Shown one piece after another: positions 1-64,000 of a stretch of 64,000 nucleotides of DNA. The position numbers and the translations under genes were made by a program. This DNA comes from a bacterium. Lineage in GTDB: Bacteria; BMS3Abin14. The DNA lies in the NCBI GenBank assembly GCA_020350725.1, contig CP070719.1, positions 308,999 to 372,998 on the forward strand, in the 5' to 3' direction. Numbering within the stretch: position 1 is the stretch's first letter; every line of letters begins with the position of its first letter. The notes beneath the pieces were generated by a model that saw only the letters and a program-made list of their open reading frames with translations, searched no databases and had not been told where the DNA came from.

Positions 1-376
1 TCGTCATGTCCTCCGGTAGGGAATGCCAGCCCGGCAGCTGTTTGTTGGTCTGAACGTTTACGTTGGAAAAGGACACGATGTCCCCGAAGTCCTTTCCGGG
101 AGGACCGTCGTAAAGGGTCCACATGCCGAATTCCTCCCTGACGGACCACCCGGGGTACTTTTTTCTGAACCATTCCCGAACCGCCTCGGGACTGTCCTTG
201 GTGGCGAACCGGACCCCCATGTCGGCGCTGCCGATGCAATAGACAGCCCCGGGGTAGACTTCAATTCCCGCCCCGTCGAGGTCCGCCTTCACCCCTGCCG
301 GGATGTCCGCGGCCAGTATCGGGACAGCCCACGTCAGCAAGCCGAGAAGGATAACCACTAAAGCTTTTCTCAACAC
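1..376 (-). CDS. hypothetical secreted protein (5' part; continues beyond window start)
   Basis: Minus-strand frame is open from a GTG at 376 (TTG at 373) to position 1 with no stops. GGAGGA sits just upstream. The N-terminus LRKALVVILLGLLTWAVPILAADIP looks like a signal peptide. It was missed by the ORF track because it has no in-window stop. Confidence 0.4.
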   Translation of the reverse strand, partial: MLRKALVVILLGLLTWAVPILAADIPAGVKADLDGAGIEVYPGAVYCIGSADMGVRFATKDSPEAVREWFRKKYPGWSVREEFGMWTLYDGPPGKDFGDIVSFSNVNVQTNKQLPGWHSLPEDMT

Positions 377-483
377 GCATCCTCCTTTTTTGTCGGTGAC
401 ATCCGAAGTGCTCTGACCCCGGGTGAACGCTGAACTCCGGTGGACATGGATACCATGTCCGCGCCCTTTGAGATCTTCTTCAG

Positions 484-678
484 TTACTCCTGCCAGTGGA
501 TACACTCCGTTGGACACTCGTCGATGGCGCTCTCCTGGATCTCTTCTTCCGAGGCGCCCTCGGGATTAAAGCATTCCGCCAGACCGTCATCATCGAGACG
601 GAAAACGTCAGGCAGGTTCGCCACACAGAGGTTGCAGCCCGAACACTCGTCCTTGTCTACCCACGGAACTCTTGCCAT
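484..678 (-). CDS. small [4Fe-4S] ferredoxin
   Basis: 64 aa with CSGCNLC ... CPTEC cysteine motifs typical of single-cluster ferredoxins. Confidence 0.75.
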   Translation of the reverse strand: MARVPWVDKDECSGCNLCVANLPDVFRLDDDGLAECFNPEGASEEEIQESAIDECPTECIHWQE

Positions 679-1127
679 CTTCTGTCTCCTTTCCAGATCA
701 CGGCGTCGATTTTCCAGAACAAGCTCCTGGCGATGGATCGGCCTGCCGCCGGAAGCATTCGAACAGATATAATTATATACGATAGGATAATCCTAGAACA
801 TGTCGGACCGTGTCAAGGAATGGATAATAGCTCCGTCGAGCGGTCCGACTCCGACCGGGGATATCCGAAATTACACTTTACTCCTTCTCCCGCGGGGAAC
901 GAAGCCCATCGGATGTCGGAACCCGGCCGCGAATTGCGGCTGCTTCGGGCCGTTGCGGCCGGACCCGCCTTGCGCCCGTTTTCTCCATGCACTATCATTA
1001 GCACTCACGTTACGGCAGGTATCCCGGTTCACGAATTCTGACCTGCCAAAACCCGAAATCACCGTGTCGACACTGGATGACCGGCCGGTTTGACGGCTGC
1101 TGATGACAGGCGGGAGGAGGTATTGCC

Positions 1128-1730
1128 ATGCTCAAGGATTATCTGGACGTCCGGGAAATGCTTCACCGGGGTGATTATTCCGTAAACAAGAACTGGGAGA
1201 GGTTCGGCAACCTCCTCGTCCTGAACGAGGGTGGGACGGGAACCATCCGGTTCGGCGACGTGAAGTTCGGCGAGAACGTGCGGATCCGCATCGGTCCGGT
1301 GGGCCTGGTGGAGATCGGGGACTACTCGTTCCTCAACGACCGGACCGAGGTCCACTGCAAGAAACACGTGTCCATCGGCCGATACTGCCTCATCGCGTGG
1401 GCGGTGACCATCATGGACACGGATTACCACGGCATCGGGAAAAACGCCCGTCAGACGGCGCCCACAATCGTCGAGGACGGCGTCTGGATCGGCAACAACT
1501 CGCTCATCACCAAGGGCCTCACCCTGGGCAAGGGCTGTGTGGTAGCGGCCGGAAGCGTCGTCACCAAGGACGTCCCCCCGTTCACCATCGTGGGCGGCAA
1601 CCCGGCCAAGGTCATCAGGGAGATCGAACCCTTCGAGGGGAGACACGGCATGGATTATGAGCCCAAGTGGTGGGATCCCTCCTTTGTCCCCAAGCCACAG
1701 GAGGACGGGTGTCCGGACCCGTCCCCCTAG
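1128..1730 (+). CDS. hexapeptide-repeat (left-handed beta-helix) acetyltransferase, maltose/galactoside O-acetyltransferase-like
   Basis: RBS GGGAGGAGG lies upstream. Repeated [LIV]G-x4 hexapeptide pattern (IGDYSFLNDRTEV, IGRYCLIAW, IGNNSLITKG, GNPAKVI). Confidence 0.8.
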   Translation: MLKDYLDVREMLHRGDYSVNKNWERFGNLLVLNEGGTGTIRFGDVKFGENVRIRIGPVGLVEIGDYSFLNDRTEVHCKKHVSIGRYCLIAWAVTIMDTDYHGIGKNARQTAPTIVEDGVWIGNNSLITKGLTLGKGCVVAAGSVVTKDVPPFTIVGGNPAKVIREIEPFEGRHGMDYEPKWWDPSFVPKPQEDGCPDPSP

Positions 1731-1772
1731 GTCCTGAAGCGGGGTTCCCGTTGGGACAATAACGGCCACAAC

Positions 1773-1798
1773 GTAAAGGCCCCGTCAGGGGCCTTTAC
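1773..1798. terminator. palindromic hairpin between convergent genes (bidirectional terminator candidate)
   Basis: GTAAAGGCCCC-gtca-GGGGCCTTTAC is a perfect 11-bp stem, sitting between the + gene ending at 1730 and the - gene ending at 1853. Confidence 0.5.
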
Positions 1799-1852
1799 AT
1801 TCAGCGGCAGGTTCCGGTTCGGGACAGCGGTGACAGCGGACATTGACCGGCC

Positions 1853-3091
1853 TCAGGCAACGACCTCCTGCAGGAGAGGGTGGATCTTCTCGACGAATAT
1901 CCTTTCCCACCGGTAGGACCCCAGGACCCTTCGGAACATCCTGTGGGGGGCCAGGCTCTGGGTGAATTCCACCAGCCTGGAGGCGACTGCGGCCGGAGGG
2001 TCCTGGGCGGATATGGTGCAGACGTCCGAACCGCCGATCTCCAGGAAGGGGGCGATGTCCGAGCAGACGATGGGCAGCTTTGCCAGGCCCGCCTCCAGCA
2101 GGGGCAGGCCGAAGCCCTCGTGGAGGCTGGGCAGGAAGAGAAGATCAGCGATCAGATAGAGATCCCGGATGAGGGCTTTGGTCAAAGAGGATTCCCCGTC
2201 GCTCCGGAAAAAGTATTCGGCCAGGAAAAGGATGTCGTCCTCCAGGTCGAGATCGGCCGTCAGATCCTTGAGTTCCTTCAGGTAGGAGATCGTTCCATCC
2301 TCGTGGGGGTCGTACGACCCAAGGAGGAGGAGCCGTGCCCGGAGCCCCCGATCCCTCAGGGCCCTGACCACCCGTATGGAGAATGGGATGTTCTTCCTCG
2401 GGTGCAGTCGGGCCGGCTGGAGAAGGAGGAGGTCGGCCTCGAGAAGATCCCACTCCCGGATCAGGCTCTCGATTCCCGGTTCCAGGACAAGGAACTCCCC
2501 CGGGTCGATGCCGTTGGGGATGACCGAGACCTGGACATCTTCACCGAAAAGGGAGGTAAAGCGCCCCCGGCGGGCTTCACAGATGGTCACGTAGCGGATG
2601 TTGGGGTTGCCGCTCCTCAATATCCGCCAGGCCTCTCCAGTCAGAGTGTCGGGATAGCTGTCGTAGAAGAAGGGAGAATCGTGGCACCATCCGATCACCC
2701 TCACAGCATCCGAATCGGCCAGGCGATGGAGGGCCCGGGTGAGGGGGAGGTTGTAGGGCATGGTCAGGACGTTGTGGGCGATGAGGACATCGACTCCGGG
2801 GAGGACGCCGGTCAGGAACTCGAGGATGCGGTCCGTGATGGCCTCCACCGGCCCGCTGCCGGATGGGATCTCCCGGTGGGCGGCCAGGACGTCCGGATGA
2901 CGGGAGCCGAGGAGTGGATTGATCTCGATGGGAAACCTGTCGCTGAATACCCCTCCGCTGCCGGCCAGAAGGCGCAGAGGATGACCGTGACGGTGGAAGA
3001 GGAAGGCCTGCTGAGCCATCACCTCCTCCACTCCGCCAACCACCGGGGGACAGGAATAATGAAGGAGTGCGATGTGCGTGTGCGGCCCCAT
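1853..3091 (-). CDS. GT4-family glycosyltransferase
   Basis: 412 aa with the HEGFGLPLLEAG...PIVCSD motif of retaining GT-B glycosyltransferases. ATG start with GGGAGG RBS. Confidence 0.8.
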   Translation of the reverse strand: MGPHTHIALLHYSCPPVVGGVEEVMAQQAFLFHRHGHPLRLLAGSGGVFSDRFPIEINPLLGSRHPDVLAAHREIPSGSGPVEAITDRILEFLTGVLPGVDVLIAHNVLTMPYNLPLTRALHRLADSDAVRVIGWCHDSPFFYDSYPDTLTGEAWRILRSGNPNIRYVTICEARRGRFTSLFGEDVQVSVIPNGIDPGEFLVLEPGIESLIREWDLLEADLLLLQPARLHPRKNIPFSIRVVRALRDRGLRARLLLLGSYDPHEDGTISYLKELKDLTADLDLEDDILFLAEYFFRSDGESSLTKALIRDLYLIADLLFLPSLHEGFGLPLLEAGLAKLPIVCSDIAPFLEIGGSDVCTISAQDPPAAVASRLVEFTQSLAPHRMFRRVLGSYRWERIFVEKIHPLLQEVVA

Positions 3092-3158
3092 GGCTCACCT
3101 CCCGGCGTCAGACCGCCCCGGAGAAAACACCTGCTCTCTCGTTAATTCCCGATGTCCG

Positions 3159-4460
3159 TCATTCCGGTGGGCCATTGGAGAAGACCTCCAGCAGACGGCT
3201 GAGCTTCTCCTCCAGAACACGGTAGGAGAAGTGCTTCTCGGCCAGGGCAAAATTCTTCCTCACCATCTCCAGGCGGCGCTCTCTGTCCGACAGGACCTCC
3301 CGAATCTTCACGATGTTCTGAACGCTGACGAAACCGTCCATCAGGATAACGTCGAAACCCTTGGGCTCGATGTCCCTGACGTAGGTCGAATAACGGTTCA
3401 CGACAATGGGTCTCTCGTAGTAGACGGCCTCCAGAAACGCGTTGCCGAAACCCTCATAGCCGCTGGGATAGGTGACAAGGTCCGCGCAGCGGTAGACGTC
3501 GCCGATTGTGTAGAGCTTCTCCCCCCTGGCATCTGTCCCCCTCTCGGGAGCGATCATGTCATCGATGTGGATGATCTCGACCCTCATATTTCGTGCATAT
3601 TCCTGGATTCTTCGGTTGTAATCGTCTCCCTCGTCCCCGGAGGCGTGGGAGATGATCAGGAAAGGTTTTGCCAGCTCGAGGTTGTTGACGATCTCGATAG
3701 ACCGTTCGATCCACTTCCTGGGCACCACTCGCGTCGGCTGCAGGACGAGGACATCGTTATCATCGAGACCGACCCTGCGGCGAAGGTCCTTATGATAGGA
3801 ATCAACCCCAGGGGGGATGCTGTCGAAGTCGAGGACGTTGGGGACGATGGTGTTGGAGATGCCCCGGCGATGGCTCAACTGCTCCGAGGCCAGGGAATTG
3901 ATCACCACATGCTCTATTGAGGGAAGATCGGGAGGAAAGGCCATGCTGAGGTAGTCCTCGCAGGCGTTGACCAGGAAGCGGATCCGCTCCCAGGAGAAAT
4001 CGTGATGGTGGGCGATGGTGGGGATGCCGGTTTCCGCGATCAATTCGGTCAGGGCGATTCCCAGGGGGATGTTCATGGGGATGGCCAGGATATTCTCCGG
4101 AACGATCAGATCGATGGAGAACCTCTCGATGTACCGGTAGAGCTCCTCCTTGAGTTCCTCCTTTATGCGATGGACGCTGTCAGTGACGCCTCGGCTGCGG
4201 ACCCGTCGGCCGAAAACTTCTCCGTTAATGGCCAGGATGTCGGGGTGATCGAAGTGGGCCCTGGGGACGAAGCAGGAGACCTCCTCGGGCCTGTCCAGCT
4301 CTCCTGCGAAGTAATAGCACCTGCCGCCGATGCGGGAGAGCACGTCAGCCCACTTGGCGATCTCAAGGGACACACCGTCTGTGCCGGCGATGCGGGTGGA
4401 GATGAAGCCGATGTTCTCTAAGGGTTTTGGTGCGGACCGGGACTTTTCAGTGGGTGTCAT
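3159..4460 (-). CDS. GT4-like glycosyltransferase (second, longer paralog)
   Basis: YPSGYEGFGNAFLEAVYYERPIVV motif. The track ORF begins at a TTG; an ATG at 4460 (MTPTEKS) with a GAGAGG RBS is the more likely start. Only 68 bp separate it from the downstream GT4 gene. Confidence 0.65.
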   Translation of the reverse strand: MTPTEKSRSAPKPLENIGFISTRIAGTDGVSLEIAKWADVLSRIGGRCYYFAGELDRPEEVSCFVPRAHFDHPDILAINGEVFGRRVRSRGVTDSVHRIKEELKEELYRYIERFSIDLIVPENILAIPMNIPLGIALTELIAETGIPTIAHHHDFSWERIRFLVNACEDYLSMAFPPDLPSIEHVVINSLASEQLSHRRGISNTIVPNVLDFDSIPPGVDSYHKDLRRRVGLDDNDVLVLQPTRVVPRKWIERSIEIVNNLELAKPFLIISHASGDEGDDYNRRIQEYARNMRVEIIHIDDMIAPERGTDARGEKLYTIGDVYRCADLVTYPSGYEGFGNAFLEAVYYERPIVVNRYSTYVRDIEPKGFDVILMDGFVSVQNIVKIREVLSDRERRLEMVRKNFALAEKHFSYRVLEEKLSRLLEVFSNGPPE

Positions 4461-4576
4461 GGGACGGCCTCTCGGCAAGGTTTGGATATTTGGGTTCTTT
4501 CATGCGCCCGCTATTTTGCGCACCACCCATTATTCAGAAGAATGGCGGGAGAGGCAAGTCCTGTTCAGCCGCATCA

Positions 4577-4640
4577 GGTTCCAGATTCCAGGCTCCGGGT
4601 CCGAGGTTTCCGGATGATCTGAGAGTGCTCTGACCCCGTT
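4577..4640. repeat. heptamer tandem array (GGTTCCA-like x5) plus conserved tail GGATGATCTGAGAGTGCTCTGACCCCGT
   Basis: ggttcca gattcca ggctccg ggtccga ggtttcc, then ggatgatctgag + gtgctctgaccccgt. The same architecture recurs at 8284-8340. Confidence 0.6.
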
Positions 4641-4670
4641 ACGTTACCCCGTTACCCTCTGACTCTTAAT

Positions 4671-4707
4671 CCGTAGGTACGGGGTTCGATTCCCTGGCGG
4701 CTCACCA
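4671..4707 (+). other. tRNA 3'-half-like fragment (T-arm + acceptor 3' strand + ACCA); no matching 5' half
   Basis: cgggg-TTCGATT-ccctg followed by gcggctc-a-CCA. No complementary 5' acceptor strand (gagccgc) is found upstream. Confidence 0.35.
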
Positions 4708-4717
4708 GCCAATAAAA

Positions 4718-4752
4718 GGAGCCACTTCAGTCATCTGGAGCGGCTCTTTTTT
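4718..4752 (+). terminator. rho-independent terminator-like hairpin with T6 run
   Basis: gagccac...gagcggctc stem followed by tttttt. Confidence 0.45.
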
Positions 4753-4927
4753 AGGAGTTCCAAGTTTCAGGTTCAAGGTTCCAAGTTAGAGCGTAGTCGG
4801 ACTTGTCACGGCGCACCTCGATGAGCGAAGCCGGATTGCCCTTTAAAACCTCGATTATAAACACTTTATGAGCCCGGAATGAATGACCACCGGACCCATT
4901 CGCGGCGAGCATTCTGTTTGAGGCAGG

Positions 4928-5800
4928 TTAATAGGCAATAAACCGATAACGGACGATTCGGTTGTTGTAGGTGTCGGCGAACCAGATGACGTTGCCTGCG
5001 ATCTCGACGCCCTCCGGTCGGTTAAACAGGCCCTCGCCTTTCCCCGGATTCTTCGTTCCAAGCACATGGAGGAGCTCCCCTCCCCGGGAAACGACTTTGA
5101 TCTGATTGCTGTTTTTGTCCGCCACGTACATCCGGCCCTCGGTATCAAAATCCATGTACCTGGGTCCGTTAAATGCGTACTCGGACCCTGCCAGGGTCGC
5201 GGTGATCTGAAGGGCCTCGTCAAGGCGGACCACGCGGTCATTACCGGCGTCGGCCACCCAAACCGAGCCGTCCGGAGCAAACTCGACATCGTGGGGTGCC
5301 GAGAAACCTCCGGTCTCGCCGGCGACCTCCCCATCACGGTAAACAACCAGATTATTTGAGGCCGCTCCCGTGGCAAACACCCGGCCGTCATCGTGAACCG
5401 CAACCCCTTCAGGTCGGTTGATCCGCCCCCGCAGTTCGCCGACCAACCTGCCGCCGGTGCCGGAAACCTCGTAAATCGAAATCCGGCTGTTGCCGGTATC
5501 CGCGACCAGCAGGCGTCCTTTCCGATCGAAGGCCACGTCGTGGGGCTCACGCACTTCGCCTCGGCCGAAGATCCCGATCTCCTTGAGAGTCTGGCCGTCG
5601 AGTACGGCAATCCGGTGGTTGCCGTTGTCGGCCACGTACAACTTTTTCCCATCCGGTGACAGGACGATGTCATGAGGATGAGCGTAGAATTCGGTACTTA
5701 CCGCCTCCAGCTCGAAAGTGAATGACTCTGCCAAAGCGACAGGCGTCGAAAAAAAAGCGACTACCGCAAAAATTAATGAAATATAAATACGGCTGAACAT
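4928..5800 (-). CDS. secreted NHL-repeat (six-bladed beta-propeller) protein
   Basis: ATG at 5800 with GGAGG RBS and a signal peptide MFSRIYISLIFAVVAFFSTPVALA. Repeated NHL-like units (YVADxGNxRIxV, LLVADTGNSRI, WVADAGNDRVVR, YVADKNSNQIKV). Confidence 0.8.
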   Translation of the reverse strand: MFSRIYISLIFAVVAFFSTPVALAESFTFELEAVSTEFYAHPHDIVLSPDGKKLYVADNGNHRIAVLDGQTLKEIGIFGRGEVREPHDVAFDRKGRLLVADTGNSRISIYEVSGTGGRLVGELRGRINRPEGVAVHDDGRVFATGAASNNLVVYRDGEVAGETGGFSAPHDVEFAPDGSVWVADAGNDRVVRLDEALQITATLAGSEYAFNGPRYMDFDTEGRMYVADKNSNQIKVVSRGGELLHVLGTKNPGKGEGLFNRPEGVEIAGNVIWFADTYNNRIVRYRFIAY

Positions 5801-5984
5801 GGAAACCTCCAATGTTTTAATCCAGAGTCCGTAATTCGCTTTTTATAATTCACTGCCTACTTTCTCAATGTAATGCTCAAAATTCCGGATTCAAGGTAGA
5901 AGCTCCAAGGTCGCAGCTTGAATTTTAACCGATGTTGAAATCCAAGTTACGACCCCGGCCGGGGATAAATCACTCCGCGGATTC

Positions 5985-6023
5985 TTGACAGGGATCTATT
6001 TAATACTGTACAGTACGGTACTA
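5985..6023 (+). promoter_or_regulatory. TTGACA -35-like hexamer plus GTAC-rich operator-like site upstream of tetR
   Basis: TTGACA at 5985-5990. tACTGTACAGTACGGTACT at 6004-6022 nearly matches the sites at 6927-6972. Confidence 0.45.
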
Positions 6024-6118
6024 AATTGAGTCTTTGCCCGGGCACTAACATTCGGTGATTCGCATGCGTCGTGCGGGCTATAAAAATTCGATTCGGAAGC
6101 CGGCAAGGAGGAAGCCCT

Positions 6119-6757
6119 TTGACCAGAGATGAGAGCACCGGAATATCGATGAACACGGCGGGGGAGAAAAGGCGCAAGGCCATCCTCGACGCGGCGTGGT
6201 CCCTTTTCCTCGAGAAGGGGTACGCCGCGGTCAGCGTGGATGAGATCATCCGCGCCTCAGGCGGGTCAAAGTCCTCTCTGTATAAATACTTCGGAAGCAA
6301 GGAGGGTATTCTCAAGGAACTCATAGAATCGTTTGCCGAAGACATGCTGACGGAAGTAAAGCTCCCGTTTCCGCTGGACAAAACCCCCGAGGCCACGCTC
6401 AAAAGAATTGGTCTTCGCATCGGTGGCATGGCTCTGTCCCCGTTCGCGATCAATCAATACAGACTTGCCGTATCCAACGCCAATCCTTTCCCGGAAATTG
6501 CCAGAATGTGGTATGAATTCGGCCCCAAAAAGACCTTTGACGGCCTTGCGGAGTATATGGAGAAGGTAGCTGAAGCAGGAAAGCTGACGATTAAAAACCC
6601 GGAAAGGGCTGCCCTGTTTTTCTTCGGGATGATCATATTCAAGGACAACATGGCCATGTCCATCGGAGCTCCACCTCCAACGGAAGCGGAACTGGAGGAG
6701 ATCGTGGATGAGGCAGTGAGGGTTTTTCTCGCCGCCTACGGGAGGGAGGAAGTCTAA
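6119..6757 (+). CDS. TetR/AcrR-family transcriptional regulator
   Basis: N-terminal HTH KRRKAILDAAWSLFLEKGYAAVSVDEIIRASGGSKSSLYKYF. A TTG at 6119 with an AAGGAGGA RBS 6 nt upstream is the likely start; the track GTG at 6071 has no RBS. Confidence 0.8.
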   Translation: MTRDESTGISMNTAGEKRRKAILDAAWSLFLEKGYAAVSVDEIIRASGGSKSSLYKYFGSKEGILKELIESFAEDMLTEVKLPFPLDKTPEATLKRIGLRIGGMALSPFAINQYRLAVSNANPFPEIARMWYEFGPKKTFDGLAEYMEKVAEAGKLTIKNPERAALFFFGMIIFKDNMAMSIGAPPPTEAELEEIVDEAVRVFLAAYGREEV

Positions 6758-6918
6758 CCTCCATCCAGGATAACGCTCTCCGTATTGGAAGTTGGATCCA
6801 AACAGGGAGCTGGCAGCCCCGGCGAGGCGTCCAATATCTTTTTCTCCATTCAGCTGATCCTCCATTACCTGACACTGTCCACCTGCCGGTTATTTTCACG
6901 AAGATAAAAAATAGTGGT

Positions 6919-6972
6919 TGACAAAGACTGTACGGTACGGTACTTATCTTTTTAGTACTGTACCGTACAGTC
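6919..6972 (+). promoter_or_regulatory. promoter (-35 TTGACA) overlapped by a large inverted repeat GACTGTACGGTACGGTACT / AGTACTGTACCGTACAGTC (operator)
   Basis: Near-perfect 19-nt inverted repeat at 6927-6944 and 6954-6972 around a TATCTTTTT centre. It lies immediately downstream of TTGACA (6919-6924) and upstream of the cytochrome gene at 7113. Confidence 0.55.
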
Positions 6973-7112
6973 TTTAGCGATATGCGCCGGCAAATGCATT
7001 TGAACTGAGGAGGTGACGCTGAAAGCAGATAGATAAAAAGAGGATTCAGTCCCATTGAGGAAGCAGAAGGAAACGGATCAATGAACATGACGACTTGACT
7101 TGAGAGGTACAG

Positions 7113-7970
7113 ATGATGCGCACTTTAACCCTAGTAGTAATTGGAATACTGCTTACTGTTACACCGGCCTTGAACGGCACCGCAGCTCAGATCCAGCGAG
7201 TCCCGGATCAACAGGCCGCGACCGCCCTGCCCGCCTCCCTCGACTCGTTCTACCCGCCCAGCACCGACCGGCCGGTATATCTGATGGACATGCTGAAACT
7301 CGACACCCTCTTCTCGGGCATCGCGGCCGACGTTATGGAGGGGGACCACCAGGGTGCGAAGAGCACGTTCCGGCAGTTCAGATCCCAATATGTGGACGTC
7401 GGGAAAATGGTCCCGGAATGGAGAGAATACTACCCGATGGAACCGGTGGAAAAACTCGGAGCCGAGGTGTCCAGCGGAGAACCGGGAAGGATCATGGCCG
7501 CCATCAGTGAGGTGGGCAGGCTCTGTCACGAATGCCACTTCGTTTCAATGGTCCCCGTTCAGCAGAAGTACCACTGGGGGACTTTCACCGAGGTGAGAGT
7601 CGACGACCCGCTGAGCCGGGAGGAGGTGGACTTCTCACTGTTCAAGAAGTACCTTTCCACTAACCTGGCGGGAATCAGCATTAACCTTCGACAGGGTCAG
7701 ACGGAAAATGCCCGTCGGCAGTTTGCGGGATTCGAGGCGAGATTCCAGGCACTGAAAGGGTCCTGCCTGAATTGCCATGATCAGGAAAACAGGTACTTCG
7801 TCGATGGTGTGGTGGAGGACCTTTTGGGCAGGCTGGGCAGTGCCCTGGGGGACCAGAAGGTCAACACTGAAGCGGTGGAATCCCTGATCCAGGGTATCGG
7901 AAGGGAGAGCTGTTCCAAATGCCACCTCGTCCACGTGCCCGCTGCCTTAGCCGGAGTCAAGTATCAATGA
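7113..7970 (+). CDS. secreted triheme c-type cytochrome
   Basis: Signal peptide MMRTLTLVVIGILLTVTPALNGTAAQ. Three CXXCH motifs: CHECH, CLNCH, CSKCH. Confidence 0.7.
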   Translation: MMRTLTLVVIGILLTVTPALNGTAAQIQRVPDQQAATALPASLDSFYPPSTDRPVYLMDMLKLDTLFSGIAADVMEGDHQGAKSTFRQFRSQYVDVGKMVPEWREYYPMEPVEKLGAEVSSGEPGRIMAAISEVGRLCHECHFVSMVPVQQKYHWGTFTEVRVDDPLSREEVDFSLFKKYLSTNLAGISINLRQGQTENARRQFAGFEARFQALKGSCLNCHDQENRYFVDGVVEDLLGRLGSALGDQKVNTEAVESLIQGIGRESCSKCHLVHVPAALAGVKYQ

Positions 7971-8167
7971 CCTTCGGTCCCGTCCGATGCGGTAGAGGGA
8001 TCCTGGACCGGCCCTGATACCCTAAGACACCCTGAATACAGAAGCAGTCAACAAAGGGCCGTGGCCTGCGCGATGGGGGAAAGTAAGCCCCGAGGAAGCC
8101 GCAGGTCACGGCCCGGATCCATTGGACCAGTCTTGCGCCCGTGTTTTCCATCCAGTGATGGAGTGAA

Positions 8168-8242
8168 TGGTGCTCTGACCCCGTATACCGTGATGGTGCT
8201 CTGACCCCGTATACCCGCCGTATACCTGACCCCGTATACGTC
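8168..8242. repeat. tandem copies of GGTGCTCTGACCCCGTATACC (dispersed GTGCTCTGACCCCGT motif)
   Basis: ggtgctctgaccccgtatacc x2, then tgaccccgtatacg. The same 15-mer occurs at 401-415, 4626-4640 and 9980-9994, and as a TGCTCTGACCCCT variant at 9838-9870. Confidence 0.6.
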
Positions 8243-8283
8243 GCCACTCAGGGGAGGCTGTGAACTGGGACCTGGGTAATCGT

Positions 8284-8340
8284 TCCAGGCTCCCAGTTCC
8301 AGGTCCCAAATTGCAGGTTGCAGGTTTCCGGCTGATCTCA
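8284..8340. repeat. heptamer tandem array (x7) plus GGCTGATCTCAGG tail
   Basis: cgttcca ggctccc agttcca ggtccca aattgca ggttgca ggtttcc, then ggctgatctcagg. Confidence 0.6.
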
Positions 8341-8343
8341 GGA

Positions 8344-8556
8344 TTATACCGACAGGTCCTTTAACCCGTAGACTCTCGTGTGAGCTGCCCAGGCGGGGCA
8401 CCAGGTCCGGTGCCAGGCCATCAGCCTCCCGAAGGGAGAATTCGGTGTGCGGTTGGCGATGGGGCAGATCCGGCAGCTGTGGCAGACGCCCGCCAGGACC
8501 TTGGTGGTTATTCCAAACCGCCCCGCAGCCTTAGTGCTGTATTCCCTCGTCATCAT
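8344..8556 (-). CDS. small Cys/Trp-rich hypothetical protein (~70 aa), translationally coupled to the upstream gene
   Basis: ATGATGA overlap with the stop of the 8553-8975 gene, preceded by GGAGG. MMTREYSTKAAGRFGITTKVLAGVCHSCRICPIANR...WCPAW. Confidence 0.35.
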   Translation of the reverse strand: MMTREYSTKAAGRFGITTKVLAGVCHSCRICPIANRTPNSPFGRLMAWHRTWCPAWAAHTRVYGLKDLSV

Positions 8557-8975
8557 GATAAACCTCCCCTGTCCGTTCTCATCGCTTTTAGGAAGATCGA
8601 GATGCCCGCCACCGCCAGCAGCAGAGGCAGGATCAGGTTCCAGCCCCCGAGGCCGATCCCCAGGAGGATGGAGCCGAAAAACAGTCCGAAACCGATGCCC
8701 TTTCGATATTCGGGCATGAGTATCCGGAACGTTGTCTCCACCAGAACGATCGCACCCGCTCCGGCGAGGAAAACTCCCCAGCCATCCTTCCACCAGGCAA
8801 AGTTCGATGCGTAGCCCGTGCTCTGGGCGAGGAGCACAAAAGCAGCCCAGAGAAAGATCGCCCCCCATCCCAGTGTGTCGAGTCTGTCATGGCGCATCCA
8901 TTCCCCGCACCATCCGCAGCAGTCCCTCCAGAATTGATCTTCCTTGTCCCTCTCTTCCATTGCGTGTTCAACCAT
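8553..8975 (-). CDS. membrane protein with N-terminal cytoplasmic Cys cluster (CCGWCGEW)
   Basis: ATG at 8975 with an AAGGAGAGG RBS. Three to four hydrophobic helices. Transcribed divergently from the ECF sigma factor gene. Confidence 0.55.
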   Translation of the reverse strand: MVEHAMEERDKEDQFWRDCCGWCGEWMRHDRLDTLGWGAIFLWAAFVLLAQSTGYASNFAWWKDGWGVFLAGAGAIVLVETTFRILMPEYRKGIGFGLFFGSILLGIGLGGWNLILPLLLAVAGISIFLKAMRTDRGGLS

Positions 8976-9147
8976 GATCCTCTCCTTTTCCAACAAGATC
9001 TATCTAAAGTGGCCTTCTTGTCCCGTTTAACCCTATAGACGGAAGAACGGTCGAAAAGGATACAGGCATGTTGCTGTTGCCAAACGCTGATCGACCCATT
9101 AAACTCTACGGAAAAGATGTGGGAGAAAAACAATTAAGGGAAACTTC

Positions 9148-9176
9148 GGGCCACCTTTGGCAGGGTGGCCTTTTTC
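9148..9176 (+). terminator. rho-independent terminator-like hairpin (GGGCCACC-tttggcag-GGTGGCC + TTTTT) just upstream of the sigma factor start
   Basis: Perfect 7-8 bp GC-rich stem followed by a T5 run on the + strand. No annotated + strand CDS lies upstream, so it may end a short transcript from the 8997-9147 region. Confidence 0.45.
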
Positions 9177-9201
9177 AGGGGGAAGATCAGTGGTGAATGG
9201 T

Positions 9202-9780
9202 ATGCGGAGCTTTGAGGAGATCTACGAGGGTTTCGGACCCCAGATAATCAGGTATCTGGCACGGCTGGTGAGCGAGAGCGAAGCCGAGGATCTGGCTCAG
9301 GAGACCTTCCTGAGAGTCCACAGGGGGCTGGAAGAGTTCCGGGGGGATTCCCGGATATCCACGTGGATCTACAGGATCGCCACGAATGTAGCGAGGGACA
9401 GGCTGAGGAAAGCCTCCTCGATGAGCGGAGGGGCGGTCACCAGCCTGGAAGAGGGGATGGACGTCGAGGACGGCAACGTGTGGACCGACGAGAAAGCCAG
9501 GAACACAGAGGGGATGACCATCAGAAAGGAGATGAACGACTGTATCCGCCGGTTCATCGACGACCTGCCGGAGGATTATCGGACCGTCCTGATCCTTCAG
9601 GATCTCGAGGGGTTCAAGAACCAGGAGATCGCGGACATCCTCGGGATAAGCCTGGACAATGTGAAAATCCGCCTCCACCGTGCCCGCACCCGGCTGCGAG
9701 AGGAGCTTCAGACCGGCTGCAGTTTTCACCGGGACGAGGAGGACGAACTGGGCTGCGATCTCAAGCAGCCGCAGGACTGA
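9202..9780 (+). CDS. ECF (sigma-70 family, RpoE-like) RNA polymerase sigma factor
   Basis: Region 2 (DLAQETFLRVHRGLEEFRG...STWIYRIATNVARDRLRK) and region 4 (YRTVLILQDLEGFKNQEIADILGISLDNVKIRLHRARTRLREEL). C-terminal extension with two Cys. Confidence 0.85.
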   Translation: MRSFEEIYEGFGPQIIRYLARLVSESEAEDLAQETFLRVHRGLEEFRGDSRISTWIYRIATNVARDRLRKASSMSGGAVTSLEEGMDVEDGNVWTDEKARNTEGMTIRKEMNDCIRRFIDDLPEDYRTVLILQDLEGFKNQEIADILGISLDNVKIRLHRARTRLREELQTGCSFHRDEEDELGCDLKQPQD

Positions 9781-9837
9781 TCTCTGACAGCAACCCGGCC
9801 TGCGGCCTGAGCGGCCGTCACTCCGGTTTCCGGTTTC

Positions 9838-9880
9838 TGCTCTGACCCCTTTTCTCTGCTCTGACCCCTTTTCTCTTTTT
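9838..9880. repeat. tandem CTGCTCTGACCCCTTTTCTC x2
   Basis: Direct tandem duplication; a variant of the dispersed GTGCTCTGACCCC motif. Confidence 0.55.
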
Positions 9881-9896
9881 TCTTTTCCGAGATCAT

Positions 9897-9935
9897 CGTT
9901 CCAGGGTCCAGGTTCCATGTTCCAGGTTTCCCCGT
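9897..9935. repeat. heptamer tandem array (CGTTCCA GGGTCCA GGTTCCA TGTTCCA GGTTTCC)
   Basis: Period-7 degenerate repeats, same family as 4577 and 8284. Confidence 0.55.
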
Positions 9936-10114
9936 CCGGAGGACCGCGGTGGCGCGATAGGGATGGTGCTCAGGGATGGTGCTCTGACCCCGTTGTCCGT
10001 TGTCAGGCTCCGGGCCATTCCAACTCAAACTGCCGTTGCCTCCTGGCATCGGCAGCCTGGAAGAGGGTGGATGGCGAAGGTGGATGTTCTCTGTGGCAAA
10101 TCTCATTGCCCGCA

Positions 10115-11219
10115 TCAGGCCAGCAATGCGGCGGAGGTAGAAGCCGCCGTTTTTATGTCAATCCCCTGGCTGCACTCGACCGTACACCCCTCGCATTCTG
10201 CACACACCTTTAGCCCGGAAGCGAAGACCGCCCTCTCCGACGCCAAGCGGAGGTCCTTGTAGCCGTCAAGATACATGGCGATGCGGACCGCATCCAGACC
10301 TCCCACGCCGTAACGGCATTGGTCGATGCACCCTGAGCAGAAGGCACAAGCCTTTCCCATGAGGTCCGCCCGGAAGGCGTCCAGGAGAAAGAGATCGGAA
10401 AGCCCTCCCTTCCTCAGGACGGCAGCGAGGTTCTCGTCCACCATCCTCCGGCTGAGCATGCCGGGAACGGCCGTGTGAATACCGGGCCTTTCCAAAACGA
10501 AGCGGAGGGCCGACTGATGTGAATTCAGCTCAGGGTAGGTTCCACTGGGGAAGCCCCCGCTCTGGGTCTTCATGGCGATGATGCCGACTCCCCCGCGGGC
10601 TGTTTTCTCGATAATCTCGAAAAGAGCCGGGGGAGAGCGGAAGTTTACAGCCACCAGGACCGTGTCGTAGAAGCCGTCCGCCATGACGGCCTCGAGCACT
10701 TCCCGCTGGTTGGAGTGGGTGGTCACCCCGGCGAATCGGATCTTCCCCTCGGCCTTCATCGCCTCCAGGATCCTCTGGACGCCCTTGTCCTCAATCTGGC
10801 GTCGCGATGACATTCCGTGGAGCTGCATCAGGTCCACCGAGGTGACCCCCAGAGAGGACAGGCTCCTGTCCACCGATGACCTCATCCTGGCTTCGCTGCC
10901 CATGTGGACCTTGGTGGCGATGAACACCCTGTCCCTTATACCGGCGACCGCGCGCCCCACGATCTTCTCGTTCCTTCCCCCCATGTAGCAATCCGCCGTA
11001 TCGATGTAGGTGATCCCCTGGTCCAAACCATGTCGGATAGTTGACGGGTCGCTGCACTGCATGGCGCCGTAGCCGAGCACGGAAACCCGGACTCCGGTAC
11101 GTCCGAGGATCCTGGCGGGCATACTGTTGTCTGCAGCGGCGAGGGCCTGGCCGGGGAACACCAGGGTTCCCACCAAGCCGGCCGTTTTTTTCAGGAATTC
11201 TCGCCGCCCGATACTCATC
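10115..11219 (-). CDS. TAT-exported aldo/keto reductase-family oxidoreductase with C-terminal Fe-S (ferredoxin-like) Cys-rich domain
   Basis: ATG at 11219 (MSIGRREFLKKTAGLVGTL, twin-arginine motif). AKR core (GYGAMQ, ITYIDTADCYMGG). C-terminal CAFCSGCIDQC...CAECEGCTVEC. Confidence 0.7.
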
Positions 11220-12015
11220 GGTGGGCCTCCGTTACTGTGCCAAGGACTTCCCGGAGATATTGCGATATCCCAGGGGTCCGATCCCGCGACCAGGCCACGG
11301 CCCTCCCGATCGTGACAAGTCCCCTGACGCCCTTTTCCGTGAGGGCTGCGGCGAGGCCCCCCGCTTCGGCTGGTGTCTCCAGGAGTCTCATGAAACAGGC
11401 CTGGCCTCCAGGGGCTGTCCAGAGGTATCCGGGGCCGGCCCCGAGATCGTAATCCACATCCTCCGGGTGATAACCCACATCGCACGGGGCTCTGGCGGCA
11501 TGCTGTAGAACACCCACGACATCGGGAAGCGGCTGGGAAACGGGGAAAGTCCCGGAAAGGCCCGTGAGAAACTCACGGGTTACGGATGCACCGTCATCAG
11601 AGTCCACGTCGATCCGGATGAAAAAGGGGCCGTTGCGTGCGTAGGAGGTATATGTTCCCGGGAACACATGAGTCCCAGAGATTTCCTCGGGACTGCCCTC
11701 ACAGCCGGAATACAGGGCCAGCAGTCCGAAAGCGTTCAGGGGGGTGCCCAAATCGACAATGTCCACGCTCAGGGTGGTCCCGCCGGGACCCTCGTAAAGG
11801 GCGTTGGACAGGGAAACGGCTCCGTAACGCCTGAGGAGCTCCGCCTCTCCGTTGATGTGCTCGTACATGGTCTCCGGAGCCCATTCCCGGACATCCCCAG
11901 TCCTGTGCATCCGGATGGCCTCACCGAAAGTCTCCGGAGGGATGACGGAGGCGGCCCGGGCCGGATGGAGGGTGAAGGCGATAAACAACGGGATGAGAAG
12001 GGGGAGAGCGGACAT
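11215..12015 (-). CDS. secreted hypothetical protein
   Basis: ATG at 12015 with signal peptide MSALPLLIPLFIAFTLHPARA. Its stop overlaps the AKR start (ATGA), so the two are co-transcribed. Confidence 0.5.
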   Translation of the reverse strand: MSALPLLIPLFIAFTLHPARAASVIPPETFGEAIRMHRTGDVREWAPETMYEHINGEAELLRRYGAVSLSNALYEGPGGTTLSVDIVDLGTPLNAFGLLALYSGCEGSPEEISGTHVFPGTYTSYARNGPFFIRIDVDSDDGASVTREFLTGLSGTFPVSQPLPDVVGVLQHAARAPCDVGYHPEDVDYDLGAGPGYLWTAPGGQACFMRLLETPAEAGGLAAALTEKGVRGLVTIGRAVAWSRDRTPGISQYLREVLGTVTEAHR

Positions 12016-12142
12016 GGTTAATGTGAAATGATAACCGTTTGGGCCTGGATGGTCTAGATATTTTTCGGGTCGGGTCGGGATCAATGGATCGCACTTTCGC
12101 ATGTGCCCTGGACCACCTACCGGGGAAATATTGGAATCCATG

Positions 12143-12180
12143 AGTTCCGGATTCCAGGTTCCGGGTTCAACGTTCACGGT
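12143..12180. repeat. heptamer tandem array (GTTCCGG ATTCCAG GTTCCGG GTTCAAC GTTCACG)
   Basis: Same period-7 family. Confidence 0.5.
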
Positions 12181-12400
12181 GCCGAGTCGCTCCCTCTCCC
12201 ATGATCCCCTCCCTCCTGAGAGTCACAGAGGAGATCATGCATTTCTGGCCTCCGGGTTTTGGTCCCGCAAAAACCCTTATCCCCGTCAGTCCTCTCTGGC
12301 CCTCTGTGCTGTGGCATCGGGACTCTTAAGATGAATGTAAAAAGGAGGCCGAAAGGCCTCCTGAATTGGGAATCTGGGATTTGGACGCTGGAATCCGTCC

Positions 12401-12631
12401 TCACCACCCTTCCGGTGCCTTGGGCGGATCCGGCCACCTTTCGGAATCGTACATGTTGTCCTCCCTTTCCCAGCACTCCTTGGAGCAGAAGTGGACCGGT
12501 TCGAAAACACAGCACCAACCGGAGAAGCTGGTGTCGTATGGGTCCCCCTCGATCTTATGACCGCACTGTTCACACCACAGGTCTACGGTTCCGGTGTTGT
12601 TCAGGGTTGATTCCTTGAAGTTGGTGGACAT
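12401..12631 (-). CDS. small Cys-rich zinc-ribbon-like protein
   Basis: GGAGGG RBS. Cys pairs: CEQCGH ... GWCCVFEPVHFCSKEC. Confidence 0.5.
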   Translation of the reverse strand: MSTNFKESTLNNTGTVDLWCEQCGHKIEGDPYDTSFSGWCCVFEPVHFCSKECWEREDNMYDSERWPDPPKAPEGW

Positions 12632-12902
12632 GAAAACCCTCCGATCAGAGAATTAGAATATGGTTGCCCATAAAATTGAGTAGTTTTGTTTATAATACAA
12701 AGGGCCCGGAAAAAGCAAGCAAAAATATCAGAGTTTGCTAATATTCCGATGCCATTTTCGGGGAGGATTCGGCACGAGGCCCTTAAAATAGAGGAGTTGA
12801 CAGGTGCCGCAATCGGGATAGAATGAGATCCTCTCCTATTATAAAAGGGGGCTCAGCCGGATCATCCTTCTGCCCCCCCATGGCAATACTGTTGGCGGCC
12901 GT

Positions 12903-13856
12903 GTGCGCCGGGTGGTGGGGCTTATGGGCGATATATGGGCTGTTCTCCTGATCGCAGGTTTACTGGTCAACCCCCTTGTTTTTTTCGGTTCCATCTTCCT
13001 TGTCGTGTTCCTGAACAGGCGGATCAGGCTCTTTGAACCCGGATACAGGGGAGGGTGGATGGTTGTGCTCCACCTTGTCCTCATCGCCGCTATCGGGCTC
13101 TTCGTCGAGACGGTCGCAAACTCTTTTGCCGGAAGGTCAGTCCGGAACTGGTTCCTGCTTCCCATAAGGGCGGCCCCACTTTTGGTGGTGCCGGGCCTTC
13201 TGTATGTGAAGCTGAGAAGGCGGCGGGCGGCTGTGCCGGCACCGAAAAGGGCATCTGAGGCTGCGGGAGCCGACGTCGTCTGGGAAGCCACTCCAGCCCC
13301 TCCCGCGGCCGCGGCACTCCCGGAGGGGAGATACAGGACGGTGGCGGTCCGGACCGCATGGGCCATCGCCCTGTCCGGTATGGCCATGCCTTGGCTGGTG
13401 GGGCTTGGGGTCAAGGTGTATCTGATGCACATGGGCCATCCCACCTGGCCCATCTCATCCTTCCTGGAGCCGGTCATGATACCGGTCCTCCTGGGTTCCA
13501 CGGCGTCTCTCTGGTCCTCGCCGTTCCTGGTCCTGGCCCTTCTGGCCCGCTACAGGATCCTTGCCGGGGACGTTACCAGGATGGCATTCAGGGACCGCCT
13601 GTGGATCGTCGGATTGACCCATCTGGGCGGCATGGGATCGGCCGTCCTCCTGTTCACCGGCGTGTTCTGGGAGTTCGACATCCTTTACCTGTTCGCACCC
13701 ATGGGCCTGTTCCTCCTGCCTCCCATGCTGCTGGCTTACGGTGCCGGCCTCCTCGCCGTCAAGTTCCGGAGGAGGACCCCTGATCGGTCGAGGGACACCT
13801 CTTTCGACAGACGGACTGCCGCAGCTGAACAACCGGGGTTCAGAGATGAGGAATGA
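12903..13856 (+). CDS. hypothetical polytopic membrane protein
   Basis: About 8 hydrophobic segments with an Ala/Pro-rich loop; no recognisable motif. Confidence 0.5.
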   Translation: MRRVVGLMGDIWAVLLIAGLLVNPLVFFGSIFLVVFLNRRIRLFEPGYRGGWMVVLHLVLIAAIGLFVETVANSFAGRSVRNWFLLPIRAAPLLVVPGLLYVKLRRRRAAVPAPKRASEAAGADVVWEATPAPPAAAALPEGRYRTVAVRTAWAIALSGMAMPWLVGLGVKVYLMHMGHPTWPISSFLEPVMIPVLLGSTASLWSSPFLVLALLARYRILAGDVTRMAFRDRLWIVGLTHLGGMGSAVLLFTGVFWEFDILYLFAPMGLFLLPPMLLAYGAGLLAVKFRRRTPDRSRDTSFDRRTAAAEQPGFRDEE

Positions 13857-13907
13857 GGATATCCGGGACCGGGGGCGAAGGGTCTGCGGCTAAAATAAGG
13901 CAGATCT

Positions 13908-15197
13908 CTATTGAGCCGGTAGTTGGATGAATGCGGCCGACGGCTTGATGAACTGCTGACGAAGGCTCAGGGTGTAGGCGCCCTGTCCGGGCAGCAGGAG
14001 GACGTCTCCCGGCTCGATGCCGTCACCGAAATAGGACCATCCCCAGACGTCGTGTGGGGTGCACAGGGAGCCGGCGATCAGGCATGGGTGCTCGTCGAGG
14101 GAGGGCCGGCTGAGGTTGATCACCGGCACGTAATCTGTCTCGTATCGTTCCCACCCCACGATATTGGTTCCAGCGTCGGTGACGACGAGGTCGTCGGCCT
14201 TCCTGTCGGCCACCCGGATCATGATGTGCATGGCGTCGTTGACGATCCAACGCCCTGGCTCGGCGTAGACTGCCGGCGATGAGAAGGGAAAGATCCGGTC
14301 GTGGAGGGTTCGGGAGATCTCACGGGCGAAGTCCTCGATGGACGCCGCCTCAAGACATCGGCTCCCCCTTACGCCTGAGCCGCCTCCCGGCGATCGGATC
14401 TCCTCGGTCAGGAGCCACTCGCCGTCCCGGGGCCAGTAGCCGCCACCGATGTCAAGAAATTCAAGGCGGTTGCCATGCACCGGATCCAGGTCCCTCCAGA
14501 CATCCCCCAGCCGGCGGATGAAGCCGGTCTGGGCTTCAGGGGTGAGGTTCCAGCTCGTGTGGAACTGAAGGCCCCTGAGAAGGACGCCGGGACAGCCTGC
14601 CGCCCGGTCAAGGAAGGTCTCGAGATCGGAGAGGGGGATGCCGAATTTGCGCCACAGGCCCTCCTCCTGGGTGGTGAGGCGGACGCCGGAGGTGATCTCG
14701 ACGGCGGCGCGTTGCGCCGCATTCGTGAGACGGTCCAGCTCCCCGAAACTGTCCATGAGAACCGTCACTCGCTCATGGTGGGCAGCGGCCAGATCCAGTT
14801 CCTCCTCTGTCTTACCGGGACCGGAGAAGAGGATCCGACGGCACCCTGTCTCCAGGGCCAGCTTGAGCTCCAGACCGCTTGAGACATCGAGGCCGAGGCC
14901 GGAACGAACCGCTTCGGCCGCCACCTGAGGGTGGTTGTTGCACTTGACGGCGAAGAACGCTTCGAAAGCCGGCAGACGCTGTCTGAAGGCGTCGAGGAAG
15001 GACCGTGCCCTGTCCCTCAGAACAGCAGGCTCGAAGAGGTAGAGGGGTACCGATTCCTGCCGGGCAATCCCCTCGAGTTCAGCCGCCCGGTCAAGGAATT
15101 TCCTTACCAGATCCCTTGCCTTCTTCCGGCAGTCCGCGTCCTCCCGCATGAGACGGGAAAGGTCTGCCGATTGACGCCTGTCGGGAGCGCCGGTCAC
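13908..15197 (-). CDS. fold-III PLP-dependent decarboxylase (ornithine/diaminopimelate/carboxynorspermidine decarboxylase family)
   Basis: FAVKCNNHP lysine motif, GLGLDVSS, EPGRW and CTPHD motifs. GTG start overlaps the upstream stop (GTGA). Confidence 0.75.
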   Translation of the reverse strand: MTGAPDRRQSADLSRLMREDADCRKKARDLVRKFLDRAAELEGIARQESVPLYLFEPAVLRDRARSFLDAFRQRLPAFEAFFAVKCNNHPQVAAEAVRSGLGLDVSSGLELKLALETGCRRILFSGPGKTEEELDLAAAHHERVTVLMDSFGELDRLTNAAQRAAVEITSGVRLTTQEEGLWRKFGIPLSDLETFLDRAAGCPGVLLRGLQFHTSWNLTPEAQTGFIRRLGDVWRDLDPVHGNRLEFLDIGGGYWPRDGEWLLTEEIRSPGGGSGVRGSRCLEAASIEDFAREISRTLHDRIFPFSSPAVYAEPGRWIVNDAMHIMIRVADRKADDLVVTDAGTNIVGWERYETDYVPVINLSRPSLDEHPCLIAGSLCTPHDVWGWSYFGDGIEPGDVLLLPGQGAYTLSLRQQFIKPSAAFIQLPAQ

Positions 15198-16477
15198 GAG
15201 GCGATCTCCACCTCGGCAAGCTCCTCGAGGCAGGCGCCCTCTTCAGACAGCCGGCTTCGGTCTCCCGGCCGGAAGACAACGTGACCCAGAACGCGCGAGA
15301 AATAATCGTCGGGCGGCAGGGCCACCCGGTGCCCGGGTTTTCTGTAAAAAACCACCTCGAGGACCTTCGGGTCCGTCTGGAGCCGGCCGTTGGCGAGATT
15401 CTGGAGGAGACCCTCCCGGCGGGCGAACATGCGGAACGCCGCGAGGAATTCATGGGATTCCAGTTTCGGCAGGAAGATCGTCCGACCCTCGGCCACGTCC
15501 AAAGCCAGGCCCAGAGTGTCGATGCCGCTGCTGGCCTTCACCAGCCAGGGAAGACAATCCCCCGCAGGCCGCGCCGAGACCTCCAGGAAATAGGGGCGTC
15601 CCCGGTGGACGATGAAATCGGCCATGAATATCCCCTGTTCGAATCCCATGGAGCTGGCCGAATTTCGCAGCTGGGCCTCGAGATCTCTCTGGCTGATACC
15701 CGTCTCCTCCATGTCGGCGACGTAATAGAGAAGAGCTGTTCCCGTGCCGATCTCAGGTGCCAGGATCTTGCCGGAAAGACGCACGAGCTGCGCCCGATGG
15801 CCGGAGAGGACAAAGTCGCAGCTGAACTCGGGACCTGTGAAGCCCTCCTCAAGGACGACGTCCTGCCTTGGATCCAGACCCCGGCCCGGGGGGGAAAAGC
15901 TCCGGTACATCCGGTCGTCGGTATGGTTGGCCAGCCTCCTGGTGATGATCCGGAACGCCTTTCTGGCGTCTTCCCGCTTACGGCACCAGAAGACCAGTTC
16001 GCTTCCCGATCCGGTAAGAGGTTTGAGGACCAGGGGGAATCCCAGCTTGTCCATGACCGTCTCGAGGTCATCCCTGTCACGGGCGGTCAGGGATCTCGGG
16101 CAGCACACACCCGAGCGAAGCCATGCCCTCTTGGAGTGGAATTTGCTGCGGCTTGTCCGCACAGCCTCCAGTGAATGAAAGGGGAGCTTCCAACGATCGG
16201 CAAGATCGGAGGCGAGGATCAGGGATTCGTCGTCGTAGCAGGTAAGGCCGCTGAGTTCGATGTCGTAACGGACAAGATGGCCGGAAAGCGCCTCCGCCGA
16301 CCCCCGGGCATCCCGAAGGTCGAAGGTGACCTCCTCTTCAGGACCCGGCGTTTCCTCCGACGCCTCAAGACGCATCCTCTCATCGGTGAGAAAGAGGGCT
16401 CGTCCCGGGTATCTCCGCCGTATGATGTCGACGTAATCGGGAGTCGTGCCGACTACGAGGACCCGTCTTGAGCTCAT
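15194..16477 (-). CDS. ATP-grasp domain ligase
   Basis: FPLVLKPLTGSGSELVF..., EEGFTGPEFSCDF..., FLEVSARPAG: ATP-grasp fold signature order. Confidence 0.6.
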   Translation of the reverse strand: MSSRRVLVVGTTPDYVDIIRRRYPGRALFLTDERMRLEASEETPGPEEEVTFDLRDARGSAEALSGHLVRYDIELSGLTCYDDESLILASDLADRWKLPFHSLEAVRTSRSKFHSKRAWLRSGVCCPRSLTARDRDDLETVMDKLGFPLVLKPLTGSGSELVFWCRKREDARKAFRIITRRLANHTDDRMYRSFSPPGRGLDPRQDVVLEEGFTGPEFSCDFVLSGHRAQLVRLSGKILAPEIGTGTALLYYVADMEETGISQRDLEAQLRNSASSMGFEQGIFMADFIVHRGRPYFLEVSARPAGDCLPWLVKASSGIDTLGLALDVAEGRTIFLPKLESHEFLAAFRMFARREGLLQNLANGRLQTDPKVLEVVFYRKPGHRVALPPDDYFSRVLGHVVFRPGDRSRLSEEGACLEELAEVEIAS

Positions 16478-16489
16478 GGGATTTCCTTT

Positions 16490-17404
16490 TCAGGCTGCCC
16501 GAACACCGGCTTCGGCCAGCAGGTAGAGGGGGCGCTCCTGGAGGTGAAACATCTTCTTCCAGTTGAAGTCGCCGCAGAGGAAATCCACCTCGAGCATCCG
16601 CTCCTCGCAGGCCCGCCTCATGTGATGCAGATTGATGAGCTTGGCGATGCCGGGATAGAAGGCGCTGGTGCCCCCCGCCATGAGCGTGTACACGCCGTTG
16701 TAAAGCACCCCGATGTCAACCGCGGCGGTCTCGCCTGCGATGAGGACCGTCGTCACCCGGAGCCAGCCTTGCTGGTCAAAGAAGCTGACCATGTCCCGGA
16801 ATCCCCTCCTGAAGCGGGGATCGCTGAAATAGGAGTCATGGCCGAACCGGGAGACGTTCATGGTCACCATGGAATCGAAATCCTCGATCCGGTTTTGACG
16901 CCAGGAGATCCCCATGGCTTCGATGGCCTCGATCTCACGGCCGATCCTCTTGATCGATTTGCTCGAGAACTGGCCCATAAACCGATCGAATTCGAATCCG
17001 AAATGGGGGGGGCGGAAGAGATAGCCGATTTCGTCCACCGTCCTGTTGGCGGGAAGAGCCGCAGACCTGTTCGACAGGTACCTGATGTGAAAGGGGCCGG
17101 GGACAGCGGCCAGCAGACGCTCGGGGTCCCTGGCAGTCAGGATGTTCTGCTCCAGCCAGGTCCTGCCCTTCCACGTTTCACCGGGGAAAAAGGCGTAGCA
17201 GCCCTGTTCCTCCACCCAGGACAGGGGAAGGAGGCCTGAGAGACGGCCGCCGGTTTCCTCTACCAGAAAGTGGATAGGTCTGGAGAAATGGCGGTGAAAG
17301 GAGGAGCGCACCTCCCAGAGATCGGTGATCATCTCCCGGGGCATGATGGCCTCCCAGAGGCTCCTGGCCTCCTCCAGGTCCCGGACCACCCTGAGGCCGT
17401 CCAT
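16490..17404 (-). CDS. FemAB-like GNAT (Acetyltransf_6 / BioF2-like) family protein
   Basis: About 300 aa with the two-subdomain GNAT pattern typical of FemX/CelD-like proteins. Family assignment is by recollection. Confidence 0.5.
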   Translation of the reverse strand: MDGLRVVRDLEEARSLWEAIMPREMITDLWEVRSSFHRHFSRPIHFLVEETGGRLSGLLPLSWVEEQGCYAFFPGETWKGRTWLEQNILTARDPERLLAAVPGPFHIRYLSNRSAALPANRTVDEIGYLFRPPHFGFEFDRFMGQFSSKSIKRIGREIEAIEAMGISWRQNRIEDFDSMVTMNVSRFGHDSYFSDPRFRRGFRDMVSFFDQQGWLRVTTVLIAGETAAVDIGVLYNGVYTLMAGGTSAFYPGIAKLINLHHMRRACEERMLEVDFLCGDFNWKKMFHLQERPLYLLAEAGVRAA

Positions 17405-17406
17405 CC

Positions 17407-17811
17407 CTACCTCCGGAAGGTGATGCTGGTTTCCACCCTCGACCCGCCGAAGTAACGGCGCGCGAATTCGGCCACGATCTCCGGGTCGTAAGGCTTACAG
17501 CTGAACACGTCCAGGTAGGTCGTGTTGGTGAGGTTGGCGAAGTGAGCCGAGATGAGGGAGGTTTCGATGAGCTGGACCATGGAGAAGCCGGCTACCCTCT
17601 CGTCCTCCCCGAAGTGGATCACCTGCGTCTCGCCGAACCGTTTCATCTCGATGAGGTCGCACAGTTGAACAACGAACCGGCGGATGGCGTCCGCGTCCCG
17701 AATGGTATCCGGGCAGCAGTCGTAGATGTCGATGGCCGTGGCAATGCCCCAAACGTTCTCAGCGGCGGCGCGCTCCGGCACGCTCATGGGTACGGGCTGA
17801 ATTCCCATCAT
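17407..17811 (-). CDS. S-adenosylmethionine decarboxylase-like pyruvoyl proenzyme (SpeD/SpeH family)
   Basis: 134 aa alignable to the Bacillus SpeH core (DIYDC...; IETSLISAHF vs ISESHLTIHSFPE; YLDVFSC). AAGGAGG RBS. Confidence 0.6.
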   Translation of the reverse strand: MMGIQPVPMSVPERAAAENVWGIATAIDIYDCCPDTIRDADAIRRFVVQLCDLIEMKRFGETQVIHFGEDERVAGFSMVQLIETSLISAHFANLTNTTYLDVFSCKPYDPEIVAEFARRYFGGSRVETSITFRR

Positions 17812-17885
17812 CTTATTTTTCCTCCTTTCTTGCCTTTAGGTGGCCTGTGGCCTTGCCGCTGAGATGGCGTTGGGGCTGGTCACCG

Positions 17886-18542
17886 CTAGGTTTCCTCCTG
17901 ACGGAGGGCTCCGTTGATGAACCGCGCCATGCTGCTCACCAGGACCCCCCTCAGGGACTGCAGATTAGCGTCCACGTCATCGTCCTCCGAGGCGATGACG
18001 GCGAACGAGTAGTAGCCGGAAAGAAAACCCGCCACCGCGCAGCCCATGCGGCGCAGAAGGGGTTTGTCGAGACGCTGTTTGACCACTGCGTCCACCAGTG
18101 CCTCGATGGACTCCAGGTATTCGATGAAGGGCAGCTCCAGGCCGGAATAGCCCTCCTTGAGCTTCAGGTCCGCACGGCCCTGATAGTAGAGGACAAACTC
18201 CTCCCATCGTGTGCTGAAGAAATCGATGTGAACCTGGATGATGGATTCCAGCAGGGACGTCAGGTCGTCAGCCCCGGTGCATCGCTTCTCCATGAGCGAG
18301 GTCAGCTCTTCAAGGACCTGCCGGATCAGGTCGGCGATGATCTCGTTCTTGTCGGAAAAGTGGTAGTAGAAGGTTCCCTTCCCCACGTCCGCCCGCTGGG
18401 TGATCTCGTCGATCGTGGTCAGATCGATCCCCTTCTCGGCGAACAGCTCCCTCGCCGCAATGAGGAGCCGGCGGCGGGTGGCACGGACCCTTCTGGTCTG
18501 GCGGGTGGCCTGTTCCCTGCGGACATTATCCACACCGGTCAT
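17886..18542 (-). CDS. TetR/AcrR-family transcriptional regulator
   Basis: HTH RRRLLIAARELFAEKGIDLTTIDEITQRADVGKGTFYYHF. GGGAGG RBS. Confidence 0.85.
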   Translation of the reverse strand: MTGVDNVRREQATRQTRRVRATRRRLLIAARELFAEKGIDLTTIDEITQRADVGKGTFYYHFSDKNEIIADLIRQVLEELTSLMEKRCTGADDLTSLLESIIQVHIDFFSTRWEEFVLYYQGRADLKLKEGYSGLELPFIEYLESIEALVDAVVKQRLDKPLLRRMGCAVAGFLSGYYSFAVIASEDDDVDANLQSLRGVLVSSMARFINGALRQEET

Positions 18543-18565
18543 GATGATTTTTTCCTCCCATTTTT

Positions 18566-18600
18566 TCGACTAGATAGTCAATTTTGACCATTTAGTCAAC
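18566..18600. promoter_or_regulatory. cluster of overlapping inverted repeats (GACTA-N2-TAGTC, GTCAA-N2-TTGAC, TTGAC-N6-GTCAA): TetR operator candidate
   Basis: cGACTAGATAGTCAATTTTGACCATTTAGTCAAc lies directly upstream of the tetR start at 18542. Confidence 0.55.
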
Positions 18601-18773
18601 AAAAAATTGGACCTTCCGGAAGTTTTTTTCCGACGGAAAAACAGGGGCAGTTAGAAACGAAATTTCCCCTTTAATTTAAACAGTTAGAATGGATCCGGTT
18701 TGTGTGATCCGATCGTCCGGCGGCCGGCCGGGTCCTTCCCTTGGGGCTGCCGGAGAAAAGGGGTGGTGCGGTC

Positions 18774-18805
18774 AGAAAAAAAGCCCGGTTCATCTCGAAC
18801 CGGGC
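18774..18805 (-). terminator. rho-independent terminator downstream of pycB
   Basis: On the minus strand GCCCGGTTC-gagat-GAACCGGGC is followed by T7. Confidence 0.7.
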
Positions 18806-18903
18806 CTATCGTTGATTTGGCATTTCTGAAGCCCGTGGACTGTGATCCACTCCATCCACACACTATTACAATAGACTATATCCTTTATTTCTTTACTTTT
18901 CCC

Positions 18904-20928
18904 CTATCCCCCGTCCTCCTCCAGCACGAACAGCAGCTGGTTCTCGATCACCGGTTCGTTCAGGCCGATGCAGATCTCGGCTATCCGACCGTTGATAGGG
19001 GCGGCGATGACGTTTTCCATCTTCATCGCCTCGATGTTGGCGATCTCCTCCCCTTCGTGGACGATGTCTCCCACGGCGATATCACCGCGCTTGGGATTGC
19101 CCATCCGCCACACGGAGCCGGTGATGGGTGAGCCGACCTCGTTGGTGGCCTTGGCCATGCGGATCTCGGCCTTGACCACCCGGGGCGTCTCCACCGTAAA
19201 CACCTTGGCCTGGTTGTTGATCCTCAGGACCACCGGGACGTAGCCGTCGTACTCGTCGCCCACCGAGACCATCTCGACGGTATGGGGCTTGTCTCTCATC
19301 TGAAAGTCCACCTTGTCGCCGGGGCGGGGGAGCCCGGAGTGCCACACGTTGGTGGGCAGGACGATGGAGGATTCCCCGTACTCCTCCCGAAACTCGATCA
19401 TCTCCACCGTGTCCTTGGGGTGCATGAGAAAGAGGATGAACTCCTCCTCGGAGGGATGCCAGCCCAGCTTCGCGGCAAGATCCTCCCTCAGGCCGTCAAG
19501 ATCCTCATCCTCCAGGGCGTCGAGGGGAGAGTCCCCGATCCTCCTGGCCAGATTCTCCTGCCATTGATCTCCGAACGCGCTCTGGTAGACCCAGTCGGCC
19601 GGCCATCCGGCAGGAAGCCTGCCGTACCCTCCCAGGATAAGGTTCTTGAAATCCCCCGGCGCGGTGACGAAGAACTCCATGAGCTCCTCCCTCTCCTCGG
19701 GGGCCAGCCTGTCCAGGTCCTGGTCGACTTCCTCGGTGAACTTCTTCAGGAGGGCGATGAGGCGGTTGACGCCTGTTAAACCGAACTCTTTGGCGTAGCG
19801 GTTCACGGTGCCGCTGCAGGTGACCCAGGTCATCTGGCTGCCGGGGGTGACGTCAAAGTAGTGGACGATTCGGTTGTACAGGGACATCACCTGCAGGATC
19901 TGGGGCATAAGGTGGAGAAAACCGCCCCTCTCGGCCTGCTCGAAGGAACTGGGAAAGGCCCCTCCGGGCATCCTGTGCTGGACGACGTTATGATCGAAGC
20001 CCTTGAAAGGCGACTCGGCCCAGCCGTATTGGCGCACCCAGTCCCGGGCCTTCTGGACGGCGGCCTCCGCCTCAGGGCGGTTCAGGAGCACCGGGATCCC
20101 GGCCTCCTCGAGATAGGCGTGGAGAGAGAGTATAGGAGCCTGACCGTAGAATCGGGTTAAAGAGTCCTCCTGGGCGTCCAGGAGTTTGGCGCCGGCCTGG
20201 GCGGCAGCCAGCAGGGCGGGAAGGGCCAGCCCGTCCGTCGAGTGGCGGTGGTACTGAACCACTGCCTCCGGGTACTTCTGCAGGATGGCGTCAACCAGCT
20301 CCCGGATCCTCTCCGGACTCCCCACTCCCGCCATGTCCTTGATGCAGAGGACGACCTCCTCCACGCCGCCGCACAGGTCAACCATGTCGTCGACGACTCC
20401 GAGGTAATAGTCGTTGGTCGCCCAGTCCGCCTGGGTAAAGGAAACAGCCGGTTCGAACAGGAGGCCTCTTTCCATGACCACCTCGCAGATGGTACGCATA
20501 TTGCGGACGTCGTTGAGAAAGGAGAAGCACCTCCAGACATCGATGTCCACCTTGGACACCACATATTCGATGACGTTCCGGGGGTAGGGCCGGTACCCCC
20601 ACAGGCTGGTCTCGCGGATCAGGGTCTGAAGGAGAACGCTGGGCATTCTCTCACGAAGGATAGCCGTCTCCTCAAAGGGACTCTCCCGGCGGTTGAGGAT
20701 CCCCACGTGCCAGCGTGCCCCTCCGTGGACCTCTGCGGAAAAAAGGTTCATCCGGTCGTAGTGGGGAGCCAGGGTGGCCTGGTCGTGGATCCGGAGCCGG
20801 TTCTTGAAGTCCGACTGGCCGGCGTCCCTCATTCCCGTGGAGGTGATGGCTACCCCCGGCAGGGCTCTTACCTTCCTGATGATCTCCGCAGGGGTCATGC
20901 CTGGTCTGAAAACTGTCCGATCACTCAT
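18904..20928 (-). CDS. pycB: pyruvate carboxylase subunit B (carboxyltransferase + biotinyl carrier domain)
   Basis: TxxRDAGQS N-terminus, HxH metal site region. C-terminal biotinyl domain EAMKMEN. Confidence 0.85.
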   Translation of the reverse strand: MSDRTVFRPGMTPAEIIRKVRALPGVAITSTGMRDAGQSDFKNRLRIHDQATLAPHYDRMNLFSAEVHGGARWHVGILNRRESPFEETAILRERMPSVLLQTLIRETSLWGYRPYPRNVIEYVVSKVDIDVWRCFSFLNDVRNMRTICEVVMERGLLFEPAVSFTQADWATNDYYLGVVDDMVDLCGGVEEVVLCIKDMAGVGSPERIRELVDAILQKYPEAVVQYHRHSTDGLALPALLAAAQAGAKLLDAQEDSLTRFYGQAPILSLHAYLEEAGIPVLLNRPEAEAAVQKARDWVRQYGWAESPFKGFDHNVVQHRMPGGAFPSSFEQAERGGFLHLMPQILQVMSLYNRIVHYFDVTPGSQMTWVTCSGTVNRYAKEFGLTGVNRLIALLKKFTEEVDQDLDRLAPEEREELMEFFVTAPGDFKNLILGGYGRLPAGWPADWVYQSAFGDQWQENLARRIGDSPLDALEDEDLDGLREDLAAKLGWHPSEEEFILFLMHPKDTVEMIEFREEYGESSIVLPTNVWHSGLPRPGDKVDFQMRDKPHTVEMVSVGDEYDGYVPVVLRINNQAKVFTVETPRVVKAEIRMAKATNEVGSPITGSVWRMGNPKRGDIAVGDIVHEGEEIANIEAMKMENVIAAPINGRIAEICIGLNEPVIENQLLFVLEEDGG

Positions 20929-20937
20929 GATATGTCC

Positions 20938-22392
20938 TTATATCCAGGACCGCGGTCCCAGGGCTGAAACCTCCGCCAGGTATTTGGCGATCTTGAGCAG
21001 CTCGTCCTCAGTGCTTGGTTCCCGGAAGGCCTTGACCAGGTCCTGGAGGTTGTCGTCGATGAACCGGGTGGAAAAATCCCCGGCCCGGAAGGCCGGGTGG
21101 CGGATGATGCTCATGAGAAGGGGTTTGAGAGTCTTGACCCCTTCCACCCTCAGGCTGCGTCCCAAAGCCCGGTCCATGACGTTGAGGGCATCCTCGCGGT
21201 TATGGCCGGCGCTCATGATGAGCATGAGCAGGGAGTCGTAATAGGGCGGGACCGAGGCACCGTGGTATACGCCGGTGGCGATCCTCAGGTTGGGCCCGTC
21301 GGGTGTCCGCAGGCGGGTGATCGTGCCGAAGGAGGGTCCGAAGGTCTCCGGATCCTCGGCATTGAGCCTGACCTCCATGGCCCACCGGTTGGGTTTGACG
21401 TCGTCCTGTGAAAACCCCAGGGGTTTGCCCTCGGCCACGTCCAGCATGAGGCCCACCAGATCGTATCCGGTGGTCAGTTCCGTGAGGCCGTGCTCCACCT
21501 GCAGCCTGGTGTTGACCTCAAGGAAATAGTAACTGCCCGCACTCTGGTCGAAGATGAACTCCACAGTCCCCGCGGACTGGTAGTCGATCTCCCTCATCAG
21601 GGCAACCGCCTTGCCGCAGATCTCCTGCCGGAGGTCCTCGCTCAGGGACGGAGAGGGCGATTCCTCGATGACCTTCTGGTTGCGCCTCTGAATGCTGCAT
21701 TCCCTCTCGTAGAGGTGAACGACGTTCCCATGCTGGTCGCCCAGGATCTGGACCTCAATGTGGCGGGCATTCTGGATGAACTTCTCCAGGATGAGCGTGC
21801 CGCTCCCGAAGGCCTTTTCGGCCTCTGAGCTTGCCTGGGACAGAGCCTGTTCGAGATCCTTCGCCCGGTCCACCCGGACGAGGCCCCGCCCCCCTCCACC
21901 CGAGGCGGCCTTGATCATAATGGGGTATTCGATGCCGGCTTTTCTGATCCAGTCCAGGGCTTCTTCTGAGGTGGTGACATTCTCCCTCCCGGGGATAGTG
22001 GGTACGCCTGCTCTCTGGGCCATCTGCCTGGCATGGGCCTTGTCACCCATACTGCGGATCACACCGGGAGGTGGACCCACCCAGATGAGGCCTTCGTCCT
22101 GGACCATCTGGGCGAAATCACCGTTCTCGGCCAGAAATCCCCAGCCGGGATGAATGGCATCGGACCCCGTCTCGAAGGCTGCCCGCAGGACGTTCTCCAT
22201 GTTCAGGTAGGACTCGGCGGGAGGTGCTTCACCGATGTGCACCGCCCTGTCTGCCATGACCACGTGGTGTCCCAGGCGGTCCGGCGTGCTGTAGACAGCG
22301 GTGGTTGGGATCTTCCTGTCGCGGCAGGTATGCATGACCCTGACCGCCGAAACTCCCCGGTTGGCCACTAGAAGCCGTTCGATTTTCTTCAC
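20938..22392 (-). CDS. pycA: pyruvate carboxylase subunit A (biotin carboxylase)
   Basis: ATP-grasp biotin carboxylase motifs (GGGGRG, EVNTRLQVEH). Directly upstream of pycB. Confidence 0.85.
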   Translation of the reverse strand: MKKIERLLVANRGVSAVRVMHTCRDRKIPTTAVYSTPDRLGHHVVMADRAVHIGEAPPAESYLNMENVLRAAFETGSDAIHPGWGFLAENGDFAQMVQDEGLIWVGPPPGVIRSMGDKAHARQMAQRAGVPTIPGRENVTTSEEALDWIRKAGIEYPIMIKAASGGGGRGLVRVDRAKDLEQALSQASSEAEKAFGSGTLILEKFIQNARHIEVQILGDQHGNVVHLYERECSIQRRNQKVIEESPSPSLSEDLRQEICGKAVALMREIDYQSAGTVEFIFDQSAGSYYFLEVNTRLQVEHGLTELTTGYDLVGLMLDVAEGKPLGFSQDDVKPNRWAMEVRLNAEDPETFGPSFGTITRLRTPDGPNLRIATGVYHGASVPPYYDSLLMLIMSAGHNREDALNVMDRALGRSLRVEGVKTLKPLLMSIIRHPAFRAGDFSTRFIDDNLQDLVKAFREPSTEDELLKIAKYLAEVSALGPRSWI

Positions 22393-22771
22393 TTTACAGA
22401 CCTCTCTTCTCCATCATCTGCCGGCCCCATCGCCGTTCGAGTGCCGCCGGAGGTGCAGCACACCCACCGCCCGCGGCGGCTTCCCCCGGAGGGGCAAATG
22501 GACGCTCCGGATAACGTCGGGTGCCGTTCAGGTCCGCGCACTGGGTTTTGTCCTACACCTTTTGTGGCAGGGTGGATCTCATGCGGAGGGTGAAATATTA
22601 ATTGGCCCGACGGAGGAAATCAAGAGGATAAGAAATCGATCTCCGGATTCGAAGGGCGGTCTTGGAGTGTCGATCCCCCGTGGTGCGAACGGCAAAGATG
22701 GTCCGTGTTGGAGGGAGGGCAAGTAGGAGCAGAATCGAGGTCGACACCAAAGTGAGAGACAGGATCGAGGG

Positions 22772-23299
22772 CTAGATTCTGGTCAGGAGGGTTTCGTATT
22801 GAAATTTCCTCCGGTTGAATACGTTTGACCCGTGGATCAGGGTTAATCTTGCCGTGATGCTGTCGAAGTCCTTGTGCTTTTCGGAAAACTCAATTGCGAA
22901 GGGGAGAGTGATATCCTCTATGGTCGCGTGAGGGCCGATGTTCAAAGAACCGTCTGCCCGATCATACAGGGAAGACGGCTGAGTCTGAAGGGATATTTGG
23001 TCCCCTGTTTCCAACCTGATATGATCTAAGGACGCTGGGACGATATTTGCCGTCTTCAGATCAAATTCGTCAATCTCAATTTCGTATCCCCGTATCGAGG
23101 CGTCCGAAAGAGGTTCAGTCTGGATGCTGAACCGGAAGACCAACCAGGTCCTCAGGTACTTTTTCTCCTTCTTCTTAACCCACAGCCTGTTTTTGATCTG
23201 ATGCCCGAAGGCCGGCCGGGACCCGCCGTTTGAAGGGAGAAAATGGAGTTTCGGTTTCCTGAAAACGGCCCGGAGGGGATGGAAATAAGCACGTGCCAT
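22772..23299 (-). CDS. hypothetical protein in a low-GC islet
   Basis: ORF with markedly lower GC (~50%) than its neighbours (~62%). No recognisable motif. An AT-rich promoter region lies upstream (23340-23480). Confidence 0.4.
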   Translation of the reverse strand: MARAYFHPLRAVFRKPKLHFLPSNGGSRPAFGHQIKNRLWVKKKEKKYLRTWLVFRFSIQTEPLSDASIRGYEIEIDEFDLKTANIVPASLDHIRLETGDQISLQTQPSSLYDRADGSLNIGPHATIEDITLPFAIEFSEKHKDFDSITARLTLIHGSNVFNRRKFQYETLLTRI

Positions 23300-23906
23300 A
23301 GGACATCTCCCTGATCCCCTCCCAATGGAATTCAAGGCTAGAAGAATAAAGTCAAAAAATAAACAGGCACCTTACTCAACTAAAATGCTAGTATATATTT
23401 GGGCAGTTGTCAAGTTAAATGTTTACCATAGCAATCAGGTAATTAATCGGTAAGCTTTCGCAATTTCACCTTAAAGTGGGGTATTTTGTCCCTCCTGTAA
23501 CAGGCCGGGTTCCCAATGACCGCCGGCCCGTTTGCAAGCGAACGGGCCGGCAAGGACGAAAAAGGTCATGAGTCGAATTGGGGCGGGAGAATCCGTGACG
23601 GAGCGGAAGTCGAGCCCGAATCCCTTTCCCCGGGAGTCAATGCCTATCAATGATTTAAACCTTATATCAAATCCGGGTGTCTACAGTAGTAAGGGATGGG
23701 GTGCAGGACCATGATTGCCTGCCGGTCATCGAGTACCTGTCCGGCAGGGTGTTGGAGAGGAGGTGATCGATCCCCCAGAATGTGTTCTTCAGGTCTCTGC
23801 CCGCCGGTTGGATTCCGGGGAGCAGTTGACCGACTGTATTGTGCTCTTCGGAAAGCGACACAGTCCGAAAGCGAGGAGCTTGCAGCGAAAGCTGAGGAGG
23901 AAGAAG

Positions 23907-24227
23907 ATGAAGATCACAGTGAGAAAAGACCTGTTCTGGGTCCTGTCCCTTGCCATGGCTTTCCTTCTGATCGCTCCCGCTTCGGTCCTATCTGACGACC
24001 AGGATCAGACACAGGATCGGATACGGGAAGGTCAGTACCAGGAAGAACAGGCCCGGCACCGCTTGATGATCAGGGTCCAACAGGATGCGGAGCTGGGCGT
24101 TACGGAATCGGACACCACGGAACCCGAGCAGAACCGGGAGCAGAACCAGGAGCAAAACCAGGAACAGTCTCAGGAACAGAACCAGGAGGGACCGGGCGGC
24201 GACAGCGGCAATGGCAACGGTAAGTGA
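23907..24227 (+). CDS. small secreted low-complexity protein with EQNQ repeats
   Basis: GAGGAGGAAG RBS, signal-like MKITVRKDLFWVLSLAMAFLLIAPASVLS, then Q/E-rich repeats (EQNREQNQEQNQEQSQEQNQE). Confidence 0.5.
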   Translation: MKITVRKDLFWVLSLAMAFLLIAPASVLSDDQDQTQDRIREGQYQEEQARHRLMIRVQQDAELGVTESDTTEPEQNREQNQEQNQEQSQEQNQEGPGGDSGNGNGK

Positions 24228-24458
24228 GACAAAGGCCGGCTATCGATCCTGAGTTCACGGACAGAGGCGGCACCGGGAGGCGCCGCCTCTGTCATGCAGA
24301 GAGGTTGTTACACGCTGCCGACCGGGCGGAAGGGGCGGCAGTCTGTCATCGGAGCAAGAAAAGGGCTGCAGATTGTGAGGGCAGCCCTCCTTTGAGATGA
24401 ATTCCGGGGGGGAGCACCCGGGATCTCCAGGGCGGGGAGGTCCCAACCACACCCTCTC

Positions 24459-25343
24459 CTAGAAGTGCCAGACGCCCCGAAGATTGAAACGCTCGCCCTC
24501 GGGTCTCCACTTGGCCGAGGACTCGACGTAGGCATTAAAGAAGAAATGCGTATCCTTGTTGGCATGCCAAACGGCACCTGGTCCGATGGCGAAGATCTTC
24601 TCCTTGTCCACGGAACCCAGTCCGACGCCGTTGACCTCCGTGTCGGAGATCTGGTCGAAGAAGTAGCCGTTGACACCGAGGCGCAGCTTGCCGGGGTCCA
24701 CCTCGTAGGCGGCGGTGAAGTTGGCGTGCCAGGCCGTACCGGGCTTGACGCCGGTGTCGTCGTTCTCGTCGTTCCACAGATAGTGGATACGCCAGGACGT
24801 GGTGAACCTCGGCGCGACGAACACAGTGGCCGCCCAGTAGGGGTTGAAGGAGAAGTGATTGCTCCCCGGGTTCAGGTCCCTGTCACTATCGTACTTTCCA
24901 GTGGGCCAGATGGTCTGAAACTCCACCCGGTTGAGCATCTTGGGGCCGTTTGGTCCCATGACCGGCGCCCACTGGATGTAGGGACCGATGAGCAGGTCGC
25001 CGAGGCCGGCACCGTTGTCGGTCAGCGGCGGATTGACATCGAGGGAAACGATGGGCAGGATGACGTTCAGGCCCCACTTGCCCTGGGACTGGTAGATGAA
25101 CTGGTTGAGGCTGACCCAAACATCGACGCCGGGATCGGGAAGGCCCGCGTCGGCGATCTCATCGGCCGTATAGAACTGGATGTACTCGGTGAAATAGTAG
25201 CCGGGACCCGCCGGGGGACCGCCGTCCAGGAAGCTGGTGAAGCCGAGGTTCACTGCCGGCTGGCTCAGGGCAAACGCGGATGAAACCCCCATCACACCTG
25301 TTACGAGAAGACACCCGAGAACAACAGATAGCGATTTGCGCAT
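24459..25343 (-). CDS. outer-membrane beta-barrel protein (MetA-pathway/phenol-degradation-like transporter family)
   Basis: ATG at 25343 with signal peptide MRKSLSVVLGCLLVTGVMGVSSAFA. C-terminal aromatic residue (F). Alternating amphipathic strands. Confidence 0.55.
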   Translation of the reverse strand: MRKSLSVVLGCLLVTGVMGVSSAFALSQPAVNLGFTSFLDGGPPAGPGYYFTEYIQFYTADEIADAGLPDPGVDVWVSLNQFIYQSQGKWGLNVILPIVSLDVNPPLTDNGAGLGDLLIGPYIQWAPVMGPNGPKMLNRVEFQTIWPTGKYDSDRDLNPGSNHFSFNPYWAATVFVAPRFTTSWRIHYLWNDENDDTGVKPGTAWHANFTAAYEVDPGKLRLGVNGYFFDQISDTEVNGVGLGSVDKEKIFAIGPGAVWHANKDTHFFFNAYVESSAKWRPEGERFNLRGVWHF

Positions 25344-25620
25344 CGTGGACCTCCTGTCAGAAAGGTCTGGAGCATGGCCGGACAATAGGGGTCTGATGCC
25401 CCCTCCCCCCGCCGTGCCGGGAATTTTCATCGTTAAAGGAGACTTCTGACGCCCGGCAAAAAAGGTCGCCCATGATGACACGTTTGGCGGCTAAATGGAA
25501 GGCGGATTTCCCCTGTTCGGTCCAGGCTGGCTCCCCTTTTTCCATAGAGAGAGTCCTCCCCGGCGGCACCCGGGGATTGGGGAGCCAGGCTGTCCGTTGG
25601 CCGCTCGGGTGGGCCCATCT

Positions 25621-26616
25621 CTACGTCCCGCCCTCGGAGCCCATCTCCGTGCTCAGAAATGTGGCCAGGTTGACGTCGCTGTTGATGATGCCCAGTTTGC
25701 GTCTGACCCGCTCCCGATGCCTGTTGATGGTGGCCGGGGAGACCCCCCGCAGTTCGGCGATCTCCTTGGTTCTCAGGCCGTTCTTGATCATTGTGCAGAT
25801 CTGGATCTCGGTGGGGGTCAGGGAATGGAAGGTTCCCGACAGACGGCTGACGAAGGGTGATGTGATCTCCTCGAGGTTGTCCCGGAGGAGCTCCACATAC
25901 TTCCTCTGAGGTCTGCCCACGGTCATGTAGAGTTCGTGGAGAATGGGCATGAGCACCTTCTCCACGTTGTCCCGGATGTCACGGTAGATCTCCCTTTTCT
26001 CCTCCTCGATCCTGGCCATGAGGGTCCGCAGGGCCGTATTGGTCTCCTGGAGAGCTTGACGTTCGACCTTGAGCTGCTGATTCATCTCCTGGAGTTCCCG
26101 TTCGGCGTTGATGCGCATGGCGATGGCGCCGATCCGTTCGGCCACCGCGTCGAGCAGCACCCTCTCCTCGTGAAGAAAGGGTCCCTCGTAGGCCGCCGGC
26201 TTCTCCTCGAGGTAGCAGACGGTCACTTCTCCCACCGGTTCCCCGTAGAGATGGATAGGGGATGACTGATGCCAGGCGGTCAGACGGAAACCGGGACTCC
26301 AATACACCCTGTCGAGGAAGGTGATGCGGGCACAGGTGATATCGGGGTACTGCCAGGAGGGCGGGATAATGGTGACCACCACTTCCAGGACATCCTCGAT
26401 AGGGCCGTCGCCGGCTTCGGCCAACTGAGCGATGGCGTAGAGACAGTTCAGTTCCTTGATCCGCTCCTGGAGGGCCCACACCACCCGTGCCGGATCCCTC
26501 TCCTCGCTCGGGGTCAGTCTCCATCTGAAGGGAACGGACGGCTTGACCGTGTTATCGATCTCGGGAAGATCGGCCGGGTCCATGTGCGGCGGTTTCCGTG
26601 GCATGAGGACCTCCAT
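25621..26616 (-). CDS. LuxR-family transcriptional regulator with N-terminal sensory domain
   Basis: C-terminal LuxR HTH LTPTEIQICTMIKNGLRTKEIAELRGVSPATINRHRERVRRKLG. N-terminal domain of ~230 aa with a coiled-coil segment. Confidence 0.75.
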   Translation of the reverse strand: MEVLMPRKPPHMDPADLPEIDNTVKPSVPFRWRLTPSEERDPARVVWALQERIKELNCLYAIAQLAEAGDGPIEDVLEVVVTIIPPSWQYPDITCARITFLDRVYWSPGFRLTAWHQSSPIHLYGEPVGEVTVCYLEEKPAAYEGPFLHEERVLLDAVAERIGAIAMRINAERELQEMNQQLKVERQALQETNTALRTLMARIEEEKREIYRDIRDNVEKVLMPILHELYMTVGRPQRKYVELLRDNLEEITSPFVSRLSGTFHSLTPTEIQICTMIKNGLRTKEIAELRGVSPATINRHRERVRRKLGIINSDVNLATFLSTEMGSEGGT

Positions 26617-26772
26617 CCTTGCCTAATCGATGTAGGTATTTGATAGGCAATAACTTGGCACAAAAAATACCTACATTTTATAGGCACTCTATGTGCATTC
26701 AAACAGTATTTACCTGACAATCATTACCACATTACCCTTAGGGGCATCAACCGTCAATTTTCCGGACAGGAG

Positions 26773-27255
26773 GTGCATATGGCCGGGTCATTCGCTGCCA
26801 TTCTCGAGGGGCGCAGGAGTCAGCCCCATCAGCTGATCGAGGTTCTCCAGGACATCCAGGTGATGCACGGTTACATTTCCCGGGACGCTGTGGATCTCGT
26901 CTCCCGGGAACTGGGGGTGCCGATAATGGAGGTCTACCGCGTCGCGAACTTCTACAAGGCCTTCTTTCTTGAACCCAGGGGCAAGCATGTCGTCACCCTC
27001 TGCCGCGGGACGGCATGCCACGTCAGGGGGGCCAATCCCCTTCTCGAGCAGGCCCTCGGGCTCCTCGGTGTGGAGGACGGGGAGACGACCGAGGACGGCC
27101 TCTTCACCGTGGAGAGTGTGAACTGCATCGGAGCCTGCGCCCTCGCTCCGGTGGTCATCCTCGACGGGGTCTACTATCCCCACATGACACCCGGCAAGCT
27201 GCGGGCTCTTATCAGCGGGGTGAGGCGGAAAGAGGAGGGACCTGGACATGCCTAG
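26773..27255 (+). CDS. NuoE/HoxE-like [2Fe-2S] thioredoxin-like ferredoxin subunit
   Basis: CRGTACHVRG ... CIGACALAP motifs. GGAGG RBS. Confidence 0.8.
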   Translation: MHMAGSFAAILEGRRSQPHQLIEVLQDIQVMHGYISRDAVDLVSRELGVPIMEVYRVANFYKAFFLEPRGKHVVTLCRGTACHVRGANPLLEQALGLLGVEDGETTEDGLFTVESVNCIGACALAPVVILDGVYYPHMTPGKLRALISGVRRKEEGPGHA

Positions 27256-29101
27256 GATATCGACCGTCGATGATCTGAAGGCCCTGAACGACCGGCTCGC
27301 AGCCGAGCGCAACGACGGGACCATTCTGATGACCGTTTGCGGGGGGCCCGGATGCCAGGCCTCGCGTTGCCAGGACGTCGCAGCCGAGGTGAGGAAGGGG
27401 CTCGACGGAAACGGACTCGATGGAAAGGTGCGCCTGAGGGTAACGGGGTGCCATGGCTTCTGCGAGGTGGGTCCCATCATCGTTATCGACCCCAGCAACA
27501 CCTTTTACTGCAGGGTGAAGCCATCCGATGTCGAGGAGATCTTCGACCAGACCCTTCGGAAGGGGGAGATCATCCCGAGACTGCTATACACCGACCCGGT
27601 AAGGGGCGAGACGGTACAGACCGAGGCCGAGGTTCCCTTCTACCGGGCCCAGACCCCTACTCTCCTCTCCCAGAACCGGCTGGTGGATCCCCTGTCCATC
27701 GAGGACTATCTCGCCATCGGCGGTTACCGCGGATTGGCCAAGGTCCTCACCGAAATGACGCCCGAGTCGGTCATCGGTGAGATCGAGGCTTCAGGCCTGC
27801 GCGGCAGGGGAGGGGGCGGATTCCCCACGGCGCGGAAATGGGCGGCCTGCCGCGCCGCGCGGGGTGAGGAGAAGTACGTTATCTGTAACGCCGACGAGGG
27901 CGATCCGGGTGCCTTCATGGACCGGGGTATCCTCGAGGGTAATCCCCATGCGGTCCTGGAGGGGATGATCATCGGCGCCTTCGCCATCGGCTCCGAGACG
28001 GGTTACATCTACGTCCGCAACGAGTATCCCATAGCGGTGGAACATTCAAGGGAAGCGATCCGGCAGGCCCGGGAATACGGTCTGCTCGGCGACGACATCC
28101 TCGGCTCCGGAATGCGGTTCGACATACAGGTTGCCCGGGGCGGGGGGGCCTTTGTCTGCGGGGAATCAACGGCTCTCATGGCCTCCCTCGAGGGGAAGGT
28201 GGGTGAGCCGAGGCCCAAGGATATTCACACCGTGGAGCAGGGACTCTGGAACAAACCCTCCACCCTCAACAATGTCGAGACCTGGGCCAACGTGCCTTCG
28301 ATCATCAACAAGGGTTCCGGCTGGTTCGCCGGCATGGGAACGGACGGCAGCAAGGGGACCAAGATCCTGGCCCTCACCGGACAGGTTAAGAACACGGGCC
28401 TGGTGGAAGTGGCCTTTGGCACCTCCATCCGGACCATCCTCGATGAGATCGGCGGCGGTGGACGCAACGGAAAAAACATCAAGGCCGTTCAAACGGGTGG
28501 TCCCTCCGGGGGATGTCTTCCGGCCTCCATGTTCGACCTTCCGGTAGACTTCGACGTGCTCTGGGATGCGGGATCGATGATCGGATCGGGCGGTTTGGTC
28601 GTCATGGACGAAAAGACCTGCATGGTGGATGTGGCCAAATACTTCCTCAATTTCCTCCAGGACGAATCGTGCGGCAAGTGCGTTCCCTGCCGGGTCGGTG
28701 TGAGTCGACTGCTGGAGATCGTCGACGACATCACCGAGGGCAGGGGGAGGCCGGAGCAGGTTGACCTTCTGCTGGAACTCGGTGACACGGTGGCCCAGAC
28801 GGCCCTTTGCGGCCTGGGCAAGACGGCTCCCAACCCGGCTCTGTCCACCCTGCGTTATTTCCCGGAGGAGTACGAGGCCCACATCAGGGATCATCGATGT
28901 CCGGCGGGCGTCTGCACCGCCCTCATCCATTATTCCATCCGCACCGAGGTCTGCGACGCTTGCGGGGCCTGTTTAAAGGCGTGCCCATATGGTGCCATTC
29001 ACGAAGACGATGAGGGGTTTTTCGCCATTGACCAGCAGATCTGCAACAAATGCGGAATCTGCCCGACCGCCTGCAACCACGAAGCCATAGTCGTCCAGTA
29101 A
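27248..29101 (+). CDS. NuoF/HoxF/HndC-like NAD(P)H-binding flavoprotein subunit with N-terminal 2Fe-2S and C-terminal 4Fe-4S domains
   Basis: GGFPTARKW (FMN/NADH site), CGKCVPCRVG, C-terminal 2x[4Fe-4S] (CDACGACLKACP, CNKCGICPTAC). Confidence 0.85.
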   Translation: MPRISTVDDLKALNDRLAAERNDGTILMTVCGGPGCQASRCQDVAAEVRKGLDGNGLDGKVRLRVTGCHGFCEVGPIIVIDPSNTFYCRVKPSDVEEIFDQTLRKGEIIPRLLYTDPVRGETVQTEAEVPFYRAQTPTLLSQNRLVDPLSIEDYLAIGGYRGLAKVLTEMTPESVIGEIEASGLRGRGGGGFPTARKWAACRAARGEEKYVICNADEGDPGAFMDRGILEGNPHAVLEGMIIGAFAIGSETGYIYVRNEYPIAVEHSREAIRQAREYGLLGDDILGSGMRFDIQVARGGGAFVCGESTALMASLEGKVGEPRPKDIHTVEQGLWNKPSTLNNVETWANVPSIINKGSGWFAGMGTDGSKGTKILALTGQVKNTGLVEVAFGTSIRTILDEIGGGGRNGKNIKAVQTGGPSGGCLPASMFDLPVDFDVLWDAGSMIGSGGLVVMDEKTCMVDVAKYFLNFLQDESCGKCVPCRVGVSRLLEIVDDITEGRGRPEQVDLLLELGDTVAQTALCGLGKTAPNPALSTLRYFPEEYEAHIRDHRCPAGVCTALIHYSIRTEVCDACGACLKACPYGAIHEDDEGFFAIDQQICNKCGICPTACNHEAIVVQ

Positions 29102-29114
29102 GGGAGGGAGAAAA

Positions 29115-29801
29115 ATGCAGTCACAAGTGACACTTACCATAGACGGGTCAACCGTACGCGCCCCGAAGGGAGCGAGCGTCCTGGAAGCCGCCCTCAGTTA
29201 CTCCATCTGCATCCCCCACCTCTGTCATCTCCCCACCCTCTCCGATGTCGGCGCCTGCCGGCTTTGCATCGTCGAACACGCCATGAACGGACGGTCGAAG
29301 ATCACCACATCCTGCACCCTCCTCGTGCAGGAGGGGATGGTGATCCACGCCAACTCTGATCGGGTCAGATCGCTGCGCCGGAACATCGCTGAACTCCTGG
29401 TGGCCCAGGCGCCCAATTCCCGGGCCATCCAGGACATAGCGATGCGCTGCGGTGTCAAGGAGGTCCGCTATCCCTTCCGCCAGGACGACTGCATCCTCTG
29501 CGGACGGTGTGTGAGGACGTGCAAGGAATCCTACCGGGCGAACGCCATCGATTTCGTGGGCCGGGGCCGGGAACGCCGGGTGGACTATCCTTACGGGGAG
29601 CGCCCTGAATCCTGCGTGATGTGCCGGGCCTGCGTGTCCCTCTGCCCGATGGCGATCACACCGTGTGACGGTCCGATGAAGCCGGGAGAGGAGTACCTGT
29701 GCGGAAAATGCGAGTCGGTTACCCAGACCCCTCAGTACAGTGTAGGAGACTGTATCCGGTGCGACCTGGGTAAGGGATTCGACTGTGTGCGCCACCGCTG
29801 A
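29115..29801 (+). CDS. HoxU/NuoG-N-terminal-like Fe-S subunit (2Fe-2S + 4Fe-4S), no catalytic domain
   Basis: 228 aa. Cys pattern CHLPTLSDVGACRLCIV, then CILCGRCVRTC and CVMCRACVSLCP. Confidence 0.65.
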   Translation: MQSQVTLTIDGSTVRAPKGASVLEAALSYSICIPHLCHLPTLSDVGACRLCIVEHAMNGRSKITTSCTLLVQEGMVIHANSDRVRSLRRNIAELLVAQAPNSRAIQDIAMRCGVKEVRYPFRQDDCILCGRCVRTCKESYRANAIDFVGRGRERRVDYPYGERPESCVMCRACVSLCPMAITPCDGPMKPGEEYLCGKCESVTQTPQYSVGDCIRCDLGKGFDCVRHR

Positions 29802-30080
29802 TATCCCATCAAGCCCAGATCATAGTGCCGCTGAGACAGGATGGCCCCCCTGACCCGGGGGGCCTCCTGTTTTCGGCCATCGGTTCCCGGTCCGGCTGCG
29901 GCCTTCGCGATCCTTGGAATCGGAGCTTTAGCGTTCAGGATCGTTGCCTCCCCGAGTGCGGTTCCAGGTTCCATCCCTCCCCTTCGACAGGGGGCCGGTG
30001 CGGGGGCAGTCCACCCCGCTCTCACCCGTTGTCGCCTTCCCCGGTTCCCTTATTTCCTCTTCGGGGTATAATAGCTGCGT

Positions 30081-30165
30081 GCGAGAATGGCGGAACTGGC
30101 AGACGCGCTGGATTTAGGATCCAGTACCTAGCGGTGTGGGGGTTCGAATCCCCCTTCTCGCACCA
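30081..30165 (+). tRNA. tRNA-Leu (anticodon TAG)
   Basis: Acceptor gcgagaa/ttctcgc, anticodon stem ctgga/tccag with loop ttTAGga, long variable arm, T-loop GGTTCGAATCC, 3' ACCA. Confidence 0.85.
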
Positions 30166-30414
30166 CCCTTCGACAGGTTCAGGGTTGAAAATGAGTCAAC
30201 GATTGGATATCAGGGGGATGAGAACCCTGACCGAAGGTCACCGGTGAGCCTGTCCTGAACGGAGTGAAGGAAATCCCCCTTCTCGCACCACCCTTCGACA
30301 GGCTCAGGGTTGAAAATGGGTCTTCGATTGGATATCAGGGGGATGAGAACCCTGACCGAAGGTCACCGGTGAGCCTGTCCTGAACGGAGTGAAGGAAATC
30401 CCCCTTCTCGCACC
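30166..30414 (+). repeat. two tandem ~125-bp direct repeats, each ending in a copy of the tRNA-Leu 3' end (ATCCCCCTTCTCGCACC)
   Basis: Unit cccttcgacagg(t/c)tcagggttgaaaatg...gaaggaaatcccccttctcgcacc occurs twice (30166-30290, 30291-30414) with only a few substitutions. Confidence 0.8.
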
Positions 30415-30662
30415 GGCAGCGTCCCTGCCGGACTACGGGTGTAAAGTATAATAGGGATAAGGGCAAAGGGGACATCACAGCCCGTTTTCTTGACCATATT
30501 TTCTCTTTCTACTTTCGACGCTAACCTTTTCCCTCTGACATCTCTTGCTCAATGTGTCTTTTTTTTGTAGCATCAGCCACCCACACTGGGAGTTCAGGGT
30601 TCTGGAACCTGAAATCCGGAATTTGTAACGAAGTCCTAACCTTTACAGGGATACCATATTAA

Positions 30663-32051
30663 ATGAAGATCAACGTTGAGAAGACGAGTGAGGTCGAGAG
30701 AAAGTTGAACGTGGAGATACCCTGGGAGACGGTCAGGGAGGAGATCGACCGAAGCCTGACAAAGATCCGCAGGACAGCCACCCTCAAGGGCTTCCGCAAG
30801 GGCAAGGCGCCCCTTGATCTGGTCCGCAGGATCTATTCCGATGACGCCCGCCAGGAGGCGATCAACGCCCTCGTCATGCGGGCCACAAGGCAGGCCCTGG
30901 ACCAACACAACCTGGAGCCCTACGGCAATCCCTACCTGACGGACGTCAGATCTGAAGACAATGAGCCGATGGTCTTTGAGGCGATGGTGGAGCTGTCCCC
31001 GAGATTCGAGGTGTCCGATTATCGCGGCCTGGTCCTGGAAAGGCCTTTCAGGGAGGTCACGAGCGGGGACGTGGATGGTTTTCTCTTCACGCTGAGAGAG
31101 CGCAATGCAGAGGCTGTCCCGGTTGAGGATGCAAGAGCCCTGAGGGACGGGGACGTGGCCACCGTGCACTTCAAGGGGTCCAAGGGCGGCGAGGTTCTCC
31201 AGGGTATGGATATCGATGACTTCGAGATCCGGCTGGGCAGAGAGCAGCTCATCCCGGGTTTCGAGGAGCAGATCGTCGGGATGAAAGCCGGCGAGAAGAG
31301 GGAGTTCGATCTTCCCTTCCCTGAGGAATACCCCCAGGAAAACCTTGCCGGAGAGACCGTCCACTTCGAGGTACTTCTCAAAGAGGTCAAAGAGATGAAG
31401 ATCCCGGACCTCAACGATGATTTCGCGAGGACCATTGGGGAGTTCGAAACTCTGGAAGATCTGAGAAAAAACATTCAGGATGACATGGATGAGGCGGCCA
31501 ATACCGAAGCGGAGAAAGCCCTGCGGGCCAACCTCACCCGAAGCCTTTTGGACAGCAACGTCTTCGAAGTTCCTCCCTCTCTCGTCGATAAGGAGATACG
31601 CTACCTGACCCAGGAGTATGGCGAGAATCTCCTGCGGGGAGGGCTCTCCAATGAAAAGGTCAGGGAGCTGATAATGGCCAATGAGGCTGATATCAAGAGG
31701 GCGGCCGGGGAGCACGTGCGCCTGATGTACCTGGTGAACAGGATCGCCGAAAAGGAGGAGATCAAAGCCGAACAGAAGGAGATCCTGAGTGTTGTCGCAC
31801 AGGCTGCCCAGCAGATGGGACGGCCGGTGAACGAACTCATGGACCAGTACAGCGAGGACGGCACGGTTAACGAGATCGCCTTCAATATCATCAGGAACAA
31901 GGTTTTCGACACCATCCTGGAGAGCGCAACGGTCAGTGACGTGAGATTGAAGGAAGGGGATACGGGTAAGACCGAGAACAGGTCCCAGGCGAAGACCAGG
32001 ACAAAGACAAAGCCTAAAAAGAAGGCTGATGCTGACGCGGAGTCGCGGTGA
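30663..32051 (+). CDS. tig: trigger factor
   Basis: MKINVEKTSEVERKLNVEIP..., PPIase domain GFRKGKAP. Conserved position upstream of clpP-clpX. Confidence 0.9.
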   Translation: MKINVEKTSEVERKLNVEIPWETVREEIDRSLTKIRRTATLKGFRKGKAPLDLVRRIYSDDARQEAINALVMRATRQALDQHNLEPYGNPYLTDVRSEDNEPMVFEAMVELSPRFEVSDYRGLVLERPFREVTSGDVDGFLFTLRERNAEAVPVEDARALRDGDVATVHFKGSKGGEVLQGMDIDDFEIRLGREQLIPGFEEQIVGMKAGEKREFDLPFPEEYPQENLAGETVHFEVLLKEVKEMKIPDLNDDFARTIGEFETLEDLRKNIQDDMDEAANTEAEKALRANLTRSLLDSNVFEVPPSLVDKEIRYLTQEYGENLLRGGLSNEKVRELIMANEADIKRAAGEHVRLMYLVNRIAEKEEIKAEQKEILSVVAQAAQQMGRPVNELMDQYSEDGTVNEIAFNIIRNKVFDTILESATVSDVRLKEGDTGKTENRSQAKTRTKTKPKKKADADAESR

Positions 32052-32131
32052 CACGGAGACACGGAGATTGTTCTCCCTGTCTTCCTGTCACCCCCCCTGT
32101 CGTTGAGCGAAAGAATCATTAGGAGCGAGAC

Positions 32132-32731
32132 ATGAATCTGATACCCATGGTAATCGAACAGACAGGCCGTGGCGAAAGGGCCTACGATATCTACTCGAGG
32201 CTTCTGAAGGACCGGATCATCTTTCTGGGTACGGCCATCGACGACACGGTGTCGAACCTTCTGATCGCCCAGCTTCTCTACCTCGAGGCGGAGAGCCCGG
32301 ATCAGGACGTCCACATCTACATCAACAGCCCGGGCGGTTCCGTTTCAGCCGGTCTTGCTATCTATGACACCCTGCGTTACATTAAACCGGAAATTGAAAC
32401 CATTTGCATCGGGCAGGCAGCCAGCATGGCGGCTTTGATCCTGTCCGCCGGGACGAGGGGAAAGAGACTGGCCCTGCCCCACGCTAGGATCATGATCCAC
32501 CAGCCGATGGGAGGTTTCTCGGGCCAGGCTTCGGATATAGATATCCACGCCAGGGAGATCCTGAGGATCAAATCCGAGATCAACAGGATCCTGTCCGAGG
32601 CCACGGGACAGCCCATAGAGAGGATCGAAGCCGATACGGACAGGGATTTCTTCATGTCGGGTGCGCAGGCCATCGAATACGGGCTGGTTGACAGAGTCAT
32701 CTCCAGCCGTCTGACACCAGAAGCCGTCTAG
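32132..32731 (+). CDS. clpP: ATP-dependent Clp protease proteolytic subunit
   Basis: Catalytic triad context ([14 protein letters not shown]). Confidence 0.95.
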
Positions 32732-32745
32732 TACAGGGAGATAAA

Positions 32746-34017
32746 ATGGGCGATTCGACGACAAAAGACAGCAGCGTCCTGAGATGCTCCTTCTGCGGCA
32801 AGACCCAGGACGAGGTGCGCAAACTGATTGCCGGACCGACGGTGTACATCTGCAACGAGTGTGTCGAGCTCTGTACCGACATCATCGAGGAGGAGTGGGA
32901 GAGAGAAGAGGGAGAGCGTATCTCCAAGGGGCTCCTGAAGCCCGAACAGATCAAGGCGGCCCTGGACGAGTACGTCATCGGTCAGATCAGGGCCAAGAAG
33001 ATCCTGTCCGTGGCCGTTTACAATCATTACAAACGCATAGAGGCGAACTCGGACGACGTTGAGCTCCAGAAGAGCAATATTTTCCTCATCGGGCCCACTG
33101 GCTCCGGCAAGACGCTGCTGGCTCAGACCCTGGCCAAGATCCTCAATGTCCCCTTCGCCATCGTTGACGCGACCACGCTGACGGAAGCCGGGTACGTGGG
33201 AGAAGACGTCGAAAATATCATACTCAGGCTTCTTCAGAATGCCGACTACGACGTGAGCCGCGCCGAGAAGGGGATCGTATACATCGACGAGATCGACAAG
33301 ATAGCGAGGAAGAGCGACAACCCCTCCATTACCAGGGACGTGTCGGGTGAAGGTGTGCAGCAGGCCCTTCTGAAGATCATCGAGGGCACTGTGGCCAACG
33401 TGCCGCCGCAGGGAGGGCGGAAGCATCCGCAGCAGGAGTTCATCGCCGTCAACACAGACAACATCCTGTTTATCTGCGGCGGAGCTTTCGTGGGCCTCGA
33501 GGCGGTCATCGAACAGAGGATCGGCGCCAAGAACCTCGGGTTCGGGGCGGATGTCAAGTCCCCAACCGAGAAGGATATCGGTGAGATCCTCTCCCAGATG
33601 CAGCCCGAGGATCTGATACGCTTCGGGATGATCCCCGAGTTCGTGGGCAGGGTCCCCGTGGTAGCCACCCTCCACGACCTTGACGAGGAGTCACTGGTAA
33701 GGATCCTGACGGAACCGAAGAACGCTCTCGTCAAGCAGTACCAGAAGTTCTTCGAGTTCGAGAACACGCTGCTGAAATTTACCGATGGAGCCCTCAAGGC
33801 CGTTTCCAAAGAGGCCATAAAGCGTAAATCCGGGGCCAGGGGTCTCAGGGCCATACTGGAGGACGTCATGCTGGACATCATGTATGACCTTCCCTCCCAG
33901 CCCAATGTCCGGGAGTGCATCGCCAATGAGGACGTTGTTCTTCGCGGGGCCGACCCCATCCTGCTTTACGATTCCGGGCCGGGAGAAGAGGAAGATACGG
34001 AGAAGCAGGTATCGTAG
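32746..34017 (+). CDS. clpX: ATP-dependent Clp protease ATP-binding subunit ClpX
   Basis: N-terminal zinc binding CSFCGK...CNEC, Walker A GPTGSGKT. Confidence 0.95.
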
Positions 34018-34170
34018 ATATTCCCCCGGCGCCTGTACACACCGGCCGGCGCTATTTGTTCCGCCGGAAGGGCTGGTTTTTGATAACCTTGTACTAAATA
34101 GCTTCTGCTATTATCTCAGCCTCGCGAAGGCAGATTGACCCGCGAGGTGCGATTGGAGAGTGATCCATCC

Positions 34171-36594
34171 ATGGCTGACAATATCGGAAACACCATAATC
34201 ACCCAGGCACTGCCTGTCCTGCCGTTGAGGGACATCGTCGTCTTCCCCCATATGATCGTGCCCCTCTTTGTGGGCAGGCCCAAATCCATCCGGGCTCTCG
34301 AAGAGGCCATGGAGGCGGAGAAGAATATCCTCCTCTCGGCCCAGAAGGACGCAAAGGTCGACGATCCCACCCCCGAGGAGATCCATCAGGTGGGGACATT
34401 GTCCTCCATACTCCAGATGCTTCGCCTGCCCGATGGGACGGTGAAGGTCCTGGTTGAGGGTCAGACGAGGGTCCGCCTGTCCAATTTCCAGGAGACGGAG
34501 GAATATTTCTCCGCCGAGTATGAGGAGCTGGACTTCTACTGCCCGAGGGACCCGGAGCTGGAGGCCCTCATGCGAAGCATCGTGGACCGCTTTGAGCGCT
34601 ACTCCAAGCTGAACAAGAAAGTGCCCCAGGAGATCCTCGCCTCCCTGAACACGGTCGATGAACCCGGGAAGTTCGCCGACACGGTGGCTGCCCACATGCT
34701 TCTCAAGGTAGAGGATAAGCAGGAGCTCCTGGAGACTGTGGAGGTTCCCCAGCGACTGGAGAATGTCCTCCAGATCCTCGAGTCCGAGATCGAGATCCTG
34801 CAGATCGAGAGAAAGATCCGCAGCCGCGTCAAGCGCCAGATGGAGCGAACCCAGAAGGAATACTATCTCAATGAACAGATGAGGGCGATCCAGAAGGAGC
34901 TCGGCGAGAAGGATGAAGCCAAACAGGAGGTCCAGGAGCTCGAGGAGAAGATCAAGAAGGCCGGCATGCCCGAGGAGGTCCACGAGAAGGCCATGAAGGA
35001 ACTCCGCCGCCTCAAGATGATGGCTCCCATGGCCGCCGAGGCCACCGTGGTGCGCAATTACATCGACTGGCTGATCTCCATTCCCTGGAAGGACCGGACG
35101 GATGACAAGCTGGATATAACTGAGGCCGAGCGGATCCTGGAGGAGGACCATTACGGGCTGAAGAAGGTCAAGGAGAGGATCCTGGAGTACCTGGCTGTCC
35201 ACCAGCTTGTCGGCAAGCTGAAGGGTCCGATCCTCTGTTTCGTCGGTCCTCCCGGGGTCGGTAAAACGTCCCTGGCAAAATCCATCGCCCGGGCGCTGGG
35301 ACGCAACTTCGTCAGGCTTTCACTGGGCGGCGTCAGAGACGAGGCCGAGATAAGGGGTCATCGCAGGACCTACATCGGGGCTCTGCCGGGAAGGATCATC
35401 CAGTCCATGAAGAGGGCTAAAACGGTCAACCCGGTCTTCCTCCTCGATGAGGTGGACAAGATGAGCATGGACTTCAGGGGCGACCCGTCATCGGCCCTGC
35501 TGGAGGTCCTCGATCCGGAGCAGAACAATTCCTTTTCGGACCATTATCTGGAGGTTGACTACGACCTCTCGGAGATCATGTTCATCACGACGGCCAACAC
35601 CCTCGATCCCATCCCGGCTCCCCTCAAGGACAGGATGGAGATCATCCGCATCGCGGGATACACGGAGCCGGAGAAGCTGAACATCGCCAAGAAGTTCCTG
35701 GTCAAGAAGCAGCTCGACACCCACGGTCTGACGAACTCCCAGCTGAGGTTCAACGACAGCGGCATCCTCTCCATTATCAGGGGCTACACAAGGGAGAGCG
35801 GCGTTCGAAGTCTGGAGAGGGAGATCGCCTCAGTTTGCCGTAAGGTGGCGAGGGAGGTCGTGAAGGTCGGCAGGGACAAGGCCAGGCAGATGAGAATCAA
35901 CTCCAAAATCATCCCCAGGTATCTCGGCGTTGCCAAGTTCCAGCACGGGGTCATCGAGGAGAAGGACCGGGTCGGTCTGACCACGGGCCTCGCCTGGACG
36001 GAGACGGGCGGAGAACTTCTCCAGACGGAAGTGACTGTTCTGGACGGAAAGGGGAACCTCACCCTGACCGGAAAGCTCGGTGACGTCATGCAGGAATCCG
36101 CCAGGGCAGCGGTGAGCTACGTCCGATCGAAGGCGGACGAACTGGGCATCCCCAGGGACTTCTATCAGAAGATCGACATCCACATCCACGTCCCGGAAGG
36201 GGCGATCCCCAAGGACGGGCCGTCGGCAGGGATCACCATTGCCACATCCCTCGCATCGGCCCTGACCGGGCGGCCGGTTCGCCATGACGTGGCCATGACC
36301 GGAGAGATCACTCTGCGGGGAAGGATCCTCAAGATCGGCGGTCTCAAGGAGAAACTTCTTGCTGCCAACCGGGGCGGTGTCACGGATGTCATCATTCCCA
36401 AAGAGAATCTCATGGACCTCAGGGAGGTTCCCAAGGAGATCCTGAAGGGTCTGACCATCCACAACTTCGAGAGCATGGACGATGTCCTTGGCCTGGCCCT
36501 CAGGCAGGCGGTCGAGGAGCCGCTCCTGAAGGCCCTCCGGAAGACCGAAACCGGTGAGATCGGGGGAGACTCGGATTCCGTCCACGCGCACTAG
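34171..36594 (+). CDS. lon: ATP-dependent protease Lon
   Basis: [24 protein letters not shown]-domain, Walker [10 protein letters not shown], catalytic Ser-Lys domain (DGPSAGIT). ATG at 34171 with GGAGAG RBS is preferred over the track start at 34135. Confidence 0.9.
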
Positions 36595-36790
36595 AGCGGG
36601 CTTTGCCCTGCACCGTCGGAATCATAAGATCCAAAGGCCGAATACCCAAGGTAAAGGGGTGTCGACCTGCCGGTAAATTACTCCAAAAGAACAGGATCCC
36701 GGGTTTGGAATCCGGATCTGAAATTTGGCATGAAATACATTTTGTATTATTGACATCACCGGACAAGATTATTATAAACAGTCTGCTCAT

Positions 36791-36866
36791 GGGCGGTTAG
36801 CTCAGTTGGGAGAGCATCGGCCTTACAAGCCGGGGGTCACAAGTTCGAGCCTTGTACCGCCCACCA
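36791..36866 (+). tRNA. tRNA-Val (anticodon TAC)
   Basis: gggcggt/accgccc acceptor, D-loop tagctcagttgggagagc, anticodon loop ctTACaa, T-loop GGTTCGAGCC, 3' ACCA. Confidence 0.85.
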
Positions 36867-36906
36867 CGTTCGGATACGCCGTAAAAGGTGGTAGAGTAAA
36901 ATATAC

Positions 36907-36983
<77 letters not shown>

Positions 36984-36992
36984 GAATCCTAA

Positions 36993-37025
36993 AGGGGGAT
37001 TGCATGTTGCGATCCCCCTTTTTCC
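36993..37025 (+). terminator. rho-independent terminator after the tRNA pair
   Basis: AGGGGGAT-tgcatgttgc-ATCCCCCT followed by TTTTT. Confidence 0.7.
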
Positions 37026-37043
37026 CTCAGCGAGGACGGAGAA

Positions 37044-37613
37044 ATGATGTCGAGAAAGATGATGCTTTGCGGTGTCCTGTCGGTCTTCCTTCTGGTGTCG
37101 GTCGCTTCCTTGACGGGTGCGTCCGACCAGGGGGGATTGAGCTCGGACGTCTCCCTGGCGGAAAAGGCCATCGAGGAAGAACGTTACGACGACGCCGTCG
37201 GCCTGATGGAGAAGCACGTCGAGGCCAGGCAGGAAAAAGCCCAGGGCGCTCAGGTGCGCTACCTCCTGGCGCTCGCCCTCTTTCACAGGACACGCCTGGA
37301 TATCAACGAGTGCCGGGAGCGGGGGGAGATAGGGTCTCGTCTGAAGACCGAGCAGGCGGACGAAATGAAGAGGGCGGAGAGGTATTTTCTCGAGAGCCAG
37401 GAGATGGATCCCGACGGTCCGAGAGCCGATGCCTGTCTCTACTTCGCGGGCGTCATCCAGGATTACGGCTGTCTCAACCATTTTGAGGATGCCAAGGACA
37501 CCTTCAATAAACTGGTTGACCTGTATCCGGAATCGGAATACGCCGAGGAAGCGAGGTTTCGGGCGGACAGGCTTGGCGGGCACGGCGGAGTGCCGAAAAG
37601 GGGATTCCATTAA
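37044..37613 (+). CDS. secreted TPR-like helical repeat protein
   Basis: Signal peptide MMSRKMMLCGVLSVFLLVSVASLTGA, then helical repeats (YLLALALF..., CLYFAGVIQDYGCLNHFEDAKDTFNKLVDLYPESEYAEEA). Confidence 0.55.
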   Translation: MMSRKMMLCGVLSVFLLVSVASLTGASDQGGLSSDVSLAEKAIEEERYDDAVGLMEKHVEARQEKAQGAQVRYLLALALFHRTRLDINECRERGEIGSRLKTEQADEMKRAERYFLESQEMDPDGPRADACLYFAGVIQDYGCLNHFEDAKDTFNKLVDLYPESEYAEEARFRADRLGGHGGVPKRGFH

Positions 37614-37654
37614 ACCTCTGAAGTCCAGGCCCCGCCGGCCGGCACTGTGTCCCA

Positions 37655-38284
37655 ATGGCGCGTCATAGAGTGAACATCCTGCCCTGGAGATCGACTGCCC
37701 CGAGGGTCTTCAGGACGATCCCTGCAGGCCTTGCCGCCATAGTGACCCTCTCGGTATCCATGTCCGCCTGTTCCAGGGCGCTGGTCGCACCGAGTGATCC
37801 CTCTGCGGATCTGGCAAAGGCTCAACAATACCTGGCAAGCGGGTCCTATCACCTGTCAGAGGCCTACCTGGATCCTTACCTCGAACAGGACCTGGATACC
37901 GAAACAGCATCGAAGGTCCATTTCACACTCGGGCTCGCCGTCTTCTATTCGGTCAGGGATGACCTCGAGAGGCAAAGTCAGGGGATCGGCAGGGCTATGG
38001 GCTTTCTCAGCGAGCGCCAGGTTGACGACCTCCTCGAGGCGGCAGCCCATTTCAGCGCCGCCGTTCGGCACAATCCCCTGGGCAATGAGGCGCCAGAGGC
38101 CCTCTATCTGCTGGGGGTCATCCACGATATCGGGTACCTTCAGAGGTTTGAAGAGGCCATGATCTTCTATCGCCGGTGCCTGGATGAATACCCGGACACC
38201 GAAGGTGCTCGGCGAGCGGAAGAACGGTTCAGGATCCTCGAGGAGATCTACGGGGGGATCAAAGGGACGTCGCACGGGAGATAG
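37655..38284 (+). CDS. secreted/lipoprotein TPR-like paralog of the preceding gene
   Basis: Shares motif order with 37044-37613 (HFTLGLAVFY vs YLLALALFH; LYLLGVIHDIGYLQRFEEA vs CLYFAGVIQDYGCLNHFEDA; YPDTEGARRAEERF vs YPESEYAEEARFR). Lipobox-like SACS. Confidence 0.55.
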   Translation: MARHRVNILPWRSTAPRVFRTIPAGLAAIVTLSVSMSACSRALVAPSDPSADLAKAQQYLASGSYHLSEAYLDPYLEQDLDTETASKVHFTLGLAVFYSVRDDLERQSQGIGRAMGFLSERQVDDLLEAAAHFSAAVRHNPLGNEAPEALYLLGVIHDIGYLQRFEEAMIFYRRCLDEYPDTEGARRAEERFRILEEIYGGIKGTSHGR

Positions 38285-38359
38285 ATCGGTACAAAGTGCA
38301 AAGAGCTGAGGCGGAGTGCAAAGTGCTTTGTTCCTCGTGCTTTGTCCTTCGTGCTGATT

Positions 38360-38608
38360 CTACTTCCCACGTATCCGATTGTACTTTTCCAGCAGCCCCC
38401 CTTCCGTCTCCTGACGATCGGGGTCCTGTCTGCAGACGTCCACCGGGCAGACCTCTGCGCACCGCGGTTCGGAGAAGGCCCCCACGCACTCCGAGCACAG
38501 GTCAGGGTCGATGACGTAGATCTCCTCGCCCTCCGTAATGGCATCGTTTGGGCATTCCGGTTCGCATGCTCCGCAGGCGATGCACTCGACGTCGATCTTC
38601 AGGGCCAC
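38360..38608 (-). CDS. 2x[4Fe-4S] ferredoxin
   Basis: [12 protein letters not shown] and [18 protein letters not shown] motifs. Confidence 0.8.
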
Positions 38609-38766
38609 GATCTTCTCCTTGAGGAAATTCCAGATCCCGGGTTGCCGGTTCCAAACAATAAATTCACAGCTAAGTACAGAATAAGTCTGCCTTGAGACGG
38701 TCAGAAGGTACCCTTCTCGGTCAGGTGAATGCTGATTTTATCACCATCACCTGATATATAAACACC

Positions 38767-39459
38767 ATGGTCGATATAGGAAAGAACCTTGACATTCTGA
38801 GACGGGGGATCGCCGCAGCGGCTGACCGGGCCGGGCGGGATCCGGGGGAGGTTCTCATTCTCGCCGTCAGCAAGACCATACCCCTCGAGGTGATCCGCGA
38901 GGCAGCTGAGGCGGGTCAGGTTCACTTCGGGGAGAACCGCGTTCAGGAAGCGAGGGATAAGATACCCCTGCTTCCTTCCGGCCTGACCTGGCACCTGGTC
39001 GGGCACCTGCAGAGCAACAAGGCCAAATACTGCCCGGATCTCTTCTCCTGGATCCACTCAATAGATTCGACGGCCCTCGCCCGGGAGGTAGCCAGACGGT
39101 ACCGGGAGAGTTCCGCTGTCTGCAGGGCCCTGATCCAGGTCAATGTGTCAGGGGAGGACGCCAAGTTCGGCTGCTCCCCCGACGAGACACCCGGCATCCT
39201 CTCGGTCCTCCTCGAGGAGGATGCGACTGAACCTGTGGGACTCATGACCATGCCGCCCTTCACGGACGATCCGGAGGATGCCCGACCCCATTTCAGGAGC
39301 TTGCGGGTCCTGAGGGACAGACTCGTCGGGGAGGGTTACCCCAAAGAGAACCTCAGGGAGCTGTCAATGGGCATGACCGGGGATTTTGAGGTCGCCGTCG
39401 AGGAGGGAGCAACCATCGTCAGGATCGGGACGGCCATCTTCGGACCGAGGGGACTTTGA
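38767..39459 (+). CDS. yggS: YggS-family pyridoxal phosphate homeostasis protein
   Basis: AVSKTIPLEVIREA (PLP-binding Lys), TIM-barrel racemase N-domain-like pattern. Confidence 0.8.
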   Translation: MVDIGKNLDILRRGIAAAADRAGRDPGEVLILAVSKTIPLEVIREAAEAGQVHFGENRVQEARDKIPLLPSGLTWHLVGHLQSNKAKYCPDLFSWIHSIDSTALAREVARRYRESSAVCRALIQVNVSGEDAKFGCSPDETPGILSVLLEEDATEPVGLMTMPPFTDDPEDARPHFRSLRVLRDRLVGEGYPKENLRELSMGMTGDFEVAVEEGATIVRIGTAIFGPRGL

Positions 39460-39968
39460 CAGTGGATGCCGGCATCACCATGTCCGCCGCCACCGTCCAC
39501 TTTAGGCTGAGCAGGTGGGACCTCTATCAGATCGTCCGTCTGACCGCTTCCCAGAGGCCCCTCAGGAGAGTGGCCCTGCCGGGCCTTGCGGGGTTCGTTT
39601 TTCTCGGCCACGCTGTGGACGGAAATTACCTCAGGGGCGCCGTCTGGGCATGTGTCGTCGCTGCCCTTTACTGGGGTATCTCAAACCTGATGTACCTGCT
39701 CTACGTCTATGGGGGCGGCAACGAAACCCTGCTGGTACCCCAGGAGATATCCCTTTTCGACGACCGGATGGTGGTCCAGAGCGAGTACTCCCGCGAGGAG
39801 TTCCCGAAACCGAGGCCCCAGGATGTGAGATCGGCCGGTAACAGCCTGATCCTTGTCCGGGACGATGGTACCCGACTCATCTTTATCAGGAGCAGCTTCG
39901 AGGACCCTGAGGGTTTCGAGCAGGTCAGGAAGTGGGCAAAGAGCCATTGGGGCAGTGCTGAGAACTAA
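39456..39968 (+). CDS. hypothetical membrane protein
   Basis: ORF overlapping the yggS stop; two hydrophobic helices. Start is uncertain: TTG at 39456 or ATG at 39480. Confidence 0.4.
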   Translation: MTVDAGITMSAATVHFRLSRWDLYQIVRLTASQRPLRRVALPGLAGFVFLGHAVDGNYLRGAVWACVVAALYWGISNLMYLLYVYGGGNETLLVPQEISLFDDRMVVQSEYSREEFPKPRPQDVRSAGNSLILVRDDGTRLIFIRSSFEDPEGFEQVRKWAKSHWGSAEN

Positions 39969-40071
39969 GTCCTGAGTCCATGAAATCCTGTAACTCGGCG
40001 CAACCGCCCGGATGAGGGGGCCCGACCCTCTCGGCGATGGATCCTCTTGCCCGTCTTCTCACTCCCGGCCC

Positions 40072-40890
40072 CTAGTCCTTACTTTTACCAAGCTCCCTCG
40101 AACGCTCCACGGCAGCCCTGACACCTGCCCTGACCGCATCCTCGAAACCCGCTTCGGCCATGGCTTTCAGGCCGGCCTCCGTGGTGCCGCCCGGCGAGGT
40201 CACCATACCGCGCAGCTCCCGGGGAGATATCTCCGTCTCCAGTATCATCTTCCCGGCACCGAGGATGGTCTGTCCGACCAGCTCAGCCGCAGCCTCTTCC
40301 GGGAGGCCGGCCGCAGTTCCCTCCCGAATGAGGACCTCGGCCAATCGGAACACGTAGGCGGGACCGCTGCCGGAAAGGCCGGTGACGGTGTCCAGGAGCG
40401 ATTCGGGGAGGACAAGGCAGGATCCTACGGAGTGAAAGATCTCCACCGCCCAGTGAGTCATTTCAGCGTTGACCCTGCTTCCCGGAACGACGACCGTGGC
40501 GCCGCATCCGATGAGAGCCGGTGTGTTGGGCATCGATCTTATGATGGGGGAGCGGGGAAGGATCTTCTCGAGGAAGGACAGGGTTGTTCCCGCGGCGATG
40601 GAGATGATCAGCTGCCTGGGTGCCGGAATCTTTCGGATCTCCGCGAGGACTTCCGGCAGGACCTGGGGTTTGGTGGCGAGGAAGATCGTTCCGCTGATCT
40701 TGACCGGGACCCGGTTGTCCTCGGTCACCCTGACACCGTAGGTCTTCGCCAGAAAGTCGCGGCGGTCGGCCCTGGGCTCGGAGATAGTGATGTTGAGGCC
40801 ATCGCAGATGCCCGCCCGGATGATCCCCCCGGCGAGGGCCTCGGCCATGTTTCCGCCTCCGATAAATCCGATTGTTTTTCGATAGCTCAT
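40072..40890 (-). CDS. proC: pyrroline-5-carboxylate reductase
   Basis: IGFIGGGNMAEAL Rossmann motif and a ProC C-terminal dimerisation domain. Confidence 0.9.
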   Translation of the reverse strand: MSYRKTIGFIGGGNMAEALAGGIIRAGICDGLNITISEPRADRRDFLAKTYGVRVTEDNRVPVKISGTIFLATKPQVLPEVLAEIRKIPAPRQLIISIAAGTTLSFLEKILPRSPIIRSMPNTPALIGCGATVVVPGSRVNAEMTHWAVEIFHSVGSCLVLPESLLDTVTGLSGSGPAYVFRLAEVLIREGTAAGLPEEAAAELVGQTILGAGKMILETEISPRELRGMVTSPGGTTEAGLKAMAEAGFEDAVRAGVRAAVERSRELGKSKD

Positions 40891-41055
40891 TGAGCACCGC
40901 CCTTTCCTCGCCGATCCCGGTCAGTTGAATATTACCTTTCACTGGAAAAGCTGTCCATCCCCGTGACGGAAGGTATGCAACTTATGGATGTTTGACATTT
41001 ATCGTTGGTAATTTTATATTTAGAGCCGATTCTTAAGGTAAAATCGGAGGTCTGT

Positions 41056-41355
41056 ATGTACGTATTCGGGAATTTCCTGGCCGCCCTTGCCAAGGTCATC
41101 GACATGCTGCTGACCATCTACATGTGGCTCATCATTATTCGGGCGCTCGCCTCCTGGTTTTCACCTGACCCCTATAATCCCATATACCAGTTCCTGTACA
41201 GGGTAACTGAGCCGGTATTGAGATACATCCGGAGATTGCTGCCCGTGCGGGCAGGCATGGTCGACCTGTCGCCCTTTGTTGCCATCCTCATTATCATTTT
41301 CCTGCAGGCAGCCGTGGTTCAGTCTCTTTATCAGTTCGCCCTCTCTCTCCGGTAG
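41056..41355 (+). CDS. yggT: YggT-family membrane protein
   Basis: GGAGG RBS. Typical YggT pattern (IDMLLTIYMWLIIIRALASWF...). Confidence 0.75.
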   Translation: MYVFGNFLAALAKVIDMLLTIYMWLIIIRALASWFSPDPYNPIYQFLYRVTEPVLRYIRRLLPVRAGMVDLSPFVAILIIIFLQAAVVQSLYQFALSLR

Positions 41356-41382
41356 GAAGTACCCAGCGAAAGGAGGTCTGAA

Positions 41383-41892
41383 ATGCGCCTTTCTCCCCTG
41401 GATATCCAGAGCCAGCAGTTCAGAGTAAAGATGAGGGGCTATGAAGCCAGGGAGGTCGATAATTTCCTTGAACTTGTAGCCGCGGAGTTCGAGGAACTCA
41501 TCCGTGAGAACAGCAAACACAAGGAGAAGCTTGTCCGGCTGACCAATCATCTCGACGAACTCCGTCAGAGGGAGCAGACCCTCAAGGAGACCATGATCAC
41601 CGCTCAGAAGGTGACCGAAGACATGAAGATCGCGGCCCGGAAAGAGGCCGAGATGATCCTCTCTGAAGCGGAGCTGAAGGCTGAGCGGATGATCGAGGAC
41701 GCCCACCGCAAGCTGGCTGCCCTGAACGACCAGATCGTCGAGATAAAGAGATTGAGAGCCCACTTTGAAACCCAGGTCCGGTCGGCAGCGGAAAGCCACC
41801 TGAAGATCCTCGAGATCTCCTCAGAGGAGATCCAGGAGGAGATGGCCCGGTCGGAGAACGTGAAGTATCTGGTCAGCAAGGACAAGGAATAG
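41383..41892 (+). CDS. divIVA: DivIVA-domain cell division protein
   Basis: MRLSPLDIQSQQFRVKMRGYEAREVDNFLELVAAEFEEL N-terminal DivIVA motif plus a coiled coil. Confidence 0.85.
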   Translation: MRLSPLDIQSQQFRVKMRGYEAREVDNFLELVAAEFEELIRENSKHKEKLVRLTNHLDELRQREQTLKETMITAQKVTEDMKIAARKEAEMILSEAELKAERMIEDAHRKLAALNDQIVEIKRLRAHFETQVRSAAESHLKILEISSEEIQEEMARSENVKYLVSKDKE

Positions 41893-42096
41893 GAAAATCC
41901 TGCTTTCGGTCGGATGGATTTCCGGCAGCCCGCCGATCGAGGACTCCTTCTTCCCGAATGACGCACCCGGATGTGCCTTTTTGAAACAGGACGCTCCGGG
42001 TGTTTCTCTCTTTCTTTTTCCTGGAACAGCGGATATCGTACCCGGAAGGGTCTGTTAGAGGGCCGGGCGGTGGGGACCGGGGGGAGGGGAGATACC

Positions 42097-42375
42097 ATGG
42101 GCCGGACGGATTCCAGGGCGCGGATCACAGTGAGGGTAAGGCCGCGTTCGTCCAGGGAGGCTGTGGAGGGATGGCAGGAGGGCATGCTTATGGTCCGCCT
42201 CACCAGCCCTCCCGTTGAGGGAGCAGCCAACAGCGCCCTGGTGAAACTCCTGGCGAAGAGGCTGGGCATTGCCACACGAAGGGTGAAGATCGTGGGGGGC
42301 GAACGATCGAAGACAAAGATCATCGAGGTTGAAGGCCTCACTCTTGACGAGGTCTCCAGGGAGCTGAATTGCTAG
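42097..42375 (+). CDS. DUF167 (YggU) family protein
   Basis: VRVRPRSSREAVEG...RLTSPPVEGAANSALVKLLAKRLGI matches the YggU pattern. Confidence 0.7.
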   Translation: MGRTDSRARITVRVRPRSSREAVEGWQEGMLMVRLTSPPVEGAANSALVKLLAKRLGIATRRVKIVGGERSKTKIIEVEGLTLDEVSRELNC

Positions 42376-43364
42376 GCCCCGGTCCCCTAAGAATCGCCGC
42401 CTTCCTGTTTCTCCTCCTGGCAATTTTCAATCCGACCGCGGCCGATCACCTCCTCGATCGGGCGGAATGGGAGGTCCTGGCCGATTTTCCCCTGGAGGTC
42501 AGGTTTCGGCACGAGCACAGGACGCTGGCCGAGGACATTCTTGGCCGGTCCAGGGTGTTCCTCGACAGGGTTTCCAACTTTCTGGGGATCCCTGTAGGGG
42601 GTCCCTACACTATCCTCATTGCCGGCAGCAGGGATGAGTTCGTGGAACTTCAGCCGGAGGCGTCCTCCGTCCCCGAGTGGGCCGGCGCTCTCACATATCC
42701 GCAGTTCGGAGTCGTCATCCTCATGACTCCAGGCGCCATGGATATTGACCCTCAGGATTTCTGGTCCCTGCTCGAGCATGAAATGGTTCACCTGGTTATG
42801 GGAGAGCAGGAGAACATCCGTCAGGCCCGGTTTCCGCGCTGGCTCAGCGAGGGGATCGCGACATATGCCTCCGGGGAGATGAGGCTGTCCCGTCTGCTTC
42901 ACCTTTCCTGGGCTCAAGTGACAAGCAGAACCATACCCTTTCGGGATCTCCTCACGGATTTCCCAAAGGATCCCGGCGAGGCCGAGGTGGCCTACGCTCA
43001 GAGCTATCTCTTCGTCCAGTATCTCGTCCGCAAATACGGTGAGGGAGCTGTTGCCACGCTGGTGGAATCGGTTCTCGAGCAGGGGGACATGGCACGGGCC
43101 GTGAATAGGTCTTTTGATGTTTCCATGGGCGAACTTCTGGACGGTTTCGACCAGTACGCCCGGGTGAAGGCGACCTGGATACCTGTGATCACCAGCTCCG
43201 CGGTCCTGTGGGGCGCTATCACCCTCCTCTTCCTCTACACTTACGCCTGGAAGAAGATGGTGGGCTATCGACGAATGAGGTACTGGGATGAGGAGGAGTC
43301 TCAGAGCAATGCCCTTTCCAACGGACAACTTAAAGAAGGTGAGGAACCGCCGACCGTTCACTAG
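42369..43364 (+). CDS. membrane-anchored HExxH zinc metallopeptidase-like protein
   Basis: N-terminal signal/TM, HEMVHL motif, C-terminal TM helix (VITSSAVLWGAITLLFLYTYAW). TTG start overlapping the upstream stop. Confidence 0.5.
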   Translation: MLGPGPLRIAAFLFLLLAIFNPTAADHLLDRAEWEVLADFPLEVRFRHEHRTLAEDILGRSRVFLDRVSNFLGIPVGGPYTILIAGSRDEFVELQPEASSVPEWAGALTYPQFGVVILMTPGAMDIDPQDFWSLLEHEMVHLVMGEQENIRQARFPRWLSEGIATYASGEMRLSRLLHLSWAQVTSRTIPFRDLLTDFPKDPGEAEVAYAQSYLFVQYLVRKYGEGAVATLVESVLEQGDMARAVNRSFDVSMGELLDGFDQYARVKATWIPVITSSAVLWGAITLLFLYTYAWKKMVGYRRMRYWDEEESQSNALSNGQLKEGEEPPTVH

Positions 43365-44616
43365 GCTCGTCGCTCTGATCCTGGCTCCGCTGCTTGTCGT
43401 TGGCCCCACGGGGCCTTCCCTGGCGGAGACTTCGTTCCGGAAGGTGGCTGTCCTCGACCCACCTCCAAACCTTCCCCCCGCGCAGGTGGCCCTCTGGCAG
43501 ACGGCAATTGCCAAGGTCCGTTCGAATCCCAGGATCCTGTTGAAGGACGAGGAAACCGTTAGGGCGATCCTCGTTGAGTGGGTCGATAAAACGGCGGCGA
43601 AGGAGGCAGAGCTTCTCTCCGAGGCCATGTCCCTCCGGGGGGCTGTGCGTCTGCAGATAGACAGGGCATGGGATCATTATTATCGTTTCGATTTTCCTGC
43701 ATCCAGGCAGGCTCTCGCCGCTGCAGAGCCAGTGCTGGACGATCTCCCTTCCACGGACATCCAGGCCGGTCTCCTGTTCGAGATCCTTCTCCTTGACGGC
43801 ATGGTCCTGAGGGCCATGAGGGACCCGGACTACCGGCAGAGCTTTCAGAGAGCGGCGTCCCTGAAGCCCGGGGCCGTTCTCGAACCGGAGAGGTATTCCC
43901 CCGACGTCATCGGGGACTTCCAGGAGGCGAAGAGAACAGTTCAAGACGGGCCGAAGGCCACCGTCTCCGTGACCGTCCCGTCCCTGGGGGGGACGGTCCT
44001 GATCGACGGCCGCCGGGCGGGGGACGTGCCCCTCTCAGGGTTTGAGACCTTTCCGGGGGTTCACTTTGTGGAGGTGGTCCATGAGGGGTTCCGGTCCCCG
44101 GCCACGAGGATCGAGCTGGCGGACTGGCAGTCGGTGAACCTGTCCTTCGATCTGACCCCTAAGGGGCCCACGGATCCGCCCCAGGCTTTCTTTGCCCAGA
44201 GAGTCTGGGCAGGAGACAGCCGGTTCTTCCGGGAGCTGGCCCGCAGACTGAACGTTGATCTCGTGGTTCTGGGAAGCTGGGACGGCAGGGACATGAGGGT
44301 GTGGCTGATCGACGGGGAGGGAATGGTCAACACTGAGGGGATGCTCTGGTCCGGGGATTCGGATAAGGGCCGGGAAGACCTCCTCTCGGACATGCTTCGC
44401 CAACCGGAGGACGAATGGGCAAGGGACGAACCGGTCATGGGGATATCGGTCAACGTACCCGAAGCGCCGGAGCAGGAAGTGGAAACGGAGGATGACCGCC
44501 TGGAGGGCCGACGCAGGAAGTGGTACCTGATCCTCGGCGGCGCTCTGCTCCTCGCCGTGGCGGCAGGGGCGATGAAGGATGAGGGAGGGGGCACGAGGGT
44601 GGAGGTGACCTGGTGA
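43309..44616 (+). CDS. secreted hypothetical protein with C-terminal TM anchor
   Basis: Signal peptide, beta-rich middle (possible PEGA-like), C-terminal WYLILGGALLLAVAAGA helix. Start is uncertain (43288 or 43309). Confidence 0.45.
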   Translation: MPFPTDNLKKVRNRRPFTRLVALILAPLLVVGPTGPSLAETSFRKVAVLDPPPNLPPAQVALWQTAIAKVRSNPRILLKDEETVRAILVEWVDKTAAKEAELLSEAMSLRGAVRLQIDRAWDHYYRFDFPASRQALAAAEPVLDDLPSTDIQAGLLFEILLLDGMVLRAMRDPDYRQSFQRAASLKPGAVLEPERYSPDVIGDFQEAKRTVQDGPKATVSVTVPSLGGTVLIDGRRAGDVPLSGFETFPGVHFVEVVHEGFRSPATRIELADWQSVNLSFDLTPKGPTDPPQAFFAQRVWAGDSRFFRELARRLNVDLVVLGSWDGRDMRVWLIDGEGMVNTEGMLWSGDSDKGREDLLSDMLRQPEDEWARDEPVMGISVNVPEAPEQEVETEDDRLEGRRRKWYLILGGALLLAVAAGAMKDEGGGTRVEVTW

Positions 44617-46016
44617 TCTCCGGCATCCGGACCAGGTTTGTGTTTCTCTCCCTGGCCGCGGCGGTCTTTCTCTCCGCATGCGGTGGTGAAGAGGAGAAGG
44701 GGAGGCTGACCGTCGGTCTGAGCCTTCCCCCCGGTTGGCAGGACAGGCTAGACATGGGCGTCCTGTCAGCGCAGGGTTCGACGCCGTACATAGGCACGGT
44801 CAGGATCAGGATAACCTGCGGAGGGGTCGAAAGTTCGTGGGAGGCCCCCTGGGCCACGAGGAGCCTCTCTCTGGACGGTTTGGATCTTAAGGGAGGATGC
44901 GACATCCTGGCCCAGGCCGTCACCGCCGGAGCCGTCATCATGGAGCGGCAGCTGATCGACGTCCGGGTCGGGGATGGGGCGGACGTGCCGCTCGATATTC
45001 AGCTCGAGGAATCCGAGGGGTTCTCCGCGGCCGGAAGCCTGATAAATCCCAGACAGTACCACTCGGCGACGCCTCTCCCCGGTGGGGTCCTGATCGTCGG
45101 CGGCACCCTGGATACGGGCGCCATCGAGAGTATCTCCGCCACCGGCAGAGCATTGGCGGCTTCCGCCTACGGCTGTTCCCTTGTTACACCCAGGACCCGC
45201 CAGAGGGTCCTCCACGACGACGCCAACGGCCAGTTGTTTGTCTTCCTCGGCGGAATGGACGACAGCCAATATGAAATAATTTCTACTGATGATGGACAAT
45301 GCTATGGATATTCAATAGAAGGAAATAGAAAGAACTTCTTTCCGGCAATATATAAGCAATCAGTATTTTTGTTTGGTGGATACGATGTAATTAATGAGTG
45401 GATCATTAACACATTAGAGATTAATTCGAATTCTTTATCCGAAAATACGGTTTTTACCATGGGCATTCCGTCACCTAGACAAAATTTGCATTGTTTGGTT
45501 TCAGGTGTTTATCTGTCTTGTTTAGGTGGGATGGATGGTTCAAATTACCTCGCTGAAGTAAGTGTTATGGACTTAGAAAATGAAGTTAATAGAACGCAGC
45601 GTAGTTTATCTAAACCAAAAACCTCATTTGGAATGACGTCCTTGTCTGATGGGAGATTTTTACTAACTGGGGGTATAAATGGAAGTGGTTTCTTAAAAGA
45701 TGTTGAAATATTTGATCCAAATAATGGTCAAGTTATCGATTTTGGTGAAGCCTTGATATACCCAAGGACACGACATTCCGCAACTCTATTGTTAAATGAT
45801 ACAGTATTAGTTGTTGGTGGATTAGAATATACCGGTCCCTCTATATCAGCAGAGATCTTCGACCCCGCAACCGGCATCTCACGGGAGCTGCCTTGGCGGA
45901 TGCGGGTGCCGAGGGTAGGCCACACGGCCACCCTCCTTCCCGACGGAAGGGTCCTGATCGTCGGTGGGAATATGGGTGATAAAACCATCGAGGTGTTCAA
46001 TCCGAGGATAGACTGA
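44613..46016 (+). CDS. Kelch-repeat beta-propeller lipoprotein (mosaic composition)
   Basis: Lipobox LSACGG. Repeated GG-x-Y/F Kelch-like units (VGGTLDTG, LGGMDDS, FGGYD, LGGMDGS, TGGINGSG, VGGLEYTG, VGGNMGDK). An internal block at 45268-45855 is strongly AT-rich but in frame. Confidence 0.7.
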   Translation: MISGIRTRFVFLSLAAAVFLSACGGEEEKGRLTVGLSLPPGWQDRLDMGVLSAQGSTPYIGTVRIRITCGGVESSWEAPWATRSLSLDGLDLKGGCDILAQAVTAGAVIMERQLIDVRVGDGADVPLDIQLEESEGFSAAGSLINPRQYHSATPLPGGVLIVGGTLDTGAIESISATGRALAASAYGCSLVTPRTRQRVLHDDANGQLFVFLGGMDDSQYEIISTDDGQCYGYSIEGNRKNFFPAIYKQSVFLFGGYDVINEWIINTLEINSNSLSENTVFTMGIPSPRQNLHCLVSGVYLSCLGGMDGSNYLAEVSVMDLENEVNRTQRSLSKPKTSFGMTSLSDGRFLLTGGINGSGFLKDVEIFDPNNGQVIDFGEALIYPRTRHSATLLLNDTVLVVGGLEYTGPSISAEIFDPATGISRELPWRMRVPRVGHTATLLPDGRVLIVGGNMGDKTIEVFNPRID

Positions 46017-46040
46017 TCCAAAATCCAAAGTCCGAAACCC

Positions 46041-46067
46041 CAAAATAAAAACCGGCCACAGGCCGGT
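46041..46067 (-). terminator. hairpin ACCGGCC-aca-GGCCGGT with T-rich tract on the minus strand (bidirectional terminator candidate)
   Basis: Located between convergent genes ending at 46016 (+) and 46147 (-). Confidence 0.55.
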
Positions 46068-46146
46068 CTCTTGTTACGTGATCCAAAATGCTTTTTTCCC
46101 GTTAGCCCGTTACCCTGTTACCCGACATCCGGCTGCCGGCCGAACG

Positions 46147-46743
46147 TCATCCCGGCGTGGACGCGCACCCGGTCGTTTTTCGGGTGTCGTCAGACGGTTC
46201 GGCTTCCTCTTCCTCCTCGGTCCTCCGAACCGTTCTCGAGTAGAGGATCTCGTCAACCTTGGCCGAGAACAGGCTCTCGTCACCGTCGTTGAACCCCTTC
46301 TTCCGGAAGAACTCATTTCCACGGCGATCGAAGATAATGATGGTGGGAATGTAATCGACACCGAGGTACTTGGGAATATCGCTGCTCGAGTCAATGAGGA
46401 TGTTGTCCAGCTGGAAATCGTAAAATTCCAGATACCTCTCGATCCTGGCCAGACCGTGACGGTCCACAAAGGCGGCCGAGACGCTTATGCTGTCCCTGTA
46501 CTTCGCCTTGAGAAGCTCCAGGGCCCTCAGTTCCTTGATGCAGGAGTAGCAGGTGGTCTCGGTGACGACCAGGAGGTTGGCCGGGGCAAGGTGCACCCTT
46601 TCGAACTCCACGCGCTCCCCGCTCAGATACTCCAGGACGGTAAAGTCAGGTTGGGTCTCGGGCCTGCCGAAGGACACCCCGATGGAAAGGGTGGAGAGGT
46701 AGAGCAGGATGATGAGAAGGGATATATTCCTGGCGATATTCAT
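46147..46743 (-). CDS. secreted thioredoxin-like (TlpA/redoxin family) protein
   Basis: Signal/TM MNIARNISLLIILLYLSTLSIGVSFG. CxxC-type motif TCYSC. Thioredoxin-fold order. Confidence 0.6.
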   Translation of the reverse strand: MNIARNISLLIILLYLSTLSIGVSFGRPETQPDFTVLEYLSGERVEFERVHLAPANLLVVTETTCYSCIKELRALELLKAKYRDSISVSAAFVDRHGLARIERYLEFYDFQLDNILIDSSSDIPKYLGVDYIPTIIIFDRRGNEFFRKKGFNDGDESLFSAKVDEILYSRTVRRTEEEEEAEPSDDTRKTTGCASTPG

Positions 46744-47045
46744 CCGGTAATTGAAAGCGGCTCCGACTAAATGTATCAGGTTTCTGTCTGCGCAGACTTC
46801 TCGTATAAGCGGTGGGCAGTGCTGACCCTTTAGCCTCTCTGTATAGTCCTACAGGGGCATCCTTGTCAAGGAAACTTGTGAAACTGGTAACATTCCCGGC
46901 CCTGTCAGCTGAGCACCGGCGATCGGGTGCTGTAAGTGAGGACCTGTCCGGGACGAGACCGGCGGGGGGAAATCGAGAAAAGCTGTACACCAGGGCTTTG
47001 TGCCCGGGGCCGGCCACGGCCATGGTGGCAGCCGGGGGTGCGGTC

Positions 47046-49292
47046 TCATATCACCCTCAGGTTGGCGTACTTCGCGATGAGTTTCTTCTTTCCACCCTTG
47101 GGAAAATAGACGGTGATCCTGGCGTCGCCTCCCTCTCCCTCGACTCCCATGACCTGGCCGACGCCGAACATGGGGTGGCTGACCTCTGTTCCGGGCAGGA
47201 GAGTTTCCTCTCCCTCTACCGGTTCCGGCTCGTAGTGGAACTCGCTTATGGCGATGGTTCCTTCGGAGGGTATACGGGAAGGCCCTCCGCGGCCGGTCAG
47301 GCCGAGGATGGGGAAGGCCGATTCGCTGTGAAGTTCGACATTTTCATCGGGGAGTTCAGAGAAGAACCTCGAGGGATGCGTGTGATCGTACTGACCGAAG
47401 ATCCTCCTCCGCCTGGCGAGGGTCAGAAAGAGCCGCTCCCTGGACCGTGTCATGCCGACATAACAGAGGCGTCTTTCCTCCTCGAGCTCCGCCGGCTCTC
47501 CCTGGGACCGGTAGTGGGGCAGGAGGTCCTCCTCCATCCCCGCCAGGAATACCACCGGGAACTCCAGGCCCTTGGCCATGTGCAGTGTCATGAGTGTCAC
47601 GGCCGAACCCTTGTCCTCCCAGGAGTCGATATCGGACACCAGGGAGACCTGATCCAGGAAGGCCGACAGGGTGTCCGATCCCGATTCCTCGACGCCGGTG
47701 GAGATCTCGAGGAAATCGTGGACGACGGTGAGGAATTCCTGGAGGTTTTCGATCCTGTTCCTGGCCGCTTCCGTGTCCTCTGATTGCAGGGCGGGCAGGT
47801 AGCCGGTATCGTCCATGACACTGACAACGAGTTCATCGAGGGCCTGAACCTGGACCTTGTCGCGGAGACCTCCCATGGTCTCGAGGAAGGCGCTCAGGGC
47901 TGACGCGGCTTTCTTCGTGATCTTAACGCTCTTCAACGCCTCGAGAACCGCCTTTTCGGGCGGGGCATCCTTTGCCGCACAGGACCTGATCTTCTCGAGT
48001 GTCACCTTCCCGATGCCGCGGGCAGGGGCGTTGATAACCCTCTCGAAGCTCGTCCAGTCCGCCGGATTGAGGATCAGCCGGAGGTATGCCAAGGTGTCCC
48101 TGATCTCCATGCGGTCGTAAAAACGGACACCGCCGACAATGGCGTGAGGGATATTGTTCCTCCTCATGGAGTCCTCGATGGCCCTGGACTGGGCGTTGAT
48201 CCTGTAGAAGACCGCGAAATCCCCTGCCGCAAATCCCTCCCTCCGCATCAGGTCGAGGATAGTGGCGGAGATAAAATCGGCCTCGTCACGCTCGTCGACG
48301 GCGGCAAAGGCCGAGACCTTCAGGCCGTCGGGGCGCACCGCCCTCAGTTCCTTGTCCTTTCTTCCCAGGTTCCTGGATATCAGGCAGGAGGCCGCCTTCA
48401 GGATGTGGCCTGTGGATCGATAGTTTTCCATGAGGGAAACGACCTTGGCCTCCGGGAAGTCACTTTCAAAGGAGAGGATGTTGGTGATGTCCGCCCCTCT
48501 CCAGCGATAGATGCTCTGGTCGTCGTCCCCCACCACGCAGATGTTCCTCCTCCTGGCCGACAGGTGCCGGATGATCTGGTACTGGGCGTGATTGGTGTCC
48601 TGGTACTCGTCGACCATTATGAACTGCAGAATGTCCTCGAGATTATCCCTGATGTCCGGATGCCCCTCGAAGAGGCGAAAGGTGAAAAAGAGCAGATCAT
48701 CGAAATCAAGAGCCTGTGAGGCCCTGAGCCGTTCCTCGTAATGACCGTAGGCCAGGACCACCTTCTCCATCAGGTGGTCTCTGCGGACCTCCCCCAGGTC
48801 GGCCATCCCCTCGGGTTCCACGAGGGCATTCTTGGCCCGGCTGATGAGGTAGGAGACGCGCCGGGCTGGTAGAACCCTCTCGTCGACGTTCATCTCCTTG
48901 AGAATGCCCTTTATGATCCTGAGGGAGTCACTGTCATCCGCTATCGTGAAATGGCGGCTGATCCCCATCCGGTCCGCGTGCTGGCGCAGGATGCGCACGC
49001 ATGCCGAGTGAAAGGTGGAGATCCACACCATCCTGCCCTCCCTGCCCGCGAGAGATATAACCCTTTCCCTCATCTCCCCGGCGGCCTTGTTTGTGAACGT
49101 CACCGCCATAATGGCGTAGGGCGGGATATTTCTCTCCTGCAGGAGGTATGCGATCCGGTAGGTGATCACCCGGGTCTTGCCGCTGCCGGCCCCCGCCAGA
49201 ATGAGGAGAGGCCCGTCGACGGTGGTGACGGCGTCTCTCTGGCTGGGGTTGAGATCCTGAAGAGGGAAGAGGGGATTAGGTGGTCGTTTCAT
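47046..49292 (-). CDS. uvrD: ATP-dependent DNA helicase UvrD/PcrA family
   Basis: Walker A AGAGSGKT, helicase motifs (TFHSAC, DEYQDTN, VGDDDQSIYRWRGA). C-terminal extra domain. Confidence 0.9.
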   Translation of the reverse strand: MKRPPNPLFPLQDLNPSQRDAVTTVDGPLLILAGAGSGKTRVITYRIAYLLQERNIPPYAIMAVTFTNKAAGEMRERVISLAGREGRMVWISTFHSACVRILRQHADRMGISRHFTIADDSDSLRIIKGILKEMNVDERVLPARRVSYLISRAKNALVEPEGMADLGEVRRDHLMEKVVLAYGHYEERLRASQALDFDDLLFFTFRLFEGHPDIRDNLEDILQFIMVDEYQDTNHAQYQIIRHLSARRRNICVVGDDDQSIYRWRGADITNILSFESDFPEAKVVSLMENYRSTGHILKAASCLISRNLGRKDKELRAVRPDGLKVSAFAAVDERDEADFISATILDLMRREGFAAGDFAVFYRINAQSRAIEDSMRRNNIPHAIVGGVRFYDRMEIRDTLAYLRLILNPADWTSFERVINAPARGIGKVTLEKIRSCAAKDAPPEKAVLEALKSVKITKKAASALSAFLETMGGLRDKVQVQALDELVVSVMDDTGYLPALQSEDTEAARNRIENLQEFLTVVHDFLEISTGVEESGSDTLSAFLDQVSLVSDIDSWEDKGSAVTLMTLHMAKGLEFPVVFLAGMEEDLLPHYRSQGEPAELEEERRLCYVGMTRSRERLFLTLARRRRIFGQYDHTHPSRFFSELPDENVELHSESAFPILGLTGRGGPSRIPSEGTIAISEFHYEPEPVEGEETLLPGTEVSHPMFGVGQVMGVEGEGGDARITVYFPKGGKKKLIAKYANLRVI

Positions 49293-51048
49293 ACCTGAGG
49301 ATGGCTTTGTTGTAGGCGGTGAGGATGTCCCTCCTGGTCAGGATCCCCATGAGCTTCTTCTCGTTTCTCGAGTCGACTACGGGCAGCTGTTCCACACTCC
49401 GATAGGCCAGTTTTTCCAGAGCGTCCTTGAGGTTGTCGGAGGGAGTGACCGTGGTGACGTGGGGCGTGGCCAGGTCCTTGGCCACGACGATGTGATCCAG
49501 TTCGGACGTGAAGACGTGCTGACGGATGTCCTGGAAGGAGAGGATACCGGTCAGCTCACCGTCCCGGTTCACGACGGGGAAGTTGGAGTATTTGCTGTTG
49601 ACGAAGTGCTGGAGAATGTCCTTGAACCTCATGCTCTCGGGTATCACCTCGACCTTGGCGGTCATGGCGTCCCTGACTTTCAGGGACTGCAGGACATTGA
49701 CCTCTTTACCGGCCTCGATGGTGATCCCCCTTTTATGGAGGCGGATCGAATAGATGGAATGGGGTGAAAGGCCCCTGATGGTCAGGGTACTCATGATACA
49801 GGCTGCCATGATCGGCAGTATGATGTGGTAATCCCCTGTGAGCTCGAAGAGGATCAGGATGTTGGTCAGCGGCGCATGGGCCGCCGCTGCCACCGTGGCC
49901 CCCATTCCCACCAGGGCGTAGGCTCCCTTTGTGGCCGTGACCGAGGGAAAGAGAGAGTGGACGACAGAGCCGAAGGAACCGCCCAGCATTGCGCCAATGT
50001 AAAGGGAAGGGGCGAAGACGCCTCCCGAACCTCCTGAACCGAGGGTAATGGAAGTGGCGAGTATCTTGAGAAACACCAGAACGATCATTATCTGAAAGGC
50101 CATGTTGCCCATGAGGGCTTCCCCCATGGAGGGGTATCCGTTGCCGAATATCTGGGGGAAGATCAGGCCGACGACGCCGAGAATGAGTCCCCCGACAGCG
50201 GGCTTCAGCCAGGGATGGATCTTGACTTTGTTCTCGAAGAATTCCTCGAAGGTGTCGAGCGTGTGAATGAACAGGAGGGCCACGAGTCCCGCCAGGAGGC
50301 CCAGGATGATGTAGAAAACGATCTCCACCGGGTTGACCAGCTCGTAAAGGGGGACACCGAAAGCCGGTTCGTTTCCCATTATGTACCGGGCGGTGGTGGT
50401 GGCGATCACCGAGGACATGATGACCGGGCTGAATGTGGCCACCTGCCAGTCGCCGAGAACGATCTCCAGGGCGAAAAGCGCACCGGCGATAGGCGCGTTG
50501 AAAGTCGCCGCGATCCCGCCCGCCGCTCCGCAGCCAAGGAGGGTCCTGACATTGCTGGCCGACATCCTGAACACCTGACCGACGTAGGACCCGATAGCGC
50601 TGCCGATCTGGGCGATGGGGCCCTCCCGACCGGCTGATCCACCGGAACCGATACAGATGGCCGAAGCCAGGGCCCTGATGAAGACGGTGCGGACCTTCAG
50701 GACGCCGCCCCTGAGTACCACCGATTCCATGACCTCAGGAACTCCGTGCCCCTTGGCCTCCGTGGGGAAGATGGCGGAGATGGGGCCAAGGAGAAGCCCG
50801 CCGAGTGCGGGGAGGAGGGGGATCAGGAGGCTCGTAAGGTCTCCGGGTATGTATCCGCTGTATCCTCCCCAGGTGCTCCAGAAAAGAGTCCTGAACAGCT
50901 TGATGAGATTGATGAATCCCACCGCACCCAATCCGCTGAGCAGACCGATCATGATGGCAAGGGAGATGATGATGGTCCCCTCGGTGCTGATGAATTCCTT
51001 GATGGACCTCACGGAAAGGATCTTTCTGAGGCTCTTGCTCTCGCTCAT
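49276..51048 (-). CDS. ClC-family chloride channel / H+-Cl- antiporter with C-terminal CBS pair
   Basis: GSGGSAGREGP and GxFxP selectivity motifs; two CBS domains at the C-terminus. Confidence 0.85.
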   Translation of the reverse strand: MSESKSLRKILSVRSIKEFISTEGTIIISLAIMIGLLSGLGAVGFINLIKLFRTLFWSTWGGYSGYIPGDLTSLLIPLLPALGGLLLGPISAIFPTEAKGHGVPEVMESVVLRGGVLKVRTVFIRALASAICIGSGGSAGREGPIAQIGSAIGSYVGQVFRMSASNVRTLLGCGAAGGIAATFNAPIAGALFALEIVLGDWQVATFSPVIMSSVIATTTARYIMGNEPAFGVPLYELVNPVEIVFYIILGLLAGLVALLFIHTLDTFEEFFENKVKIHPWLKPAVGGLILGVVGLIFPQIFGNGYPSMGEALMGNMAFQIMIVLVFLKILATSITLGSGGSGGVFAPSLYIGAMLGGSFGSVVHSLFPSVTATKGAYALVGMGATVAAAAHAPLTNILILFELTGDYHIILPIMAACIMSTLTIRGLSPHSIYSIRLHKRGITIEAGKEVNVLQSLKVRDAMTAKVEVIPESMRFKDILQHFVNSKYSNFPVVNRDGELTGILSFQDIRQHVFTSELDHIVVAKDLATPHVTTVTPSDNLKDALEKLAYRSVEQLPVVDSRNEKKLMGILTRRDILTAYNKAILRYETTT

Positions 51049-51053
51049 CGTGC

Positions 51054-52883
51054 TTATTCCACCGTAACGCTCTTGGCCAGATTCCGAGGCTGGTCGACGT
51101 CTGTTCCCCGGAGAACAGCCACATGGTAGGCGAAGAGCTGGAGAGGAACCGTGGACAGTATGGGTGTCAGAAGGGGGTCCGTCTGGGGGATGGTGATGAG
51201 GTGGTCGGACTTCTCCACCAGGAACTCATCATCGTGGTCAGCGACCGTGATCACGACTCCGCCGCGGGCCTTCACCTCCTCGAGGTTCGCGAGGACCTTC
51301 TCGTACACACTGTCCCTGGGCGCCAGGAACACCACCGGCATGTTCTCGTCGATGAGGGCAATGGGGCCGTGTTTCATCTCGCCTGCAGGATAACCCTCCG
51401 CGTGAATGTAACTGATCTCCTTGAGTTTCAGAGCTCCTTCGAGGGCAATGGGAAAGTGAACCCCCCTGCCGAGGAAGAGGAAATTCGAATAACTGTAGAA
51501 TTGGCTTGCCAGTTTCTCAATGGCAGCCTCCTGGGCCAGGATGGTCTCCACCTGCTGAGGAACCGCGACAAGCCGGTCCATGACCTTATGGAAACGTGAG
51601 GCATCGATGGTTCCTCTTCGCCTGCCCAGGAAGAGCCCCAGAAGGACCAGGCAGGCAAGCTGGGTGGTAAAGGCCTTGGTGGAGGCCACTCCGATCTCCG
51701 GACCGGCATGGGTGTAGAGGATGTCATCGGACTCCCGCGTAACCATGCTTCCCACGACGTTGCAGATGGAAAGGATGCGGGCTCCCTTCTCCCGGCACTC
51801 GCGGACGGCGGCCAGCGTATCGGCGGTCTCCCCTGACTGGGTTATGGCAAGGGCCAGCGAACGGTCCCCGACGATGGGGTTCCGATAGCGGAATTCAGAG
51901 CCGTAATCGACCGTGGTAGGGATGCCGGCAAGCTCCTCGATGAGAAATTGACCCACCAGGCCGGCGTGCCAGGATGTCCCGCATGCGATGATGATGCAAC
52001 GGTCTATGCTTCGGGCAAAGTCCTCTGACAGCTCGAGGTCATCCAGCAAGACCCTCCCCTCACTCTCGAAGTATCTGCCCCTTAAAGTGTCGGCAAGCGC
52101 TTGGGGCTGCTCGTGGATCTCCTTCTGCATGAAATGTTTGTAGCCGCCCTTCTCCGCGCTCACCGGATCCCACAGTATTGTGATCGGCTGGTGGTCTACC
52201 GTTTCACCCGCCCGGTTCGTGATCCTGACCGAATCGGACGTCACCACGCCGATCTCGCCGTCACCGAGGTAGATGAACTCCCTCGTCCGGTGGAGGACTG
52301 CCGGTATATCGGAGGCGACGAACATCTCACCGGAGCCGAGACCGACCACCAGGGGAGGGCCGTATCGCGCGATCACCAGTTTGTCGGGCTCATCCGCATG
52401 CAGAGCGACCAGGGCGTATACACCCTCGATCCGGTCGAGGGACAACCTCACCGCCTCATAGAGGTTCCCATCGTAATGTTCCTCGATGATGTGGGCGATC
52501 ACTTCGGTGTCCGTCTCGGAAGCCATCCGGTGGTTATTTTTGACAAGGCTCTCCTTCAATGTCCGGTAGTTTTCGATGATGCCGTTATGGACGATGACCA
52601 GCCTCCCGGTGCAGTCACGGTGAGGGTGGGCGTTCTCCTCGCTGGGTTTGCCGTGGGTCGCCCATCGGGTGTGGCCGAGGCCGGGGGAGCCTCCAGCGGG
52701 GTTCTCAGACAGGACCCGTTCCAGCTCGATGATCTTCCCGACACTTCTCCTCGTCTGCAGGTTGGTCCCGTCCAGGACGGCTATCCCGGAGGAATCATAC
52801 CCCCGATACTCCAGGCGCCGGAGTCCGTCCAGGAGGATATCGGCGGCCCTGTCAGGACCGATGTATCCGACGATCCCGCACAT
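51054..52883 (-). CDS. glmS: glutamine--fructose-6-phosphate aminotransferase (isomerising)
   Basis: MCGIVGY N-terminal nucleophile; two SIS domains. Confidence 0.95.
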   Translation of the reverse strand: MCGIVGYIGPDRAADILLDGLRRLEYRGYDSSGIAVLDGTNLQTRRSVGKIIELERVLSENPAGGSPGLGHTRWATHGKPSEENAHPHRDCTGRLVIVHNGIIENYRTLKESLVKNNHRMASETDTEVIAHIIEEHYDGNLYEAVRLSLDRIEGVYALVALHADEPDKLVIARYGPPLVVGLGSGEMFVASDIPAVLHRTREFIYLGDGEIGVVTSDSVRITNRAGETVDHQPITILWDPVSAEKGGYKHFMQKEIHEQPQALADTLRGRYFESEGRVLLDDLELSEDFARSIDRCIIIACGTSWHAGLVGQFLIEELAGIPTTVDYGSEFRYRNPIVGDRSLALAITQSGETADTLAAVRECREKGARILSICNVVGSMVTRESDDILYTHAGPEIGVASTKAFTTQLACLVLLGLFLGRRRGTIDASRFHKVMDRLVAVPQQVETILAQEAAIEKLASQFYSYSNFLFLGRGVHFPIALEGALKLKEISYIHAEGYPAGEMKHGPIALIDENMPVVFLAPRDSVYEKVLANLEEVKARGGVVITVADHDDEFLVEKSDHLITIPQTDPLLTPILSTVPLQLFAYHVAVLRGTDVDQPRNLAKSVTVE

Positions 52884-54283
52884 CAGGTGCCCTCCCCGTC
52901 ACTCTTCTGGGTCATCTTCTTCCGCCACTTGACGGTCCATCCCTTTTTGATCTCCTGCCTTGCACGGGCTATGGCCAGGGAATCCTCAGGTATGTCGTGG
53001 GTGATCGTTGAGCCGGCTGCGACCATGCAGTTTGTCCCGAGGGTGACGGGTGCGACCATCATGGTCCCACTGCCGACGAAAACGCCATCCTGAATGGTCG
53101 TCCGGTGTTTGGCGAAGCCGTCGTAGTTGCAGGTGACGCAGCCGGCGCCGATGTTGACCTCTCTGCCAAGCGTGGCGTCACCGACGTAGGTGAGGTGGGA
53201 AACCTTGGTGCCCTCGCCGAGAACCGATTTCTTGACCTCGACGAAATTCCCGACCCGGGCTTTTTGACCGATGACGCTTCCTGCCCGGAGGTGGGCGAAA
53301 GGTCCAATAGCTGCCCCATCGGCAATTTCGGCCTCGATGATCACGGAGTAGGGCCTGATCTCCGCATTTTTCCCCACCACCGAGTCGGTGATGACTGCTC
53401 CGGGGAAGACCACCGTCCCTGACCCGATCCGGGTGTTGCCGTAGATAAAGGTGCAGGGGTGGATAACCGCGTCTGACCCGATCGTAACGGAATCATCTAC
53501 GAAGGTCGATGAGGGGTCCACGATCCGCACTCCGTTTTCCATCAATTTCCGGAGGATACTGTCACGCATCTCTTTCTCCACTTCCGCCAGTTCGGAGAGG
53601 GTGTTGATACCTCTCGCCTCTGTCGGTTCGGCCAGCTGTACCGTGAGGATCTTCCTGGACGTCCTGCCCGCCGCTTCGACCAGGTCGGTGAGGTAGAACT
53701 CACCCTGAACATTCTCATCGGAGAGGCTGGGGAGTTCATCAATGAGGAACGCGGAGTCGAAAACGTAGACGCCCGCGTTGATCTCCTTGATAGGCTCCTG
53801 ATCGGCCTGAAGGTCCTTCTGCTCGACAACAGACAGCGGATGGCCCGATCCGTCCCGGACGATCCTGCCGTATCCCGTTGGGTCTTCGAGGACGGCCGTC
53901 AGAACCGTCAAGCTGGCGGCCTCCTTCACATGACTGCGGAGCAGGCCTTCAAGTGTCTCCCCGGACAGGCCCGGCACGTCGCCCGACATAACCAGGACCG
54001 GCCCGCGATGTTCCGCCAGGTGCTTGAGGCACTGCATGAGCGCATGTCCGGTTCCCCTCTGTGGCTCCTGCAGAACGAACTCGGCGTTGCCGTGACGGTG
54101 CTCGATCGCCTTCCTTACCATTTCAGACTGACTGCCGATCACTACCAGGATCCTCTCCGAATTGACCGACTTGGCAAGGTGCAGGGGATATTCGATCAGG
54201 GGTTTCCCCCCGAGCTTATGGAGGACCTTCGGCAGATTGGATTTCATCCGGGTCCCCTTGCCGGCAGCAAGGATGATGGTCAT
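52883..54283 (-). CDS. glmU: bifunctional UDP-N-acetylglucosamine pyrophosphorylase / glucosamine-1-phosphate N-acetyltransferase
   Basis: MTIILAAGKGTRMKS nucleotidyltransferase motif; C-terminal left-handed beta-helix hexapeptide repeats. Start set at ATG 54283; an upstream ATG at 54310 is also possible. Confidence 0.9.
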   Translation of the reverse strand: MTIILAAGKGTRMKSNLPKVLHKLGGKPLIEYPLHLAKSVNSERILVVIGSQSEMVRKAIEHRHGNAEFVLQEPQRGTGHALMQCLKHLAEHRGPVLVMSGDVPGLSGETLEGLLRSHVKEAASLTVLTAVLEDPTGYGRIVRDGSGHPLSVVEQKDLQADQEPIKEINAGVYVFDSAFLIDELPSLSDENVQGEFYLTDLVEAAGRTSRKILTVQLAEPTEARGINTLSELAEVEKEMRDSILRKLMENGVRIVDPSSTFVDDSVTIGSDAVIHPCTFIYGNTRIGSGTVVFPGAVITDSVVGKNAEIRPYSVIIEAEIADGAAIGPFAHLRAGSVIGQKARVGNFVEVKKSVLGEGTKVSHLTYVGDATLGREVNIGAGCVTCNYDGFAKHRTTIQDGVFVGSGTMMVAPVTLGTNCMVAAGSTITHDIPEDSLAIARARQEIKKGWTVKWRKKMTQKSDGEGT

Positions 54284-54431
54284 CGGGGACCGATCTGGCG
54301 GGTGAACCATAATGAGATCAACTCCAATCGATGGTGAAGACGGTCCCCTGGGGACCGAACCGGGCGAAATATTCACTTCTATCAGAATTTTCGTTTCAGG
54401 GAAAGCACGGTGTCGGGAGAACCAGAAGCTG

Positions 54432-54462
54432 GTTCACCGTTCACGGTTCACAGTTGAGACCG
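54432..54462. repeat. heptamer tandem array (GGTTCAC CGTTCAC GGTTCAC AGTTGAG)
   Basis: Period-7 repeat in the 410-bp glmU-permease intergenic region. The region also contains short tandem repeats gtgattagtgattcgtaatttgtgattcg and ctctggaccctgacctctggactctggactc. Confidence 0.5.
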
Positions 54463-54816
54463 CCGTGATTAGTGATTCGTAATTTGTGATTCGTTTTTCC
54501 CCGCGTCCCCGCGTCTGATGTCCAGGTCCCACGTCTTATTTTCCAGGTATTGACTGTGAACCCTTCGACGGGCTCAGGGCAGGCTGTGAACTGGGAACCA
54601 TCTCCTTCGCCCCCTCGCATTTCCGTGTCTCCGCGCCCTCTCTGGACCCTGACCTCTGGACTCTGGACTCATTTCTTCCCCCCTCCCTATCATGCGGTAT
54701 CTTTGCCGGGATCATTTGTGTAAGATGTCCCGGGGTATCCGAGGAAGATCCACGACCGGCACAATCCGTCGCACAGAAGGGGAAACGTTATGGCGGGACA
54801 AGGGAGGGCCAACCAT

Positions 54817-55305
54817 ATGCTGATTCCGACGTCGGTATTTGCCGTACTAGCGGTGGTACTTCTCCTGGTCGGTTACTCGCGGGGCCAGGAGCAACACATC
54901 GCAGGTGTCAGGATCGCCTTTGGCATGATCGTGCAAGTCCTTCCCCTCCTGCTCTTCGCCTTCCTCGTCGCGGGGATGATCCAGGTTCTCATCCCGAGGG
55001 AGTATATTCTCAGGTGGATCGGGGCCGAGGCGGGTTTCAAAGGGATCCTCATAGGGTCGGTGGCTGGAGGTCTTACCCCTGGGGGGCCTTTCGTCAACCT
55101 GCCTCTGGCGGCGGCACTTTACCGTTCCGGTGCCGGCGTCGGCACAATGGTCGCATTCCTTACCGGGTGGTCCCTTTGGGCCGTGGCCAGGCTGCCCATG
55201 GAGATCGGTTTCCTGGGTTGGAGGCTGACGGCCATCCGGATCTTTTCCACTCTCCTCTTCCCACCCCTGGCGGGGATCATCGCCCATATTGCCTTTCGGG
55301 CTTGA
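54817..55305 (+). CDS. small predicted permease (YraQ/DUF318-like membrane protein)
   Basis: About 5 TM helices, Gly-rich (GSVAGGLTPGGPFVNLPLAAAL). Start is uncertain: 54790 or ATG 54817. Confidence 0.5.
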   Translation: MLIPTSVFAVLAVVLLLVGYSRGQEQHIAGVRIAFGMIVQVLPLLLFAFLVAGMIQVLIPREYILRWIGAEAGFKGILIGSVAGGLTPGGPFVNLPLAAALYRSGAGVGTMVAFLTGWSLWAVARLPMEIGFLGWRLTAIRIFSTLLFPPLAGIIAHIAFRA

Positions 55306-55642
55306 ACACGGAGCGGCATAAAGCACCTCCGCTTTCCGTTTTCAGGACAGTCCTGAGCAGAGACTCTGTCACCCTTCGCACCCCATACCCTGGTCCGCCT
55401 GTGAGACAGGGTTCGCCTGTCACGGAACGAAAAGTACCGGCGCACTCCCTTTTCCGGTAACAGGAGACCGAAGCTGCGGCCCGTCGGCTGCTAAAGCCTT
55501 TGCATTCCTCCTCGGCCCTCTGTTATCATTTCACTGTAGCGGGCGAACGGCTTTTCCAAGGATTGAGTGATATGCCCTGGGAAATTCAATGGGCGGTCTG
55601 TCGATCTGACGGACCGGGAGAAGGTCAACCCAAAGGGTGGAA

Positions 55643-56191
55643 ATGGAAAACAGGCTTAAAGCACTCGAGGGCAATATCAACAAGCTCAAGACGGAGTACG
55701 ATCAGTTCTTTCTCGGCGTATTGAAGACGCCGCCTGAGAAACTCGCCGGTGAAGTGGCCAGGGAAGTCCGACTTCTGTCGACCACCAGCGTCACCAATAC
55801 CGCCCTGCGATTCAGGATCCAGCAGGTTGTCTCCCGCTACAACACGTATCTCCAGTACTGGCAGAGGAACCTCCGGGATCTCGAGGAAGGCCGAACGCCC
55901 CGCCGGCGGATGGCATCCGCGGCTGCAGAGACCATTGGTCCCGGTATCGTAGTAATTTCCTCCACCGGTGGAAACGGCGAAGGGATGGAAACCCTCTATA
56001 GAGCCCTGAAACGGGAGTACAGGAAATGCGGGGCGGCTGCTCCGGACATCTCCAAGGTTCGCAGAATGGTTGAGAAGCAGACCGCCGAGATCAGGGACAA
56101 GTACGGGTGCGACAGGGTCTCATACCGAGTCACCACTGAAGGGGGAAAGGTGAAGGTCAAAGCCTCACCCGTTGGGGGAAAGGGGAGGTAA
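55643..56191 (+). CDS. hypothetical protein
   Basis: ATG at 55643 with AGGGTGG RBS (the track start at 55637 is a GTG). No motif recognised. Confidence 0.5.
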   Translation: MENRLKALEGNINKLKTEYDQFFLGVLKTPPEKLAGEVAREVRLLSTTSVTNTALRFRIQQVVSRYNTYLQYWQRNLRDLEEGRTPRRRMASAAAETIGPGIVVISSTGGNGEGMETLYRALKREYRKCGAAAPDISKVRRMVEKQTAEIRDKYGCDRVSYRVTTEGGKVKVKASPVGGKGR

Positions 56192-56418
56192 CCATTTGGA
56201 AACTGGTGTCCGGTGAAGGAAGACCGGTCCGCCGGAATGGATCATCCGATTTCAAGGATCCAATACTGCGAAACATCGCTCTGTTTGATACGCTCCCCGC
56301 TCAGCATGGAGATCCTTCCCGGGTTTGGGAATTGAGATGGACGATCGCTTCACGTGACCGCTGACCGCAGGCCGGTATTCTTTTGCGGCTTGGATCCCCT
56401 CGCCTGGAGGAGATGCCC

Positions 56419-56922
56419 ATGACCCGTCCCAAGGCTGCAGTGCTTCTCGAGAAGATCGCCCGGATTATCCCCGGGATCGCCGGTTACCAGGACAGGGAAA
56501 CATGCCGGAATACGGACAGGATTGTCAGGGAGAAGGCGGCACAATCGATCCGTCGCTGCCGCGAAGGTATTTCCAGGACCATTGACGGGCTTTCCCGGAA
56601 GCCGGGTGGTGCCGGCCTGACTTCCATCGGTCCCCTTGAGAATCTCTCCAATAGACTCGAGAGGCTCGAGGACGGTTTACGGTATGCAGTCTACGGCTAT
56701 GCCGGCTGGTTCAGCAGTACAGGGGTCATGCTTGAGGATCTGGAGAGGCTCTACCAGTACGACCTGGACCTTCTGGCCAGAGCGGAATCAATCTTTGACG
56801 TCCTGCCGGGACCCGGTGACACGGGCGGAGATGCCGGGTGGATCCCCCGGCTCTCCGAGGAGATCGATCTCCTGCTACAGGCCGTTGAGGACAGAAGGAA
56901 AGTGCTGGAGGGAGAGGGCTAG
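56419..56922 (+). CDS. hypothetical protein
   Basis: ATG at 56419 with GGAGG RBS at 8-nt spacing. Confidence 0.45.
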   Translation: MTRPKAAVLLEKIARIIPGIAGYQDRETCRNTDRIVREKAAQSIRRCREGISRTIDGLSRKPGGAGLTSIGPLENLSNRLERLEDGLRYAVYGYAGWFSSTGVMLEDLERLYQYDLDLLARAESIFDVLPGPGDTGGDAGWIPRLSEEIDLLLQAVEDRRKVLEGEG

Positions 56923-56955
56923 AGCCCCCTTTTCCTCAGGCGAGGGCAGAGCACA

Positions 56956-58089
56956 ATGAGTGAATTTATAGAGATCCTGAAATGGGTCGATGAGTCCGGA
57001 AATGAGATGGTCCACAGGGTTCCACCGGAGGGAATGGGTGAGATCAAGTTCGGTGCTCAGCTGATCGTCCACGAGAACCAGGCTGCTGTGTTCTTCCGCG
57101 ACGGAAAGGCGCTGGATGTCCTGGGTCCGGGAAGACACACCCTGACGACCCAGAATCTCCCCCTTCTCACCAAGGCTCTCAGTCTGCCCTTCACCTTTGA
57201 GAGCCCCTTCAAGGTTGCGGTCTACTTCGTAGCCATGAAAACCTTCACCAAGCTCACCTGGGGAACCCGTGATCCGGTGGCTTTCAGGGACAGCGAGCTG
57301 GGTATGGTGCGGCTGAGGGGTCACGGCAATTTCACCATCCGGATCGTGCAGCCCATGCTCTTTGTCAATGTCCTCGCCGGCACGCAGGGTATCTACGCAA
57401 CCGAGGAAATATCTGATTTCCTGAGGGCGATCATCGTATCGCGGATCAACGATCTTCTGGGTGAAAGCCTGGAGACGCTCATTGATCTGCCCCGGGTCTA
57501 CGATGAATTGGGTGCCGCCGTCAAGGCGAGGGTAAGGGATGAGTTCCTCAAATACGGTATAGAGTTGAGGGATTTGATCATCCGTTCCATTACCCCTCCG
57601 GATGATGTCCAGCGCATCATCGATGAACGCGGAAGCATGCGAGCCGTCGGGGAGAGGGACTATTTGCGTTTCAAAGCGGCCCAGTTCATGGGTGAAGCCG
57701 GACGGGGTGTGGGTGAGGAAGGGACAAGTACGGCCGAATCCGGGATGGGACTGGGACTCGGGGCCGGTTTCGGTATGATGGTCCCCGCATTCCTGAAAGG
57801 AGCCCTGGAGGGAAAGGTTCCGGGCGATATGGGGGGAAGCCAGTCGTGTCCGCAATGTCAGGTCACCTTGCCGGGCGAGGCCCGATTCTGTTTCCGGTGC
57901 GGAACGCCGGTCATCAGAGGGCAGGTTTGCTCCCTGTGCGGCCAGGATCTTCCATCTGACGCCAGGTTCTGCAGCCGATGCGGAGAGGAGATCAAGAAAC
58001 GGAAGGTCGACTGCCCCAACTGCGGGAAGAAGGCACCTGAAGGGGCCCGTTTCTGCCTCCACTGCGGAGGAAAGATGGGAGATGACTAG
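56956..58089 (+). CDS. SPFH/band-7 domain protein with C-terminal array of zinc ribbons (COG4260-like)
   Basis: N-terminal SPFH-like domain ([44 protein letters not shown]). Four CxxC pairs at the C-terminus (CPQCQ/CFRCG, CSLCG/CSRCG, CPNCG/CLHCG). Confidence 0.6.
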
Positions 58090-58195
58090 GGATTGGAGAT
58101 CAGACATTGAAGATTAGCGGTTAGGCATTGAAGATCAGACATTAGACATTAGAGATTAGGGATTGAGCGGTAGAGACAAGAGATTGGAAAAGAGA
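58088..58195. repeat. 15-copy heptamer tandem array (AGATTAG-like)
   Basis: agatcag acattga agattag cggttag gcattga agatcag acattag acattag agattag ggattga gcggtag agacaag agattgg. Strict period 7, degenerate. Confidence 0.7.
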
Positions 58196-58338
58196 GGGTG
58201 GAAAGCAGGAATCGCCGATCAGGGACCGGGATAGTCCTTTGTCCCGGCCTTAGCCCCTTTACCTCGGGTACCAGGTTCCCTTGCCCTCGGAGCGGGATCT
58301 CCGGGGCCCGGGCGGGGCCGTAAAGTGGGCACTCCATT

Positions 58339-59655
58339 GTGATCAAGTCGTGCTATGTTAGTCACATCTGCCCACGTTGCGGCGGAGAAGTGGTCTTTGA
58401 CCAGGAGGCCACGGCTACCAAGTGCCTCTATTGCGGCGCGGGTTTGATGGTGCTGGGAGGGCGCTCCTCCTGGCTGAATTTCCTCATTAAGCCCAAGATC
58501 GAGGTAAAAGATACCGTCGGAGCCATCACCACCATTGCCCAGAAAAACGGATGGAGACCACCCCTTGTCCGCTCCGTCATCCCCTTTTTCTATCCCTTTT
58601 ACCGGACCAGGGGACATGCCATAAAATGGACGAGAGGAGAGAAGAAAGCCCAGAGTGACCCGGTTGGCGAGATCGTCGAAGATGTGGTGACACGGAGTTA
58701 CGATATCATGAGATCGGCCCATGAGGACCTGTCCTGCGGGCTGTTCTCGCCGGGTTTCAGGGTGCAGACCCTCCACCTCTACCTCGCTACCAGGGAAAAC
58801 GCGGGCAAATGGCCCTTCCTCGAAAATCAGACTGACAGGAACACCTTTCTCGACAAGACAAGAGGGAACTCAGTCGATGGACTCGAATCACCCGGAGTGC
58901 AGGTGCGGGAGGAGATGGCCTTCCAGATCCGGGAGCGTCACTCCGTGGTCTATTTCCCCTTTTCCCTCGTGGAGATCCGCGAAGGAAACCAGATCAGGCA
59001 ACTCCTCATCGATGCCGTCGGCGGAGCGCTCGTCCGGCAGTTAGGCCACGAGGAGATGGAACTGCTGCTGGACAACATGGGCCAGAGTGGCGCCAAGTCG
59101 CCCGGAGAGGGCCGCCTGAAACTGATCCCTCTCATCTGTCCTGAGTGCGCCGGCGATCTCGATCCGAGCACCACCGCGGTTGTCCGATTCTGCAGGAGCT
59201 GCGGCAGGGCCTGGGAGGCCGGAGGAGCGCGCATGAGGGAACGGGAGTGTCTCTGGGCAGGCACTGAAGTGATCGTTCGTGGGGAGGGAACAATCTTCCT
59301 GCCTTTCTGGAGGAGGAGCGATGCGGAGAGGACCTTTTTGATACCGGCATTCGGTGTCCGTTCTCCCCAAAACCTGTATAATATCAGTCAGCGCTACTGC
59401 GAGGCCCGTTATCCCGCGGATCCCGTACCCTACGACAGCAGACTCCGCATCGAGGCCCTGAATGCCCAGATCCAGGCCGACGAGGCAGATGAGATGATCG
59501 AGATACTATCCTTAACAACAGACATAAAGCCCTTAAACAGACGTGCAGGTGGCCAGAATCTGGTCCTCATCCCGTTTCGGCGGCGGGGACCGGACCTGGT
59601 GGACCACTACCACGGCTTGGCCGTTCCTATCGGAACCCTGGAGGTCAGGCTATGA
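58339..59655 (+). CDS. hypothetical protein with N-terminal and internal zinc-ribbon motifs
   Basis: CPRCGG-x15-CLYCG at the N-terminus; CPECAG-x15-CRSCG internally. Confidence 0.5.
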   Translation: MIKSCYVSHICPRCGGEVVFDQEATATKCLYCGAGLMVLGGRSSWLNFLIKPKIEVKDTVGAITTIAQKNGWRPPLVRSVIPFFYPFYRTRGHAIKWTRGEKKAQSDPVGEIVEDVVTRSYDIMRSAHEDLSCGLFSPGFRVQTLHLYLATRENAGKWPFLENQTDRNTFLDKTRGNSVDGLESPGVQVREEMAFQIRERHSVVYFPFSLVEIREGNQIRQLLIDAVGGALVRQLGHEEMELLLDNMGQSGAKSPGEGRLKLIPLICPECAGDLDPSTTAVVRFCRSCGRAWEAGGARMRERECLWAGTEVIVRGEGTIFLPFWRRSDAERTFLIPAFGVRSPQNLYNISQRYCEARYPADPVPYDSRLRIEALNAQIQADEADEMIEILSLTTDIKPLNRRAGGQNLVLIPFRRRGPDLVDHYHGLAVPIGTLEVRL

Positions 59656-61241
59656 GACCGAGCAGTTGGGATGCAGGCAGACATCTGTCGAGGACATTCC
59701 TCTCACTGATCCTTTTTCTGCTGATGCTGGTCGGTGCCGGTATCACCCTGGCAACCGGCGAAGAAGGTGCCCCATCCGGCAGCAGTGAAACCCGGGCGGA
59801 AGGTGGTTCCGAGTCGGGCTCCGGCCGGATCATTCGGATCACCGTCGAGGGGCCCATCAACCCCATCACGGCGGAATACATTGAACACCACATACTGAAG
59901 GCGGAGGAAGAAAAGGCTACCTTCCTGATTCTCCAGCTCGACACGCCCGGGGGGCTCATGGAATCCACCCGCCAGATCGTAAAGGCGGAGTTCGCCTCCA
60001 AGGTGCCCATGGCCGTCTACGTGGCGCCCCCGGGAGCGCGTGCGGCTTCGGCCGGTGTATTCATAACGATGGCTGCCCATGTCGCTGCAATGGCACCGGG
60101 CACGAACATCGGTGCGGCCCATCCCGTCAATATAGGGGGAGGAGGATTCCCCGGCCAGCCCAGGAAGGAGGAGCCCTCGAAAGAACCCGCGCAGAGTCAA
60201 AAAGACCAGGATCAGGACGGTTCATCGGACTCTGGGCAGGAGAAAGAAGGCGACACAGGTAAGGAAGAGGAGGAAAAAGGGACCGAGGAGCCGGCTCCGA
60301 AGGGCGACGAGGTGATGGCTCAGAAGATTGTCAACGATACGGTGGCCTTCGTCCGTACCATAGCGGAGCGATATGGCAGAAACGCCGACTGGGCCGAGAG
60401 GGCCGTCAGGGAGAGCATCTCATCCACCGAAAAGGAAGCCCTCAGTGAGGGAGTTATCGACCTTATCGCTGAGGACGTGGATGAACTGCTCGAGATGATC
60501 GACGGACGGGTGGTAAAGGTCTCCGGAGAGGACCTGACCTTGAAGGTGGCAGGCTTGCCGATCATCGACAGACCCATGGACTGGCGAAGGAAGATCCTGG
60601 CAGCCGTTACCGATCCCAACGTGGCCTATATCCTCCTGATGCTCGGTATCTACGGTATCTTCTTCGAACTGGCCAATCCCGGCGTAGTCCTCCCCGGTGT
60701 GTTGGGGGGCATCTTCCTCATCCTGGCTTTTTTCTCATTCCAGGTCCTTCCTATTAATTACGCGGGGATTCTCCTCATCTTTCTGGCCATTATCCTCTTT
60801 ATCCTGGAGATCAAGGTCACTTCCTTCGGCATGCTCACCGTGGGCGGTATTGTCTCCCTCTTCCTGGGAAGCATTATGCTCTTTGACTCCCCCGAACCCT
60901 ATTTCCGGGTGTCCCGGTCCCTCATCGTGGGAGTCACCGGCTTCACCGCCCTCTTCTTTGTCCTGGGTGTGGGGTTGGCCGTCAGGGCTCACAGAAAGAG
61001 GCCGACGACGGGGTTCGAGGGGCTGATCGGTAAGACGGGAGTGGCGACCACCGACCTGATCCCCGCAGGCAAGATCAAGGTGCACGGCGAGATCTGGTCA
61101 GCCAGGAGCAATATTCCCGTCAGAGCCGGGGATGCGGTCCGGGTAGCGAGTGCGGACGGGATGCTGCTGGACGTGATCCCCCTGGACGATCCCGAAGGGG
61201 GGGATGCAGGCAGAGAGGAAACGGGGAAACAGGGGGAATAA
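59652..61241 (+). CDS. NfeD-family membrane-bound ClpP-class serine protease (long form) with acidic low-complexity insert
   Basis: ClpP-like fold motifs (LQLDTPGG, AASAGVFITMAAHVAAMAPGTNIGAAHPV), multi-TM segment, C-terminal OB-like domain. A D/E/K-rich insert lies at aa ~165-215. Confidence 0.75.
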   Translation: MRPSSWDAGRHLSRTFLSLILFLLMLVGAGITLATGEEGAPSGSSETRAEGGSESGSGRIIRITVEGPINPITAEYIEHHILKAEEEKATFLILQLDTPGGLMESTRQIVKAEFASKVPMAVYVAPPGARAASAGVFITMAAHVAAMAPGTNIGAAHPVNIGGGGFPGQPRKEEPSKEPAQSQKDQDQDGSSDSGQEKEGDTGKEEEEKGTEEPAPKGDEVMAQKIVNDTVAFVRTIAERYGRNADWAERAVRESISSTEKEALSEGVIDLIAEDVDELLEMIDGRVVKVSGEDLTLKVAGLPIIDRPMDWRRKILAAVTDPNVAYILLMLGIYGIFFELANPGVVLPGVLGGIFLILAFFSFQVLPINYAGILLIFLAIILFILEIKVTSFGMLTVGGIVSLFLGSIMLFDSPEPYFRVSRSLIVGVTGFTALFFVLGVGLAVRAHRKRPTTGFEGLIGKTGVATTDLIPAGKIKVHGEIWSARSNIPVRAGDAVRVASADGMLLDVIPLDDPEGGDAGREETGKQGE

Positions 61242-61329
61242 AATAGGGTAGGGGATTGACGAGGGGCAATTGACCCGGTTTTCCTCTCCCGTCATCCATT
61301 CCCTATTTCCGGAAAAGGAGGTCTAAAAG

Positions 61330-62106
61330 ATGTACTACCTGCTTACAAATCCTGTTGTCGTCATCGTCGTCATTGCCATAATGGCCATCTTCGCGAGTCT
61401 CAAGATCCTGAGGGAGTACGAGAGGGGTGTCATCTTCCGCCTGGGCCGCCTGGTCGCCGCGAGAGGCCCCGGGCTGATCATCGTCATCCCGGGACTGGAG
61501 AAGATGGTCAGGGTAAGCCTCCGTCTTGTGACAATGGATGTCCCGCCCCAGGACATCATCACGAGGGACAACGTCTCGGTAAAGGTCAACGCGGTGGTCT
61601 ACTTCAGGGTCATGGGTCCGGACAAGGCGATCGTGGAGGTGGAGGATTTCTTCTATGCCACCAGCCAGCTCGCTCAGACCACTCTGCGGAGCGTTCTCGG
61701 CCAGGTAGAGCTCGACGACCTGCTCTCGGAGCGGGAGAAGATCAACCATCAGCTCCAGGAGATCCTCGACACGGCAACGGACCCCTGGGGAGTAAAGGTG
61801 ACAACAGTTGAGATCAAGCACGTGGACCTTCCCCAGGAGATGCAGCGTGCCATGGCCAGACAGGCCGAGGCGGAACGTGAGAGAAGGGCCAAGGTCATCG
61901 CTGCGGAAGGTGAATTCCAGGCTGCTGACAAGCTGGGCCAGGCTGCCGAGATCATTGCCAGGAATCCCCAGGCCCTGCAGCTGAGATACCTCCAGACCCT
62001 GAGGGAGATCGCAACGGAGAACAATTCCACCACCCTCTTTCCCATCCCCATGGACCTTGTCAACGCGTTCATGACCCACCTGGGGAAAAAACCCGAGGGG
62101 ACATAG
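61330..62106 (+). CDS. SPFH/band-7 stomatin-like protein
   Basis: N-terminal TM plus stomatin core ([13 protein letters not shown]...[26 protein letters not shown]); Ala/Glu-rich coiled-coil C-terminus. Immediately downstream of NfeD. Confidence 0.85.
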
Positions 62107-62121
62107 ACGGGCGGGAGGAGC

Positions 62122-62865
62122 TTGGAAAGAATGGAATTACCATCACAGGTTGTTGCCCGCTTCCGCTATGTTTTCATCGCGGCTGTCCTCATTCTCCTCG
62201 TCCTCTCCCTTGCCAGCCTGGCAGCGGGTATCGTCAAGGGCGTATCGCTGATCCTGAGCCCGGCCGACCTGAAGCCGGGGTCAGGATCCCTGTTCCTGTC
62301 CTACTTCATACGCGCCGCCTTTCTCTACTTCCTTGCAGTGGCCTTCTCCACGCTCTTTCTTGGCGATCTTCCCGTCCCCCAATGGATGGTGGTCAGGAAT
62401 CTTTTCCATTTCAAGATCAAGGTCCTGACCTTTGTGGCAGTGATCATTGCCCTGAATTTTCTGCGCATCCTGGCCGATGGGGACAGGACATCCGCCGATC
62501 TGCTCCAGGCCGGAGGCGGTATATTCCTGGTGCTCGCCGGCATTTTTCTGGTCACCCGCATGGGGGGGCCGTCGGGTGATGAGATGCTTGCCAGGGAAGG
62601 CAACCGGCCTCACGGGACGCCGACCGGCGAGAGAAGGAGAAACAGCGAAAGGCGGAAGGCCGATCGGAGAAAGTCCGAGGACGGGGTCTGGCCGGAAGAG
62701 GCGAGAGACGGATTGAAATTCGAGAGGAAAACCATCCCCAATGGTGGGGATGTGGAGGAAAGCGGCAGACGCGAAGAAAGAGTCAACGGAAACGTGACAG
62801 TCAGACCGGGACCGAGGAGGCCGCCGCGACGGAGGTCGAGAAGCCGTAAGGAAGGTGGTCGGTGA
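62122..62865 (+). CDS. hypothetical membrane protein with Arg-rich C-terminal tail
   Basis: 4-5 TM helices, then a basic tail (RRRNSERRKADRRKSE...RRPPRRRSRSRKEGGR). Confidence 0.45.
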   Translation: MERMELPSQVVARFRYVFIAAVLILLVLSLASLAAGIVKGVSLILSPADLKPGSGSLFLSYFIRAAFLYFLAVAFSTLFLGDLPVPQWMVVRNLFHFKIKVLTFVAVIIALNFLRILADGDRTSADLLQAGGGIFLVLAGIFLVTRMGGPSGDEMLAREGNRPHGTPTGERRRNSERRKADRRKSEDGVWPEEARDGLKFERKTIPNGGDVEESGRREERVNGNVTVRPGPRRPPRRRSRSRKEGGR

Positions 62866-62880
62866 ATTTCAGGGGACAGC

Positions 62881-62950
62881 CCCAGATCCAAGATCCGAAG
62901 TCCAGAGGGTGTTTTCGAAGTCGAGCATAACTCAGCCTTGATTTTGGATC
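62881..62950. repeat. heptamer-period repeat with inverted copy
   Basis: agatcca agatccg aagtcca ... followed by ttggatcttgg (inverted). Confidence 0.4.
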
Positions 62951-63014
62951 TTGGAATTTACATGTTGGATTCAATTGGGGCCGCCGCACCTTCATAGAAA
63001 GGAAGAGAGAACGA

Positions 63015-63800
63015 ATGCAGATACTCAGAATCCACCCCAAGTACTATTCCGACGAGAGGTTGAACAGCGAGCACGACTTCCTTCACCAGCTGTTTGAGAG
63101 TCTCAGCGGGGAAGAGGGAGCTCTGACCGAGCATGCGGACTATTTCCGCTACAACGGAAGACGGGGCCTTCTTTATGAACGGCACAGGATCCTTGTGGAG
63201 GAGATGATCACCAGGGGCCTGTCCCATACCACTCTCATCGACCGCCGTAAGATCGAACCGGAGGAATGGAAGCCGTTGGAGACAACAGAAGATGAAGTCC
63301 TCGCCCATCGTGACCTGGTCAAGGAAGAGGGGGACGCCGGCAGGAAAGAGCTTCCCGATGACGACAACGTGATAGAACTCTCCGGGGAGGAAGAACTGCG
63401 CTCCGTACTGGTGGGGGTGACCGAGCAGGATGTCCTGTTCGGATTGTGGAAGCGATACAGGCACCTGGTCATGGAGCGTTCCTACGGCCGTTATCGAAAT
63501 CTGGCCGATCCCATCCAGGGCAAGGGGCGAGGGCAGGTGTGGATGCTTTTCGACCTGATGATCGAGGAGGCCTTCGCGTCGGACCCTGAAGACGGGGCCC
63601 CGAGGACAGCCTACGAGACGATCTGGGAGGAGGTGGAGGAAGGGGCGACAGCCGAGGAGAAGGAGGACTTCAACAGGCTTCTCGATGGCCTGGAGCCGGC
63701 AAAGGTCAGCCTTGCGATGCGCGGATTCCTTGCCGGCGTGGTCTCCCGGTGCCGTCACGAGGAGCTGCTCAAGTCCCAACTGTTCAAGGATTATCTCTAA
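63015..63800 (+). CDS. pyrimidine-dimer DNA glycosylase-like protein (Pyr_excise/T4 endonuclease V family) with acidic C-terminal extension
   Basis: N-terminus MQILRIHPKYYSDERL...L.....GALTEHADYFRY...LYERHRILVEEMITRG resembles the MRLWSLHPKYLD...GYKNHP...RF...Y...E...RG pattern of this family. Assignment is from memory only. Confidence 0.4.
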   Translation: MQILRIHPKYYSDERLNSEHDFLHQLFESLSGEEGALTEHADYFRYNGRRGLLYERHRILVEEMITRGLSHTTLIDRRKIEPEEWKPLETTEDEVLAHRDLVKEEGDAGRKELPDDDNVIELSGEEELRSVLVGVTEQDVLFGLWKRYRHLVMERSYGRYRNLADPIQGKGRGQVWMLFDLMIEEAFASDPEDGAPRTAYETIWEEVEEGATAEEKEDFNRLLDGLEPAKVSLAMRGFLAGVVSRCRHEELLKSQLFKDYL

Positions 63801-63841
63801 CCGGTGTGTGGAGTCTAGGATCAAGGCTCTGGAAGCCGGAC

Positions 63842-64000
63842 ATTACAGGCACTCATTGACCATCATCCGCTTCAGTTTCGCCGCCGCCGGAGGTCCCGAG
63901 CTGCCCGCCTCGTAGGTGAGAAGCCGTCCCGCCCTATCCGGGCAGGTTTCGCATTCTTTGAGGACCGGATCCATGAAGGCCCACGTTCTGTCGATGCCGT
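63842..64000 (-). CDS. C-terminal part of a hypothetical protein (continues beyond window end)
   Basis: Minus-strand frame is open to the window edge, ending ...PVLKECETCPDRAGRLLTYEAGSSGPPAAAKLKRMMVNECL at 63842. Confidence 0.3.

Follow-up and report, generated by a model that had tools for sequence, protein, structure and literature searches.

The Kelch-repeat gene at 44613–46016 of the window (the whole 64-kb stretch of DNA analyzed here) carries a central segment of 187 codons that occurs in the population in many deeply diverged forms, alleles that exclude one another. Judging from its sequence and a structural model, the protein is predicted to be exported and lipid-anchored, with an N-terminal beta-sandwich followed by a seven-repeat Kelch propeller. 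The explanation that we favor, and which we consider probable, is a balanced polymorphism of long standing in an envelope binding module whose alleles are exchanged by homologous recombination. The protein family, its operon and its host lineage are uncharacterized.

A predicted Kelch lipoprotein in an envelope operon

The gene lies at the end of an apparent three-gene operon, in which the 3' end of the first gene overlaps the start of the second, and the stop codon of the second overlaps the start of the Kelch gene (GTGA at 44613–44616). The locus contains the following features:

42369..43364, + strand: first gene of the operon, Peptidase_MA_2-type HExxH protein, predicted exported, with a C-terminal membrane helix (ORF; orthologs with PF13485 at the same position)
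43309..44616, + strand: second gene of the operon, PEGA-domain envelope protein UCF31176.1, 435 aa as annotated (Pfam PEGA match)
44613..46016, + strand: Kelch-repeat lipoprotein UCF31177.1, JSV26_01780, 467 aa (ORF; Pfam Kelch_1/4/6; exact match to P0001)
44613..44681, + strand: predicted signal peptide with lipobox L-S-A-C, reading MISGIRTRFVFLSLAAAVFLSAC
44700..45002, + strand: family-specific N-terminal beta-sandwich, aa 30–130, high GC, conserved (secondary structure of the model)
45018..45278, + strand: N-terminal part of the propeller, repeats 1–2, aa 136–222, high GC, left recombination arm (cross-contig identity)
45279..45839, + strand: AT-rich hypervariable cassette, 187 codons, aa 223–409, GC 0.34, GC3 0.24 (composition, allele comparison)
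45840..46016, + strand: C-terminal propeller portion comprising repeat 7 and the last part of repeat 6, high GC, right recombination arm (allele comparison)
46051..46067, + strand: putative operon terminator, a G+C-rich hairpin with a T-rich tail between convergent genes (consensus match only)
46147..46743, − strand: predicted exported thioredoxin-like gene UCF31178.1 with a CxxC motif (C-Y-S-C), convergent and syntenic

The gene order Peptidase_MA_2, PEGA, Kelch, thioredoxin-like, PcrA is conserved in the orthologous loci, with the PEGA gene syntenic in all of them. Its exact product, UCF31176.1, was found in the protein collection with the start at 43309. The product of the first gene has a weak flagellinolysin-like match in NCBIfam (E 1e-10, under the cut-off), and UCF31178.1 has weak matches to Pfam Thioredoxin_2 and NCBIfam ResA. 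An ortholog of the latter adjoins the Kelch gene in most orthologous loci, and the exact protein occurs on 11 contigs; any link to the Kelch cassette system is tentative. None of the four locus proteins matched the PADLOC anti-phage defense models.

The lipoprotein signal, taken directly from the sequence, ends ...AAAVFLSAC at Cys23, a residue invariant across family members, which suggests an extracytoplasmic protein. The beta-sandwich keeps the motifs TPYIGT[IV]R and QA[LV]TAGQVIME throughout the family. Behind it, the whole protein scores 80.7 bits for Kelch_4 (cut-off 21.6), 56.2 for Kelch_1 (20.1) and 55.9 for Kelch_6 (25.3), and seven GG motifs at aa 163, 212, 255, 305, 353, 402 and 451 mark units of about 48 residues. 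The AlphaFold2 model (pLDDT 86) finds its best Foldseek matches in PDB Kelch domains (E ~1e-15, TM ~0.7 on the target). Going by repeats and model, the protein is a seven-repeat Kelch beta-propeller with the fold of a closed ring.

An abrupt in-frame switch of composition

In a sliding window, the GC content of the gene is 0.62–0.70 up to about 45250, 0.33–0.37 at 45250–45850 and 0.62 beyond. Maximum-likelihood change points at 45268 and 45831 divide it into segments of GC 0.66, 0.34 and 0.60; at the right edge of the AT-rich block, GC recovers at about 45831–45855. The block is the sole long low-GC stretch of the window, with z = −7.2 against the other 564-nt windows of the 64 kb (mean GC 0.590, sd 0.034, minimum 0.463). 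Both synonymous sites and amino acids are shifted: GC at the three codon positions falls from 0.62/0.52/0.77 in the flanks to 0.41/0.37/0.24 in the center, where the codons for Gly, Leu, Val, Ser, Thr and Arg without exception go to A/T-ending forms. The reading frame runs unbroken through the block in one ORF of 467 aa, and the AT-rich part alone likewise passes the Kelch Pfam cut-offs. The initial annotation, made from the sequence, had described just such an AT-rich block with switched codon usage and preserved frame and Kelch repeats, and recomputation bears it out in these respects. Allele comparison refined the functional boundaries of the cassette to 45279–45839 (codons 223–409), about four of the seven Kelch repeats, namely 3–5 plus parts of 2 and 6.

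Two alleles in the same species

The sharpest view of the polymorphism comes from a second allele of the species itself. The Logan contigs L118 and L120 span its left junction and match the window at 99.9% identity as far as 45280; across its right junction run L108, L112 and L113, which match the window at 99.8–100% from 45840 on. The second cassette is in frame, likewise 187 codons long and AT-rich (GC 0.35), with 33.7% amino acid identity to that of the window. The N flanks of the two alleles differ by two SNPs, and their C flanks are identical; otherwise the alleles differ only between 45279 and 45839, and both proteins are 467 aa long. The window's own allele is reproduced over the right junction by L109 and L111. 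Several contigs end at a junction (L089, L090, L091, L093, L097 and L115, the last at 45838), a sign of strain variability in metagenomes.

Many cassette types on conserved flanks

Seven complete syntenic orthologs from independent assemblies (ENA, JGI, NCBI) have the same GC dip in the same place, with a center of GC 0.33–0.35, flanks of 0.55–0.65 and change points at query aa 206–234 and 401–416. At a 60% identity threshold, 27 sequences fall into at least 13 cassette types, all of them equally AT-rich (GC 0.33–0.35, GC3 0.23–0.24) independent of host GC. Mean pairwise amino acid identity in the family reaches 76% in the C flank (45840..46016), the best conserved part, against 59% in the N flank and 39% in the center. 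The cassette types are re-assorted over the flank lineages: flanks and center are 98% and 35% identical in P0008/P0015, 99% and 40% in P0017/P0023, 99% and 35% in P0009/P0021, and 93% and 48% in P0003/P0004, and types A, B and C each occur on several flank lineages.

At the nucleotide level, the contigs L086 and L105 share 97.9% identity over the 4.7 kb that end at gene nt ~664, cannot be aligned from there to ~1206 and return to 99.0% identity beyond. The pairs L095/L104 and L106/L107 follow the same pattern, and in all three the identity break lies within 30 nt of the GC switch. Ortholog pairs are 97–100% identical as far as gene nt 660–690, and the breakpoints vary by allele pair, at gene nt 660–690 on the left and 1173–1221 on the right. 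Within the cassette, two Cys are invariant in the family and, like the lipobox Cys, hint at an extracytoplasmic location. Variability is as high in the beta-strands as in the loops; this fits ancient diverged modules but, as a point against the favored explanation, is not the focus on loops that ongoing diversifying selection should produce.

The family size given here is a lower bound, since a census with a profile of the N-terminal domain returned 14 proteins, mostly N-terminal fragments of 121–308 aa, and missed known full-length members. A contig scan with a profile from the whole-protein alignment picked up generic Kelch patterns (PDGRVLxGG), giving 80 unrelated Kelch loci and 0 orthologs, and the contig look-up with the exact Kelch protein (window coordinates, P0001) returned no contig; orthologs and neighbor genes were used instead. 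One apparent truncated allele, L096, was rejected: it carries a frameshift, and we discarded it as a probable sequence error because the PcrA gene of the same assembly is split too.

Cassette types evolve like their flanks

Within a type, nucleotide identity of the cassette is at least that of the flanks, dS is equal and dN/dS is similar (0.14–0.18 in the center, 0.11–0.17 in the flanks). Cassettes of the same type have co-diverged with their flanks to dS 0.6–1.0 and still have a GC3 of 0.23–0.24, with no visible shift to host GC. Between types, center dN is ~0.8 while flank dS is 0.006–0.09. These values show each cassette type to be a stable, functional allele under purifying selection, and the equal dS of cassette and flank within types speaks for stable linkage, not frequent switching.

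Exchange and maintenance of the alleles

How would such a system work? The 222 N-terminal and 58 C-terminal conserved codons serve as homology arms, in which ordinary homologous recombination swaps cassettes between strains and related lineages. The initial annotation had proposed the replacement of an internal repeat module by recombination. What stands of this is the mosaic gene in which a homologous block is replaced in frame by recombination; a one-off import does not agree with at least 13 types, two of them in one species. Nor does the suggested recombination between Kelch repeats hold: exchange runs between alleles via the conserved flanks, although in the repeat register the two junctions fall at roughly corresponding points of repeats 2 and 6. 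The cassette types would long predate the strains in which they occur and have been kept side by side, and such persistence of old types points to balancing selection, likeliest of the negative frequency-dependent kind. Selection would act on an exposed recognition surface, and the likeliest agent would be phages or other antagonists for which the protein is a docking site; we infer the surface exposure, the ligand and the selective agent alike. Cassette variation would plausibly mean varied binding specificity, and a changed ligand or partner specificity is the alternative driver to phages or antagonists.

Alternative explanations

An AT-rich island in a metagenome-assembled genome, in a protein whose exact sequence occurs on one contig only, could be low-GC reads assembled into a high-GC gene, as the initial annotation had allowed. 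The same architecture recurs in the seven complete orthologs from different assemblers and samples, and same-species assemblies repeat the junctions (the window's right junction in L109 and L111, those of the second allele in five contigs), which, at the level of assembled contigs, refutes a chimeric assembly; frame, the 467-aa length and invariant structural residues are all kept as well. We regard this account as having practically no chance. The same holds for targeted hypermutation by a diversity-generating retroelement or an AT-driving, deaminase-type mutator, for which a hypervariable region of skewed base composition might be taken as a sign. Cassettes that evolve like their flanks within a type, in both dS and dN/dS, exclude it, and the alleles are discrete, with no cloud of variants. 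The 64 kb held no template-like copy and the region no bracketing repeat, no reverse transcriptase or recombinase appeared in the Pfam lists of the neighbors in orthologous loci, and a 561-nt internal block is unlike the short C-terminal variable regions of retroelement targets. Site-specific inversion or a shufflon does not fit, given the variable breakpoints and the same want of bracketing repeats and neighboring recombinases; in the surroundings of the cassette, neither repeats or inverted repeats nor promoter-like sites exceeded chance expectation. Programmed antigenic variation from silent cassettes in the manner of pilE/pilS or vlsE deserves more thought: near-identical strains differ in the cassette alone, the junctions lie within short conserved segments, and about 2% of the source genome was inspected. 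Against it, tblastn and blastn detected neither allele a second time in the window, no silent copies turned up within ~10 kb of the Kelch gene in orthologous loci, no other protein of the 2.78-Mb contig is among the gene's relatives, and dS of same-type cassettes equals that of the flanks. We consider such switching highly unlikely.

A single horizontal replacement of the internal repeat block from a low-GC donor, the source named by the initial annotation, would account for the abrupt in-frame switch of GC and codon usage, and the lean from AT to GC among cassette substitutions (see below) is what would be seen if AT-rich DNA of foreign origin were ameliorating in a GC-rich host. Yet all orthologs and all 13 types share the same AT-richness at any host GC, and same-type cassettes keep their GC3 of 0.23–0.24 at dS 0.6–1.0. 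Nor did the cassette, phage and plasmid searches yield a donor lineage or mobile carrier: no uniformly low-GC member is among the orthologs found; an exhaustive HMMER search with the cassette as query, in which giant multi-Kelch proteins matching just the canonical C-terminal repeats made up most of the output, returned no further whole-cassette relative; the phage collection gave no matches, and the plasmid collection only generic Kelch matches of 31–42% identity. An indexed protein search with the cassette gave one weak match and missed the query protein itself, and so says nothing about a donor. A low-GC donor is, in our judgment, very unlikely. The more serious competitor accepts the same allelic system and changes its driver to self/non-self recognition between cells by a homotypic receptor, as with TraA of Myxococcus, or to a change of substrate or ligand, in place of phage escape. 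Polymorphic recognition receptors such as TraA have discrete, long-lived specificity classes on conserved scaffolds, which is what we see here, and divergence of the whole module, not of loops only, suits class-specific recognition. On the other hand, the upstream genes are 98–99.9% identical across differing cassettes, no co-varying partner was seen, and none of the four locus proteins matched a known family of polymorphic recognition systems. We hold this driver to be possible, if on the unlikely side.

Why are the cassettes AT-rich?

Our preferred guess is that the allele classes, as they do not recombine with one another, escape GC-biased gene conversion together with selection and lie near mutational equilibrium. 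It is quite unlikely that the uniform AT-richness is instead no by-product but the mark of a mechanism dedicated to storing or exchanging cassettes. AT-rich Kelch cassettes may lie silent at other places of each genome and be copied in by gene conversion, which would amount to a new programmed variation system for part of a beta-propeller; or an AT-rich carrier, as yet unsampled, may move cassettes from one lineage to another. In a milder form, the locus would be a clean natural experiment, in which a non-recombining balanced segment decays to an equilibrium GC3 of ~0.23 while biased gene conversion or selection holds the rest of the genome at 0.6–0.8.

Polarized substitutions in the cassettes comprise 159 AT-to-GC and 76 GC-to-AT changes by parsimony, an excess that may be an artifact at such divergence. 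If it is none, the cassettes are drifting GC-ward and hence come from an AT-richer source, and the excess runs against an account by lack of GC-biased gene conversion. The same test has an excess of 'common to rare' changes in cassette and flank compartments alike; because this is a known parsimony artifact, we give the result no weight.

Relation to known mosaic loci

A close parallel is in fliC-type flagellin genes and similar mosaic genes for surface proteins, whose conserved ends surround a central region of deeply diverged mosaic allele classes. Conserved flanks, discrete diverged alleles and near-identical backgrounds within a species, as in flagellin- and O-antigen-type loci, are all found here, and as in flagellin the conserved gene ends act as recombination arms through which alleles are re-assorted among strains. 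In contrast to the inserted surface domain of flagellin, however, the variable part is about four of the seven repeats of one closed beta-propeller, so every allele must close the ring with the conserved repeats 1, 2 and 7. A further difference is the GC3 of 0.24 against 0.60–0.77, uniform over the alleles.

The nearest folds are six-bladed Kelch domains (KLHL3, KLHL12, Keap1, NS1-BP) and seven-bladed propellers of the galactose-oxidase type. Sequence identity to these eukaryotic-type domains is 16–22%, and the present protein differs from them in its seven GG repeats, its lipoprotein signal and N-terminal beta-sandwich, and in having no catalytic or BTB/BACK context.

Low GC in polymorphic specificity DNA has a precedent in the O-antigen genes of Salmonella and E. 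coli, which have a GC of 28–37% in genomes of 51–52%, with GC falling towards them, and whose exchange takes place by recombination in the conserved DNA on either side (PMC3715488). There, the low-GC specificity DNA (wzx, wzy, glycosyltransferases) forms multi-gene enzyme clusters, whereas the Kelch cassette is a 561-nt island inside one ORF with a binding-type fold. An abrupt change of composition within one ORF, where a conserved core meets a variable module that strains exchange through recombination, is also known from Rhs/CDI toxins (PMC2935791). The Kelch gene shares this kind of break, but the Rhs modules are C-terminal toxins with immunity genes and orphan tips downstream; here the variable block is an internal, Kelch-like part of a propeller, the downstream gene is thioredoxin-like, and neither a toxin or immunity gene nor orphan copies were found.

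Implications

The Kelch locus offers what is probably an unusually clean case of long-term balanced polymorphism within one protein domain, in which four of seven propeller repeats are swapped as a unit and the ring-closing repeats stay fixed. The cassette types lend themselves to testing how large a part of a beta-propeller can be exchanged while folding is kept. For metagenomics, the locus is a reminder that intragenic AT-rich islands break assemblies and can pass for chimeras. The 50-point contrast in GC3, the same in every allele, bears on why specificity loci for O-antigen, capsule and flagellin are AT-rich, for which foreign origin, lack of GC-biased gene conversion and selection are the candidate causes. 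This question becomes testable here because flanks and cassette share the same gene, expression level and genome. For the uncultured lineage itself, the polymorphism marks a three-gene envelope operon as a probable hot spot of interaction.

Composition and fold of the Kelch gene

The Kelch gene encodes a protein whose N-terminus, MISGIRTRFVFLSLAAAVFLSAC as read from the ORF translation, is a predicted lipoprotein signal; its exact match in NCBI is UCF31177.1 (JSV26_01780), on a MAG contig of 2.78 Mb. In sliding windows, GC is 0.62-0.70 until about 45250, 0.33-0.37 for 45250-45850 and 0.62 beyond, with maximum-likelihood change points at 45268 and 45831 (GC 0.66, 0.34 and 0.60). Against all other 564-nt windows of the 64 kb (mean 0.590, sd 0.034, minimum 0.463), the block stands at z = -7.2. 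The recomputation thus confirms the abrupt in-frame AT-rich block of the initial annotation, and its reported change in codon usage holds as well: GC3 falls from 0.77 in the flanks to 0.24, and Gly, Leu, Val, Ser, Thr and Arg codons change to synonymous A/T-ending forms, so that amino-acid composition alone is insufficient to account for the shift.

44613-46016, + strand, Kelch lipoprotein gene (ORF, 467 aa)
45279-45839, AT-rich block (the cassette), the remainder of the gene being its flanks
5651-5950, 6851-7150, 12551-12850, 18501-18700, 23251-23550, 26601-26800, 30501-30700, 38601-38800 and 40851-41050, low-GC patches elsewhere in the window

These patches (GC 0.41-0.46) are short, fall in gaps separating long ORFs and are probably intergenic spacers; their depth and length are well short of the cassette (0.34).

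Kelch character is kept through the block, as had been claimed: Pfam Kelch models match the entire protein as well as the AT-rich part taken alone, and seven GG-anchored repeats are present. The AlphaFold2 model (pLDDT 86, pTM 0.85) shows a predicted beta-sandwich (aa 30-130) followed by a propeller (aa 136-467), with the Kelch domains of KLHL3, KLHL12, Keap1 and NS1-BP as top PDB matches (TM about 0.7 on the target, identity 16-22%). The left cassette junction (aa 222|223) lies in repeat 2, nine residues past its GG, and the right one (aa 409|410) in repeat 6, six residues past its GG; the junctions are nearly in register, and the cassette therefore comprises about four repeat units. Repeats 1, 2 and 7, on which closure of the propeller ring depends, are conserved outside it.

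A cassette exchanged across the family

Could the block be a chimeric metagenomic assembly, as the initial annotation had allowed? About two dozen full-length orthologues (identity 38-55%, 450-478 aa) share a neighbourhood of YggS, P5C reductase, YggT, DivIVA, DUF167-like, Peptidase_MA_2, PEGA, Kelch, thioredoxin-like (opposite strand) and PcrA/UvrD genes. All seven complete genes for which DNA was obtained, stemming from differing assemblers, samples and archives, show the GC dip at the equivalent position, with change points at query aa 206-234 and 401-416, centres of GC 0.33-0.35 and GC3 0.23-0.24, and flanks of GC 0.55-0.65 and GC3 0.60-0.77. This recurrence contradicts a chimera and equally rejects a one-off replacement.

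What settles the matter is that the centre has a history different from that of the flanks. In the protein alignment, mean pairwise identity is 59% in the N-terminal part, 39% in the centre and 76% in the C-terminal part, and proteins with similar flanks may carry strongly diverged or matching centres.

Amino-acid identity of flanks and centre in pairs of family proteins
P0008 / P0015: flanks 98%, centre 35%
P0017 / P0023: flanks 99%, centre 40%
P0009 / P0021: flanks 99%, centre 35%
P0003 / P0004: flanks 93%, centre 48%
P0007 / P0008 (same type): flanks 93%, centre 93%
P0007 / P0011 (same type): flanks 82%, centre 83%

Clustering at 60% yields 13 cassette types among 27 sequences. The recurrent types A, B and C each occur on several flank lineages, and one lineage (P0011/P0020/P0022/P0025) bears all three. 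At the nucleotide level, the orthologous contigs L086 and L105 are 97.9% identical across 4.7 kb until gene nt ~664, cannot be aligned from there to ~1206, and regain 99.0% identity across 1.27 kb; identity breaks at ~690 and ~1173 in L095/L104 and at ~660 and ~1221 in L106/L107. In these pairs, identity loss and GC switch lie no more than 30 nt apart, and the exact breakpoints vary, as homologous recombination in the flanks would predict and a site-specific mechanism would not. Of the earlier proposal that an internal block was replaced by a homologous one through recombination, the homologous replacement stands, with exchange between alleles via the conserved flanks in place of recombination between repeats, and the single event does not.

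Divergence between cassettes affects whole modules, beyond surface loops, with equally high entropy in strands (1.81) and loops (1.87). The few residues invariant inside the cassette are G256, W263, E277, C294, C303, G306, G353, G354, R385, H388, L399, G402 and G403.

Two alleles in the source species

Exact proteins of the neighbour genes were found on several independent Logan assemblies (runs SRR314442xx). L109 and L111 match the window at 99.8-99.9% over the right junction, reaching 200-240 nt into the block, and so reproduce its allele independently. L108, L112 and L113 match at 99.8-100% down to 45840 and diverge past that point, L115 ends at 45838, and L118 and L120 match at 99.9% from 41302 and 42673, respectively, until 45280 and diverge thereafter. 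L118 and L108, which overlap by 181 identical nucleotides, join into a second allele, complete at 1404 nt (467 aa) and exactly as long as the window's gene. The two alleles differ only in block 45279-45839 (187 codons; GC 0.35 in allele 2; 33.7% amino-acid identity) and at two SNPs of the N flank, the C flank being identical. The source species is polymorphic for the cassette. The left junction of the window's allele rests on frame, length, the family pattern and the allele 2 contigs' match ending there; none of the Logan contigs compared spans it with allele 1.

In other metagenome assemblies, contigs end exactly at the left junction (L089 at 5875, L090 at 5635, L091 at 4188, L097 at 4467, and L093). 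Contigs stopping at a variable site are a usual effect of strain-level variation. Three contigs of one assembly, PVMK01 (L089, L090, L096), have upstream flanks 99.9% identical until the junction. In L096, the Kelch gene (3852-5238) is frameshifted in its high-GC part just upstream of the cassette and the PcrA gene (6240-8491) is likewise in two ORFs, probably sequence error from low-coverage assembly, not pseudogenes. Many of the family's database 'proteins' are no more than N-terminal pieces, 121-308 aa long. Allelic islands inside a gene, such as this one, break up assemblies and cut gene calls short.

Cassette evolution and the origin of AT-richness

Within types, cassettes evolve no faster than flanks: nucleotide identity in type A is 83-87% versus 80-85%, dN/dS is 0.14-0.18 versus 0.11-0.17, and dS is 0.64 versus 0.62, 1.04 versus 0.94 and 1.10 versus 0.89. 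Where different types sit on near-identical backgrounds, the centre has a dN of about 0.8 at a flank dS of 0.006-0.09. The alleles are thus stable, functional and far older than their carrier strains, and the within-type rates exclude hypermutation and DGR-type diversification. No additional copy of either allele was found in the 64-kb window (~2% of the source genome), nor any in some 10 kb to either side of the Kelch gene at the orthologous loci. No repeats bracket the block, promoter-like sites around it show no excess, neighbour genes include no reverse transcriptase or recombinase, and operon proteins match no PADLOC or NCBIfam family.

The low-GC donor suggested by the initial annotation did not emerge from the cassette search, and neither did a phage or plasmid carrier. 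Every cassette with DNA has GC 0.33-0.35 and GC3 0.23-0.24, at host flank GC3 of 0.60 or 0.77 alike, and same-type cassettes and flanks have co-diverged to dS 0.6-1.0 with cassette composition still AT-rich, which speaks against a recent import in the course of amelioration and for either a shared pool or a compositional equilibrium specific to the segment. The O-antigen specificity genes pose the same puzzle (28-37% GC in genomes of 51-52%; PMC3715488). One coherent explanation draws on the hypothesis of GC-biased gene conversion in bacteria (PMC4450053): a segment of many non-recombining allele classes would evade both gene conversion and selection, and would sit near AT-biased mutational equilibrium. 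However, polarised singletons in the cassettes run AT-to-GC over GC-to-AT (159 versus 76), the reverse of the flanks (132 versus 224), a bias that would make cassettes AT-poorer at equilibrium than now. An excess of 'common to rare' changes is, however, also known as a parsimony artefact at the divergence seen here.

Operon and neighbourhood

Three closely packed genes with overlapping ORFs, the Kelch gene being the third, form an apparent operon adjoining the cell-division cluster YggS-YggT-DivIVA.

42369-44616, the two upstream genes, the second stop overlapping the Kelch start (GTGA, 44613-44616)
46147-46743, - strand, convergent syntenic gene for an exported thioredoxin-like protein (C-Y-S-C motif, conserved C-terminal ...TTGCAST... 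tail)
30081-30165, tRNA-Leu(tag); 36791-36866, tRNA-Val(tac); 36907-36983, tRNA-Asp(gtc), the sole Rfam gathering-level matches in the window

The first gene encodes a Peptidase_MA_2 HExxH protein with signal peptide and C-terminal membrane helix and a weak resemblance to flagellinolysin (E 1e-10, under the cut-off). The second encodes a protein with a PEGA domain and, likewise, a membrane helix at the C-terminus. Two cysteines, aa 294 and 303 (45492-45494, 45519-45521), are invariant amid the hypervariable cassette; together with the thioredoxin-like neighbour they hint at putative disulfide formation in the propeller. In the P0013 lineage (L083 11762-14164, L084 8523-10925), a CLC-channel/PTS_EIIA gene (+) replaces the thioredoxin-like gene, and in the window and L086 a CLC-type gene lies past PcrA, so the right-hand neighbourhood is less fixed than the left. 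Long ORFs from tRNA-Leu to the Val/Asp pair look by position like trigger factor, ClpP, ClpX and Lon.

Proposed selection on the propeller

The data show allelic cassette replacement by homologous recombination in conserved flanks, with many old allele classes, polymorphism within a species and purifying selection inside each class. In its workings the system resembles O-antigen specificity loci and the hypervariable mosaic segments of surface genes of the flagellin type, and its composition break within an ORF recalls Rhs tips (PMC2935791). Three features set it apart: the exchanged segment is part of one closed propeller, the GC contrast is both extreme and uniform, and the operon that holds the gene is uncharacterised and belongs to an uncultured lineage; no published description was found in the literature searched. 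What, then, maintains the classes? One alternative driver would be a change in specificity for partners or ligands, or recognition between cells; no co-varying partner gene was found, the upstream genes being 98-99.9% identical across strains with different cassettes. The reading we prefer is that balancing selection, most likely negative frequency-dependent, would maintain the classes on an extracytoplasmic recognition module, with phages or other antagonists as the most likely selective agent.
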